32,000 nucleotides of DNA from Geotalea daltonii FRC-32 (GTDB lineage Bacteria; Desulfobacterota; Desulfuromonadia; Geobacterales; Geobacteraceae). Positions 1 to 32,000 of this stretch are shown piece after piece. The position numbers and the translations under genes were made by a program. How positions within the stretch are numbered: position 1 is the first letter of the stretch; every line of letters starts with the position of its first letter. The notes below the pieces were generated by a model. The model was not told the origin of the DNA, made no database searches, and saw only the letters and a program-made list of their open reading frames with translations. The stretch is from NCBI RefSeq assembly GCF_000022265.1, contig NC_011979.1, positions 3,570,001 through 3,602,000 of the forward strand, given 5' to 3'.

Positions 1-723
1 CAGCGGCTCGGCCCTTACCGGGAAAGGGTGGCGCAGGGCCTGGCACGGGCTCACCTTGTGGCAGCACCGACAGCAGCAATGCTCAATGCCGTGGAAACGA
101 GCTATCTGCCCCTGGCCAATACCAGGGTTATCTACAATGGACGCTGCCGGAAAAGGTACCGACCCGACAACAAGATAAATTTCATCCTCTCCGTGGGGAG
201 GATCTGGGATGAGGCAAAAAATATCAACGCCATCGCCGAGCTTGCCGGCTCTCTCCCCTGGCCCGTGTTCATAGCCGGTGAGCAAAAGCACCCGGAGGGG
301 GAAACGACCTTCCTGGACAACGTCAACCACCTGGGAAATCTTCCCCCGGCCAGGCTTGCTCCCTGGTTTGCGACGGCAGCCATATATGCCTTGCCGGCCC
401 GTTATGAGCCTTTCGGCCTGACCGTACTCGAAGCGGCCCTGTCAGGCTGCGCCCTGGTCCTGGGGGATATTCCGAGCCTGCGCGAATTATGGGAAGGAGC
501 GGCTGTCTTTGTGCCGCCCGATGACGCCGATGTTCTGGCCGATGTTCTCCAGTCCCTGTGTCAGGATCGCACTCTCCGGGAAAGAATGGCAGAGAAGGCT
601 TTTGAAAGAAGCCGCTTTTTCAACCCGGACAAAATGGCAGCGGAATATTTTGCCGCCTATCTTTCCCTGAATTCCGGCCTCCGCCGTCAGGCGCCAGATG
701 AAGCCGTGAACTTCAGCAGTTGA
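1..723 (+). CDS. Glycosyltransferase, GT-B/GT4-like, C-terminal fragment (5' end lies upstream of the window)
   Basis: Frame 1 is open from base 1. The translation carries a GT4-type C-terminal signature (ARYEPFGLTVLEAALSGCALV, EX7E-like). The stop TGA at 721-723 abuts the next gene. Confidence 0.8.
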   Translation, partial: QRLGPYRERVAQGLARAHLVAAPTAAMLNAVETSYLPLANTRVIYNGRCRKRYRPDNKINFILSVGRIWDEAKNINAIAELAGSLPWPVFIAGEQKHPEGETTFLDNVNHLGNLPPARLAPWFATAAIYALPARYEPFGLTVLEAALSGCALVLGDIPSLRELWEGAAVFVPPDDADVLADVLQSLCQDRTLRERMAEKAFERSRFFNPDKMAAEYFAAYLSLNSGLRRQAPDEAVNFSS

Positions 724-731
724 AAGGAACC

Positions 732-1868
732 ATGATGCGTATTGTAATGTTCTACCATTCCATAATATCCGACTGGAATCACGGCAATGCCCATTTCCTG
801 CGGGGAATAGTGACGGAACTTCTGGGGAGAGGCCATCAGGTGGAAGTTTATGAGCCGAAGGAAGGCTGGAGCCTTACCAATCTCCTGCGTGAACAGGGGG
901 AGATTGCCATCAGGCAGTTCCGCAGGATGTACCCGCTACTGGACAGTAAACAGTATGTTGCCGAACGTCTGAACCTGGACCAGATTTTTGAGGGGGCCGA
1001 CCTGGTAATAGTCCATGAATGGAACGACCACGAGGTTGTCAGGAAAATCGGCGAGCACCGGAAAAGAAACGGCTATTACCACCTCCTGTTCCACGACACC
1101 CATCACCGGTCGGTCACCGACTATGATTCCATGAACGCCTACGATCTGTCGGGCTACGATGGCGTACTGGCCTATGGTACCAAGATCAGGGACATCTACC
1201 TGAAAAGCGGCTGGACCAAGCGGGGCTGGGTCTGGCACGAGGCTGCGGATATCCAGGTCTTCCAGCCCCACAGCCCGATGGATTATGCCGGTGATGTGGT
1301 CTGGATCGGCAACTGGGGAGATGACGAGCGCAGCGAGGAAATCTGCGAGTTCTTTGTGGAGCCGGTGAAACGGCTCAAGTTGAAGGGGATGGTCTATGGG
1401 GTCAGGTACCCGGAAAAGGCCCTGAAGCTTCTGGAAAAAGCGGGCATTGAGTATGGAGGCTGGCTGCCCAATTTCGATGTGCCCAAGGTCTTCAACCGGT
1501 ACCGGCTGACCATGCACATACCGCGTCGTCCCTATGCCAGCGCCCTGCCCGGCATACCGACCATCAGGCCCTTCGAGGCCCTGGCATGCGGCATTCCGCT
1601 CATTTCGGCACCATGGTCAGACTGCGACAGGCTGTTCACGGCAGGGGAAGACCTGCTCTATGCCGAGGACGGCTTCCACATGGAAAGACAGATGAAGGCA
1701 GTCCTGGACCAGCCTTTGAAGACCGAACAGATGGTCAACCATGGCCTGAAGACCATCAGGGAGCGCCACACCTGCAGCCACAGGGTCGATGAGCTGCTGC
1801 GCATCTGCACAGAGTTGGGCATGGACACCAGCCTGCCCAGGAACAGGAAAATCGGGGGAAAAGGATGA
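732..1868 (+). CDS. CgeB/YkvP-like glycosyltransferase (Glyco_trans_1_2 type), paralog 1 of 3
   Basis: ATG at 732/735; the track start at 720 is a TTG overlapping the upstream stop. The N-terminus MRIVMFYHSIISDWNHGNAHFLRG and the C-terminal block RPFEALACGIPLIS...RERHTCSHR align by eye with the next two ORFs. Confidence 0.75.
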   Translation: MMRIVMFYHSIISDWNHGNAHFLRGIVTELLGRGHQVEVYEPKEGWSLTNLLREQGEIAIRQFRRMYPLLDSKQYVAERLNLDQIFEGADLVIVHEWNDHEVVRKIGEHRKRNGYYHLLFHDTHHRSVTDYDSMNAYDLSGYDGVLAYGTKIRDIYLKSGWTKRGWVWHEAADIQVFQPHSPMDYAGDVVWIGNWGDDERSEEICEFFVEPVKRLKLKGMVYGVRYPEKALKLLEKAGIEYGGWLPNFDVPKVFNRYRLTMHIPRRPYASALPGIPTIRPFEALACGIPLISAPWSDCDRLFTAGEDLLYAEDGFHMERQMKAVLDQPLKTEQMVNHGLKTIRERHTCSHRVDELLRICTELGMDTSLPRNRKIGGKG

Positions 1869-2974
1869 AAGGTTTTTCCATCGCATTTTTCGGGTCGAGC
1901 CTGGTCTCTTCCTACTGGAACGGAGCAGCCACCTATTACCGTGGCCTGATCTGCGCCCTCCATGCACGGGGCCACAGGGTAACTTTTTACGAGCCGGATG
2001 CCTTTGATCGGCAGCAGCACCGGGACATGGAAGATCCCCCCTGGGCGAAGGTACAGGTTTATTCGGCGACAGAGGAAGGTGTCTTTCGCTCTCTTGAAGC
2101 GGCCATGGGGGCAGATATAGTCGTCAAGGCCAGCGGCGTCGGGGTATTTGACGAGCTCCTGGAGAAAGAGGTGCTCTCCCTGAAGACGGCCGATAACAAA
2201 GTCGTTTTCTGGGATGTGGATGCCCCGGCAACCCTGGAGCGGATCAGTCACAATCCCCACGATCCTTTCCGCAGCCTCATTCCCGGCTATGACCTGATCC
2301 TCACCTATGGCGGCGGCGATCCCGTAGTTGACGGCTATGGCTCTTTCGGCGCCAGGGAATGCATCCCGGTCTACAACGCACTTGACCCGGACACCCATCA
2401 CCCGGTCCCCTCCGACCATCGTTTCTGTGCCGATCTGGCCTTTTTGGGCAATCGCCTCCCGGACCGGGAAAAACGGGTGGAGGAATTCTTTCTCAGAACC
2501 GCCGCCAGCCTTCCCCACAAAAGGTTTCTCCTGGCAGGAAGCGGCTGGGACGACAAACAGCGACCACGAAATGTGGACTACCTGGGGCATTTGGGGACGG
2601 CCAGTCACAACGCCTTCAACTGCAGCCCGCTGGCTGTTCTCAACATCAGCCGGGAAAGCATGGCGAAGAACGGCTTTTCACCCGCCACCAGGGTCTTCGA
2701 GGCGGCCGGTGCGGGAACATGCATCATCACCGACAGCTGGCAGGGGATCGAGCAGTTCTTTGAGCCGGGCAAGGAAATACTGGTAGCCGGCTCGGGGGAA
2801 GAAGTTGCGGATATTCTGGAACGCCTGACCCCCAGGGAAGCATCCATGGTCGGCCTGCATGCCTTCGCCAGGGTCCGGGCCGAGCATACCTATGCCCACC
2901 GGGCCAGGCAGGTGGAAGCCATTTTTATGGAAGAAGAATCGAGCATGGGCTCATATGCAGGAGGGGCAGCATGA
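1865..2974 (+). CDS. CgeB/YkvP-like glycosyltransferase, paralog 2 of 3
   Basis: ATGA start/stop overlap with the upstream gene (1865-1868). FFGSSLVSSYWNGAATYYRGL and NISRESMAKNGFSPATRVFEAAGAG...WQGIEQFFEPGKEIL are closely parallel to ORF 2971-4086. Confidence 0.8.
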   Translation: MKGFSIAFFGSSLVSSYWNGAATYYRGLICALHARGHRVTFYEPDAFDRQQHRDMEDPPWAKVQVYSATEEGVFRSLEAAMGADIVVKASGVGVFDELLEKEVLSLKTADNKVVFWDVDAPATLERISHNPHDPFRSLIPGYDLILTYGGGDPVVDGYGSFGARECIPVYNALDPDTHHPVPSDHRFCADLAFLGNRLPDREKRVEEFFLRTAASLPHKRFLLAGSGWDDKQRPRNVDYLGHLGTASHNAFNCSPLAVLNISRESMAKNGFSPATRVFEAAGAGTCIITDSWQGIEQFFEPGKEILVAGSGEEVADILERLTPREASMVGLHAFARVRAEHTYAHRARQVEAIFMEEESSMGSYAGGAA

Positions 2975-4086
2975 AAATAGTCATTTTCGGTCTTTCAATA
3001 ACATCCTCATGGGGAAACGGCCATGCCACAACCTATCGGGGGCTGGTGCGGGAACTGGCAAAGCTCGGCCATGAGATACTGTTCCTGGAGCGGGACGTGC
3101 CGTGGTACGCAACGAGCCGGGATCTCCCCTCCCCCCCCTATTGCCGGACGGTGCTCTATAACTCGGTGGATCTGCTCCTGAGTGACTACGGACGAGAGAT
3201 CATCGAAGCCGACTGTGTCATCGTCGGCTCCTATGTGCCGGACGGCATCGAAATCGGCAGATGGGTGACACGCAAGGCCAAGGGCATCACCGCCTTCTAT
3301 GACATCGACACGCCGGTGACCCTGGCAAAACTGGAACGGGGGGACTGTGAATACCTCAACCCCGAACTGATACCCATCTACCGTCTCTACCTTTCCTTTA
3401 CCGGCGGGCAGATCCTGGAGCGCATCAGGGAACAGTATGGGGCACGGGAAGCAGTGCCGCTCTATTGCTCGGTGGACCCGGAGGTTCATTACCCCATGCA
3501 GCAGCCTGCCAGATGGGACCTGGGCTACCTGGGCACCTACAGCACCGATCGTCAGTCCCCCCTGGAGCGCATGCTCTGCGAAACCGCCAACCTTTGGAAA
3601 GAAGGACGTTTCGTCGTCGCCGGCGCCCAGTATCCGGCGGGAATCGCCTGGCCGGACAACATGAAACACATCGAGCATCTCCCCCCGGAGCAGCATCGGG
3701 ATTTCTATAGTGCCCAGCGTTTTACCCTCAATATCACCAGAAAATACATGATCCAGGCAGGCTATTCCCCCAGCGTCCGCCTGTTCGAGGCGGCTGCCTG
3801 CGCCGTGCCGGTCATCAGCGACCAGTGGCCCGGCATCGAGGAGTTTTTCATCCCCGGCGAGGAGATCCTTTTGGCCTCCACAGCCGAAGAGGTACTGGGT
3901 TATCTGCGGGAGTTGTCCGATGAGGACCGTCAGGCCATGGGCCAGCGGGCTCGCAAGAGGGTGCTCCGGTCACACACCGCCGGACGCAGGGCGACCGAAC
4001 TTTTAAACTACATCGCCGGCTGTGAACAATTCAGAAGTAAACTTCCTTTATCAGGTGGTACCCATTATGGACTATGCCGATTCTGA
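2971..4086 (+). CDS. CgeB/YkvP-like glycosyltransferase, paralog 3 of 3
   Basis: ATGA overlap at 2971-2974. IFGLSITSSWGNGHATTYRGL and NITRKYMIQAGYSPSVRLFEAAACAVPVISDQWPGIEEFFIPGEEIL match paralog 2. Confidence 0.8.
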   Translation: MKIVIFGLSITSSWGNGHATTYRGLVRELAKLGHEILFLERDVPWYATSRDLPSPPYCRTVLYNSVDLLLSDYGREIIEADCVIVGSYVPDGIEIGRWVTRKAKGITAFYDIDTPVTLAKLERGDCEYLNPELIPIYRLYLSFTGGQILERIREQYGAREAVPLYCSVDPEVHYPMQQPARWDLGYLGTYSTDRQSPLERMLCETANLWKEGRFVVAGAQYPAGIAWPDNMKHIEHLPPEQHRDFYSAQRFTLNITRKYMIQAGYSPSVRLFEAAACAVPVISDQWPGIEEFFIPGEEILLASTAEEVLGYLRELSDEDRQAMGQRARKRVLRSHTAGRRATELLNYIAGCEQFRSKLPLSGGTHYGLCRF

Positions 4087-4852
4087 CGGTATTTCCGACA
4101 AAATAAAAGCCCTTTCCCCCTGGTTCCACAACCTGCACTTCGAGGATGGCACCCAGACCGCGCCGGACCATTTCCTGGGGGATTTCCCCAGATTCAAGTG
4201 GCTGCAGCTGGCACCCTTCATACCGGAGGATTTGAGCGGCTGCCATGCCCTGGATATCGGCTGCAATGCGGGGTTTTATACCTTCGAGTTGGCCAGGCGC
4301 GGGGCAGAGGTGACCGGTATCGACATTGACCAGCGCTACCTGGAGCAGGCCGACTGGGCGGCCCGGCAATACGGGCTTCAGGACAGGGTAACCTTCAGGC
4401 AGATGCAGGTCTACGACTTGGCGCGGGAGAAGGGAGAGTACGATCTGGTCCTCTTCATGGGTGTCTTCTATCATCTGCGCTATCCGCTGCTGGCCCTGGA
4501 CATCATCGCCCAGAAGGTAAAGGGAATGATGGTCTTCCAGACCCTGGCCATGCCCGGCAAGGAGATCTACAAGCAGGTGGACCACCCCATCAACGAAAGG
4601 GCTTCCCTTCTTGAGCCCGGCTGGCCCAAGATGGCCTTCATCGAATACCGCTTTGCAGGCGATCCCACCAACTGGTGGATACCCAATCACGCCGCCGTAG
4701 AGTCTTTGCTCAGATCAGCCGGCATGCGCATCACCGGCTATCCCGGACACGAAATATACCTCTGCGAACCAGACCATGAGGCGCCATCGTGCATCAGCAC
4801 CTGGAACCGGGAGGAGTACCTGGCGGCGCTGGGGGAAAATCCGGGCCGGTGA
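4067..4852 (+). CDS. Class I SAM-dependent methyltransferase, CmoB/DUF1698-like
   Basis: Motif I ALDIGCNAGFYTFELARRGA, an acidic post-I residue (TGIDID), and LFMGVFYHLRYP. ATG 4067 (alternative 4022) overlaps the end of the preceding gene. Confidence 0.8.
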   Translation: MDYADSDGISDKIKALSPWFHNLHFEDGTQTAPDHFLGDFPRFKWLQLAPFIPEDLSGCHALDIGCNAGFYTFELARRGAEVTGIDIDQRYLEQADWAARQYGLQDRVTFRQMQVYDLAREKGEYDLVLFMGVFYHLRYPLLALDIIAQKVKGMMVFQTLAMPGKEIYKQVDHPINERASLLEPGWPKMAFIEYRFAGDPTNWWIPNHAAVESLLRSAGMRITGYPGHEIYLCEPDHEAPSCISTWNREEYLAALGENPGR

Positions 4853-4877
4853 AAACCTCGATTTTAATCCGCGTTTT

Positions 4878-4913
4878 CCATGGCTGGGCAGCAATGCCCG
4901 GCCATTTATTTTT
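4878..4913 (+). terminator. Rho-independent terminator of the GT/methyltransferase operon
   Basis: Hairpin CCATGGCTGGGCA / ATGCCCGGCCAT followed by TTATTTTT, 26 nt after the stop codon. Confidence 0.7.
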
Positions 4914-5033
4914 CCCACCTCTTGCTTCTCACCCAATACTGATTTTAATTTTTCCAATTGAGTTGCACACATTTTTGGTGTAGTGATTGTGGTGGCTGGC
5001 ACTTGGTTGTTAATCGGCAGAAAAATCCCACCA

Positions 5034-5109
5034 GATGGGAATAATCCGTACTATGGCCCCAGATTTCTCCTGATGGGAATAATCCGTACTATGTCCCCAG
5101 ATTTCTCCT
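5034..5109 (+). repeat. Tandem direct repeat, 2 x 38 bp
   Basis: GATGGGAATAATCCGTACTATG[G/T]CCCCAGATTTCTCCT occurs at 5034-5071 and 5072-5109 with one mismatch. Confidence 0.95.
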
Positions 5110-5137
5110 TCGAAGTGAAGTTCGAAAGGAACAGATG

Positions 5138-5195
5138 GTTCAACCAGCGCCAAGACCGGTCTAAAAACCGCCGGTCAGGCTTTTGGACGTTGGTC
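5138..5195 (+). repeat. attC-like imperfect palindrome (copy 0 of a 3-member family)
   Basis: GTTCAAC-CAG-...GACCGG-TCTAAAAACCG-CCGGTC...-GTTGGTC. The outer AAC/GTT cores are complementary and there is an inner stem with bulges. Confidence 0.55.
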
Positions 5196-5202
5196 AAAAA
5201 AT

Positions 5203-5685
5203 ATGAGAAAAGAAAAACTACAAAAATTCCCATCCGAATCTACCCTTGAAGTCGCCAGTGGAGCAATTATTACGTTGGGCATCTACTTGCTTTTTTGGCG
5301 ACGTAACCACGGTAGAGCGATCAATCAACTTCTGCCTGAAAACCAGATAAGTGAAAAGTGGTATACCACATGCCTTTGGCTGAAAATCGCTATTGCTGCA
5401 TTTGCCGTAACTAAAATATTTGTTCCACATCCTGCTGTTAAAATTATTCTTCAACATTTAGGAAACGTCAGCTGGGTCTTGGAAATCATCTGGAACTTTA
5501 AAATCAGAAGCAGAATGAACTTAATTCTTGAAAGCCAATGGAAGACATCATCATGGTACAGCGCTTGTTGGACTTTCATATTTGGCGCTATTTACCTGCA
5601 ATACAAGCTGAACTGCCTCAAGAAGGAAGAAGGCCTGAGTATTGAGCCGGATAAAAATATCGATTTAGCCCAAAAGGCTGACTAA
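5203..5685 (+). CDS. Small integral membrane protein, DUF4234-like
   Basis: AT-rich ORF starting 13 nt after the GTT core at 5189. It has hydrophobic segments, and TLGIYLLFWRRNHGRAINQ and FGAIYLQYKLNCL resemble the two signature blocks I remember for DUF4234. Confidence 0.55.
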   Translation: MRKEKLQKFPSESTLEVASGAIITLGIYLLFWRRNHGRAINQLLPENQISEKWYTTCLWLKIAIAAFAVTKIFVPHPAVKIILQHLGNVSWVLEIIWNFKIRSRMNLILESQWKTSSWYSACWTFIFGAIYLQYKLNCLKKEEGLSIEPDKNIDLAQKAD

Positions 5686-5709
5686 GTCTTGATAATCAAT
5701 AGAGGCGAT

Positions 5710-5782
5710 TCCCAACCAGCCCCATGGACGCCGACCGCCATAAAACCCTGGGCGGGCGGGTCATGGGGGCACCCCGTTGGTC
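5710..5782 (+). repeat. attC-like imperfect palindrome (copy A)
   Basis: TCCCAAC-CAG-CCCCATGGACGCCGACCGCC-ATAAAACCCTG-GGCGGGCGGGTCATGGGGG-CACCCC-GTTGGTC. It is homologous to copies at 5138 and 10097, with different but still complementary stems. Confidence 0.6.
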
Positions 5783-5800
5783 GTAGGAAAAGGAGAGCAG

Positions 5801-6079
5801 ATGAAAACCGAAGAAATTGAAGAGATCAGAAAAGAAGTTGCAAAAGTGGCTCACATTTTAGCAACACCTATTGATTTCGATAAGTTAATAAGTGATGGCC
5901 TGCTCAAACAAGTCGGCACATCATACTACACAGACAACGTGCATGCGCTTCCGGAAAATATTTCAAAAAAAATAAAAACCTTCACCCCGACAAAAAAAGG
6001 GCTGAAGCTGACATTCTACAAAGAAACCAAAAAGATGATAAAGCTAGCAAAAGACACAGAGCATTTACGAGATAAATGA
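5801..6079 (+). CDS. Hypothetical protein (92 aa, Lys-rich)
   Basis: ATG 5801 is preceded by AAAGGAGAG. The track start at 5777 is the TTG of the GTTGGTC core. No family recognised. Confidence 0.5.
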   Translation: MKTEEIEEIRKEVAKVAHILATPIDFDKLISDGLLKQVGTSYYTDNVHALPENISKKIKTFTPTKKGLKLTFYKETKKMIKLAKDTEHLRDK

Positions 6080-6134
6080 TTTAAACGAGTCAGCACCTTG
6101 AACTAAAGGATTTTTCCGTGAAGGGGTAAGGTCA

Positions 6135-6587
6135 ATGAATACAGCTCTCATTGCAGGCTTATTTGCTTTTATAGGAGGTATCATTGGGCAGCTTCTAAAC
6201 CGAAACACACAACGGGAAACGTGGCTTTTACAAAAAAGGGCAGAGGTATTCTCTGAATATCTTGCTGCTGTTGAAAAGTATAATCAGGAATTATCAAAAA
6301 TTGTAGAAATGAATCTCAATAGTTCAGAAGAATGGAGACTAAGAACCGATGCAAGGAACGCGGTGAGAATATCTGAAAAGATTGTCTGTTTATATTTATC
6401 AGACGATAACAAAGAAGAGTTCAGAACTTTAGTTGAAAATTACTTTGACTTTGAACCTGATATTTATACGGATGGCGTTTTTGACACAGACAAATTAAAA
6501 ACATGTTGGGACCCACATTTTAAGATCGAAGATAACATCCAGAAGTTATTTGAAAAAAATATCTCTGATATATCTTGGTATAAGTAA
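6135..6587 (+). CDS. Hypothetical protein with a single N-terminal transmembrane helix (150 aa)
   Basis: MNTALIAGLFAFIGGIIGQLL is followed by a helical soluble part. AAGGGGTAAGG upstream is RBS-like. No family recognised. Confidence 0.5.
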   Translation: MNTALIAGLFAFIGGIIGQLLNRNTQRETWLLQKRAEVFSEYLAAVEKYNQELSKIVEMNLNSSEEWRLRTDARNAVRISEKIVCLYLSDDNKEEFRTLVENYFDFEPDIYTDGVFDTDKLKTCWDPHFKIEDNIQKLFEKNISDISWYK

Positions 6588-6632
6588 AAATAATGGAGCG
6601 GTGAAGCACGCTCACCGCCCACGACGTTGGAA
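6588..6632 (+). other. Degenerate attC-like site
   Basis: Hairpin GGAGCGGTGA/TCACCGCCC, a 5-nt spacer, then GTTGGAA. The 3' half matches the family, but the 5' core reads AAATAAT instead of ..AAC. Confidence 0.3.
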
Positions 6633-6660
6633 GCATAGAAAAGACTTCATCGGGGTACAA

Positions 6661-7020
6661 ATGAGAAAGTCAGGTTTTGTCGGAGAGCAAGAAATCTATC
6701 TTGTTAAAGGATACGCTGGGGTGCTTTCTTGGATTAGTAACGTTAAAAGCACAGAGAGATTTACTGACATAGAATTGATTTTTTATTCTACTGTTTTTCA
6801 ATCAGGGATACAGCAGTATATTTTCCCAGAGTCTGTTTCCGATAGAACATCGACTGTTAGTTTCGTCAAGAATGGGACGAATTCCGGGACGAATTCCGGG
6901 GACACCTTACTTGGACGAATTCCGGGGACACCTAATGACGAATTCCGGGGACTGACGAATTCCGGGGACGACGAATTCCCAACGAATTCCGGCAACGAAT
7001 TCCGGGGACACCTTACTTAA
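6661..7020 (+). CDS. Possible cassette ORF whose 3' part runs into the REP array (probably disrupted)
   Basis: ATG 6661 in an open frame. From about 6878 the translation is just repeat-encoded (TNSGTNSGD...EFRG). No RBS is evident. Confidence 0.2.
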   Translation: MRKSGFVGEQEIYLVKGYAGVLSWISNVKSTERFTDIELIFYSTVFQSGIQQYIFPESVSDRTSTVSFVKNGTNSGTNSGDTLLGRIPGTPNDEFRGLTNSGDDEFPTNSGNEFRGHLT

Positions 7021-7150
7021 TTACCGGCAACGAATTCCGGGGACACCTTACTTAATTACCACTTGACTTATAAGAAGCATTAAATTAATTTCTGCACATG
7101 GCACGTATCGCTCGCGTCAACGAATTCCGGGGACACCTTACTTAATTACC
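6878..7150 (+). repeat. REP-like array, left side of the RAYT gene (10 copies of the ACGAATTCC(GGGGA) core)
   Basis: The core is counted by eye at irregular 12-35 nt spacing. Three long copies read GGCAACGAATTCCGGGGACACCTTACTTAATTACC (6991, 7026, 7118). Confidence 0.9.
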
Positions 7151-7207
7151 ACTTGACTTATAAGAAGCATTAAATTAATTTCTGCACATGGCACGTATCG
7201 CTCGCGT
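7028..7207 (+). repeat. Perfect 90-bp tandem duplication covering the REP copy, promoter and first 20 nt of the RAYT CDS
   Basis: 7028-7117 is identical to 7118-7207 (90/90 by eye). Confidence 0.95.
7153..7181 (+). promoter_or_regulatory. Putative sigma70 promoter of the RAYT gene (near-leaderless)
   Basis: TTGACT (7153-7158), a 17-nt spacer, then TAATTT (7176-7181). The ATG lies 7 nt downstream with no visible RBS. The same module is duplicated at 7063-7091. Confidence 0.4.
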
Positions 7208-7850
7208 AATAGCAACCGGCATCCCTCACCATGTTACTCAACGTGGCAATCGGCGATTGACAACCTTCTTCGGAGATGAGGACTACCAGAGCTATATTGA
7301 TCTCATGGCCGAATGGTGCCGGAAGTGTGGTGTGGAAATATGGGCATACTGTCTGATGCCTAATCATGTGCATCTTATCGCCGTGCCGGAGAGTGAAGAC
7401 GGGTTGCGGAGAGGGATTGGAGAAGCACACAGGCGATATAGTCGGATGGTTAACTTCCGGCAAGATTGGCGAGGGCATCTCTGGCAAGGAAGATTTGCCT
7501 CCTTTCCGATGGATGAATCCTATCTTTTAGCAGCGGCCCGATATGTAGAAATGAATCCAGTACGAGCCCACCTTGTACCGGAACCGGAATTATGGCCCTG
7601 GAGCAGCGCACGAGCGCATATGGCGGGCGCAGATGATCAATTGGTAAAGGTGGCCCCGCTTCTGGAGATGGTTGGGGATTGGAAACTTTTTCTTAGTGCA
7701 GCAACTGATGAAGAGATGGAAAAGATAAGACGCCACGAGCGAACCGGCAGACCTTTGGGTTCAGACGGTTTTGTAAATCAACTGGAGTCGGCCCTGGACC
7801 GCATGCTGACGCGCGGAAAGCCAGGCCCAAGGGGCAGGAGAATTAAGTAA
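7188..7850 (+). CDS. REP-associated tyrosine transposase (RAYT, IS200-like Y1/HUH, COG1943-type)
   Basis: GIPHHVTQRGNRR, HUH motif LMPNHVHLI, GHLWQGRF, and the catalytic Tyr block ARYVEMNPVRA..WPWSS. The gene is flanked by inverted repeats. Confidence 0.85.
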   Translation: MARIARVIATGIPHHVTQRGNRRLTTFFGDEDYQSYIDLMAEWCRKCGVEIWAYCLMPNHVHLIAVPESEDGLRRGIGEAHRRYSRMVNFRQDWRGHLWQGRFASFPMDESYLLAAARYVEMNPVRAHLVPEPELWPWSSARAHMAGADDQLVKVAPLLEMVGDWKLFLSAATDEEMEKIRRHERTGRPLGSDGFVNQLESALDRMLTRGKPGPRGRRIK

Positions 7851-7929
7851 GGTGTCCCCCGAATTCCGTCCCGCGCGGAAAGCCAGGCCCAAGGGGCAGG
7901 AGAATTAAGTAAGGTGTCCCCCGAATTCC
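7811..7929 (+). repeat. 62-bp-period tandem duplication of the RAYT 3' end plus right inverted repeat
   Basis: 7811-7867 is identical to 7873-7929 (57/57), including the last codons, the stop and the inverted repeat. Confidence 0.95.
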
Positions 7930-7976
7930 TCCCCCGAATTCCGTCCCCCGAATTCCCAGTCCCCCGAATTCCCGTC
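7841..7976 (-). repeat. REP-like array, right side of RAYT (5 copies, inverted relative to the left array)
   Basis: TCCCCCGAATTCC cores lie at about 7857, 7919, 7932, 7946 and 7963. Confidence 0.9.
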
Positions 7977-7977
7977 C

Positions 7978-8008
7978 ATCGGGTAGTGCGGTCCAAGCCC
8001 GCACACCC
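7978..8008 (-). other. Hairpin plus terminal 9-mer shared with the group II intron 3' end at 9807-9840 (possible solo domain VI)
   Basis: ATCGGGTAG followed by GTGCGG/CCGCAC inside GGG(T)/(A)CCC. The architecture matches 9807-9840, with a different inner stem. Confidence 0.3.
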
Positions 8009-8023
8009 TCAGCCCCGTTGAAA
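8003..8023 (+). other. 3' half of an attC-like site (GTTGAAA core)
   Basis: CCCTCAGCCCCGTTGAAAGG parallels GCTCTCAGCCGTTGAACAG at 9233-9251. The NHL ORF starts 13 nt after the G|TT. Confidence 0.35.
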
Positions 8024-8029
8024 GGAGAA

Positions 8030-9151
8030 ATGATGAGGAGAATCTTTATACGAACCGCACTTGCCGCAGCAATTGTTTCAGCTTTGTCACTTGGAGGATG
8101 CGGCAGTAATCAGAATGGCATTTCTACAATTCAAATGGGCGGTGCTAAACAGGGAAATCTCCTCACGCTTACTGGAACGGTATCCGTTCTTGCAGGTCAG
8201 GCACCGCAAATGGGTACAGCCGATGGAACCGGTTCAGCGGCTCGATTTAATGCTCCCTCCGGTATAACGACCGACGGTACTAACCTCTATGTGGCGGACA
8301 CAGGAAATAATTTAATCCGCAAAGTAGTGATTACGACCGGTGCAGTTACTACACTTGCAGGGACAGTTGGGACAGGTACTGCCCAAACGAGTGGATCAAC
8401 CGATGGAACAGGCTCTGCGGCTAAGTTCAACGCTCCATTTGCCATTACCACCGATGGAACAAACCTTTATGTCGCTGACACAAACAACAATACAATTCGT
8501 AAAGTAGTCATTGCGACTGGTACAGTTACAACTTTGGCAGGCAGTGTCGGGATACCAGGCTCAGCTGATGGGATTGGCCCTGCAGGGCTGTTCAATTCAC
8601 CAGGTGGAATTACAACCGACGGCACAAACCTCTATGTGTCAGACACAGGCAACAGAACAATTCGTAAAGTTGTAATTGCAACTGGCGCCGTAACCACCCT
8701 TGCAGGCAGCGCCGGAACGCCTGGCTCAACCGATGGGGTCGGTCCGTCGGCCCTTTTCGGTACAGTATTCGGAATCACAACAGACGGAACGAGTCTTTTT
8801 GTCGCCGACACTGATAACAGCACAATTCGCAAAATCGTAATTGCGACAGGGATGGTAACTACTTTGGCCGGAAGCGCTGGGGTTAGTGGCATAGCTGATG
8901 GAACGGGCTCTACTGCCAAATTCAATGCACCATTTGGCATCACAACTGACGGTACAAACCTTTATGTAACTGATTCAAGACAAGGCTCAATTCGCAAAGT
9001 CGCAATTGCAACTGGTGTTGTGACAACTTTGGTAAATGGCAGTTCATTGACCACAATATCTCCTTTAAATTTTCCCTTAGGTATCTCGACTGATGGCCTA
9101 AACCTTTATGTTGCGGACACAGATAACAGCACTATCGACTTGATCAAGTAA
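8030..9151 (+). CDS. Lipoprotein with a six-bladed NHL-repeat beta-propeller
   Basis: Signal peptide and lipobox (ALSLGGC). There are six repeats of about 57-60 aa of the type FNAPxGITTDGTNLYVADTxNNTIRKVVIATGxVTTLAG. AAGGAG RBS at 8022-8027; ATG at 8030/8033. Confidence 0.85.
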   Translation: MMRRIFIRTALAAAIVSALSLGGCGSNQNGISTIQMGGAKQGNLLTLTGTVSVLAGQAPQMGTADGTGSAARFNAPSGITTDGTNLYVADTGNNLIRKVVITTGAVTTLAGTVGTGTAQTSGSTDGTGSAAKFNAPFAITTDGTNLYVADTNNNTIRKVVIATGTVTTLAGSVGIPGSADGIGPAGLFNSPGGITTDGTNLYVSDTGNRTIRKVVIATGAVTTLAGSAGTPGSTDGVGPSALFGTVFGITTDGTSLFVADTDNSTIRKIVIATGMVTTLAGSAGVSGIADGTGSTAKFNAPFGITTDGTNLYVTDSRQGSIRKVAIATGVVTTLVNGSSLTTISPLNFPLGISTDGLNLYVADTDNSTIDLIK

Positions 9152-9176
9152 TACTCCTACAAAGAAGAAGGCTAAC

Positions 9177-9248
9177 TTTCAACAAAGCGCGGCAGACGGT
9201 CTCCGCTTCGCTCCGCCGCTCCGCCGCTGCGGCTCTCAGCCGTTGAAC
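9177..9248 (+). repeat. attC-like site (different sequence family)
   Basis: TTTCAAC (9177-9183) and GTTGAAC (9242-9248) are complementary at 6/7 positions and flank a GC-rich, imperfectly pairing interior. The site lies between two ORFs. Confidence 0.4.
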
Positions 9249-9273
9249 AGCAAGGATAAAAGAGAGGGAGGTC

Positions 9274-9792
9274 ATGCAAATAAAAAAGGGATACTTAATC
9301 TTCTTGCTACTCTTTATGTGGCTTATTTTAACTGGCTGTGGGTCTAGTTCTTCTGATGCACAAGGAACTTCTTCTCTTCCAACAAACGAGAGCAAGGTTA
9401 CTGCAACTCAAGGGGTATGGGGCAATGTCTGGTTTTGGACGGGCAATTTTATGCCATCGGTTGCAGGCACTACAAACTCCTCTGGTAACATAACGCCTGT
9501 GGTTCGTGAAATTTTTGTCTATAAAGCCACCACGATAAGTGATGTCATGCCCTATTCTTTAGGAGAATTTTACTCATACATTCCCTCCGAGCTTGTTGCG
9601 AAAACGTCATCAGATGAGACTGGTTTCTTTCAAGTCACCCTTTCACCCGGCACCTACAGTATTTTTGTCAAGGAGGGCTCAGCGTTTTATGCTAACAAGT
9701 TTGATGGACAGGGCAGAGTCAACCCTGTAGAGGTAGTGCCTGGTGCAGTGACGAAACTTCAGATAGACATAAATTATCAAGCCACTTTTTAA
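9274..9792 (+). CDS. Small lipoprotein, possible carboxypeptidase-regulatory-like beta-sandwich
   Basis: Lipobox LILTGC, RBS GGGAGG, and GFFQVTLSPGTYSIFV, which is typical of CarboxypepD_reg-like folds (from memory). Confidence 0.6.
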   Translation: MQIKKGYLIFLLLFMWLILTGCGSSSSDAQGTSSLPTNESKVTATQGVWGNVWFWTGNFMPSVAGTTNSSGNITPVVREIFVYKATTISDVMPYSLGEFYSYIPSELVAKTSSDETGFFQVTLSPGTYSIFVKEGSAFYANKFDGQGRVNPVEVVPGAVTKLQIDINYQATF

Positions 9793-9807
9793 GAGAACGC
9801 GGTTCAA

Positions 9808-10002
9808 TCGGGTAGCCAGGGGTCTTAGCCCCCCAGCCCCCCACACCACCCGGCATGCGGGTCCGCACCGGGCGGTTCGTTGAAGTTACCGGGCCGTAGC
9901 CGGGTAGTGGATCTTCACCCACTGTTCTTTGACAGATACAAGACCTTGATCTTTCAGCCATTGATTGGTCATACCGTGCTGGGCTGCCAGTCGGCGGGGG
10001 GC
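9808..10002 (-). mobile_element. 5'-truncated group II intron remnant (IEP C-terminal codons, domain V, domain VI)
   Basis: The minus strand encodes ..RRLAAQHGMTNQWLKDQGLVSVKEQWVKIHYPATAR* (stop at 9886-9888), which resembles intron maturase C-termini. A domain V-like hairpin lies at 9845-9876 (ACCGCCCGG-TGCG-GACC-CGCA-[TG bulge]-CCGGGTGGT). A domain VI-like hairpin with a bulged A 7 nt from the end lies at 9807-9840. Confidence 0.6.
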
Positions 10003-10032
10003 CTTAAGGGGACGTGGGGCCTTAAGGGGACG
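9998..10032 (+). repeat. Tandem repeat, 2 x GGGGCCTTAAGGGGACG (18-bp period)
   Basis: Copies at 9998-10014 and 10016-10032, located at the truncation edge of the intron remnant. Confidence 0.9.
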
Positions 10033-10096
10033 GATTAGCACTGCGGGTTAGTCAACTAATGGGGTCTGCCCTTGAAGTGGGAAAATAAAAATGGAT

Positions 10097-10162
10097 TCCC
10101 AACGAGACCAGTGGACCCGGTCGCGTTAAACCTGCGTCGGGTCACCGGCCGAGCCGTTATAC
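10097..10162 (+). repeat. attC-like imperfect palindrome (copy B)
   Basis: TCCCAAC-GAG-ACCAGTGGACCCGGTCGC-GTTAAACCT-GCGTCGGGTCACCGG-CCGAGCC-GTTATAC. The 5' flank GATTCCCAAC is identical to copy A. Confidence 0.55.
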
Positions 10163-10306
10163 AACCCATATCTGAACGTGCGAGATATCTAAATGATTGA
10201 AATAAAGACCATAGCCCTATTCCTTATATACACGACCTGCTGCCGTTGGGGTTCCGGGGACATCCATGATAAGAATTAATTCACACCCATAAGGAGATTT
10301 CCCGAA

Positions 10307-11053
10307 ATGGACATCCCCCGGATATTCAACATCACCGAAAGTGCTCACCGCATCCATAACCCGTTCACACCCGAAAAACTCGCCACTCTCGGCGCGGCGC
10401 TGCGTCTGGAAACGGGGACCCGCGTGCTCGACCTCGGCAGCGGTTCGGGGGAGATGCTGTGCACCTGGGCACGCGATCACGGCGTCATCGGCACCGGCAT
10501 CGACATGAGCCAGTTGTTCACCGAGCAAGCGAAACTCCGTGCTGTAGAACTCGGCGTAACCGAACAAGTCAAGTTCATCCATGGCGATGCTACAGGCTAC
10601 GTCTCCGACGACAAGGCCGGTGTGGCAGCCTGTGTCGGTGCCACTTGGATCGCCGGGGGAGTCGCCGGCACTATCGAGCTTCTGGCGCGGAGCCTGCGCA
10701 CCGGAGGGATCATCCTCATCGGCGAGCCCTACTGGCGGCAGTTACCGCCGACGGAAGATGTCGCCAAGGGGTGTCTTGCCAACTCAATCTCCGATTTTCT
10801 CATGCTTCCAGAACTTCTCGCGTCTTTCGGCCACCTTGGCTGCGACGTAGTTGAAATGGTTCTGGCTGACCAAGACGGCTGGGACAGATACGAGGCGGCC
10901 AAATGGCTCACCATGCGCCGATGGCTTGAAGCCAATCCCGACGACGAGTTGGCACAAGATGTTCGAGCCAAACTGACCTCGGAACCCGAGCGCTACGCCG
11001 CTTACACGCGTGAATACCTGGGCTGGGGTGTGTTCGCGCTGATGCCGCGGTGA
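10307..11053 (+). CDS. Class I SAM-dependent methyltransferase
   Basis: Motif I VLDLGSGSGEM; GIDMS; IHGDA; GGIILIGEP. RBS AAGGAG lies upstream. Confidence 0.8.
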   Translation: MDIPRIFNITESAHRIHNPFTPEKLATLGAALRLETGTRVLDLGSGSGEMLCTWARDHGVIGTGIDMSQLFTEQAKLRAVELGVTEQVKFIHGDATGYVSDDKAGVAACVGATWIAGGVAGTIELLARSLRTGGIILIGEPYWRQLPPTEDVAKGCLANSISDFLMLPELLASFGHLGCDVVEMVLADQDGWDRYEAAKWLTMRRWLEANPDDELAQDVRAKLTSEPERYAAYTREYLGWGVFALMPR

Positions 11054-11139
11054 TGCGTTGGCGCATCCGGCGGATCGTCAACGGGTGCGGCGCAACAGCT
11101 GGTGGCTCGCCGAGATGTGAGTGAGCCTAGAAACAATGA

Positions 11140-11266
11140 AAGTTTGGTTTCACGTTCTTCCAGAAGCCGTAACCCGGCCCGGATCGCCTCGCTTGCGGCC
11201 TGCGTCGCCGCGCCTTGCCGGGAACCCAAATCCCTCGAAATCTTGCAGAGAACATTGCGTTGTCAT
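11140..11266 (-). pseudogene. parD-like (RHH) antitoxin remnant, frameshifted and C-terminally degraded
   Basis: The minus strand reads MTTQCSLQDFEGF in one frame. After an apparent 1-nt shift near 11225-11230 it reads GSRQGAATQAASEAIRAGLRLLEERETKL, the hallmark ParD helix. No parE partner is present. Confidence 0.5.
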
Positions 11267-11707
11267 CCCCGCAATCCACTCATTAGCAGAAAATAACACT
11301 CAGAGCTCCCCGCCACACAAAACAATCAACATCTTATTTTAAAAGGCTTTAAGCCTGTTGAGCTGCCAATCCATGCACGCTCTGCGTGTGTTTCTTTGGG
11401 GTAAATGCACGTTTTGCATAGTAGCAATTTATGAATACTTTGTTATGGTCTTTTTCGTCCGGATTTAATTAATGCAGTAAAACGTGCCAGTTGCGCAGCA
11501 TTACCATGGAGCAACAGAGGTGTCAGTCTATTTCCTTGATCATTACATCGGCCTCCAATTCTGACTCTTCAAGTCCTCTTACTTCATCCAGCCATGCCAT
11601 GACCGCGCAGCAGGGACCAGGCATTCCGCACCCACTAGCCGCACACTTCTGTTTCGCACGACATAAACCTGCTACCTATAGGTATTCACAGCAAAGGGAG
11701 GCTGTCC

Positions 11708-12772
11708 ATGCGTAAAAAAGTTTTGTTCAGAACCGGCTTGTTCGCCCTCAGCCTGCTCATGGTGATCCAGTTCACCTCGGGCACCCCCGGTGGAGCCACC
11801 AAAGCCGCACCGTGGAAGTTTGCCGTTCTCTGCGACAATCGCAGCAACCCCTGTGTACCCGGGGGTGGCGTTCAAGGGGTGAATGTGGAGGTGCTTGGCA
11901 AGATGGCTGCGGAGGTGGCTGCGGAAAAGGTGGATGTGGTGCTTGTGCCGGGGGACATTGCCCTGGGCAACGGCTATACCTGTACGCCGCCGACACCACC
12001 CCCCAATCCCGCCGATCAGCAGTACCAGCTCTGGCGGCAGACCATGAAGCCGGTCTACGACTCGGGTGCAAAGGTCTTGCCGGTCCGGGGCAACCACGAG
12101 ATGGACAAGGACGCAGTCTTGAGCGACTGGAGCAGCTGTCGCAAGCGGGTACCCATCGAATCGAAGCTGTTGGACGCCTACCGGTCCGTATTCAACGATC
12201 CATACCTGAAGAAAATCAGCCCCGATAGCCAAAAGGGCCTGACCTATGCCCTGCCCCACAAGAATGCCCTGTTCATCGGTTTCGACCAGATCACCGATCA
12301 GTTCCAGGTGGACCAGAAATGGTTCGACCGGGTCCTGGCCAAGAACAAGCGGGAACATCTGTTCGTCTTCGGCCACTATCCCGCCTTTGCAGTGAAGCAT
12401 AAAGACTGCCTGGCCTGCTATGGAGCGGCGCGGGATCGCTTCTGGAATGCCATCGGCAATGCCGGCGGCCGTCTCTACTTCTGCGGCCATGACCATTTCT
12501 ACGACCGGGCGATTATCCCGGACGCCAAAGGACGCCTGCTCCAACAGGTGCTGGTGGGTAACGGCGGCGCACCATTCGCTTCAACCACCGCACCCTATGC
12601 CGATCCCCGAGTCGAACCCGCCGAGCACATCGAAAATGCCTATGGCTATATGGTGGTAACGGTGGACGGGGACAGCGTCTCGGCAAAGCTGAAGGTGCTG
12701 GATCTCCCATCGGGAACGTGGCGGAACGCCGATGCCTTCTGCTACGCCCAGCGGCGCACTGCCGGAAAATAG
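11708..12772 (+). CDS. Exported calcineurin-like metallophosphoesterase
   Basis: Signal peptide MRKKVLFRTGLFALSLLMV. Motifs VPGDIALGN, VRGNHE, FGHYP, CGHDHFYDR. RBS AGGGAGG. Confidence 0.8.
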   Translation: MRKKVLFRTGLFALSLLMVIQFTSGTPGGATKAAPWKFAVLCDNRSNPCVPGGGVQGVNVEVLGKMAAEVAAEKVDVVLVPGDIALGNGYTCTPPTPPPNPADQQYQLWRQTMKPVYDSGAKVLPVRGNHEMDKDAVLSDWSSCRKRVPIESKLLDAYRSVFNDPYLKKISPDSQKGLTYALPHKNALFIGFDQITDQFQVDQKWFDRVLAKNKREHLFVFGHYPAFAVKHKDCLACYGAARDRFWNAIGNAGGRLYFCGHDHFYDRAIIPDAKGRLLQQVLVGNGGAPFASTTAPYADPRVEPAEHIENAYGYMVVTVDGDSVSAKLKVLDLPSGTWRNADAFCYAQRRTAGK

Positions 12773-12781
12773 CCCGCTGAT

Positions 12782-13696
12782 ATGACGCCGGTTTCCATCA
12801 GATATTTCGCCATCGAATGGCTTTCCAAACACGACGGCCCAGGGGCACGGGTCGTCGTCTTCCTCCAGGGCTGTCACTTTGCCTGCCCCTGGTGCCATTC
12901 GCCACACTCCAGCTTCGAATGGTCGCCGATCCTCTTCTTCAAGAACCTCTGCCTCTCCTGCAACCGCTGTCAGGAGGTCTGCCCCGAAGGATTGCGAGGG
13001 GCGCTGCCCACGAAAACCGCCGATATCAGCGCCCGTTGCCGCCGCTGCGGCGCCTGCGTGGTTGCCTGCCCCGCCTCCCGTCCGGGTGGGATGGCCAGTG
13101 CTCTGGTCTTGCCGACCCAGGAGGCCACGCCGGAGACGCTGTTCGCGACGATCCAGCCGCAGCTGGAAATGGTGCGCAAAATCGGTGGGCTGACCCTGAG
13201 TGGCGGCGAGGCCCTTCTCCAGGGAGAGGCGGTAGCCCACCTGCTCCGGCTGGCCCGCGATGCCGGCTTCCATACCACCGTGGAAACGTCCGGGCTCCTG
13301 CCCCTGGCGTGTTACCAGTCGATCGCTGCGCTCGTGGATTGCTGGCTGTTCGGTCTCCGCTCCGACATCCCCGGAGCAAAGGCCGCCGACCGTTTCGGGA
13401 TGCGGGGCAGCAACCTGCATTACCTTGCGTCCCTGCCGTCGCGTATCGTCGTCAGGAAACCGCTGGTGGCAGGTTATACCGACACTGAAGAGGAAATAGA
13501 GGTCACCATCGACGTCATGAAAGAATGCGGCGTCAGCGAAATCCAGCTGCTCCCCCTCAATCCCCATTCCGGCCATTATTACAGTGCTTTGGGACTGTCG
13601 TGTCCCGAAGCCACCAGAGCTACGCCGACGGCCGCAGCCGTCGCCACTGCCGTCAATCGTTTCACCGCATCGGGTTTTACGGTAACCGTCGGATAA
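12782..13696 (+). CDS. Glycyl-radical enzyme activating enzyme (radical SAM, two auxiliary ferredoxin-like clusters)
   Basis: CX3CX2C (GCHFACPWCHSP); CLSCNRCQEVCP and CRRCGACVVACP; SGGEALLQ. It begins 9 nt after the upstream gene. Confidence 0.9.
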   Translation: MTPVSIRYFAIEWLSKHDGPGARVVVFLQGCHFACPWCHSPHSSFEWSPILFFKNLCLSCNRCQEVCPEGLRGALPTKTADISARCRRCGACVVACPASRPGGMASALVLPTQEATPETLFATIQPQLEMVRKIGGLTLSGGEALLQGEAVAHLLRLARDAGFHTTVETSGLLPLACYQSIAALVDCWLFGLRSDIPGAKAADRFGMRGSNLHYLASLPSRIVVRKPLVAGYTDTEEEIEVTIDVMKECGVSEIQLLPLNPHSGHYYSALGLSCPEATRATPTAAAVATAVNRFTASGFTVTVG

Positions 13697-13733
13697 TCAA
13701 TAGTAATCGAGATGAAATAAAAGGAGATTCTGC

Positions 13734-16295
13734 ATGGAAAGAGCACTTCCCGTAGCAATGACCCCGAGAACCAAAGCCCTGCTTGAGGCGCTGAAGCGGC
13801 AGGGGCGGAAGAACCGGGCGGATGAGTGGTTCCGCAACAGCATGTTTCCCGATGTCGGCAAGGAATTTCCCCAGGAGCCGGTGATCGTCCGCACCGCCCT
13901 GGCCAGCGAGGCCATGCTGTGCGCCATGACCGACGAGCGCAATTCGCTCCATACCGGCACCTATGCCATCGCCGATGGTGAGCTGATCGTCGGTGTCCTC
14001 CCCATGGGCTCCAACGGCCTGGGCAAGGTTTTTCCCAATTACCTGACTGAGGACGAAAAGCGTGCCGCGCGGATCACCAATCGGACCGAACTGTCGCTCC
14101 TGGGACATAACACTGCCGATTACGACCGGCTGGTGCGCTACGGCATCCGCGGCATTCTGGAGACCTGCGAGAGCAAGAGTGCGGAAATCAAGGCCAAGCA
14201 GCCGCTTACCGAGGACGATCAGAACAAGCTCGATTTCTACCGGGCCGTGCGCATTGCCAGCGAGGCCGTGGTCGAGTATGCCGGCCGCTTCGCCGACCTG
14301 GCCCGGGATAAGGGGCGAACGGAGAGCGATCTCCGCCGACGGGCCGAACTGGCCGAGATTGAGCGGATCTGCCGCAAAGTGCCCCTGGAGCCTGCCGACA
14401 CCTTCCACGAGGCGCTGCAGAGCATCTGGTTCGTCCACACTGCCCTCCACGCCAGCATGAATCTCATCTCCCTCGGCCGGCTCGATCAGGTGCTGGCCCC
14501 CTACCTGGCGAGCACAGTCGAAAAAGGTGTGTACGACCCGGCCAAGGGGGTGGAACTGTTCGAGTGTTTCCTGATCAAGGCGGCGTGGCGGCTCAACTAC
14601 ACCACCGAATACCTGGTGCAGCAGGACCACATGGACTACAACGCCGCCCTGGGCGTCAACCCCTATTATCTGGACCAGCGGGCCGGCGCCAACAACTTCC
14701 TGCAGAACGTCATCATCGGCGGACTGAAGCCCGATGGCAGCGATGCCACCAACGACTGCACCTTCGTCATCCTTCGGGCCTACCGCAACGTCAACCTTCC
14801 TACCCCCGGCATCTATGTCCGCATGGGCAGCTCTTCGCCGGAGAACCTCAAGTTTGCCGTGGCAGAATCGCTCCACGAGACAGGAAACAACCCGTCGATC
14901 CTCAACGACGATGTCCTCATCCCCGCTCTGTACCGGGCCTTCTGCGAAGGGGAAGACCCGACCGACCGGGCACGCCTGGCCGAACTTAAGGCCGTGGTCA
15001 ACGACTACTGCGTGGACGGCTGCTGGGAACCGATCCTGAACGGCAAGAGCGACTGGACCTTCGGCATGATCAACGGTATGACCATCCTGGAGTGCTCCCT
15101 CAATAAGGGGGCGACCCTGGACAACAACCCCGGCACCCTCCGCGGCGGCAAGCTGAGCTACTCCTCCGGCGAGATCGCCAGTTATGGAGCGCTGCGGGAA
15201 TCCCTGCGCGGCCACCTGCAGTTCTTCGTCGATCAGTCCGCCTTCGGCCTCTACAAGTACTACATGACCGACGAGTACGTGGTCCCCTGCCCGCTCTTTT
15301 CCGCCTTCCTAGGCACCTGCCTGGAGCGGGGACGGGACAAAGCCTGGGGCGGCGCCGAGTACAACATCGGCGGCACCATCCTCACCGGTGTACCGAACAT
15401 GGTCAACACCGTCTGCGCCATGAAAAAATGGGTCTTCGACGAGGGCAAGTACCACCTTGACGACGTGCTGGAGGCGTTCCGCAACAACTTCGTCTCGCCC
15501 CAGACCACCAACCCGGCGTCCCAGCGCACCTACGACGCCATCCGGGTCGACTTTGCCACCAATAGCCCGCTCTTCGGCTCCAATCATCCCGAAGCCAACG
15601 CAGTCACCCGCTGGATCCTGGATGACTATTTCGATGCGGTGATGAGTTCCAAGTCCATGGCCGACCGAATCTTCCTCAAGAAGCCTGCGACGACCGAAGA
15701 AGAGCGCGAGGTAAAGCGGCTGCGTTACATTGCCGGCTACTTCGGCGAATCGTTCCAGGAAAAATTCGGCCCCCAGTTCAATATCAAGTTCACCGCCGGC
15801 TGCGGCACCTTCGAGCAGTATCCCCTCCAGGGAGCCGGCATTGCCGCCTCTGCCGACCGCGCCGCGGCAGCACCGCTGGCCCCCAACTTCACTCCCCCTC
15901 CCGGTACGCAGATAAATGGTATCGGCAACCTGCTCGCCTCGTTCAGCGGCCTCGGTCTCGACCGGTTAGGCGCGGGGGTCATCACCGACCTCTGCCTCGA
16001 CCAAAGCCAGAATGACCCGGAGGTGATCCGGGGGATCATGGAGCAGTTCATCGCCAACAAGGGGAATATGATGACCCTGGCCATCGGCAACAGCGCCGTC
16101 TACCAGACAATCTACGAACTTTCCTGGGCTGCGTCAAAGATGTCGGACCAGACGGAGGCGGTGCGCAAGCTTGAGGAATATTCCGCCATCAACGTCCGGG
16201 TCGGTGGTTGGCAAGCCCCCTTCATCACCATGTCACTGGACCAGCAGGAAAACTACATCAACCGCCCGGTTACAGCCGGGGGAGGTGCCCGATGA
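13734..16295 (+). CDS. Glycyl radical enzyme, PFL2/1,2-eliminase-like, substrate unknown
   Basis: 853 aa. The Gly-radical loop is NVRVGGW (Gly825, codon 16206-16208). The Cys loop DGCWEP (Cys430-x-Glu432, codon 15021) resembles dehydratase/lyase GREs. RBS AAAGGAG. Confidence 0.9.
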   Translation: MERALPVAMTPRTKALLEALKRQGRKNRADEWFRNSMFPDVGKEFPQEPVIVRTALASEAMLCAMTDERNSLHTGTYAIADGELIVGVLPMGSNGLGKVFPNYLTEDEKRAARITNRTELSLLGHNTADYDRLVRYGIRGILETCESKSAEIKAKQPLTEDDQNKLDFYRAVRIASEAVVEYAGRFADLARDKGRTESDLRRRAELAEIERICRKVPLEPADTFHEALQSIWFVHTALHASMNLISLGRLDQVLAPYLASTVEKGVYDPAKGVELFECFLIKAAWRLNYTTEYLVQQDHMDYNAALGVNPYYLDQRAGANNFLQNVIIGGLKPDGSDATNDCTFVILRAYRNVNLPTPGIYVRMGSSSPENLKFAVAESLHETGNNPSILNDDVLIPALYRAFCEGEDPTDRARLAELKAVVNDYCVDGCWEPILNGKSDWTFGMINGMTILECSLNKGATLDNNPGTLRGGKLSYSSGEIASYGALRESLRGHLQFFVDQSAFGLYKYYMTDEYVVPCPLFSAFLGTCLERGRDKAWGGAEYNIGGTILTGVPNMVNTVCAMKKWVFDEGKYHLDDVLEAFRNNFVSPQTTNPASQRTYDAIRVDFATNSPLFGSNHPEANAVTRWILDDYFDAVMSSKSMADRIFLKKPATTEEEREVKRLRYIAGYFGESFQEKFGPQFNIKFTAGCGTFEQYPLQGAGIAASADRAAAAPLAPNFTPPPGTQINGIGNLLASFSGLGLDRLGAGVITDLCLDQSQNDPEVIRGIMEQFIANKGNMMTLAIGNSAVYQTIYELSWAASKMSDQTEAVRKLEEYSAINVRVGGWQAPFITMSLDQQENYINRPVTAGGGAR

Positions 16296-18217
16296 GCAAA
16301 GGTTATATGGGACGCATTCTCTGGGTCGATCTAAGCAAGGGAACCTTTCACACCGAGCACCTTGACGATGCCCTCTACGAGCAGTTCCTCGGCGGCTACG
16401 GCCTGGCGGCGAAGGTCATCTTCGACCGGCAGAAGCCGAGGCTGTCCGCCTTTCACCCGGACAACATCCTGGCCATGATGAGCGGGCTCTTGACCAACGG
16501 CCGGGCCATCTTCAACGGGCGGTGGATGCTGGCCGGCAAGAGCCCGTTAACCGGGACCTGGGGCGATGCCAACTGTGGCGGCGACCTGGCTCCGGCCATT
16601 AAAGAAAGCGGCTTCGACGGCATCTTTTTTATCGGCAAGAGCGAGAAACCGGTCTATCTGCTGATCGACGGGAAGAAGATGGAGTTGCGGGATGCCTCGG
16701 CGCTCTGGGGAATACTGGATGCGGTCGAGACCGAAAATCGCCTCAGGGCGGTACATGGCGACGATTTCCGGGCCGCCTGCATCGGCGCGGGAGGCGAACG
16801 GCGCTCGCTGATCGCCGGTGTCGTCAACGGCAAGGGACGGCTTGCAGCCCGCAGCGGTCTGGGTGCCCTGATGGGCTCGAAGAACCTGAAGGCGGTCTGT
16901 CTCAGGGGAGACCACCAGACCGGCTGCCATGACGAGGCTGCGGTCTGGCAGCATACCACCCAGTTTCTCACTAGCCTGGAAACCGACCTCAACGATTTCG
17001 GCAAGAAGATGAAGCAGGCCGGTACTGCCGGCACCCTCACCGATTCCACCACCTCGGGGGACTCGCCGCTCCTGAACTGGCAGGGGGTACCGGCGGATTT
17101 CCCGGCGGAAAAGGCCAACAAGATCGATCTCTTCTCCGTCACCCGGTATGAAACCCGCAAATACCATTGCTACGGCTGCCCCTTCGGCTGCGGCGGTCTC
17201 TGCATGATCCCGGACGAACCACTGCTGAAGGAAACGCACCGCCCGGAGTACGAGACCATCTGCGGCTTCGGCGCCCAATTGCTCAACGACAACATCGAAA
17301 GCATCTTCATGGTCAACGAGCTCTTGAACCGGGCCGGCATCGACACCATCAGCTGCGCCACCACCGTCAACTGGGCCTTCGAGGCTTACGCCAAGGGCAT
17401 TCTGACGCAGGAAGACACCGACGGGCTGGAGCTTACCTGGGGCAACCATGGAGCGCTGGTCGCCCTGGTGCAGAAGATCGTCGCCGGCGAGGGGATCGGC
17501 GCCATCCTGGCCAACGGGGTAAAAAAGAGCGCCGAGCACTTCGGTGGCGAGGAGCTGGCGGCGCCCATGCACGTGCACGGCCAGGAACTGCCCATGCACG
17601 ATTCCCGCAGCACCAGCGGCGGGCTCGATCTCGGTGTGGGATACGAAACGGAACCGACCCCCGGCCGTCATACCGCCACCTTTGCCGGTTGGGACCAGTA
17701 CAAGCATTCTGACCATCCCAAGAACAGGCTGTTCGACAAGTTCCGCCTGAAGAGCCGCTATGAAAAGCCGGTCGATGACGACCACGAGAAACAGGGGGAA
17801 CGCCTGCGGGGGGCCAGCTGTGCGGAGGACATCATCAACGGGGCCGGGCTCTGCAACTTCGGCTTCTATCTGGGACCGGCGCCGCCGCTGGTGGAGTGGC
17901 TCAACGCCACTACCGGCTGGCGCAAGACCTTCGACGATTACCTGCTGGTCGGTCAGCGGATCAAGACCGTCCGTCATGCCTTCAATATCCGGGAAGGGCT
18001 GGAGGTTGCCGAGATCCGCATGCCCGAGCGGGCGCGGGGAAATCCTCCGCTTACCACCGGCCCCAACGCATACAGCGGCAATGTCCTGGCGTGGGATGAC
18101 GCGAAGAAGGACTACTACCGGGCCATGGGATGGGACGAAATCACCGGGCGTCCCTTACGGGAGACACTCCGGTCCCTGGAGCTGCCGGAAGTGGAAAAGG
18201 CCCTGTACGGGGAATGA
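16292..18217 (+). CDS. Aldehyde:ferredoxin oxidoreductase family (tungsto/molybdopterin) enzyme
   Basis: N-terminus MSKGYMGRILWVDLSKG..FLGGYGLAAK. 4Fe-4S motif CYGCPFGC. GAGLCNFG. ATG 16292 overlaps the GRE stop (ATGA). RBS GGGGGAGG. Confidence 0.9.
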   Translation: MSKGYMGRILWVDLSKGTFHTEHLDDALYEQFLGGYGLAAKVIFDRQKPRLSAFHPDNILAMMSGLLTNGRAIFNGRWMLAGKSPLTGTWGDANCGGDLAPAIKESGFDGIFFIGKSEKPVYLLIDGKKMELRDASALWGILDAVETENRLRAVHGDDFRAACIGAGGERRSLIAGVVNGKGRLAARSGLGALMGSKNLKAVCLRGDHQTGCHDEAAVWQHTTQFLTSLETDLNDFGKKMKQAGTAGTLTDSTTSGDSPLLNWQGVPADFPAEKANKIDLFSVTRYETRKYHCYGCPFGCGGLCMIPDEPLLKETHRPEYETICGFGAQLLNDNIESIFMVNELLNRAGIDTISCATTVNWAFEAYAKGILTQEDTDGLELTWGNHGALVALVQKIVAGEGIGAILANGVKKSAEHFGGEELAAPMHVHGQELPMHDSRSTSGGLDLGVGYETEPTPGRHTATFAGWDQYKHSDHPKNRLFDKFRLKSRYEKPVDDDHEKQGERLRGASCAEDIINGAGLCNFGFYLGPAPPLVEWLNATTGWRKTFDDYLLVGQRIKTVRHAFNIREGLEVAEIRMPERARGNPPLTTGPNAYSGNVLAWDDAKKDYYRAMGWDEITGRPLRETLRSLELPEVEKALYGE

Positions 18218-18426
18218 CCTTATTCATGCCGGCGGATATTGCCAGGGAATCGCAGGACTGGTTCAACAGAAAAAATTTTTACCTGGTCAGCAATCGGCAA
18301 ATAGAGGATAACTGCATCAAGAAAGAGTTGCTCTCGGAATTACATGGTTTCGAGACCATTGCACCTTTGTATCAGTATCTATACAAAGTGGCAGCATACA
18401 AAATGTCCAACAAGAGAGGGCATTAA
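18214..18426 (+). CDS. Small hypothetical protein (70 aa)
   Basis: ATG 18214 overlaps the AOR stop (ATGA). Its TAA is immediately followed by the ATG of the next gene (18427). No family recognised; an alternative ATG lies at 18226. Confidence 0.45.
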   Translation: MTLFMPADIARESQDWFNRKNFYLVSNRQIEDNCIKKELLSELHGFETIAPLYQYLYKVAAYKMSNKRGH

Positions 18427-19293
18427 ATGACCAAAATTTTACTATTGGTCTTGCTGATCGCCCTAACCGTCCTTTGCCAGGGATGCGTCGGCAGGCTTTT
18501 CTACTACCCGGACAAAGAAACCTACGACACACCGGCTCGCCATGGTCTTCCCTTTGAGGAGGTCACCTTTGCCAGCAAGGATGGCACAAGACTTTCCGGC
18601 TGGTTCATTCCGGCAGTCGGCAAGCCCAAGGGCACGGTGATCCATTTCCACGGCAATGCCCAGAACATGACCGCCCATTTCGGCTTTGTCTCCTGGCTCC
18701 CTGCTGAAGGCTTCAACCTCTTTGTCTTCGATTACCGGGGCTACGGAAAGTCGGCGGGGCGCCCGAACCGGCAGGGGGTCTTTGAAGATTCCGTCGCAGC
18801 CATATCTTACATTGCCGCACGAAAGGACGTGGACCAAAACCGGCTCCTCATCCTTGGTCAGAGCCTTGGCGGCACCAACGCCATTGCTGCAGTGGGCATG
18901 AATCGCTTCACCGGCATCCGGGCCGTTGCCATCGAATCCACCTTTGCCTCCTATCGGGAAATCGTCCGGGACAAGATCGGAGAGATCCCTATAGTATCCC
19001 TTTTTAAATGGCCCCTCTCCTATCTCCTTGTCGGCAACAGTCACAGCGCCGATCAGGTGGTGGACAAGATCGCGCCCCTACCCCTCTTGCTCATTTACGG
19101 TGATGAAGATCCGATCATTCCATACCGTCACGGCAAGAAACTGTTCGAGAAGGCAAAGGAACCGAAACAATTCTGGACCATCAAGGGGGGCAGCCACACT
19201 GAGGCCTTCCTGGAGGCAGGCTCGCCATACCGGGCCAAGCTGGTCAGCTTCTTCCTCGAATCACTTGATGGCAAACTGAAAATCCCAAAGTGA
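18427..19293 (+). CDS. Alpha/beta hydrolase (S9/S33-like esterase), N-terminally anchored or exported
   Basis: Hydrophobic N-terminus; HFHGNAQN; nucleophile elbow GQSLGG; GDEDPIIP; GGSHTEAF. Confidence 0.85.
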   Translation: MTKILLLVLLIALTVLCQGCVGRLFYYPDKETYDTPARHGLPFEEVTFASKDGTRLSGWFIPAVGKPKGTVIHFHGNAQNMTAHFGFVSWLPAEGFNLFVFDYRGYGKSAGRPNRQGVFEDSVAAISYIAARKDVDQNRLLILGQSLGGTNAIAAVGMNRFTGIRAVAIESTFASYREIVRDKIGEIPIVSLFKWPLSYLLVGNSHSADQVVDKIAPLPLLLIYGDEDPIIPYRHGKKLFEKAKEPKQFWTIKGGSHTEAFLEAGSPYRAKLVSFFLESLDGKLKIPK

Positions 19294-19395
19294 ACCTGCT
19301 TCTCTCCTCTTCCATCCTGTGCTACAATCCATCCGTTTTTAATCTCAAAACGGAGGAGCCCTCCCGGCAGAGGACTTCTTCAGAGGGGTACTGCC

Positions 19396-19542
19396 ATGAA
19401 AAACTTGATCTATATCTTGTCGGTAGGAATTTTTCTGATATCCGGTTGCGTGTGGGTGGGGCCAGGCAAATCGGCTCCTCCAGGGCAGGTAAAGAAAGCC
19501 ACCGGATATAATCCGGCATCGGGCAAGTTCAAGGTCAAGTAG
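19396..19542 (+). CDS. 48-aa lipoprotein (below the ORF-track cutoff)
   Basis: MKNLIYILSVGIFLISGCVWVGPGKSAPPGQVKKATGYNPASGKFKVK. Lipobox LISGC; RBS GAGGGG 7 nt upstream. Confidence 0.55.
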   Translation: MKNLIYILSVGIFLISGCVWVGPGKSAPPGQVKKATGYNPASGKFKVK

Positions 19543-19610
19543 TCATCATTGCCTGCCCCATGGCCTAATAAGCGACAGCCAATCCCAAAGGGTTCAGTCC
19601 GTTTTCTCTC

Positions 19611-19639
19611 TTGACTCCTGATGGCAACGATGGTACTGT
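19611..19639 (+). promoter_or_regulatory. Putative sigma70 promoter of the pyr operon
   Basis: TTGACT (19611-19616), a 17-nt spacer, then TGG-TACTGT (extended -10, 19631-19639). Confidence 0.5.
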
Positions 19640-19665
19640 CCTACGACTTTATTCCATACTCCCCT

Positions 19666-19695
19666 TTTAATTTAGCCCCGTGAGGTTAGCAAAGG
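19666..19695 (+). promoter_or_regulatory. PyrR-binding loop in the pyr leader RNA
   Basis: UUUAAUUUAGCCCCGUGAGGUUAGCAAAGG resembles the Bacillus-type binding loop (UUUAA..RUCCAGAGAGGYU..AAGG), with stem UAGCC/GGUUA. Confidence 0.6.
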
Positions 19696-19728
19696 TGATG
19701 AAGAGAGAACCTCCCAAGATAGCTTGTG

Positions 19729-19767
19729 AAGAGCCTCTCCGTCTTTTGCGCGGGAGGCTCTTTTTTC
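19729..19767 (+). terminator. Attenuator terminator upstream of pyrR
   Basis: GAGCCTC(T)CCG / CGGGAGGCTC followed by TTTTTT, 65 nt before the pyrR start. The upstream segment GAAGAGAGAACCTCCC can compete for pairing. Confidence 0.7.
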
Positions 19768-19832
19768 ATGCCCCCTCATCAGCTGTAACCTCCCTGCTTC
19801 ACCAACCTGACATGCGAGAAAGGAGTGCCTAA

Positions 19833-20369
<537 letters not shown>

Positions 20370-20423
20370 TCTTTTGCCGGGGCACCTTTCGGGGCTGTCC
20401 GATATGGCACACAGGAGGTAACC

Positions 20424-21359
20424 ATGGCTTTCAAGCATAAAGATATCATCGGACTGCAGGACCTGACCAGGGAAGAGATAGAGTTGCTTCTGTCCACGGC
20501 TGAAAACCTCAAGGAGATAAACAGCCGGGAGATAAAAAAGGTGCCGACCCTGCGCGGCAAGACGGTGGTGAATCTGTTTTACGAGGCATCCACCCGCACC
20601 CGCACCTCCTTCGAAATAGCGGCAAAAAGGCTCTCCGCCGACACCATCAACATAACCGCCTCCACCAGCTCGGTGACCAAGGGCGAAACTCTCTCCGACA
20701 CGGCGCGCAACGTCCTGGCCATGAACCCGGACATCATCGTCATGCGCCATGCTGTTTCCGGCGCCCACCACTATCTGGCAAAGCGGGTTTCCTGCTCGGT
20801 GATCAATGCGGGTGACGGCGCCCACGAGCATCCATCCCAGGGACTTCTGGACATGCTGACCATGCGCCAGCAATTCGGCAAACTTGAAGGGCTCAAGGTG
20901 GCCATCGTCGGCGACATCACCCACAGTCGCGTGGCCCGTTCAGACATCTACGGCCTGACCAGGATGGGGGCCAACGTCTTTCTTGCCGGGCCGCCGACCA
21001 TGATGCCTCCGGGTATCGAGCGTCTCGGCAATGTGACCGTGTGCAAGGACATGCGCGAGGCGGTGGCCGATGCGGACGTGGTAATGATGCTTCGCATCCA
21101 GCTGGAGCGCCAGGGGAAGACCCTGCTCCCCACCATGAAGGAATATTCCCGTTATTTCGGTCTGAACCAGAGTGTGCTGAAGCTGGCAAAGAAAGATGCC
21201 ATGGTCATGCATCCAGGACCGATCAACAGGGGGGTCGAACTGAGCTCGGACGTTGCCGACGGCAGCCAGTCCCACATCCTGAAACAGGTGGAAAATGGCG
21301 TCGCAGTGCGGATGTCCATGCTGTATCATGTGAGCGGCGGGGAACTGCCCACCGAATAA
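20424..21359 (+). CDS. pyrB: Aspartate carbamoyltransferase catalytic subunit
   Basis: [35 protein letters not shown]. Confidence 0.95.
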
Positions 21360-21368
21360 TAGGAAATT

Positions 21369-21453
21369 GTAGGGGCGAATCTTGTATTCGCCCATCCCAA
21401 GGGGAAATCCTGTATTGCGGCAAGGCATGGGCGATCACAAGGATCGCCCCTAC
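21369..21453. repeat. Pair of inverted GTAGGGGCGA palindromic (REP-like) hairpins
   Basis: GTAGGGGCGAAT-CTTGT-ATTCGCCC (21369-21393) and GGGCGATC-ACAAG-GATCGCCCCTAC (21429-21453), in the pyrB-pyrC spacer. Confidence 0.85.
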
Positions 21454-21476
21454 ATCTAAATTATGGGGTGATAATT

Positions 21477-22754
21477 ATGAACATATTTATAAAAGGAGGG
21501 CGGGTAATTGACCCGTCACAGAACATTGATGAAACCCTGGATCTGCTGGTTGTGGCCGGCAGGATCAAAGAGCTCGGCAAGGGGCTGAAAGCTCCTGCCG
21601 ACGCAGAGGTCATCGATGCCGCCGGCCTTCTGGTCACCCCAGGCCTCATCGACATGCACGTCCACCTGCGTGATCCGGGGCTGGAATACAAGGAAGACGT
21701 CATTACCGGCACCATGGCCGCGGCAGCCGGTGGGTTCACCTCGGTGGCATGTATGCCCAACACCAAGCCGGTCAACGACAATAAGGCCATTACTTCCTAT
21801 ATTGTCAACAAGGCGAAAGCTGAGGCACTGGTAAACGTTTTTCCGGTCGGGGCCATTACCCAGGGAAGCAAGGGAGAAAATCTGGCCGAGATGGGTGAAC
21901 TGAAGGAAGCAGGCTGTGTCGCCGTCTCCGACGACGGCCGTCCGGTTGTCAATGCCGAGTTGATGCGCAGGGCTCTGGAATATGCCAAGGGCATGGGGGT
22001 CATGGTCATCGCCCATTCGGAAGAACTGGCATTGGTGGGTGAAGGGGTGATGAATGAAGGCTTTACCGCCACGGAACTTGGCCTCAAGGGCATTCCCTGG
22101 GCAGCGGAAGACGTGGCGGTCGCCCGTGACGTTTATCTGGCCGAATTTACCAATTCCCCCATCCATATCGCCCACATCTCCACAAAAGGATCGGTACGGA
22201 TCATCCGGGATGCCAAGGCCCGTGGCGTGCAGGTCACCTGCGAAACGGCCCCCCACTATTTTTCCCTCACCGATGATGCGGTGCGCGGCTACGAAACAAA
22301 CGCCAAGATGAATCCGCCGCTTCGTGAGGCTGAGGACGTGGCTGCCATCAAGACCGGTCTGGCAGACGGCACCATCGATGCCATCGCCACCGACCATGCG
22401 CCCCATCACCTTGATGAAAAGGACGTGGAATTCAATGTGGCCCTCAACGGCATCATCGGTTTGGAAACATCCCTCCCCCTTTCCCTGAAGCTGGTTGAGG
22501 AAAAGGTGCTGGATATGAAGACCCTGGTGGAAAAGATGGCGGTGAGACCGGCGCAGATCCTTGGTCTTGACCGGGGCACCCTCAAGACAGGAGCACCAGC
22601 CGATGTGACCATCATCGATCCCAAAGCCGAATGGGTGGTGGAGGCGGAGAAACTCGCCAGCAAGTCGAAGAATTCCCCCTTTCTCGGACGGAAGATGACG
22701 GGGGCTGCTGCCTACACCATTGTCGACGGGAAGGTAGTTCATAAAAGGGATTGA
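21477..22754 (+). CDS. pyrC: Dihydroorotase
   Basis: ATG 21477 (the track start at 21468 is a GTG). [21 protein letters not shown]. Confidence 0.95.
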
Positions 22755-22768
22755 TCCCGGTGGGGAAT

Positions 22769-22811
22769 CGTAGGGGCAATTCCGTAGGGGCAATTCATGA
22801 ATTGCCCCTAC
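22769..22811. repeat. GTAGGGGCAATTC half-site plus full palindrome (same REP-like family)
   Basis: CGTAGGGGCAATTC, then GTAGGGGCAATTC-ATG-AATTGCCCCTAC (22784-22811), in the pyrC-carA spacer. Confidence 0.85.
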
Positions 22812-22844
22812 ACATTAATACATACCAATTCAGGAGCATTAAAC

Positions 22845-23966
22845 ATGAAAGCAGTTTTGGCGCTCGCTGACGGGCGCATTTTCAAGGGCAGGTCTTTCGG
22901 CGCATCCGGTGAAGCTACCGGTGAGGTAGTCTTCAACACCGCCATGACCGGTTACCAGGAGGTCCTCACCGACCCATCATACAAGGGGCAGATGGTCACC
23001 ATGACCTATACCCAGATCGGCAATACCGGGATCAATGGAGAGGATATCGAGAGCAAACAGCTCTATCTTTCAGGGTTTATCGTCAAGGAATATCACGACT
23101 GCCACTCCAACTGGCGCGCCACCATGAGCCTGGATGCCTATCTCAAGGAAAACGGCATCGTCGGCATTCAGGGGCTGGATACACGAGCGTTGACACGCCA
23201 TCTGCGTGACAATGGCGCACAGAACGGCATCATCTCCACCGTCGATTTCGATCCTGAGAGTCTTGTAAAAAAAGCGCGTGCTATCCCCAGCATGGCCGGG
23301 CTCGATCTCGCCTCCGGCGTCAGCACCGACAAGCCTTACCACTGGACACAGGGGCTGTGGGATCTGGAAGGGGGATACCCTGAGGTTGATGCCAAGAACC
23401 TGAAATACAAAGTGGTAGCCTACGATTTCGGCATCAAGTACAACATTCTCCGTTGTCTGGTGGATGCAGGCTGCGATGTGACCGTGGTCCCTGCCACCTT
23501 CCCGGCGGAAGAGGCGTTGGCCATGAATCCGGATGGCATATTCCTCAGTAACGGCCCTGGCGATCCGGAGCCACTGGTCAAGGTCCAGGAAGAGATCAGA
23601 AAGTTCATCGGCAAGAAGCCCATTTTCGGCATCTGCCTGGGTCACCAGCTCCTTGGGCTTGCCCTTGGCGGCAAGACCATCAAGCTGAAATTCGGCAACC
23701 ACGGCTCCAATCTGCCGGTCATGGACATGGAGACAAGAAAGGTGGAGATCACCGCCCAGAACCACGGCTTTGCCGTCGATTTGGAATCGTTGGGTGATGT
23801 TGCTTGCCTGGGGCATGAGAACCTCAACGACCAGACGGTGGAAGGCATCCGCCACTGCACGCTGCCCATATACTCGGTGCAGCATCATCCGGAGGCATCG
23901 CCGGGGCCGCACGATTCACATTATCTGTTCGCGCGTTTTGTAGAGCTGATGGAGAAAAATCGGTAA
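22845..23966 (+). CDS. carA: Carbamoyl-phosphate synthase small (glutaminase) subunit
   Basis: ATG 22845 after AGGAG. MKAVLALADGRIFKG; GICLGHQLL (catalytic Cys); VQHHPEA. Confidence 0.95.
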   Translation: MKAVLALADGRIFKGRSFGASGEATGEVVFNTAMTGYQEVLTDPSYKGQMVTMTYTQIGNTGINGEDIESKQLYLSGFIVKEYHDCHSNWRATMSLDAYLKENGIVGIQGLDTRALTRHLRDNGAQNGIISTVDFDPESLVKKARAIPSMAGLDLASGVSTDKPYHWTQGLWDLEGGYPEVDAKNLKYKVVAYDFGIKYNILRCLVDAGCDVTVVPATFPAEEALAMNPDGIFLSNGPGDPEPLVKVQEEIRKFIGKKPIFGICLGHQLLGLALGGKTIKLKFGNHGSNLPVMDMETRKVEITAQNHGFAVDLESLGDVACLGHENLNDQTVEGIRHCTLPIYSVQHHPEASPGPHDSHYLFARFVELMEKNR

Positions 23967-24048
23967 CTGGTCGGCGGTGGATAGTCGACGGTAAAGCAGA
24001 TTGATGTTTTTTACCTTCCGACCATCGGCTGCCGACCGCCGACTGTTT

Positions 24049-24975
24049 ATGCGTTACATCGATCTTTATCAATCTGGAGAATTATTGCAGCGCATCCGTG
24101 CTGCTTATCAGCGACTGAAAAGCTGCGACCTCTGCCCCCACGACTGCCGGGTCAACCGGCTGGCAGGTGAGACGGGCATCTGCCGTAGCGGTGCTTTGCC
24201 GAAAATTGCCTCGGCTAACATCCATCGCGGCGAGGAACCGCCGATTTCAGGCTCGCGCGGTTCGGGAACGATCTTCTTTTCCAACTGCAACCTGTCGTGT
24301 CGCTTCTGCCAGAACTTCCCCATCAGTCAGTTCGGCAACGGAGAAGAGCTGAGCATAAGGCAGTTGGCGGAGAAGATGCTCAAGCTGCAACGGCAAAAGG
24401 CGCACAACATCAACCTGGTTACGCCGAGCCATTTTTTGCCCCAGTTTCTCGCTGCCCTCTTCATGGCCATCAAGGAAGGCTTCAATCTCCCCATCGTCTG
24501 GAATTCCAACGGCTACGAAAAGGTCGATGTGTTGCAGCTGCTGGACGAGATCGTAGATATTTACCTGCCAGACATGAAATACGCCGCCGATGAACCGGCC
24601 AGGGCACTTTCCGGCGCCCCAGCCTATCCAACCTTCAACAGGCTGGCCGTCCGGGAGATGCTGCGCCAGGTTGGGCAACTGCAGGTTGATGAAGAAGGTA
24701 TCGGTATTCGTGGGCTGATCGTCCGGCACCTGGTATTACCCGTAAATAAGGCTGGAAGCGATGAAACCTTGCCCTGGATTGCAAAACACCTGGGAGAGGC
24801 AACCCACGTGGCGCTGATGAGCCAGTATTTTCCGGCCCATTTGGCAAGAGCCACCCCAGGCATTGACCGGCCCCTGACTGCCGAGGAATACGATGCAGCG
24901 GTGGAAGCGCTGGAAGAGGCAGGACTTGAATCGGGCTGGGTACAGGAACTGGAACAGGAGCGCCGGCCGGTATGA
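24049..24975 (+). CDS. Radical SAM protein, PflX-like (COG1313 type)
   Basis: CDLCPHDCRVNRLAGETGIC; GSGTIFFSNCNLSCRFCQN (CX3CX2C); HNINLVTPSH; DIYLPDMKY. The start could be 24004 or 24049. Confidence 0.8.
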   Translation: MRYIDLYQSGELLQRIRAAYQRLKSCDLCPHDCRVNRLAGETGICRSGALPKIASANIHRGEEPPISGSRGSGTIFFSNCNLSCRFCQNFPISQFGNGEELSIRQLAEKMLKLQRQKAHNINLVTPSHFLPQFLAALFMAIKEGFNLPIVWNSNGYEKVDVLQLLDEIVDIYLPDMKYAADEPARALSGAPAYPTFNRLAVREMLRQVGQLQVDEEGIGIRGLIVRHLVLPVNKAGSDETLPWIAKHLGEATHVALMSQYFPAHLARATPGIDRPLTAEEYDAAVEALEEAGLESGWVQELEQERRPV

Positions 24976-25301
24976 GAACTATTGTCCTGTTGATCATCTC
25001 CAACGTTTTCATGACCTTTGCCTGGTATGCCCACCTGAAGAACCTGCAGAACCGGCATTGGCTGATTGCCGTGGTCGTCTCCTGGGGCATCGCCTTTTTC
25101 GAGTATCTGGTGCAGGTGCCGGCCAACAGGATCGGCTATCGCGGCAGTTTCTCCCTGGCCCAGCTGAAGATCACCCAGGAGGTGATTACCCTGGCAGTGT
25201 TCGTCCCCTTTGCCGTACTCTACATGGGGGCACCGCTGAAACTGGACTATCTGTGGGCGGGGTTTTGTCTGGCAGGCGCGGTCTATTTCATCTTCAGATA
25301 G
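24972..25301 (+). CDS. Small DMT-superfamily membrane protein (DUF486-like)
   Basis: ATGA overlap with the radical SAM gene. 109 aa with about four hydrophobic helices; TFAWYAHLK motif. Confidence 0.7.
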   Translation: MRTIVLLIISNVFMTFAWYAHLKNLQNRHWLIAVVVSWGIAFFEYLVQVPANRIGYRGSFSLAQLKITQEVITLAVFVPFAVLYMGAPLKLDYLWAGFCLAGAVYFIFR

Positions 25302-25344
25302 GTGCAAAGGGAGTTTAGGAAGCGCTGATTTCCACAGTCGCCCC

Positions 25345-25400
25345 TTGACATATGCATACAACTGATACATATTTGAGCATATAAAATATACATATGGGGA
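25345..25400 (+). promoter_or_regulatory. Putative vapBC promoter/operator
   Basis: TTGACA (25345-25350), with CATATT about 17 nt downstream. The ACATAT(G) box recurs three times (25349, 25367, 25389). Confidence 0.35.
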
Positions 25401-25405
25401 ACCCT

Positions 25406-25618
25406 ATGAGAACAACGCTCAATATCGAAGATGCCCTGTTGGAAAAGGCGGTAAAGCTGACCGGCATAACGGAAAAAACTTCCCTTGTAAAACTTGGGTT
25501 ACAGGCGCTGATCGCCAAGGAGAGCGCCAGAAGGCTGGCAGGTCTGGCAGGGAGTGAAAAAGGCCTGAAAATGCCCCCGCGGAGAAGGGTAAAGGCTAAA
25601 GACGATGATCCTTGTTGA
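25406..25618 (+). CDS. vapB: Type II antitoxin VapB (DUF2191/RHH-like)
   Basis: MRTTLNIEDALLEKAVKLTG; overlaps vapC by 14 nt. Confidence 0.75.
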   Translation: MRTTLNIEDALLEKAVKLTGITEKTSLVKLGLQALIAKESARRLAGLAGSEKGLKMPPRRRVKAKDDDPC

Positions 25619-25958
25619 TACATCTGTCTGGGTGGAGCATTTCCGCTCAGGCGCAGTCGGCCTTGAAACATTTCTGAATGACGGTCAGGTCATCTGCCAC
25701 CCCTTCATTATCGGTGAGCTGGCATGTGGGAATCTGAAGAACAGGACACAGATTCTTTCCCTTCTTCAGGACCTCCCCAAGGCTTTTTGTGCCGACGATG
25801 ACGAGGTGATCCGGTTCATCGACGACCATAAACTGATGGGTAAGGGCCTTGGCTACATCGATATCCATCTGCTAATGTCCGCCTTGCTCACACAGGTGCC
25901 CCTCTGGACCATGGACAAAAGGCTGCATGAGGTTTCGCTGTCGCTACTGCGCCACTGA
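25605..25958 (+). CDS. vapC: PIN-domain ribonuclease toxin VapC
   Basis: [35 protein letters not shown] (acidic PIN residues). Confidence 0.85.
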
Positions 25959-26010
25959 AGCTGCACAACAGTCTAACGTGACCCCTACTACACGAAGGAG
26001 TTTGGAATAC

Positions 26011-29253
<3,243 letters not shown>

Positions 29254-29336
29254 CCGCTTTTTAACAATTACTTAGAAAAATTTATGGGGCGGCCGGTTTG
29301 GCTGCCCTGTAAAGTTCTGGGAGGAGTATTACAGAA

Positions 29337-29813
29337 ATGTCACAGTCCGTGCCGCTGACCAAAGAAAGTTACGAGTTCCTGCAGGAAGAGCTGAAGCGCC
29401 TGATCAAGGAGGAAAGGCCCAAGGTCATTCAGGATATAGCCGAGGCCAGATCCCATGGCGACCTTTCCGAAAATGCCGAATACGATGCGGCCAAGCATCG
29501 CCAGGGGTTTATCGAGGGACGGATACTGGAGTTACAGGATAAGCTGGCCCGCGCCTATGTGGTGGACCTCTCCAACCTCAAACCGGACAAGGTTGTTTTT
29601 GGCGCCACCGTCACTGTTTACGATACCGCCACCGAGGAGGAAGTGACCTACAAGATAGTCGGTGAGGACGAAGCGGACATCAAGATTGGCAAGATGTCGT
29701 GCACCTCTCCGGTTGGCAAGGCTTTGATCGGCCACAAGCTGGACGATACCGTCAAGGTCAGCGTTCCTTCCGGAATGAAGGAATACGAAATAATAGACAT
29801 CAAATACGAATAA
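29337..29813 (+). CDS. greA: Transcription elongation factor GreA
   Basis: ARSHGDLSENAEYDAAK; C-terminal S.SPVGKALIGHK. RBS GGGAGGAG. Confidence 0.95.
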   Translation: MSQSVPLTKESYEFLQEELKRLIKEERPKVIQDIAEARSHGDLSENAEYDAAKHRQGFIEGRILELQDKLARAYVVDLSNLKPDKVVFGATVTVYDTATEEEVTYKIVGEDEADIKIGKMSCTSPVGKALIGHKLDDTVKVSVPSGMKEYEIIDIKYE

Positions 29814-29854
29814 GCGGTGTCGGCCCCGGCAAGCCCACCAAAGGAGAACGAGAA

Positions 29855-30052
29855 ATGAGTCAACAGGTTACCAAGGATATGACATTTGCCCAGGTGATGC
29901 GCATGCATCCCGATGTGGTAAAGGTTCTGGCAAAGTATAACCTGGGCTGCGTCGGCTGCATGGGCGCCCAGAATGAATCCCTTGAGCAGGGCTGCAATGC
30001 CCACGGCCTCAATGTGGATGATGTGGTCAAGGACCTGAACGCCATCTTCTAG
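29855..30052 (+). CDS. DUF1858 / hybrid-cluster-protein-associated redox disulfide domain protein (65 aa)
   Basis: ATG 29855 after AAAGGAG. MTFAQVMRMHPDVVKVLAKYNLGCVGCMG (CxxC). Confidence 0.6.
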   Translation: MSQQVTKDMTFAQVMRMHPDVVKVLAKYNLGCVGCMGAQNESLEQGCNAHGLNVDDVVKDLNAIF

Positions 30053-30076
30053 ATCCGGGAAGCCACGCAATAATGA

Positions 30077-30116
30077 AAAGCCGCCTTCAGCATCTGCTGA
30101 CAGGCGGCTTTTTTTG
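30077..30116. terminator. Rho-independent terminator, possibly bidirectional
   Basis: AAAAGCCGCCT-TCAGCATCTGCTGA-C-AGGCGGC followed by TTTTTTT. An A-run on the 5' side gives a weaker U-tract for the convergent minus-strand gene. Confidence 0.75.
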
Positions 30117-30241
30117 TCCCTGCAATTTCTTACTGAATGGTTGCCGTGGCTTCCGGAGTGAGTGATCGTGTCGCAGCTGGCAGCGCCGAACGAACGGACG
30201 AAGTCACGGCAGTCGTTCGTTTAGCGCCTACCTGCTCTCCT

Positions 30242-31093
30242 CTATTTCGTCTGCATGGTCAGCTTTTTCTGAGGCCAGCTGAAGGTCTCCCCCACCTGCA
30301 GCACCTTGACGGTTGTACTGGGGCTGGTCTTTTTCATCTCGGCGATAAATTCTGGTGCAGTGCCGGTCAGGATAGGAAAGGTACCGAAATGCATGGGAAT
30401 GGCCAGTTCAGGGTCAACCAGCCTTACCGCCATTGCTGCGCGGCGCGGCCCCATGGTGAAGCGGTCGCCGATGCAGACCATCATGATATCCACCTTACCG
30501 AAATCTTTCACCAGCGTCATGTCGCTGAAAAGGTCGGTGTCACCGGTATGGTAAATGGTAGGGCCGTTCTTGATGCTGACCACCATCCCTCCCGGATTTC
30601 CTGCGTATTGCAGCCCTTTAGGGTACTTACTGTCATCCGGGGGCTCAATGGACGAACTATGCAGGGCCTGAACGAAAGCTACCTTCACCTCTCCATCCAG
30701 CAGGCTTATCTCTCCGCCGAAATTGCCGGTAGTAGGAAAGCCGAACTGCTTTTCGGGGAAGCCTCCATACTGCACCATCGCCTTGCCCAGATCGAAGGAT
30801 GCCACCAGTTGGGCGCCGGTTTTCTTCGCGATTTCCGAACTGTCCCCCACATGGTCGAAGTGACCGTGGGTAACCATGATCAGATCAGCCTTTTTGATGG
30901 CGGCGAGCACCTCTTTGCCCTTGCTGTTGGCCGGATTATTGATCCAGGGATCCATGTAGAGAACTTTACCCGTTGGAGTAGTAATCCTGAAAGCGGACTG
31001 GCCGTACCAGGTGATTTCAGTGGCCGGGGCAGCCAGGGCAGTAAAGGGAAGAAGGGCAAGAGTTAAAGTTATAATTAGTTGACGCAGCTTCAT
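30242..31093 (-). CDS. Exported metallo-beta-lactamase-fold hydrolase (UPF0173/UlaG-like)
   Basis: ATG at 31093 after GGGAGGGA. Signal peptide [29 protein letters not shown] zinc motif. Confidence 0.8.
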
Positions 31094-31213
31094 TGTGTCC
31101 CTCCCGTATCTTTTATTGAGGCCGGTAGCATAAGCTGTGGAACTTTTCACGTCAATAATTTTATTAATGACATGCAAGCAAGAGAAATCAAATTTGCCCC
31201 CATGATCAATGGA

Positions 31214-31254
31214 AAAAGCCGCCTGTCACGACTATGGTGACAAAAGCGGCTTTT
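31214..31254 (-). terminator. Rho-independent terminator of the GXGXG-domain gene
   Basis: On the minus strand, AAAAGCCGC..GTCAC / GTGAC..GCGGC followed by TTTTTCC, 25 nt after the stop. Confidence 0.6.
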
Positions 31255-31279
31255 GTAAGCAGGCTGCAGACAGCTAATA

Positions 31280-32000
31280 TTATCTGGGCATCGGACAGTA
31301 CATGTTGCCGTATGGGCGCTTGCTCTTCGGCAATACCTTGACGAACTTCTCCTTCAGGAGCTCCTTTAGGTCCAGCTTGAAATCGGCGCTGTATTCCTTG
31401 AGATACCCTTCCAGCTCCTTCTTGTCCTCGGCGGTCAGGTCGCAAACGCCCACCTCCGGTGAGAGTTTGCTTTCGTCCACGCCACCCCTGACGAAAATAA
31501 CGCCACCATGCATACCGGTGCCGAAACGAAAACCGTGCTTGGCCTTGTCGGGACTGTCGGTGAACATGCCGAGCAGAATCAGCACGCCGCCGGCCATGTA
31601 CTCTCCGAAGAAGTCTCCTGCCTTGCCGCCGGCGATGAGAACCGGCTTATTCTCATGGTAGGATTTCATGTGGATGCCGACTCGGTAACCTACATCCTTC
31701 AAAATATGAATGCGACCGCCACGCATGCCGTAGCCGAGAACGTCGCCGGCATGACCATGGACAATTACCCGGCCGGCATTCATGGTGTTGCCGATGTTAT
31801 CCTGGGCATTGTCCTTGACGACGATGGTCGCCCCATTCATGAAAGCCCCCAGGTCGTTGCCGGGAACGCCGTTGATGGTGATGGTCACTGGTTTGTTGAT
31901 GCCGTCGCCGATAAAATACTGGCCGTTGACGTTGTCCAACTGCAGCTTGTCGGCCCCTGCAGCAACCGCTTCGCGGATCTTGATGTTCAGATCTCGATAA
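31280..32000 (-). CDS. Glutamate-synthase alpha-subunit C-terminal (GXGXG) domain protein; 5' end outside the window
   Basis: The frame stays open to base 32000 (..YRDLNIKIREAVAAGADKLQLDNVNGQYFIG). There are repeated GxxGxxxG beta-helix motifs (GNTMNAGRVIVHGHAGDVLGYGMRGGRIHI). Confidence 0.75.
   Translation of the reverse strand, partial: YRDLNIKIREAVAAGADKLQLDNVNGQYFIGDGINKPVTITINGVPGNDLGAFMNGATIVVKDNAQDNIGNTMNAGRVIVHGHAGDVLGYGMRGGRIHILKDVGYRVGIHMKSYHENKPVLIAGGKAGDFFGEYMAGGVLILLGMFTDSPDKAKHGFRFGTGMHGGVIFVRGGVDESKLSPEVGVCDLTAEDKKELEGYLKEYSADFKLDLKELLKEKFVKVLPKSKRPYGNMYCPMPR

Follow-up and report, generated by a model that had tools for sequence, protein, structure and literature searches.

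The stretch of DNA analysed here (the window: 32,000 nt of the genome of Geotalea (Geobacter) daltonii FRC-32, gene numbering Geob_3248 onward) contains, at positions 5005-10162, what is with a probability of roughly 0.85 a CALIN, i.e. a cluster of integron attC sites without a neighbouring integron integrase. The array is small and decaying, and both a REP-type transposase and a group II intron have invaded it. It would consist of about five promoter-less, co-oriented cassettes (DUF4234, a two-gene hypothetical, a disrupted ORF, an NHL lipoprotein and a 172-aa lipoprotein), each starting with the TT of a G|TT core and ending in an imperfect-palindrome attC. An earlier reading made from the sequence alone had proposed a CALIN-like array, and this is borne out by the likeness to class 1 attCs, by an attC family shared with metagenomic arrays and by breakpoints at the cores. 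The features of the locus are as follows.

4880-4913, plus strand: intrinsic terminator of the upstream conserved operon, a hairpin with a T-run (terminator scan)
5005-5137, plus: ORF-less leader segment with a 38-bp tandem duplication at 5034-5109
5138-5195, plus: predicted attC a (GTTCAAC ... GTTGGTC), 58 nt, core G|TT at 5189
5190-5776, plus: cassette 1, DUF4234 membrane protein ORF 5203-5685 (Pfam PF14018) with attC b
5710-5782, plus: predicted attC b (TCCCAAC ... GTTGGTC), 73 nt, core 5776
5777-6626, plus: cassette 2, hypothetical ORFs 5801-6079 (92 aa) and 6135-6587 (150 aa)
6594-6632, plus: putative attC d, 5'-truncated; L''-loop-L'-R' kept, R'' lost, core 6626
6661-6874, plus: 5' fragment of a disrupted cassette ORF, running into the REP array
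6875-7980, plus: REP-associated tyrosine transposase element inside cassette 3 (PF01797 Y1_Tnp), made up of a left REP array (6875-7147), the gene (7188-7850) and a right inverted REP array (7841-7977)
7981-8023 (approximately), plus: putative attC e, 3' remnant (...TCAGCCCC GTTGAAA), core 8017
8018-9242, plus: cassette 4, NHL-repeat lipoprotein ORF 8030-9151 (Pfam NHL) with attC f
9177-9248, plus: predicted attC f (TTTCAAC ... GTTGAAC), 72 nt, core 9242
9243-9806, plus: cassette 5, 172-aa lipoprotein ORF 9274-9792 with the R'' stub GTTCAA at 9801-9806
9807-9995, minus: 5'-truncated group IIC-attC intron, domains V-VI and C-terminal end of the maturase
10097-10162, plus: predicted attC h (TCCCAAC ... 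GTTATAC), 66 nt, core 10156

Upstream of the array lies a conserved glycosyltransferase/methyltransferase operon, found by BLAST to be syntenic in G. toluenoxydans, in Geotalea sp. SG265 and in a MAG. Its terminator, correctly placed at 4913 by the sequence-only reading, bounds the conserved DNA on the left, homology to the relatives stopping at 4992-5004 (synteny BLAST and junction sequences); the cluster would sit directly behind it, at a recombination-prone spot of the chromosome. The change in composition that had been noticed, with 5200-7000 AT-rich, was confirmed by measurement (GC 0.34-0.46 over 5000-7400 and 0.45-0.51 over 8000-9800, with both flanks at about 0.58-0.62), as was the common direction of the genes, all ORFs of 5203-11053 being on the plus strand. 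The leader segment, which on comparison with the relatives was found in the FRC-32 genome alone, may be an ORF-less first cassette. The segment differing from the relatives amounts to 13 kb (4992-18232) and is larger than the cassette array; its non-cassette content comprises the REP-associated transposase, the intron remnant and a glycyl-radical enzyme/AFOR block. The array had originally been drawn as reaching about 11400, but its last recognisable site, attC h, ends at about 10162, and the cassette count given at that time was wrong.

As had been reported from the sequence, the window carries no tyrosine recombinase: none (PF00589) was found by Pfam among its large ORFs, nor in the 8 kb upstream, and it is for this reason that the array is classed as a CALIN. 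An attI/leader model that matched in the class 1 control L221 gave nothing in the window, either in an Rfam gathering scan of 1-32000 or in a permissive E-value scan of 4800-11800. In a complete integron intI, attI and Pc would stand beside the first cassette, and what is found there is the conserved operon with its terminator. Since an integron cassette array has been reported from the FRC-32 genome (PMC3001079), and since the cassettes share one orientation, as those of a sedentary integron do, it is worth considering that the array might be the distal end of a bigger sedentary chromosomal integron, with intI and attI just beyond the limits of the window. However, for cassettes on the plus strand the integrase would be expected on precisely the side occupied by the conserved operon, while on the downstream side there are metabolic and pyrimidine biosynthesis genes, and no further attC of the array's family occurs elsewhere in the window. 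Because the upstream operon is syntenic in three relatives, and because no integrase or other recombinase is encountered over about 13 kb on that side, this explanation is extremely unlikely.

One part of the case for a CALIN is the sites themselves. An attC was taken to be an imperfect palindrome of about 57-141 nt with inverse cores R'' (RYYYAAC) and R' (GTTRRRY), the bottom strand of which folds with an unpaired spacer and with extrahelical bases on the '' arm. There are four complete sites of this kind (a, b, f and h), 58-73 nt in length, all on the plus strand and with 3.4 kb as the largest gap among them, together with two 5'-truncated sites (d and e) and one that is split by the intron (the R'' stub at 9801-9806). 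The boxes of the complete sites read xYYCAAC for R'' and GTTRRRY-like for R', with AAC/GTT present in four out of four and at most one mismatch per degenerate half, and folding of their bottom strands gives a stem, an internal loop and an R box. Every one of the 8 one-sided single-nucleotide bulges is on the '' arm, which is also where class 1 attCs have theirs. The fold of attC b, for instance, which satisfies a strict descriptor scan and shares its R'' with attC h and with the attCs of metagenome contig L096, combines an R box of 5 bp and an internal loop with a stem that is bulged mainly on the '' arm, the irregularities being two single-nucleotide C bulges and one 1x1 mismatch; attC h is likewise bulged on the '' arm. 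The 5' spacer is 3 nt in the window sites as against 5 nt in seven class 1 reference attCs, and the extrahelical base on the bottom strand is C, whereas of the five class 1 references in which such a base is visible in the fold, three have G and two have C. On this architecture the four complete sites are predicted attC recombination sites. The relationships of individual sites also extend outside the window: attC a is 91% identical to L083 4276-4329, in another gene context and with the match ending at GTT; attC d is 94% identical to the 3' part of a complete attC in L095 (GCCCAAC...GTTAGCT); and attC e, in which inspection of the fold showed R'' to be absent, has a 3' end of the form seen in attC f, L083 #2 and L119 #1.

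The sites were scored with two models: R1, a covariance model made from seven class 1 integron attCs only, and R2, built from nine metagenomic family members only, the window sequence being excluded. The top match of R1 in the whole window is 9177-9248 on the plus strand (24.9 bits, E 1e-4), with no match at 5138-5195, 5710-5782 or 10097-10162. With R2 the first four ranks in the 32 kb are held by 5138-5195 (46.1 bits, E 7e-10), 9177-9248 (23 bits), 6578-6632 (attC d, 18.7 bits) and 10097-10162 (17.2 bits), rank 6 by 7970-8023 (attC e, 12 bits) and rank 8 by 5710-5782, all on the plus strand; attC b scores weakly even with this model (9.9 bits). Since six candidate sites thus fall within the top eight, and 1.02 Mb of control loci gave no match to R2 at E<=1, the sites are more than a product of chance.

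Could the locus nonetheless be a genomic island or insertion hot spot of a generic kind, its hairpins being terminators, REP elements or intron homing sites unrelated to integrons? It is true that the 13 kb differing region includes non-cassette material, that group IIC introns can also target terminators (PMC7923331), and that three of the four complete sites lack significance in R1. However, not one of the four has a T-run or was called by the terminator scan, and all this leaves unexplained their inverse AAC/GTT cores, expected length and strand-asymmetric bulges, as well as the match of one of them to class 1 attCs; the REP repeats are a separate, unrelated sequence family limited to 6875-7980; the intron is of the attC-specific type, with a junction common to a class 1 integron; and the ORFs shuffle among arrays with breakpoints at the cores. 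Taken with these points, such an origin is improbable, if less so than the distal part of a larger integron.

This shuffling of ORFs is a further line of evidence for the CALIN. The DUF4234, 92-aa and 172-aa ORFs recur at 92-94% nucleotide identity in metagenome contigs L095, L096-L099 and L100 respectively. In L095 a different attC precedes the homologue of cassette 1, which begins at window position 5187; the 92-aa gene of L096-L099 likewise lies behind another attC, with homology spanning 5785-6069; and in L100 the sequence to the left of the GTT at 9242 belongs to another attC, while that to the right is identical. The sequence-only reading had made its case depend on where such breakpoints would fall, and those found lie at most 9 bases from the cores at 5189, 5776 and 9242, as befits modular cassettes. 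Both cassette 2 genes are present in L083, which, like L119, is a small array with attCs of the window's family. One junction is of a different kind: the attC 3' of the DUF4234 ORF differs between the window and L095 with the switch at the stop codon and not at a core, so that recombination by an integrase is on its own an insufficient explanation. Between the two ORFs of cassette 2 no structure was found on folding 6076-6136 and the gap is unmatched by R1 and R2, a weak R2 match at 6228-6276 (7.2 bits) falling inside ORF 6135-6587. The ORF fragment at 6661-6874 gave no family match, and ORF 6550-7020 reads through REP repeats; the NHL lipoprotein ORF contains internal 165-nt repeats.

The five G|TT cores originally listed (5189, 5776, 8017, 9242 and 10156) and the five ATGs assigned to them (5203, 5801, 8030, 9274 and 10307) are all present, but the idea that an ATG soon follows each core fails for the last, which stands 151 nt from its core. 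Similarly, the proposal that every gene is followed by an attC holds for 5203-5685 (5710-5782) and 8030-9151 (9177-9248), holds in degraded form only for 6135-6587 (6594-6632) and 9274-9792 (split at R''), and does not hold for 5801-6079, 7188-7850 or 10307-11053. Neither the REP-associated transposase nor the intron remnant had been recognised.

What had been taken for an attC-like element after 9792 is in fact, on the minus strand, domains V-VI of a group II intron (9807-9877; Rfam RF00029, 40 bits, equal to the gathering score, E 2.4e-5). These are accompanied at 9886-9995 by the last ~36 codons of a reverse transcriptase/maturase, for which the protein matches are maturase C-termini. The junction ...TTCAAT|CGGGTAGCC is identical in L221 (a class 1 integron with blaIMP-4), L119 and L003, and domain V shows compensatory changes. 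IIC-attC introns are stated to insert into the bottom strand of the attC, at R'', in antisense orientation relative to the cassettes (PMC7923331), and this is the arrangement here, the uninterrupted target being seen in L100, where cassette 5 ends in an intact attC (ATTCAAT CAG ... GTTAGAC). The segment resembles the group IIC-attC introns S.ma.I2 and the Kl.pn introns (PMC3001079, PMC7923331) in its antisense placement in R'' of the bottom strand, and the intron behind blaIMP-4 in plasmid p1220-IMP in its junction (AAT|CGGGTAGCC) and closely matching domains V-VI. Unlike them, it keeps the 3'-terminal ~190 nt only, and the remaining part of the target attC is also lost; as ribozyme domains I-IV are missing together with the greater part of the reverse transcriptase gene, it is a remnant and not a complete intron.

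The gene at 7188-7850 (PF01797 by Pfam, E 1.9e-13) was rejected as a cassette gene, being a REP-associated transposase within its own inverted REP arrays. The repeat GAATTCCGGGGAC occurs in 11 copies against 0.09 expected, seven direct and four inverted around this Y1 HUH gene, and both termini of the element are tandemly duplicated, the duplicated sequence taking in 18 nt at the start and 41 nt at the end of the gene. Since the NCBIfam model NF047646 scored 63.4 bits, below its cutoff of 80, the product is best called RAYT-like. The element is like a REPtron in that arrays of a short repeat, facing in opposite directions, flank a Y1 HUH transposase gene, and unlike one in its sub-cutoff score for the NCBIfam RAYT model, its duplicated termini and its seat within an integron cassette.

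Two further features lie beyond the last attC.

10307-11053, plus strand: SAM-dependent methyltransferase (Pfam)
11002-11229, minus: ParD-type antitoxin remnant (PF03693, E 3.6e-6, residues 10-31 only)

Both had been counted as cassettes. Their identification, like that of the DUF4234 and NHL proteins, was upheld by Pfam, but no attC was found downstream of 10307-11053 and cassette status is therefore unsupported. The methyltransferase was horizontally acquired; clustering at 90% identity places it in a group of 1866 members, and it is 92% identical to a gene in L085, in a non-array context.

Set beside known systems, the locus agrees with the CALINs of Cury et al. 2016 (PMC4889954) in that two or more attC sites share a strand at spacings below 4 kb, intI being absent from the surroundings, and in being a small array of about five function-unknown cassettes with no resistance genes. 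With sedentary chromosomal integrons such as those of Vibrio, of Xanthomonas and of the Geobacter species from which intI has been reported (PMC2426708) it has in common its chromosomal location, function-unknown cassettes, a toxin-antitoxin remnant nearby and a lineage-specific attC family found also in related metagenomic arrays; it differs from them in lacking intI, attI and Pc, in having only four complete sites and in the considerable variation among its attCs. From other CALINs it is set apart by the 3-nt 5' spacer of its attC family and by heavy erosion: truncation has affected two attCs and splitting a third, and the transposase has broken up one cassette. In the course of this decay R'' of one attC was entered, on the bottom strand, by a group IIC-attC intron that subsequently became truncated, the REP-associated tyrosine transposase came to lie with its REP arrays in another cassette, and the 5' halves of two attCs were lost.

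Such erosion, and the fact that no integron integrase is linked to this attC family in any locus examined, could be taken to mean that the array is an inert relic of former attCs, immobile because the genome has no integrase or because the sites have decayed. This is a variant of the CALIN explanation rather than a true alternative to it, and a somewhat doubtful one, as four sites are structurally complete in their folds and near-identical cassettes occupy different contexts in several metagenomes, from which recent mobility of the family follows. The CALIN of FRC-32 is, then, a real yet ordinary case of a known kind of element. By analogy with established integron biology, the bottom strand of its attCs would form hairpins comprising an R box and an unpaired spacer, with the extrahelical bases on the '' arm; an integron integrase encoded at another locus could cleave them at G|TT, and so excise or capture cassettes in trans.

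The locus (window ~5005-10162, in a stretch that exact protein look-ups place at Geob_3248 onward on the chromosome of Geotalea, formerly Geobacter, daltonii FRC-32) is a CALIN, i.e. a cluster of attC sites with no neighbouring integron integrase, comprising about five cassettes and partly eroded. Much of what the sequence-only reading had described stands: the dip in GC is borne out by composition, the low GC being limited to ~5000-9800; the terminator lies at 4880-4913; the ORFs are all co-oriented; and the five G|TT cores (5189, 5776, 8017, 9242 and 10156) are found with their ATGs at 5203, 5801, 8030, 9274 and 10307. The protein contents agree as well (a DUF4234 protein, two hypothetical proteins, an NHL lipoprotein, a 172-aa lipoprotein, a methyltransferase and a ParD remnant), and neither the window's large ORFs nor the upstream 8 kb, as read from an assembly contig 100% identical to the window, include a tyrosine recombinase. 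The further claim, that an attC-like element follows each gene, is true for some genes and not for others, the element after the gene at 9274-9792 belonging to a group II intron. The elements concerned are:

5138-5195, + strand: attC a
5710-5782, + strand: attC b
6594-6632, + strand: attC d, truncated at its 5' end
6875-7980: transposase element resembling a RAYT (REP-associated tyrosine transposase)
7981-8023, + strand: attC e, a 3' remnant
9177-9248, + strand: attC f
after the gene at 9274-9792, minus strand: group II intron domains V-VI
10097-10162, + strand: attC h

The four intergenic elements a, b, f and h have the layout of attC sites: the 5' box ends in AAC and the 3' box begins with GTT, over a total length of 58-73 nt, and the bottom strand folds into an outer R-box helix, an internal loop and a long imperfect stem, with neither a T-run nor a terminator call at any of the four. 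In constrained folds all of the one-sided single-nucleotide bulges (8/8) lie on the 3' arm of the bottom strand (the '' side), the same asymmetry as is seen in seven class 1 attCs; the bulged base is C in the window sites, and among the five class 1 controls whose fold shows one it is G in three and C in two.

A scan for AAC...GTT combined with folding energy was dropped as giving too many matches in a GC-rich genome, as was a stricter descriptor, which caught only two of the sites against a background of 24 matches in 1.37 Mb; covariance models were used in place of both. The first (R1), carrying the R-box and L-box pairs, was derived from seven plasmid class 1 integron attCs (those of aac(6')-29a, blaVIM-2, arr-3, aac(6')-Ib, aadB, aadA2 and dfrA5) and was run over the whole window on both strands with filters off. 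Its top match is attC f (9177-9248(+), 24.9 bits, E 1e-4); this narrow model finds nothing else in the window below E 1, so that a, b and h go undetected by it. A second model (R2) draws on metagenome contigs with close homologues of the cassette ORFs, in which attC-like elements of the same family follow co-oriented small ORFs (three each in L083 and L119, two each in L095, L096 and L100). It was built from nine such relatives without any window sequence, this subset being used because a MAFFT alignment of all 13 family members misregistered R'. In the window R2 ranks a, f, d (as 6578-6632) and h first to fourth, e (as 7970-8023) sixth and b eighth, all on the + strand, and it gives no match at E<=1 in 1.02 Mb of control loci. 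The scores of a and d are to be expected from direct homology, since a shares 91% identity with a member in L083 and d 94% with part of one in L095. A metagenome scan with TTCAACNNNGCGCN{20,50}GCCGTTGAA yielded almost exclusively chance matches in coding DNA and no integrase beside any match; its sole true family locus, L119 (2048-5467 of the 512-kb metagenome contig Ga0209464_10000002), is a second integrase-less array with the same attC family, flanked by housekeeping genes.

If these are cassettes, one would expect genes and attCs to part company at the cores, and the sequence-only reading had named breakpoints lying elsewhere, beforehand, as the observation that would count against it. The homologies found start at 5187, at 5785 and with the GTT at 9242, with one junction (DUF4234/attC b) that does not fit. 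The DUF4234 ORF has a 92% identical copy in L095, where homology begins beside the core at 5189 and the attC upstream is unrelated. The 92-aa ORF is 94% identical in L096-L099, where it lies behind another attC, and its homology runs from nine bases right of the core at 5776 to 6069, implying that its linkage with the 150-aa gene is not obligatory. The cassette of the 172-aa lipoprotein is 93% identical in L100, the attC differing to the left of the GTT and the sequences agreeing from GTTGA on, while attC a recurs in L083 among other genes, with homology ending at GTT. Such breakpoint patterns are what integron cassettes would be expected to show.

The erosion of the array is due in part to other mobile elements. 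The intron remnant after the gene at 9274-9792 matches RF00029 on the minus strand (40 bits, E 2.4e-5), with the last ~36 maturase codons upstream of it on that strand. A comparator is provided by the K. pneumoniae plasmid p1220-IMP, where an antisense intron follows the blaIMP-4 cassette of a class 1 integron: the junction there is TTTCTAAT|CGGGTAGCC..., as against GGTTCAAT|CGGGTAGCC... in the window, and it is present also in L119 and in the G. toluenoxydans locus L003. The four sequences align closely across domains V-VI, and the domain V helix shows changes that compensate one another. Since the junction is shared and L100 has the uninterrupted target (ATTCAAT CAG ... GTTAGAC), the intron lies inside R'' (an outer attC box) of an attC bottom strand, antisense to the cassettes. 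It is a remnant of a group IIC-attC intron, insertion at this site and in this orientation being what has been published for that type (PMC7923331). Its 5' part and the remainder of its target attC are deleted. In the L119 array, too, a group II intron sits at this R'' junction; it has no ORF, and its domains I-VI were all detected. Judging from its protein accession number, the genome's full-length intron (protein YP_002536457), which reportedly belongs to another cassette array, lies elsewhere in the chromosome; two protein searches for its protein returned only short maturase fragments. The 9-nt ATCGGGTAG (window 7973-7984) just before the attC e remnant is identical to the intron 3' junction, with no domain V present, and may be the trace of a second, almost wholly deleted intron. 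The segment 7981-8023, which shares ATCGGGTAG, was considered as a second domain VI but not adopted as the main reading, since it lacks a preceding domain V and ends at its 3' side in the L'-spacer-R' typical of the family.

The ORF at 7188-7850 encodes a Y1 HUH transposase (PF01797) that is RAYT-like, its score of 63 bits falling short of the cutoff of 80. The gene has seven direct copies of GAATTCCGGGGAC on its left and four inverted ones on its right; these 11 compare with an expectation of 0.09, and the rest of the window contains no copy. Both ends of the element are tandemly duplicated, over 90 bp (7028-7207, including the gene's first 18 nt) and 62 bp (7810-7933, covering its last 41 nt and an inverted repeat). 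The element breaks the ORF starting at 6661 and adjoins the attC e remnant, whose ending ...TCAGCCCC GTTGAAA is the family form; the transposase has invaded cassette 3 and is not itself a cassette gene. Its right end is 99% identical in G. toluenoxydans (L003 11101-11350), where the flanking core DNA is only 92% identical, which suggests recent movement. Perfect or near-perfect tandem duplications also occur in non-coding array DNA (18 bp, 9998-10032; 38 bp, 5034-5109).

To the right, the sequence-only reading had included the methyltransferase (10307-11053) and the ParD remnant among the contents of the array. Neither qualifies as a cassette, as no attC follows the methyltransferase in the window and the ParD fragment lies on the strand opposite to the array ORFs. 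The methyltransferase is a widely transferred gene: its 90%-identity cluster has 1866 members, and L085 (5973-6747) carries a copy with 92% nucleotide identity in an unrelated chromosomal context. In L085 a half attC-like motif (GGCCCAAC AATTC ...) lies ~110 nt past the gene.

Comparison with syntenic loci of G. toluenoxydans (L003), Geotalea sp. SG265 (L004) and a related MAG (L005) puts the left limit of conserved DNA at 4992-5004, with conservation restarting at 18232, 19474 and 18426 respectively. The divergent region is thus ~13 kb, twice the size of the stretch singled out from sequence; family attCs outside 5138-10162 are found neither in the window nor in the relatives' loci. The region does not stem from a single insertion, given an oxidoreductase remnant in L003 and a DUF2461-like gene that lacks its 5' part in the window, being truncated at 18232. 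A block at 11708-18231 (metallophosphoesterase, glycyl-radical enzyme activase, PFL-like glycyl-radical enzyme and aldehyde:ferredoxin oxidoreductase) is missing from all three relatives. L003 keeps the last 37 nt of the oxidoreductase gene (14536-14572; the gene ends at window 18217), so that the difference is a loss in L003 and not a gain in FRC-32. The same hot spot in L003 (10932-15125) holds a TIR/TPR gene, an integrase-core IS fragment, an intron domain V-VI remnant and two RAYT remnants, the flanking repeat units being short and different and sharing a GGGACAC core. Two sequencing-run assemblies 100% identical to the window (L001 and L002) both end at 4979, the left edge of the island, which suggests a repeat or heterogeneity there.

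There remains the one ill-fitting junction. Behind the DUF4234 ORF, L095 has a complete d-type attC (GCCCAAC...GTTAGCT), the 3' part of which matches window 6594-6628, identifying element d as a 5'-truncated attC; the window has the unrelated attC b after this ORF instead, the sequences diverging at the stop codon (compare window 5686-5710 and 6588-6632 with L095 1170-1231). Recombination at the G|TT core does not explain a junction at that position, which shows that some other event took place. Leon and Roy reportedly proposed homologous recombination between copies of an intron as a means of joining ORFs to attCs, in cassette genesis or re-assortment, and the attC swap and intron positions fit this proposal. 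The pairing of one ORF with two unrelated attCs, together with IIC-attC introns between ORF and attC in the window and L119 (and the same junction motif in L003), is what points to attC exchange by a non-integrase route; that the locus records such an exchange is nonetheless considered improbable.

CALINs are common and well known as a kind of element, so that a new array is in itself unsurprising. This one may have arisen through an integrase working in trans that inserted cassettes at a secondary site, or through rearrangement of what was once an integron. The only unusual features are the attC swap on the DUF4234 ORF and the nesting within 5 kb of three mobile systems dependent on single-stranded hairpins (attC sites, IIC intron and Y1 transposase). 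That all three target one and the same folded strand is a possible reading of this nesting, improbable like the exchange just described. The locus adds one more documented integrase-less cassette array, in a metal-reducing subsurface bacterium, the same cassettes circulating at 92-94% identity among uncultured relatives. It also offers natural before/after pairs for intron insertion into an attC (window and L100) and for attC truncation (window and L095). Finally, a model of clinical attCs misses most of this attC family, whose 5' spacer is short, implying that similar arrays may be under-counted.

Follow-up and report, generated by a model that had tools for sequence, protein, structure and literature searches.

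A probable integron gene-cassette array without a nearby integrase in a Geobacterales-like chromosome

A cluster of attC sites lacking an integron-integrase is termed a CALIN in the definition used by IntegronFinder (Cury et al. 2016, PMC4889954), and for half of the known CALINs the replicon encodes IntI elsewhere (PMC4889954). Integrons have been reported in Geobacter (PMC2426708, PMC3001079). The locus described here lies within a 32-kb stretch of DNA, analysed as a whole and referred to below as the window, and we consider it very probable that the palindromes at 5138-10162 are the attC sites of a decaying, + strand integron gene-cassette array of five cassettes and six attC sites without a nearby integrase. 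Like described CALINs, it has few cassettes of no known function, an IS-type insertion and intI-free surroundings; it differs in that our model trained on class 1 sites recognises one site in six. With sedentary chromosomal integrons (such as those with the VCRs of Vibrio) and the integrons of Geobacter it shares a chromosomal location, co-oriented cassettes and one attC family found behind unrelated ORFs and common to related taxa (Geobacterales/Desulfuromonadales MAGs), whereas here only five cassettes and no intI/attI/Pc platform were seen in the window, and at least three attC subfamilies are mixed in the array in place of one homogeneous family.

Layout of the island

The island spans 5 kb of low GC, with values of ~0.55-0.6 in the GC profile of the window giving way to 0.36-0.5 past position 5000. 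Its six attC-like sites are intergenic imperfect palindromes, all on the + strand and spaced 0.5-1.4 kb apart, each directly 3' of a + strand ORF, with the start of the downstream ORF 8-30 nt past the GTT. On one side the array adjoins a glycosyltransferase/methyltransferase operon, the end of which carries an intrinsic-terminator-like hairpin with a T-run (4880-4915, + strand) that forms the left island boundary, and on the other side it adjoins core metabolic genes of a Geobacterales-like chromosome. All five cassettes lie on the + strand. Cassette A (5190-5776, 587 bp) contains a DUF4234 ORF (5203-5685) starting 8 nt past R', and cassette B (5777-6626, 850 bp) contains two ORFs (5801-6079 and 6135-6587), neither matching a known family. 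The ORF of cassette C (6627-8017, 1391 bp) begins at 6661 and is interrupted near 6875 by an element of the REP-associated tyrosine transposase (RAYT) type, and cassette D (8018-9242, 1225 bp) encodes an NHL-repeat lipoprotein (8030-9151). Cassette E (9243-10156, 914 bp) is composite: it opens with a lipoprotein-like ORF (9274-9792), and the debris of mobile elements separates this ORF from attC site 6. Promoter-like sites within the island did not exceed the shuffled background, and both in the window and at related loci the sites lie at the ends of promoterless ORFs in co-oriented arrays. There are no resistance genes among the array's cassettes.

The search for an intI gene that the first-pass annotation had proposed gave none in the window. 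Pfam scans of the window's large ORFs revealed no integrase, tblastn of the 32 kb with IntI1 (a query 100% identical to real IntI1) returned nothing below E=0.7, and the 26 related loci (8 from genomes, 18 from metagenomes, 1-14 kb each) contained neither intI nor an intI pseudogene, like the window itself. Around the island, the intI-free stretch extends for 5.1 kb to the left and 21.8 kb to the right. The combination of intI, attI and a Pc by the first cassette that defines a complete integron is absent from the window, while the layout is that of a CALIN, in which two or more same-strand attC sites are separated by less than 4 kb and the nearest 4 kb are free of intI. Since the window holds no intI, the array is a CALIN, unless it represents the distal end of a sedentary chromosomal integron.

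Site structure and recognition by covariance models

Three of the six sites had been annotated before, at the correct positions and with correctly described features, namely GTTCAAC-CAG...TAAAAACC...GTTGGTC at 5138-5195, TCCCAAC-CAG...ATAAAACCC...GTTGGTC at 5710-5782, and TCCCAAC-GAG...TTAAACC...GTTATAC at 10097-10162; the sites at 6578-6632, 7977-8023 and 9177-9248 had been overlooked. All are on the + strand. Site 1 ('c1 type', 5138-5195) has R'' GTTCAAC at 5138-5144 and R' GTTGGTC at 5189-5195, with the crossover at G5189|T5190. Site 2 (5710-5782) has R'' TCCCAAC, a bulged G in CCCCAT[G]GAC, and R' GTTGGTC at 5776-5782, and site 6 ('c3 type', 10097-10162), at the right end of the array, has R'' TCCCAAC, a bulged G in CCAGTG[G]AC, and R' GTTATAC at 10156-10162. 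Site 5 (9177-9248) is bounded by R'' TTTCAAC and R' GTTGAAC. The AAC and GTT cores are intact at these four sites and the stems are kept as well. Site 3 (6578-6632) is degenerate, with R'' GTATAAG (a C to G change that leaves AAG in place of AAC and overlaps a stop codon), a hairpin GGAGCGGTGA/TCACCGCC, and then CCCACGAC-GTTGGAA, and site 4 (7977-8023) retains R' GTTGAAA at 8017-8023 and has lost its R'' at the junction with a RAYT repeat. Of the R'' heptamers, GTTCAAC agrees with RYYYAAC and TCCCAAC departs from it in the T at its first position; measured against GTTRRRY, the R' heptamers GTTGGTC and GTTATAC have one RRRY deviation each. The unpaired spacers measure 3-4 nt on the 5' side and 6-8 nt on the 3' side, where 2-6 nt had been claimed, and 6 bp stand ahead of the bulge.

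Folding predicted a long bulged hairpin on both strands at the 5138, 5710 and 10097 sites, and the recommended look for extrahelical bases revealed a conserved bulged G, with folding z-scores of only -0.85 to -2.5. The core-hairpin-core architecture described earlier is present, but on its own it is not rare, as a generic 'AAC - hairpin - GTT' scan found 17 places in the 32-kb window, mostly within genes. It is homology and context that lift the observation above chance. The homology proposed for all three previously annotated elements holds for the 5710 and 10097 sites, which have 19 of 23 bases in common at their 5' ends, and does not extend to the 5138 site, which belongs to a different subfamily and scored only 8.2 bits (E=3.4) with R2, our covariance model of the 5710/10097 family. 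The claim that stem structure is conserved despite changes in sequence was borne out by compensatory changes in 7 of 17 stem pairs and by the pairing of 86% of cells, where slid controls gave 45% or less, and none of 500 shuffles reached either the observed percentage paired or the covariation score. An extra G in the top-strand 5' arm is kept across four different, covarying stem sequences, on the same arm that bears the extrahelical base in real class 1 attC sites; the C on the bottom strand at the bulge is unlike the commonest class 1 case and the same as in blaVIM-2.

Compared with class 1 attC sites (aadA, aacA4, blaVIM-2, dfrA and others, from plasmids L013-L023), our sites showed the same inverse AAC...GTT cores, unpaired spacer, variable top and G|TT crossover, the same L stem with an extra base in the top-strand 5' arm (GTT[G]CAGCC in blaVIM-2), and, at 9177-9248, a common loop motif CCGCTTCGC. 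They differ in the lengths of the spacers (5 and 5-6 nt in class 1, 3-4 and 6-8 nt here), in the distance between spacer and bulge (3 bp in class 1, 6 bp here), and in the presence of a ~35-nt conserved 5' flank in one subfamily here. Neither the class 1 model nor the family model recognised the other's training sites. The former, R1, had 14 real class 1 attC sites as its training set and recognised just one of the six array sites, 9177-9248 (22.3 bits, E=0.002, full-length, filters off), with no match to the 5138, 5710 or 10097 sites at E<=10, so that the attC model check suggested in the first-pass annotation, made here with this home-built model, gave no match at the sites it named and a match at one that it did not. 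R2 scored the 5710 and 10097 sites at 69 and 87 bits, both being training sequences, and found none of the class 1 attC sites significant, the best real one being the cmlA1 attC (13.5 bits, E=0.5). At related loci, R1 gave same-strand matches next to the relatives, two in L008 (E=0.0011 and E=0.039) and one in L030 (E=0.029), and R2 picked up additional same-strand sites in L008, L010, L034 and L007; two L008 sites, 7676 and 6643, received weak scores from both models, with only R1 on 7676 below E=0.05 (0.039). Outside the island neither model found a significant site in the 32 kb.

Relatives in other genomes and the conserved 5' flank

The 19-base pattern common to the 5710 and 10097 sites was used as a query against genome and metagenome contigs, and 8 of 9 genome matches and 18 of 20 metagenome matches were true relatives, in all of which the match continued for ~45 bases more. 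Relatives of the 5710/10097 type occur in ~25 contigs of Geobacterales genomes and metagenomes, and for the 10097-type site ~20 of the other contigs hold copies that are at least 90% identical and lose homology at GTT. Among 21 distinct members of the 5710/10097 family taken from contigs other than this one, identity likewise ran only as far as GTT (G|TT), the four bases past GTT fitted RRRY at 64 of 84 positions (p=8e-7), and the 12 nt after that showed 30% pairwise identity, equal to random. The break in homology in unrelated contexts places what lies to the right of the G in the next cassette, as expected of a crossover at G|TT. The conservation of the 10097-type site across many genomes suggests ongoing selection or recent transfer.

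Sites 1 to 4 also had relatives elsewhere. Site 1 shares ~80% identity with an intergenic L007 site adjoining a site of the 10097 type, and true relatives of it were found in L007, L009 and L010. Relatives of site 2 are present in L010 (4803-4880, with canonical GCATAAC...GTTGAAC), L025 and L033, the 3' half of site 3 matches L011 1668-1812 and L008 7676-7740 (the L008 site being one that R1 also picks up), and site 4 is ~80% identical, from CATCGG onward, to GCCTAAC-CATCGGATGGTGCGG...GTTGGCT in L009. In L006-L011, L030 and L034 the relatives stand within runs of co-oriented small ORFs, the gaps of which hold further sites with canonical cores such as GCATAAC...GTTGAAC and GCCTAAC...GTTGGCT.

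The 10097-type site forms part of a module of ~110 nt, composed of a 5' box GGGGTCAGCCCTTGAAAGTGGAAAA, ~10 A-rich nt and the attC, that follows unrelated ORFs with at least 90% identity in Geobacterales genomes and in contigs from metagenomes. At site 6 the box reads GGGGTCTGCCCTTGAAGTGGGAAAATAAAAATG (10064-10096, + strand); it is kept in most 10097-type copies, while the sequence farther upstream is unrelated. This conserved flank of ~35 nt accompanies one attC subfamily, and where a box can be recognised, 14 copies out of 24 contain a mini-ORF reading MKVEx-stop. By-eye comparison with the box consensus suggests a weak copy ahead of site 1 (5100-5137, + strand, CTTCGAAGTGAAGTTCGAAAGGAACAGATG). 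We regard as doubtful a further reading in which the ~110-nt module, whose R-L spacing escapes a class 1-trained model, would be the type of site that a separate lineage of integron-integrases, perhaps deltaproteobacterial, recognises as its own. The box would in that case act as a functional accessory: it might bind the integrase or a host factor as an arm-type site, serve group IIC-attC introns as an antisense terminator and homing signal, or provide a leader mini-ORF that couples translation across the attC hairpin.

Inserted elements, alternative readings and significance

A RAYT-like element inserted in the array (6875-7980, + strand) carries a gene at 7188-7850 (PF01797, E=1.9e-13; NF047646, 63 bits, under the cutoff of 80) and 26-bp inverted repeats GAATTCCGGGGACACCTTACTTAATT multiplied in tandem. 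The array also holds a 5'-truncated group IIC-attC intron (9807-9990, - strand), of which domains V-VI (9807-9877) and the last ~30 maturase codons remain, with an RF00029 score of 40.0 bits, equal to the gathering score (E=2.4e-5), and a match to the maturase C-terminus at E=1e-8. It lies antisense to the cassettes between the ORF 9274-9792 and the following attC, and group IIC-attC introns behave likewise, including in Geobacter and CALINs (PMC3001079, PMC7923331). Its domains V and VI are near-identical to those of the described introns (S.ma.I2, Ge.s.I1; PMC3001079, PMC7923331) and of the intron copy in L021, the class 1 integron of the Raoultella plasmid pWLK-NDM. As in those introns, the 3' exon is in an R'' half-site: the left part of an R'', GGTTCA| (9800-9806, + strand), was split by the intron (the corresponding junction in L021 is GCGCCTA|ATCGGG), and on the bottom strand the 3' exon opens with T|GAACC, in keeping with the target consensus TTGT/T (PMC7923331). 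The assignment to group IIC-attC introns was judged on the 3' junction, the 5' end being truncated; in contrast to the described introns only ~185 nt are left, there is no reverse transcriptase, and the rest of the attC that was originally split is gone. The truncation is due to MITE/REP-like debris at 9995-10060, an 18-bp tandem repeat CGGGGGGCCTTAAGGGGA x2 with a small palindrome, and L010 holds a composite homologous to it.

The identity of the palindromes as attC sites, as first proposed, is supported mainly by between-genome evidence that lay outside the reach of the first-pass annotation. The sequence evidence consists of the homology break at G|TT with RRRY beyond it, the co-oriented arrays, the covarying stems with their bulge, the R1 matches and the intron remnant. 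Against it count the failure of R1 at 5138, 5710 and 10097 and of R2 at class 1 sites, the non-canonical R-L geometry, the deviations in the R'' and R' heptamers, and the fact that the 5710/10097 family was never physically linked to an integrase in the loci examined. The presence of a RAYT-like Y1 transposase gene (7188-7850) inside the island, the position of the elements as intergenic imperfect palindromes just past stop codons, and the frequency of generic hairpin architecture in this GC-rich genome would suit REP/REPIN repeats spread by that gene and unrelated to integrons, but the gene is flanked by its own inverted repeats, which are unlike the palindromes, and the conserved 5' GTAG-type tetranucleotide is absent. 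The palindromes are moreover confined to a single strand within 5 kb, with none in the other 27 kb and its ~25 intergenic gaps, so that the REP-like scatter named in advance as a sign against attC was not seen, within the 32-kb window. Near-identical copies in many genomes have unrelated flanks and homology that ends at GTT followed by RRRY, a pattern for which no REPs are known, and an origin as REP/REPIN repeats seems extremely improbable.

A cis-regulatory RNA, whether a 5' leader, riboswitch-like, or a 3'-UTR or terminator, acting on the gene 10-30 nt downstream would account for a ~110-nt module that is kept while its flanks vary, for the ribosome-binding site and start codon within 10-30 nt of most copies, for the SD-like GGAGG and mini-ORF of 5-6 codons often found in the 5' flank, and for the terminator-like bottom strand at some sites. 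This explanation is nonetheless very unlikely, given that the downstream genes are unrelated to one another, that no Rfam family matched even at E<=5, that the sense strand has no U-tract after the hairpin, and that conservation ends exactly at GTT and not at the start codon; a leader would also leave unexplained the co-oriented arrays with other attC-like sites and the attC-specific intron, and a cis-regulatory role would not exclude attC function. The sites may instead be fossil attC, no longer substrates of any integrase in this genome, in an island that is a fixed relic, as the lack of intI in 32 kb, the damaged R'' in two of six sites (6578-6632, 7977-8023), the IS and intron debris within cassettes, the terminator upstream of the array with promoter signal there not above background, and the 100% identity of the same DNA in two independent sequencing runs would suggest. 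We consider such a relic quite improbable in view of the intact AAC/GTT cores and stems at the other four sites (5138, 5710, 9177, 10097), the conservation of the 10097-type site at 90% or more across many genomes, and the occurrence of IntI elsewhere on the replicon for half of known CALINs (PMC4889954).

Established integron biology predicts that the bottom (minus) strand of each attC would fold into a hairpin, that an integron integrase would bind this hairpin at the R box (AAC/GTT), at the unpaired spacer, along the L stem and at the extrahelical bases, and that cleavage between A and C opposite G|TT would lead to cassette excision or insertion. Decay of the array shows in a point mutation in one R'' (6578-6632), the removal of another by the RAYT-type element (7977-8023), and the splitting of one attC by the group IIC-attC intron, later truncated. 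The cassettes could still be mobilised by a compatible IntI acting in trans, should one be encoded elsewhere in the genome.

An array of this kind is a well-known type of element and the finding is an ordinary one: it extends the list of chromosomal cassette arrays (CALINs) by one, from an environmental bacterium that is Geobacter-like, and is routine for integron biology. It does provide a worked example of attC sites that are largely missed by a class 1-trained model and are recognisable from comparative evidence, in the form of the homology break at G|TT, the RRRY past GTT, the covariation of a stem whose bulge stays fixed, and an intron specific to attC sites. As such it is relevant to how sensitively attC sites are detected outside Gammaproteobacteria. 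That one attC subfamily with a conserved 5' flank is nearly unchanged across many Geobacterales genomes and metagenome contigs suggests that cassettes are actively exchanged or newly formed in this group.

Palindromes in a low-GC island

Downstream of a glycosyltransferase/methyltransferase operon (1-4852, + strand, GC ~0.58, with a TIGR04290 methyltransferase gene at 4022-4852) that ends at a terminator-like hairpin (4880-4905), GC drops to 0.36-0.5 over ~5000-10200, and this stretch holds small + strand ORFs that are mostly without a family assignment: a DUF4234 protein (5203-5685), ORFs at 5801-6079 and 6135-6587, a disrupted ORF starting at 6661, an NHL-repeat lipoprotein (8030-9151) and a lipoprotein-like ORF (9274-9792). 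Core genes lie beyond the island (metallophosphoesterase at 11708-12772, glycyl-radical enzyme and its activase, aldehyde:ferredoxin oxidoreductase (AFOR), pyr/car genes and greA). Every gap between the island ORFs contains a palindrome with a GTTRRR-like end. The first-pass annotation had proposed three of these as integron attC sites, and re-reading the sequence confirmed their positions (5138-5195, 5710-5782 and 10097-10162); additional sites were found at 6578-6632, 7977-8023 and 9177-9248, and cutting at G/TT gives five cassettes of 587, 850, 1391, 1225 and 914 bp. Directly left of the first site, and right of the operon terminator, a 38-bp unit (CCAGATGGGAATAATCCGTACTATGGCCCCAGATTTCT) is repeated twice in direct tandem (95% identical, 5031-5106) and may be left over from an attI-like region or from some other element.

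Read from the 5' AAC core (R'') to the 3' GTT core (R'), the three proposed sites are GTTCAAC-CAG...TAAAAACC...GTTGGTC at 5138-5195, TCCCAAC-CAG...ATAAAACCC...GTTGGTC at 5710-5782 and TCCCAAC-GAG...TTAAACC...GTTATAC at 10097-10162. Folding confirms the long bulged stem claimed for all three, and does so for both strands, with modest folding z-scores (-0.85 to -2.5), but the unpaired 3' spacer measures 6-8 nt and not the 2-6 nt first given. The AAC-hairpin-GTT architecture is present at the three sites, yet it is not distinctive: a generic scan for it returned 17 places in this GC-rich window, the majority within genes, and because the bare architecture is so common the case for attC must be built on homology and context. 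Ranked by energy per base, 5710-5782 came top in a generic energy scan; two such scans were dropped as a statistic since they did not separate the island from the coding background, and an ungapped inverted-repeat search overlooks the bulged stems of the sites. The generic hairpin scan also picked up a strong, near-perfect palindrome unrelated to the attC family at 23961-24051, in the intergenic space separating carA from a radical-SAM gene (~27 bp stem, -17 kcal/mol). Two further candidates were rejected: 9803-9886, which resembles an attC (GTTCAAT...GTTGAAG), proved to be domains V-VI of a minus-strand intron, and a possible final attC past the methyltransferase gene (11050-11110) had a folding z-score of -0.1 to -0.2 and no model match.

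Relatives in other genomes and conservation of structure

Genome and metagenome scans were run with a pattern of the 19 specified bases common to the 5710 and 10097 sites. The nine genome matches comprised seven in MAGs labelled Geobacterales, Desulfuromonadales or 'delta proteobacterium', one in a Dongiaceae MAG and one chance match, and 18 of the 20 metagenome matches were genuine. In the genuine matches, similarity spans the whole hairpin, and most of them match the 10097 site at 90% identity or more, while from contig to contig the sequence farther upstream and everything after GTT are unrelated. Across 21 distinct copies, the four bases past GTT fit RRRY in 64 of 84 cases (p=8e-7) and the 12 bases after them show a pairwise identity of 30%, equal to random; in most copies a ribosome-binding site and start codon come within the next 10-30 nt. 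Identity that ends at GTT and is followed by varied sequence is what the integron G/TT crossover predicts, since under it one attC ends up in front of a range of cassettes. The Dongiaceae MAG (alphaproteobacterial; L004) and a metagenome contig (L039) both carry a 10097-type attC in which GTT is replaced by GTC, and they share the gene downstream of it, reflecting either cross-class cassette transfer or a mis-binned Geobacterales contig.

A conserved flank or box, GGGGTCAGCCCTTGAAAGTGGAAAA, precedes most 10097-type copies (10064-10096 in the window) in about 20 related loci and was seen solely together with this type of attC; a weak version stands ahead of 5138-5195 (5100-5137). About 10 A-rich bases separate it from GATTCCCAAC. 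It can be read as a mini-ORF of 5-6 codons (TTG AAA GTG GAA xxx stop, MKVEx-stop) in 14 of the 24 copies where the box is recognisable, some with an SD-like GGAGG ahead of it, and on the bottom strand the box places a T-rich run past the attC hairpin. An attI-like reading of the box as two direct repeats (TTGAAARTGGA x2) was rejected, the second repeat being unconserved in metagenome copies.

In the related contigs L006-L011, small ORFs follow one another in a single orientation within low-GC DNA, and the gaps hold diverse canonical-core sites. One in L010 (GCATAAC-CAG...GCACCCC-GTTGAAC) is a clear relative of 5710-5782, and another in L007 (CTTCAAC-TAG...GTTTTTT), adjoining a 10097-type site, is ~80% identical to 5138-5195. 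A site in L009 (GCCTAAC-CATCGG...GTTGGCT) shares ~80% identity with 7977-8023, counted from CATCGG, which shows that R'' was lost from the window copy. A covariance model of the 5710/10097 family found extra sites, all sharing the strand of the 10097-type copy, in L008 (784, 5619, 6643, 7676), L010 (3852), L034 (5851, 7465) and L007 (525). The homology among all three sites suggested by the first-pass annotation therefore stands in part: 5710 and 10097 belong to a common family, whereas 5138-5195 scored only 8.2 bits with this model (E=3.4) and so represents a separate subfamily.

Conservation of structure, also put forward in the first-pass annotation, was borne out by an alignment of 18 members of the 5710/10097 family, in which 7 of 17 stem pairs show compensatory changes and the paired share of cells is 86%, falling to 45% or less with the 3' partner slid; not one of 500 shuffles equalled the real alignment in percentage paired or in covariation score. 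Below a fixed TG[G]AC...GTC, a four-base stretch takes four forms, each with mutual compensation (CCAG/CACC-type, CCGT/CAAC, CCCA/CATG and CCCT/CAAG), and all of them retain the extra G. This G is on the 5' arm of the top strand, equivalent to the 3' half of the bottom strand, and class 1 attC sites have their extrahelical base on the same arm; in the blaVIM-2 attC this base is also a G. A coding reading of the conserved 5' arm was rejected, as the aligned copies vary at second codon positions.

We also built a covariance model from 14 different class 1 attC sites, read from cassette junctions and aligned with the R box, L box and extrahelical position modelled; the source integrons were fetched from plasmids with an IntI1 query that was 100% identical to the real IntI1. 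With filters off, its sole match in the window was 9177-9248 (+, 22.3 bits, E=0.002), and at E<=10 this home-built model matched none of the three sites first proposed. In related loci it matched L008 at 5259-5320 (E=0.0011) and 7676-7740 (E=0.039) and L030 at 4267-4316 (E=0.029), all three on the strand of the 10097-type copy, as were seven of the eight matches with E<1. Sites 7676 and 6643 of L008 score weakly with both models, the sole value below 0.05 being that of the class 1 model on 7676. The family model, conversely, detected no class 1 attC site significantly. The three sites are therefore probably divergent attC, tied to canonical ones by array membership and intermediates and not by direct model recognition.

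A truncated attC-specific intron and other mobile elements

Group II intron domains V-VI lie at 9807-9877 on the minus strand (RF00029, 40.0 bits, E=2.4e-5, CGC triad), preceded on that strand by the last ~30 maturase codons, which match ltrA of a class 1 integron on the Raoultella plasmid pWLK-NDM (L021) at E=1e-8. The DNA of the plasmid intron, which has the ORF of the yjjG cassette on one side and the attC of that cassette on the other, aligns closely with the window remnant and is near-identical in DV/DVI. Because the junctions correspond (GCGCCTA/ATCGGG in the plasmid, GCGGTTCA/ATCGGG in the window), the 3' exon of the window intron is the left half of an R'' (GGTTCA/AC). According to published work, group IIC-attC introns lie antisense to the cassettes and use TTGT/T as their target, within the R'' on the bottom strand of an attC; they have been recorded in CALINs (attC clusters lacking an integron-integrase) and in Geobacter, 5'-truncated copies included (PMC3001079, PMC7923331). 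The plasmid itself (Raoultella ornithinolytica, L021 2526-5393) carries a class 1 integron with NUDIX and yjjG cassettes, in which an intact intron of this type (ltrA) separates the yjjG cassette from its aadA-type attC, and insertion at TTGT/T would make the exon junctions rebuild GCCTAAC/AATTC.

The window remnant (9807-9990, minus) is a group IIC-attC intron that has lost its 5' part to a short repeat element (9995-10060), made up of an 18-bp tandem repeat (CGGGGGGCCTTAAGGGGA x2) and, after it, a small palindrome (GATTAGCAC...TTAGTCAACTAAT). A Desulfuromonadales MAG (L010 5393-6144) has this composite too, beside the same truncated intron and with inverted CGTCCCCTTATGCC repeats at its flanks; it looks like a MITE, or like a REP belonging to a second RAYT-type element. 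On its bottom strand, the degenerate attC at 6578-6632 is scored as an intrinsic terminator (6596-6620, minus; 10-bp stem, then CATTATTTTT), suggesting that some attC sites of the island double as antisense terminators, the target type preferred by group IIC introns. Elsewhere in the island, a RAYT-like Y1 transposase gene (7188-7850) sits within an element at 6875-7980 flanked by 26-bp inverted repeats (GAATTCCGGGGACACCTTACTTAATT) that are tandemly multiplied on both sides of the gene, whose start and end have been re-copied in duplications of 90 bp (7025-7204) and 62 bp (7810-7933). This element has wiped out a cassette ORF together with the R'' of the attC that follows.

A probable cassette array without a nearby integrase

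The RAYT-like gene might suggest that the palindromes themselves are REP/REPIN repeats, which we consider extremely improbable: the inverted repeats flanking that gene are unrelated to them, and they are clustered, lie on one strand and are common to several genomes with the break at GTT. Nor did we see REP-like scattering within the window, where the family model found no significant site beyond the island. A regulatory leader or terminator is very unlikely too, as it would leave the unrelated downstream genes, the GTT break, the arrays and the intron unexplained, and the palindromes have no Rfam family (window at gathering thresholds, island at E<=5), the sole match being the group II intron. 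The homology break at GTT, covarying stems, co-oriented arrays and attC-specific intron instead support the attC interpretation.

An intI gene, which the first-pass annotation had thought worth looking for, was not found: Pfam scans of large ORFs and tblastn with IntI1 detected neither an integrase gene nor a pseudogene across the 32 kb, and none is present in the related loci (1-14 kb) or in short Logan contigs 100% identical to the window DNA (SRR9436588, SRR29904085). The published definition of a CALIN (PMC4889954) asks for two or more attC sites spaced by <4 kb and for the absence of a neighbouring intI, and this array would fall under it. A fossil array is plausible as a statement on current activity but unlikely as the overall explanation; in its favour are the damaged R'' in two of its six sites, the mobile-element debris within cassettes and an upstream promoter not above background. 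Our data support reading the element as a cassette array of an integron that has no integrase close by, a type of array typical of Geobacterales.

Follow-up and report, generated by a model that had tools for sequence, protein, structure and literature searches.

We analysed a window of 32,000 nt from Geotalea daltonii FRC-32, in which three plus-strand genes encode a glycyl radical enzyme (GRE)-activating radical SAM enzyme (12782–13696), a GRE (13734–16295), and a tungstopterin aldehyde:ferredoxin oxidoreductase (AOR; 16292–18217). The activase and GRE genes are spaced by 37 nt (13697–13733), and the GRE stop overlaps the AOR start by 4 nt (ATGA, 16292–16295), with a Shine-Dalgarno sequence (GGAGGTG) 5 nt ahead of the AOR start codon. 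An initial annotation of this DNA had described the same three genes, gap, and overlap, and all of its coordinates were verified, but the limits that it set for the unit (12782–18217) are too short. It overlooked a fourth co-directional gene (11708–12772), encoding an exported metallophosphoesterase (MPE), and only 9 nt separate this gene from the activase ATG. Non-coding stretches of 655 nt upstream and 209 nt downstream flank the four genes. Because of the spacings (9 nt, 37 nt, and the 4-nt overlap), these flanks, and the lack of any strong plus-strand terminator seen within the unit, we infer that 11708–18217 is co-transcribed as one operon of exported phosphoesterase, activase, GRE, and AOR. 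The upstream stretch (11053–11707, not assigned to a strand) is the presumed promoter and regulatory region. It holds no plus-strand ORF, no Rfam match, and no motif found conserved with the related loci L001, L002, or L004; it contains an AT-rich segment and a terminator-like hairpin (11373–11391) 3' of the preceding gene. No window ORF in the set scanned with Pfam, which included part of the short ORFs, matched an aldehyde-dehydrogenase or microcompartment-shell family, in keeping with the earlier statement that both are absent here.

The first gene product, the MPE (354 aa, Pfam Metallophos 9e-12), is purple-acid-phosphatase-like; it carries a signal peptide at its N terminus (MRKKVLFRTGLFALSLLMVIQFTSG) together with the motifs GD, GNHE, GH, and GHDH, and its PDB matches to purple acid phosphatases are weak. 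The activase (304 aa) scores 174.4 bits with TIGR02494 (cut-off 174.35) and reaches no equivalog. It has the motif CHFACPWC (CX3CX2C) and two auxiliary ferredoxin-like cluster motifs of the form CX2CX2CX3CP (CLSCNRCQEVCP and CRRCGACVVACP).

The GRE (853 aa, GenBank ACM21601.1) matches the Pfam PFL-like family (PF02901, 5e-102) and has no match to Pfam Gly_radical (PF01228). Its Cys loop, D428-G-C430-W431-E432-P433 (15015–15032, plus strand), aligns with the GCVEP loop of glycerol dehydratase (GD), propanediol dehydratase (PD), and CutC, with C430 opposite GD C433 and the catalytic Cys of CutC. This DGCWEP loop is invariant in 42 diverse family members and 50 genome-derived members, and we refer to the family as C-W-E. 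The glycyl radical loop, V821-R-V-G-G825-W826 (16194–16211, plus strand), aligns with RVAGY/RVAGW of solved GREs, and V821, R822, G824, G825, and W826 are invariant in the 42 sequences. His125 (plus-strand codon at 14106–14108) is part of a G124-H125-N126 motif, also invariant in these sequences, which aligns with 162-vGH of GD and 164-vGH of PD; the profile-to-PDB alignment reads lGHntvnY in the GRE, vGHvsvDY in GD, and vGHvtvqY in PD, with His125 opposite GD His164 and PD His166. In the described catalytic residue roles of GD-type GREs, GD His164 is the general acid for the leaving group (PMC13450708).

The AF2 model of the protein has a confident GRE fold (pLDDT 86.3, pTM 0.89), in which the glycyl loop forms a beta-hairpin (820–823/826–829). 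Two invariant, family-specific loops (90–103 and 297–325) have pLDDT < 50 and may further influence the shape of the pocket. Foldseek matched the model to > 50 GRE chains with probability 1.00; the top matches PD, PFL2, GD, and CutC are roughly equidistant, with TM 0.65–0.75 and 16–22% identity among the matches listed. The barrel fold, Cys loop, RVxG glycine loop, and cognate radical-SAM activase place the protein in the PFL-like superfamily, and, given its conserved Cys and Gly loops, adjoining activase, and confident fold, the GRE looks functional. The family spans 56 species-level genomes, and its hosts are sediment Geobacteraceae, gut and termite Bacteroidales, rumen Fibrobacter, Clostridia, and Methanosarcinales. 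An activase homologue adjoins the GRE in every family locus with a long enough contig.

The GRE scores below the cut-off of every NCBIfam GRE equivalog, by a factor of at least 4, and reaches 263 against a cut-off of 678 with the broad PFL2-3 subfamily model. Eliminase models (HpfG, CutC, and HpsG) give 197–205 bits, and the eliminase equivalog score/cut-off pairs are 205/1000, 199/1050 (CutC, TIGR04394), 197/1000, and 164/1100. With equivalogs so far under cut-off and identity of at most 22% to the solved structures listed, membership of GD, PD, HpfG, HpsG, IslA/IseG, CutC, and HypD was rejected. The decarboxylase models are the weakest GRE matches (IAD, 141 against 1100; HPAD, 104 against 1150), and membership of HPAD, IAD, PAD, or AAD was rejected as well. 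The enzyme had been called an orphan GRE; it falls outside all NCBIfam equivalogs, is equidistant from PD, GD, PFL2, and CutC, and has only ~20–22% identity to solved GREs.

Active-site residues were mapped by HMM alignments at ~21% identity, in which gap placement near W441–F443 is uncertain. On this mapping, GD W445-H446-D447 aligns with W441-T442-F443 and GD Y339 with L323, and the counterparts of D447 and Y339 (F443 and L323) are invariant in the C-W-E family. G691 and F693 stand at the positions of PD Y694 and V696, and GD S282, which contacts glycerol, aligns with L244, a variable position in the family. An IslA-type Arg/Gln/Arg anion site is absent by position estimate (offset, not alignment), which puts IslA R678 on G691 and finds no Arg at the R189 position. 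Conservation of the substrate-binding residues of GD, PD, or IslA was thus rejected, these being replaced at the mapped positions. Val sits between Cys and Glu in GD, PD, CutC, and PFL2, and Trp is invariant there in the C-W-E family; W431 had already been noted as unlike known eliminases, rightly so for GD, PD, and CutC. The pocket substitutions suggest a substrate less polar than glycerol.

The same residues bear on whether the GRE performs known chemistry on a new scaffold, as a convergent glycerol, 1,2-propanediol, or ethylene-glycol dehydratase with glycerol phosphate or a similar compound as the phosphoester source. Its His/Cys/Glu triad is that of GD and PD, small neutral diols would not need a transporter, and a GRE ethanediol dehydratase together with AORs has been hypothesised in Pelobacter carbinolicus (PMC3543383). 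We consider such an enzyme unlikely, however, because GD D447, Y339, and S282 are all replaced, Trp431 stands where every diol dehydratase has Val, and the family loci show no linkage of the GRE to a 1,3-propanediol dehydrogenase or a glycerol facilitator.

C430-W-E432 conforms to the C-x-E motif of GRE 1,2-eliminases, and H125 to their GD His164-type general acid. The initial annotation had read Cys-x-Glu as the eliminase arrangement; the motif is indeed present, but it is not diagnostic of eliminases. It also occurs in isomerases (YbiW, PflD, and HplG) and decarboxylases (HPAD C503/E505; IAD E502) (PMC13450708), so an eliminase needs the motif, but the motif alone does not identify one. We favour an eliminase-type reading because C430, E432, and H125 match the GD and PD residues and because eliminases come out on top in both the sequence and the structure comparisons.

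The motif would also suit a reversed order of steps, in which the AOR would make a carboxylic acid from an aldehyde and the GRE would then decarboxylate this acid by radical chemistry, like the arylacetate decarboxylases HPAD, PAD, and IAD, in which Cys-x-Glu is likewise present. Mapped pocket positions are aromatic or hydrophobic (W431, W441, F443, and F693), and G. daltonii degrades aromatic compounds; its oxidation of benzene is the subject of one paper. We nonetheless judge this order decidedly improbable: the decarboxylase models score lowest (141 and 104 bits versus 197–205 for eliminases), His125 stands opposite the general acid of the dehydratases, the genes run GRE then AOR, and the exported phosphoesterases would be left without explanation. 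Moreover, in the characterised p-cresol cluster the place of an AOR is taken by a 2-oxoacid:ferredoxin oxidoreductase (PMC13285125).

A radical isomerase or ring-opening lyase of the YbiW/PflD/HplG type would share both the C-x-E motif and identical first steps; it would form a ketone, leaving the AOR a later aldehyde as substrate, e.g., one arising after an aldolase step. PflD, YbiW, and HplG are structurally almost as near as the dehydratases (TM 0.71–0.75), and in a few loci of Bacteroidota and Clostridia the GRE has GH3 and GH92 glycosidase and SusC/D genes in its vicinity. Yet neither an aldolase nor a kinase is conserved beside the GRE among the family loci, the PflD equivalog gives a score of 165 where its cut-off is 1109, and the direct adjacency or overlap of GRE and AOR argues for consecutive steps, all of which make an isomerase or lyase an improbable assignment.

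The AOR (641 aa) matches AFOR_N (8e-65) and AFOR_C (2e-93) over its full length and has the three Cys of the [4Fe-4S] ligand motif, C293-Y-G-C296-P-F-G-C300 (17168–17191, plus strand), which aligns with the AOR 9g7j. The closest solved structures are canonical AORs (9g7j, 2e-86; 1aor, 3e-81) and not FOR, WOR5, or BamB, and the sequence is 100% identical to a G. daltonii protein annotated as tungsten AOR. A tungsten bis-pterin cofactor and aldehyde oxidation are predicted from its sequence. The motifs listed in the initial annotation for the activase (CHFACPWC and two CX2CX2CX3CP), the GRE (VRVGGW and DGC430-W-E432-P), and the AOR (CYGCPFGC) were all recovered in the translations.

An orthologous AOR (55–84% identity) lies directly 3' of the GRE, in the same orientation, in 10 of 56 loci (L001–L004, L009, L013, L020, L033, L049, and L053), which span three phyla and come from Geobacteraceae, Bacteroidales, and one Methanosarcinales archaeon. 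The 4-nt overlap is limited to G. daltonii, and the gaps in relatives are tens of nt. In an independent look-up from the AOR side, three of six AOR relatives led to the C-W-E GRE family, with 62%, 57%, and 56% identity and the arrangements ACT-GRE-HAD-AOR, ACT-GRE-MPE-AOR, and ACT-GRE-Cupin-AOR. The checked members of this AOR subclade at ≥ 56% identity are thus physically linked to the family, a relative at 54% adjoins a different GRE, and relatives at 50–52% have no GRE nearby. At least 12 of the top AOR matches agree with a listed GRE match in the length of the longest contig, which indirectly suggests that the two lie on one contig. AOR relatives are also repeatedly paired with a gene of the YhhN family, which includes lysoplasmalogenases. 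The GRE-AOR adjacency proposed earlier as a test therefore extends beyond this genome but is not family-wide; as the AOR is missing from about four-fifths of family loci, it is an accessory and not an obligatory partner. The two outcomes that the initial annotation had named as refuting its reading, a GRE inside a characterised clade and an AOR adjacency restricted to this genome, were both checked and neither was observed, and that reading is partly supported.

In 33 of 57 loci the C-W-E family GRE is flanked by exported phosphoesterases, which belong to three or four unrelated folds and all have signal or lipoprotein N-termini. A HAD-like lipoprotein is encoded 0–133 nt 3' of the GRE in 19 loci; the other types are MPE (seven loci), a 5'-nucleotidase-like enzyme (six), and a PLD-like protein (three). 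MPE orthologues precede the activase-GRE pair in L001–L004, L049, and L053; in L058 the orthologue is placed between GRE and AOR. HAD and MPE are mutually exclusive and substitute for one another at the same module. Exported phosphoesterases are the commoner and more widespread partner of the GRE than the AOR, which alters the picture of the pathway. An exported phosphatase that supplies a cytoplasmic enzyme without a conserved transporter is an unusual arrangement, and the linkage could instead mean co-regulation, e.g., under phosphate stress. Our literature search found no GRE papers that describe a dedicated tungsten AOR or exported phosphoesterases as partners.

AOR and phosphoesterase could also be mere neighbours or general detoxification genes with no functional coupling to the GRE. 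Most family loci lack the AOR, the AOR relatives at 50–52% identity occur without a GRE, and MPE homologues below ~50% identity occupy unrelated gene contexts. Against this stand the same-strand, adjoining AOR orthologues in three phyla, archaea included, in several gene orders, and the interchange of HAD and MPE at one module. Genomes hold only few AOR genes, so coincidence is not a credible explanation for one lying within 1.2 kb in 10 of 56 loci, and we regard a complete lack of coupling as highly improbable.

Among known systems, GD (C. butyricum, 1R8W) and PD (R. inulinivorans, 5I2A/5I2G; 9RCO–9RCQ) have the same ten-stranded barrel (TM ~0.73–0.74), a catalytic Cys with Glu two residues on, H164/H166 opposite H125, an aligned RVxG loop, and a dedicated activase with two auxiliary clusters. 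Identity to them is only ~21–22%, however, and the C-W-E GRE differs in its Trp for Val, its own loops 90–103 and 297–325, and its lack of a PF01228 match. GD and PD are partnered by 1,3-propanediol dehydrogenase or by a microcompartment and CoA-acylating aldehyde dehydrogenase, whereas the C-W-E GRE is accompanied by AOR and exported phosphoesterases. CutC is the best sequence match among solved structures (9f3w, 2e-52) and has an aldehyde product; both enzymes carry the C-x-E motif, and beyond the Cys loop both have an aligned W-T pair (CutC W501-T502, GRE W441-T442), but the cut-cluster microcompartment genes are absent here and His125 is dehydratase-type. PFL2 of Archaeoglobus fulgidus (2F3O) has the highest TM among the leading matches (0.75/0.83) at 22% identity, with the Cys loop GCVE where the C-W-E family has GCWE, and we know of no AOR or phosphoesterase context for it. 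Its function is debated, it has no assigned substrate, and it is archaeal, as are members of the C-W-E family (PMC13450708).

The AOR aligns over its full length with Pyrococcus furiosus-type AORs (1AOR, 9G7J), shares both AFOR domains and the CxxCxxxC motif with them, and is ~35 residues longer than the solved canonical enzymes, which are stand-alone and broad-range, whereas it belongs to a GRE-linked subclade. Glycyl-radical-enzyme microcompartment (GRM) loci follow the same logic of a GRE eliminase whose aldehyde is consumed by a dedicated neighbouring enzyme. In contrast to these loci, there are no shell proteins, CoA-acylating aldehyde dehydrogenase, or phosphotransacylase here, and oxidation of the aldehyde would lead straight to the acid, ferredoxin taking the electrons. 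Neither BMC shell genes nor a CoA-acylating aldehyde dehydrogenase occurs in the window ORFs scanned or in the recurrent neighbour clusters of the 56 loci.

We propose, at about even chances, that the operon specifies a hitherto undescribed anaerobic pathway in which an alcohol derived from a phosphate ester is converted to an acid via phosphoesterase, GRE 1,2-elimination, and AOR. The spacing and order of the genes, the family assignments, the invariant motifs, and the repeated association with AOR and exported phosphoesterases are observed; the eliminase reaction, an aldehyde as its product, oxidation of this aldehyde by the AOR, and the succession of steps are inferred. Outside the cytoplasm, the purple-acid-phosphatase-like enzyme would strip phosphate from an organophosphate, a role that the HAD lipoprotein or 5'-nucleotidase-like enzyme would take in other lineages. 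The product would be a neutral or hydrophobic hydroxylated compound for which a dedicated transporter would be unnecessary. In the cytoplasm, the activase would put the radical on Gly825, and the Cys430 thiyl radical would take H from the carbinol carbon, while Glu432 would deprotonate the carbinol OH and His125 would protonate the vicinal leaving group. Such a radical 1,2-elimination, like that of glycerol and propanediol dehydratases, would give an aldehyde, which the tungsten AOR would oxidise directly to the acid with reduction of ferredoxin, without a CoA-acylating dehydrogenase or microcompartment.

More tentatively, the C-W-E family may carry out a novel radical elimination on a lipid- or head-group-derived alcohol freed by the exported phosphoesterases, in a new AOR-coupled pathway. 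Candidate examples are the anaerobic cleavage or dehydration of 1-O-alkyl(acyl)glycerol from ether or lyso-phospholipids and a B12-independent amino-alcohol ammonia-lyase. Hints of such a substrate may be seen in the hydrophobic residues that replace polar GD contacts while the catalytic triad is retained, in the PLD-like proteins 3' of the module in three loci, and in the YhhN pairing.

A 2026 review of GREs notes that whole clades, and all archaeal PFL-like GREs, are still without function (PMC13450708). The C-W-E family is one of these clades, with C-W-E in the Cys loop as its diagnostic feature. Since G. daltonii FRC-32 is a cultured isolate, the operon is directly testable there. If correct, the proposed route would be a second, ferredoxin-linked way of disposing of GRE aldehydes, without CoA, microcompartment, or substrate-level ATP, and would tie extracellular organophosphate hydrolysis to radical catabolism. 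Should the substrate prove to be a lipid-derived alcohol, turnover of organophosphates and membrane lipids would be coupled to ferredoxin reduction in both bacteria and methanogen-related archaea.

The glycyl-radical enzyme (GRE) of Geotalea daltonii FRC-32 is encoded in a unit of four co-directional genes on the forward strand. Three of these had been identified in the initial annotation: a GRE activase (12782–13696, 304 aa, ACM21600.1), the GRE (13734–16295, 853 aa, ACM21601.1), and a tungsten-type aldehyde:ferredoxin oxidoreductase (AOR; 16292–18217, 641 aa). Their coordinates, the 37-nt gap between activase and GRE, and the ATGA in which the AOR start overlaps the GRE stop were recovered exactly, and good Shine-Dalgarno sequences precede both the GRE and the AOR starts. 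The proposed extent of the unit (12782–18217) was too short: a gene for a calcineurin-like metallophosphoesterase (MPE; 11708–12772, 354 aa, ACM21599.1) stops 9 nt short of the activase and belongs to it too. The four genes are probably co-transcribed, and 655 nt of non-coding DNA lie upstream of the MPE gene. An alpha/beta-hydrolase gene (18427–19293), found beyond the AOR after a 209-nt gap and upstream of pyrR, pyrB, pyrC, carA, and carB, was rejected as a module member because its adjacency is not kept in relatives. As first described, microcompartment-shell and aldehyde-dehydrogenase families had no match among the window ORFs scanned.

Rfam searches of the window, and of the sequence preceding the module at 15 related loci, returned no riboswitch or other RNA, including the Moco/Tuco riboswitch reported before Pelobacter aor genes (PMC3543383). 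Aligned upstream regions of the Geobacteraceae operons share no conserved operator, promoter, or motif, matches to the sigma-54 consensus occur at chance level (34 versus 36 expected), and sigma-70 and terminator scans gave no decisive signal. The operon (window 12000–18000) has a GC content of 0.60–0.63, compared to ~0.56 in the neighbouring pyr/car genes and 0.39–0.52 in the 5–10 kb region, which contains an IS200-like Y1 transposase (7188–7850); the contrast with the flanks would fit a horizontally acquired module. The window also carries a radical SAM gene (324 aa, 24001–24975) between carA (22797–23966) and carB (25927–29253), and a cell-envelope glycan cluster (720–4086), in which three paralogous Glyco_trans_1_2 genes stand in tandem, accompanied by a GT1 gene and methyltransferases. 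Some Bacteroides loci (L027, L038, L054, and L057) likewise have glycosyltransferase and epimerase genes in the vicinity of the GRE module.

Pfam and NCBIfam back the family assignments of activase, GRE, and AOR, and all motifs initially quoted are present in the translations: CHFACPWC and two CX2CX2CX3CP motifs in the activase, DGC430-W-E432-P and VRVGG825W in the GRE, and C293YGC296PFGC300 in the AOR. Canonical AORs (9g7j, 1aor) are closer to the AOR than are FOR, WOR5, or BamB, and the MPE combines a clear signal peptide with metal motifs like those of purple acid phosphatases. The GRE had been called an orphan, and it indeed falls outside every characterised GRE enzyme family. It reaches no NCBIfam equivalog cut-off (score/cut-off: HpfG 205/1000, CutC 199/1050, HpsG 197/1000, PflD 165/1109, HypD 164/1100, IAD 141/1100, HPAD 104/1150), stays below that of the broad PFL2-3 subfamily model (263 versus 678), and does not match the Pfam Gly_radical model. 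Its best sequence match among solved structures is CutC (2e-52), and its confident AlphaFold model (pLDDT 86.3, pTM 0.89) is about equidistant from propanediol dehydratase (PD), Archaeoglobus fulgidus PFL2, glycerol dehydratase (GD), CutC, HypD, YbiW/PflD, and IslA (TM-scores 0.65–0.75, identity 16–22%). Relatives number in the hundreds in a large protein collection, and none of the best 120 (49–90% identity) carries an informative name. PFL-type formate-lyase function was ruled out because the Cys-Cys pair is absent. We refer to relatives with the DGCWEP Cys loop as the C-W-E family; the motifs D428-G-C-W-E-P433, G124-H-N126, and V821-R-x-G-G-W826 hold without exception across 42 diverse aligned members.

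Active-site residues were mapped by profile-to-PDB HMM alignments at ~21% identity, not from a 3D pocket. C430 and E432 take the positions of GD C433 and E435, and H125 that of GD His164 and PD His166; a 2026 review describes the GD His164-type residue as the acid donating a proton to the leaving hydroxyl (PMC13450708). Comparison of substrate-contacting residues, a check suggested at the outset, revealed that the specificity positions differ from both dehydratases: W441-T442-F443 aligns with GD W445-H446-D447, L323 with GD Y339, and G691 and F693 with PD Y694 and V696. Trp431, suspected at the outset to differ from known eliminases, stands where GD, PD, CutC, and PFL2 have Val, and the positions of the sulfonate-anchoring Arg/Gln/Arg of IslA are, by estimate, not basic in the GRE. 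Judged from these alignments, the GRE appears to keep the catalytic apparatus of dehydratase-type eliminases, in a pocket that looks new and less polar. A convergent small-diol dehydratase would share the aligned catalytic residues and would have to work with the altered specificity positions; we consider it improbable. The Cys-x-Glu (CXE) motif, initially read as the 1,2-eliminase arrangement, is found in eliminases and also in isomerases and decarboxylases (PMC13450708), so it alone cannot separate elimination from its rivals. An isomerase or ring-opening lyase would fit the motif and is unlikely. The same motif would suit a decarboxylase working after the AOR, to which the dehydratase-like residues lend still less probability. 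As a further caveat on the mapping, two GRE loops, 90–103 (PMGSNGLGKVFPNY) and 297–325 (QDHMDYN...DQR...NFLQN, inserted in comparison with GD and CutC), are family-invariant yet have pLDDT <50; they may gate the substrate or bind a partner.

An alignment-based search in which each species was represented by one genome yielded 56 loci of the GRE family. The activase adjoins the GRE in every locus where the contig allows. GRE–AOR adjacency, whose conservation was put forward initially as a check, is conserved in a subset: in 10 of the 56 loci the GRE is directly followed, on the same strand, by an AOR orthologue (55–84% identity, tblastn), namely in four Geobacteraceae/Pelobacteraceae MAGs (L001–L004), five Bacteroidales (L009, L013, L033, L049, L053), and one Methanosarcinales archaeon (L020). 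The 4-nt overlap occurs only in G. daltonii, the relatives having short gaps, and more distant AOR-family genes are nearby in L007, L025, and L048. Seen from the AOR side, relatives at 62%, 57%, and 56% identity, examined blind, sit in activase-GRE-HAD-AOR (HAD, a HAD-like lipoprotein), activase-GRE-MPE-AOR, and activase-GRE-Cupin_5-AOR arrangements, respectively, and, as an indirect sign of linkage, at least 12 of the closest AOR relatives have a longest contig equal in length to that of a listed GRE relative, which hints at a shared contig. The AOR-linked loci are spread over several clades of a neighbour-joining GRE tree. That the AOR and phosphoesterase genes lack functional coupling to the GRE could accommodate the many loci with no AOR orthologue, and is very improbable.

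GRE–AOR pairing extends beyond the C-W-E family, as a 54%-identity AOR lies directly upstream of a different, more canonical GRE and its activase in a Halanaerobiales MAG (L064:3945–9823). This GRE (GCVEL and RVSGY motifs, PF01228 match) is also unassigned, below all NCBIfam equivalog cut-offs; the same MAG also has a C-W-E GRE (L005). At 50–52% identity the GRE link is lost and the AOR is instead followed by a YhhN-family gene (PF07947) in two Firmicutes, Desulfosporosinus nitroreducens (L059:7001–9749, 52%) and Pseudobacteroides cellulosolvens (L065:6001–8773, 50%). The YhhN family includes lysoplasmalogenases, and its repeated pairing with the AOR suggests lipid-derived aldehydes as what this clade of AORs handles. 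Between GRE and AOR of the Methanosarcinales MAG are two small ORFs (L020:11905–12500; 130 and 68 aa) that jointly resemble the C-terminal glycyl-radical domain (RVRMGGW; BLASTP E 3e-7 to window GRE residues 749–846), and may be a GrcA-like spare-part protein for the C-W-E family or a decayed duplicate. A sub-family of long GREs (943–949 aa; L063:1–7950 and L058:3047–5878) combines the DGCWEP Cys loop with an RVGGF Gly loop. In L063, a Cupin_5 gene lies between GRE and AOR, and a tyrosine-decarboxylase-like PLP enzyme precedes the GRE, which might point to an amine or an amino alcohol as substrate.

Clustering of all neighbour ORFs revealed at least one phosphoesterase-type partner in 33 of 57 loci. 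The most frequent neighbour after the activase is a HAD-like protein of ~340 aa (PF12710), its DxDGT motif intact, whose gene lies 0–133 nt past the GRE in the same orientation in 19 loci. The MPE occurs in seven (including the window and, by tblastn, L003), a 5'-nucleotidase-like metallophosphatase in six, and PLD-like proteins, encoded after the module, in three (L002:14576–16204, L004:14468–16129, and L029:12474–15392, the last fused to a trypsin-like domain); by their domain, the PLD-like proteins would add a phosphodiesterase to the phosphoesterase theme. HAD and MPE co-occur in no locus, and all 19 HAD and all MPE partners have a signal or lipoprotein N-terminus. This swapping of exported phosphoesterase folds at one module makes a good case that the pathway includes hydrolysis of a phosphoester outside the cytoplasm. 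Dedication to the module does not extend to the whole MPE family, since homologues at 37–46% identity have unrelated gene contexts. Neither NCBIfam nor the PDB names a function for the HAD-like partner, whose only structural relative is the unannotated 4ovy, and the MPE partner likewise received no functional name. The conserved neighbour clusters include no transporter, regulator, kinase, aldolase, or alcohol dehydrogenase.

We propose that an exported phosphoesterase would free a neutral or hydrophobic alcohol, which the activated GRE would convert to an aldehyde by radical 1,2-elimination (Cys430 as thiyl, Glu432 as base, His125 as acid), and that the AOR would then take the aldehyde to the acid, reducing ferredoxin. 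We rate this complete scheme, with its steps in that order, at an even chance. The B12-independent diol dehydratases are the system most alike in working. A 2026 superfamily review lists no GRE with an AOR or phosphatase partner (PMC13450708), and full-text literature searches found no relevant report of either pairing or of the C-W-E family. The nearest printed idea is a genome-based suggestion that a Pelobacter GRE dehydrates ethanediol and AORs oxidise the acetaldehyde, although the GRE and AOR genes there are unlinked (PMC3543383). We class the C-W-E GREs as an eliminase-like family set apart by a new Cys loop and by its new pathway context.
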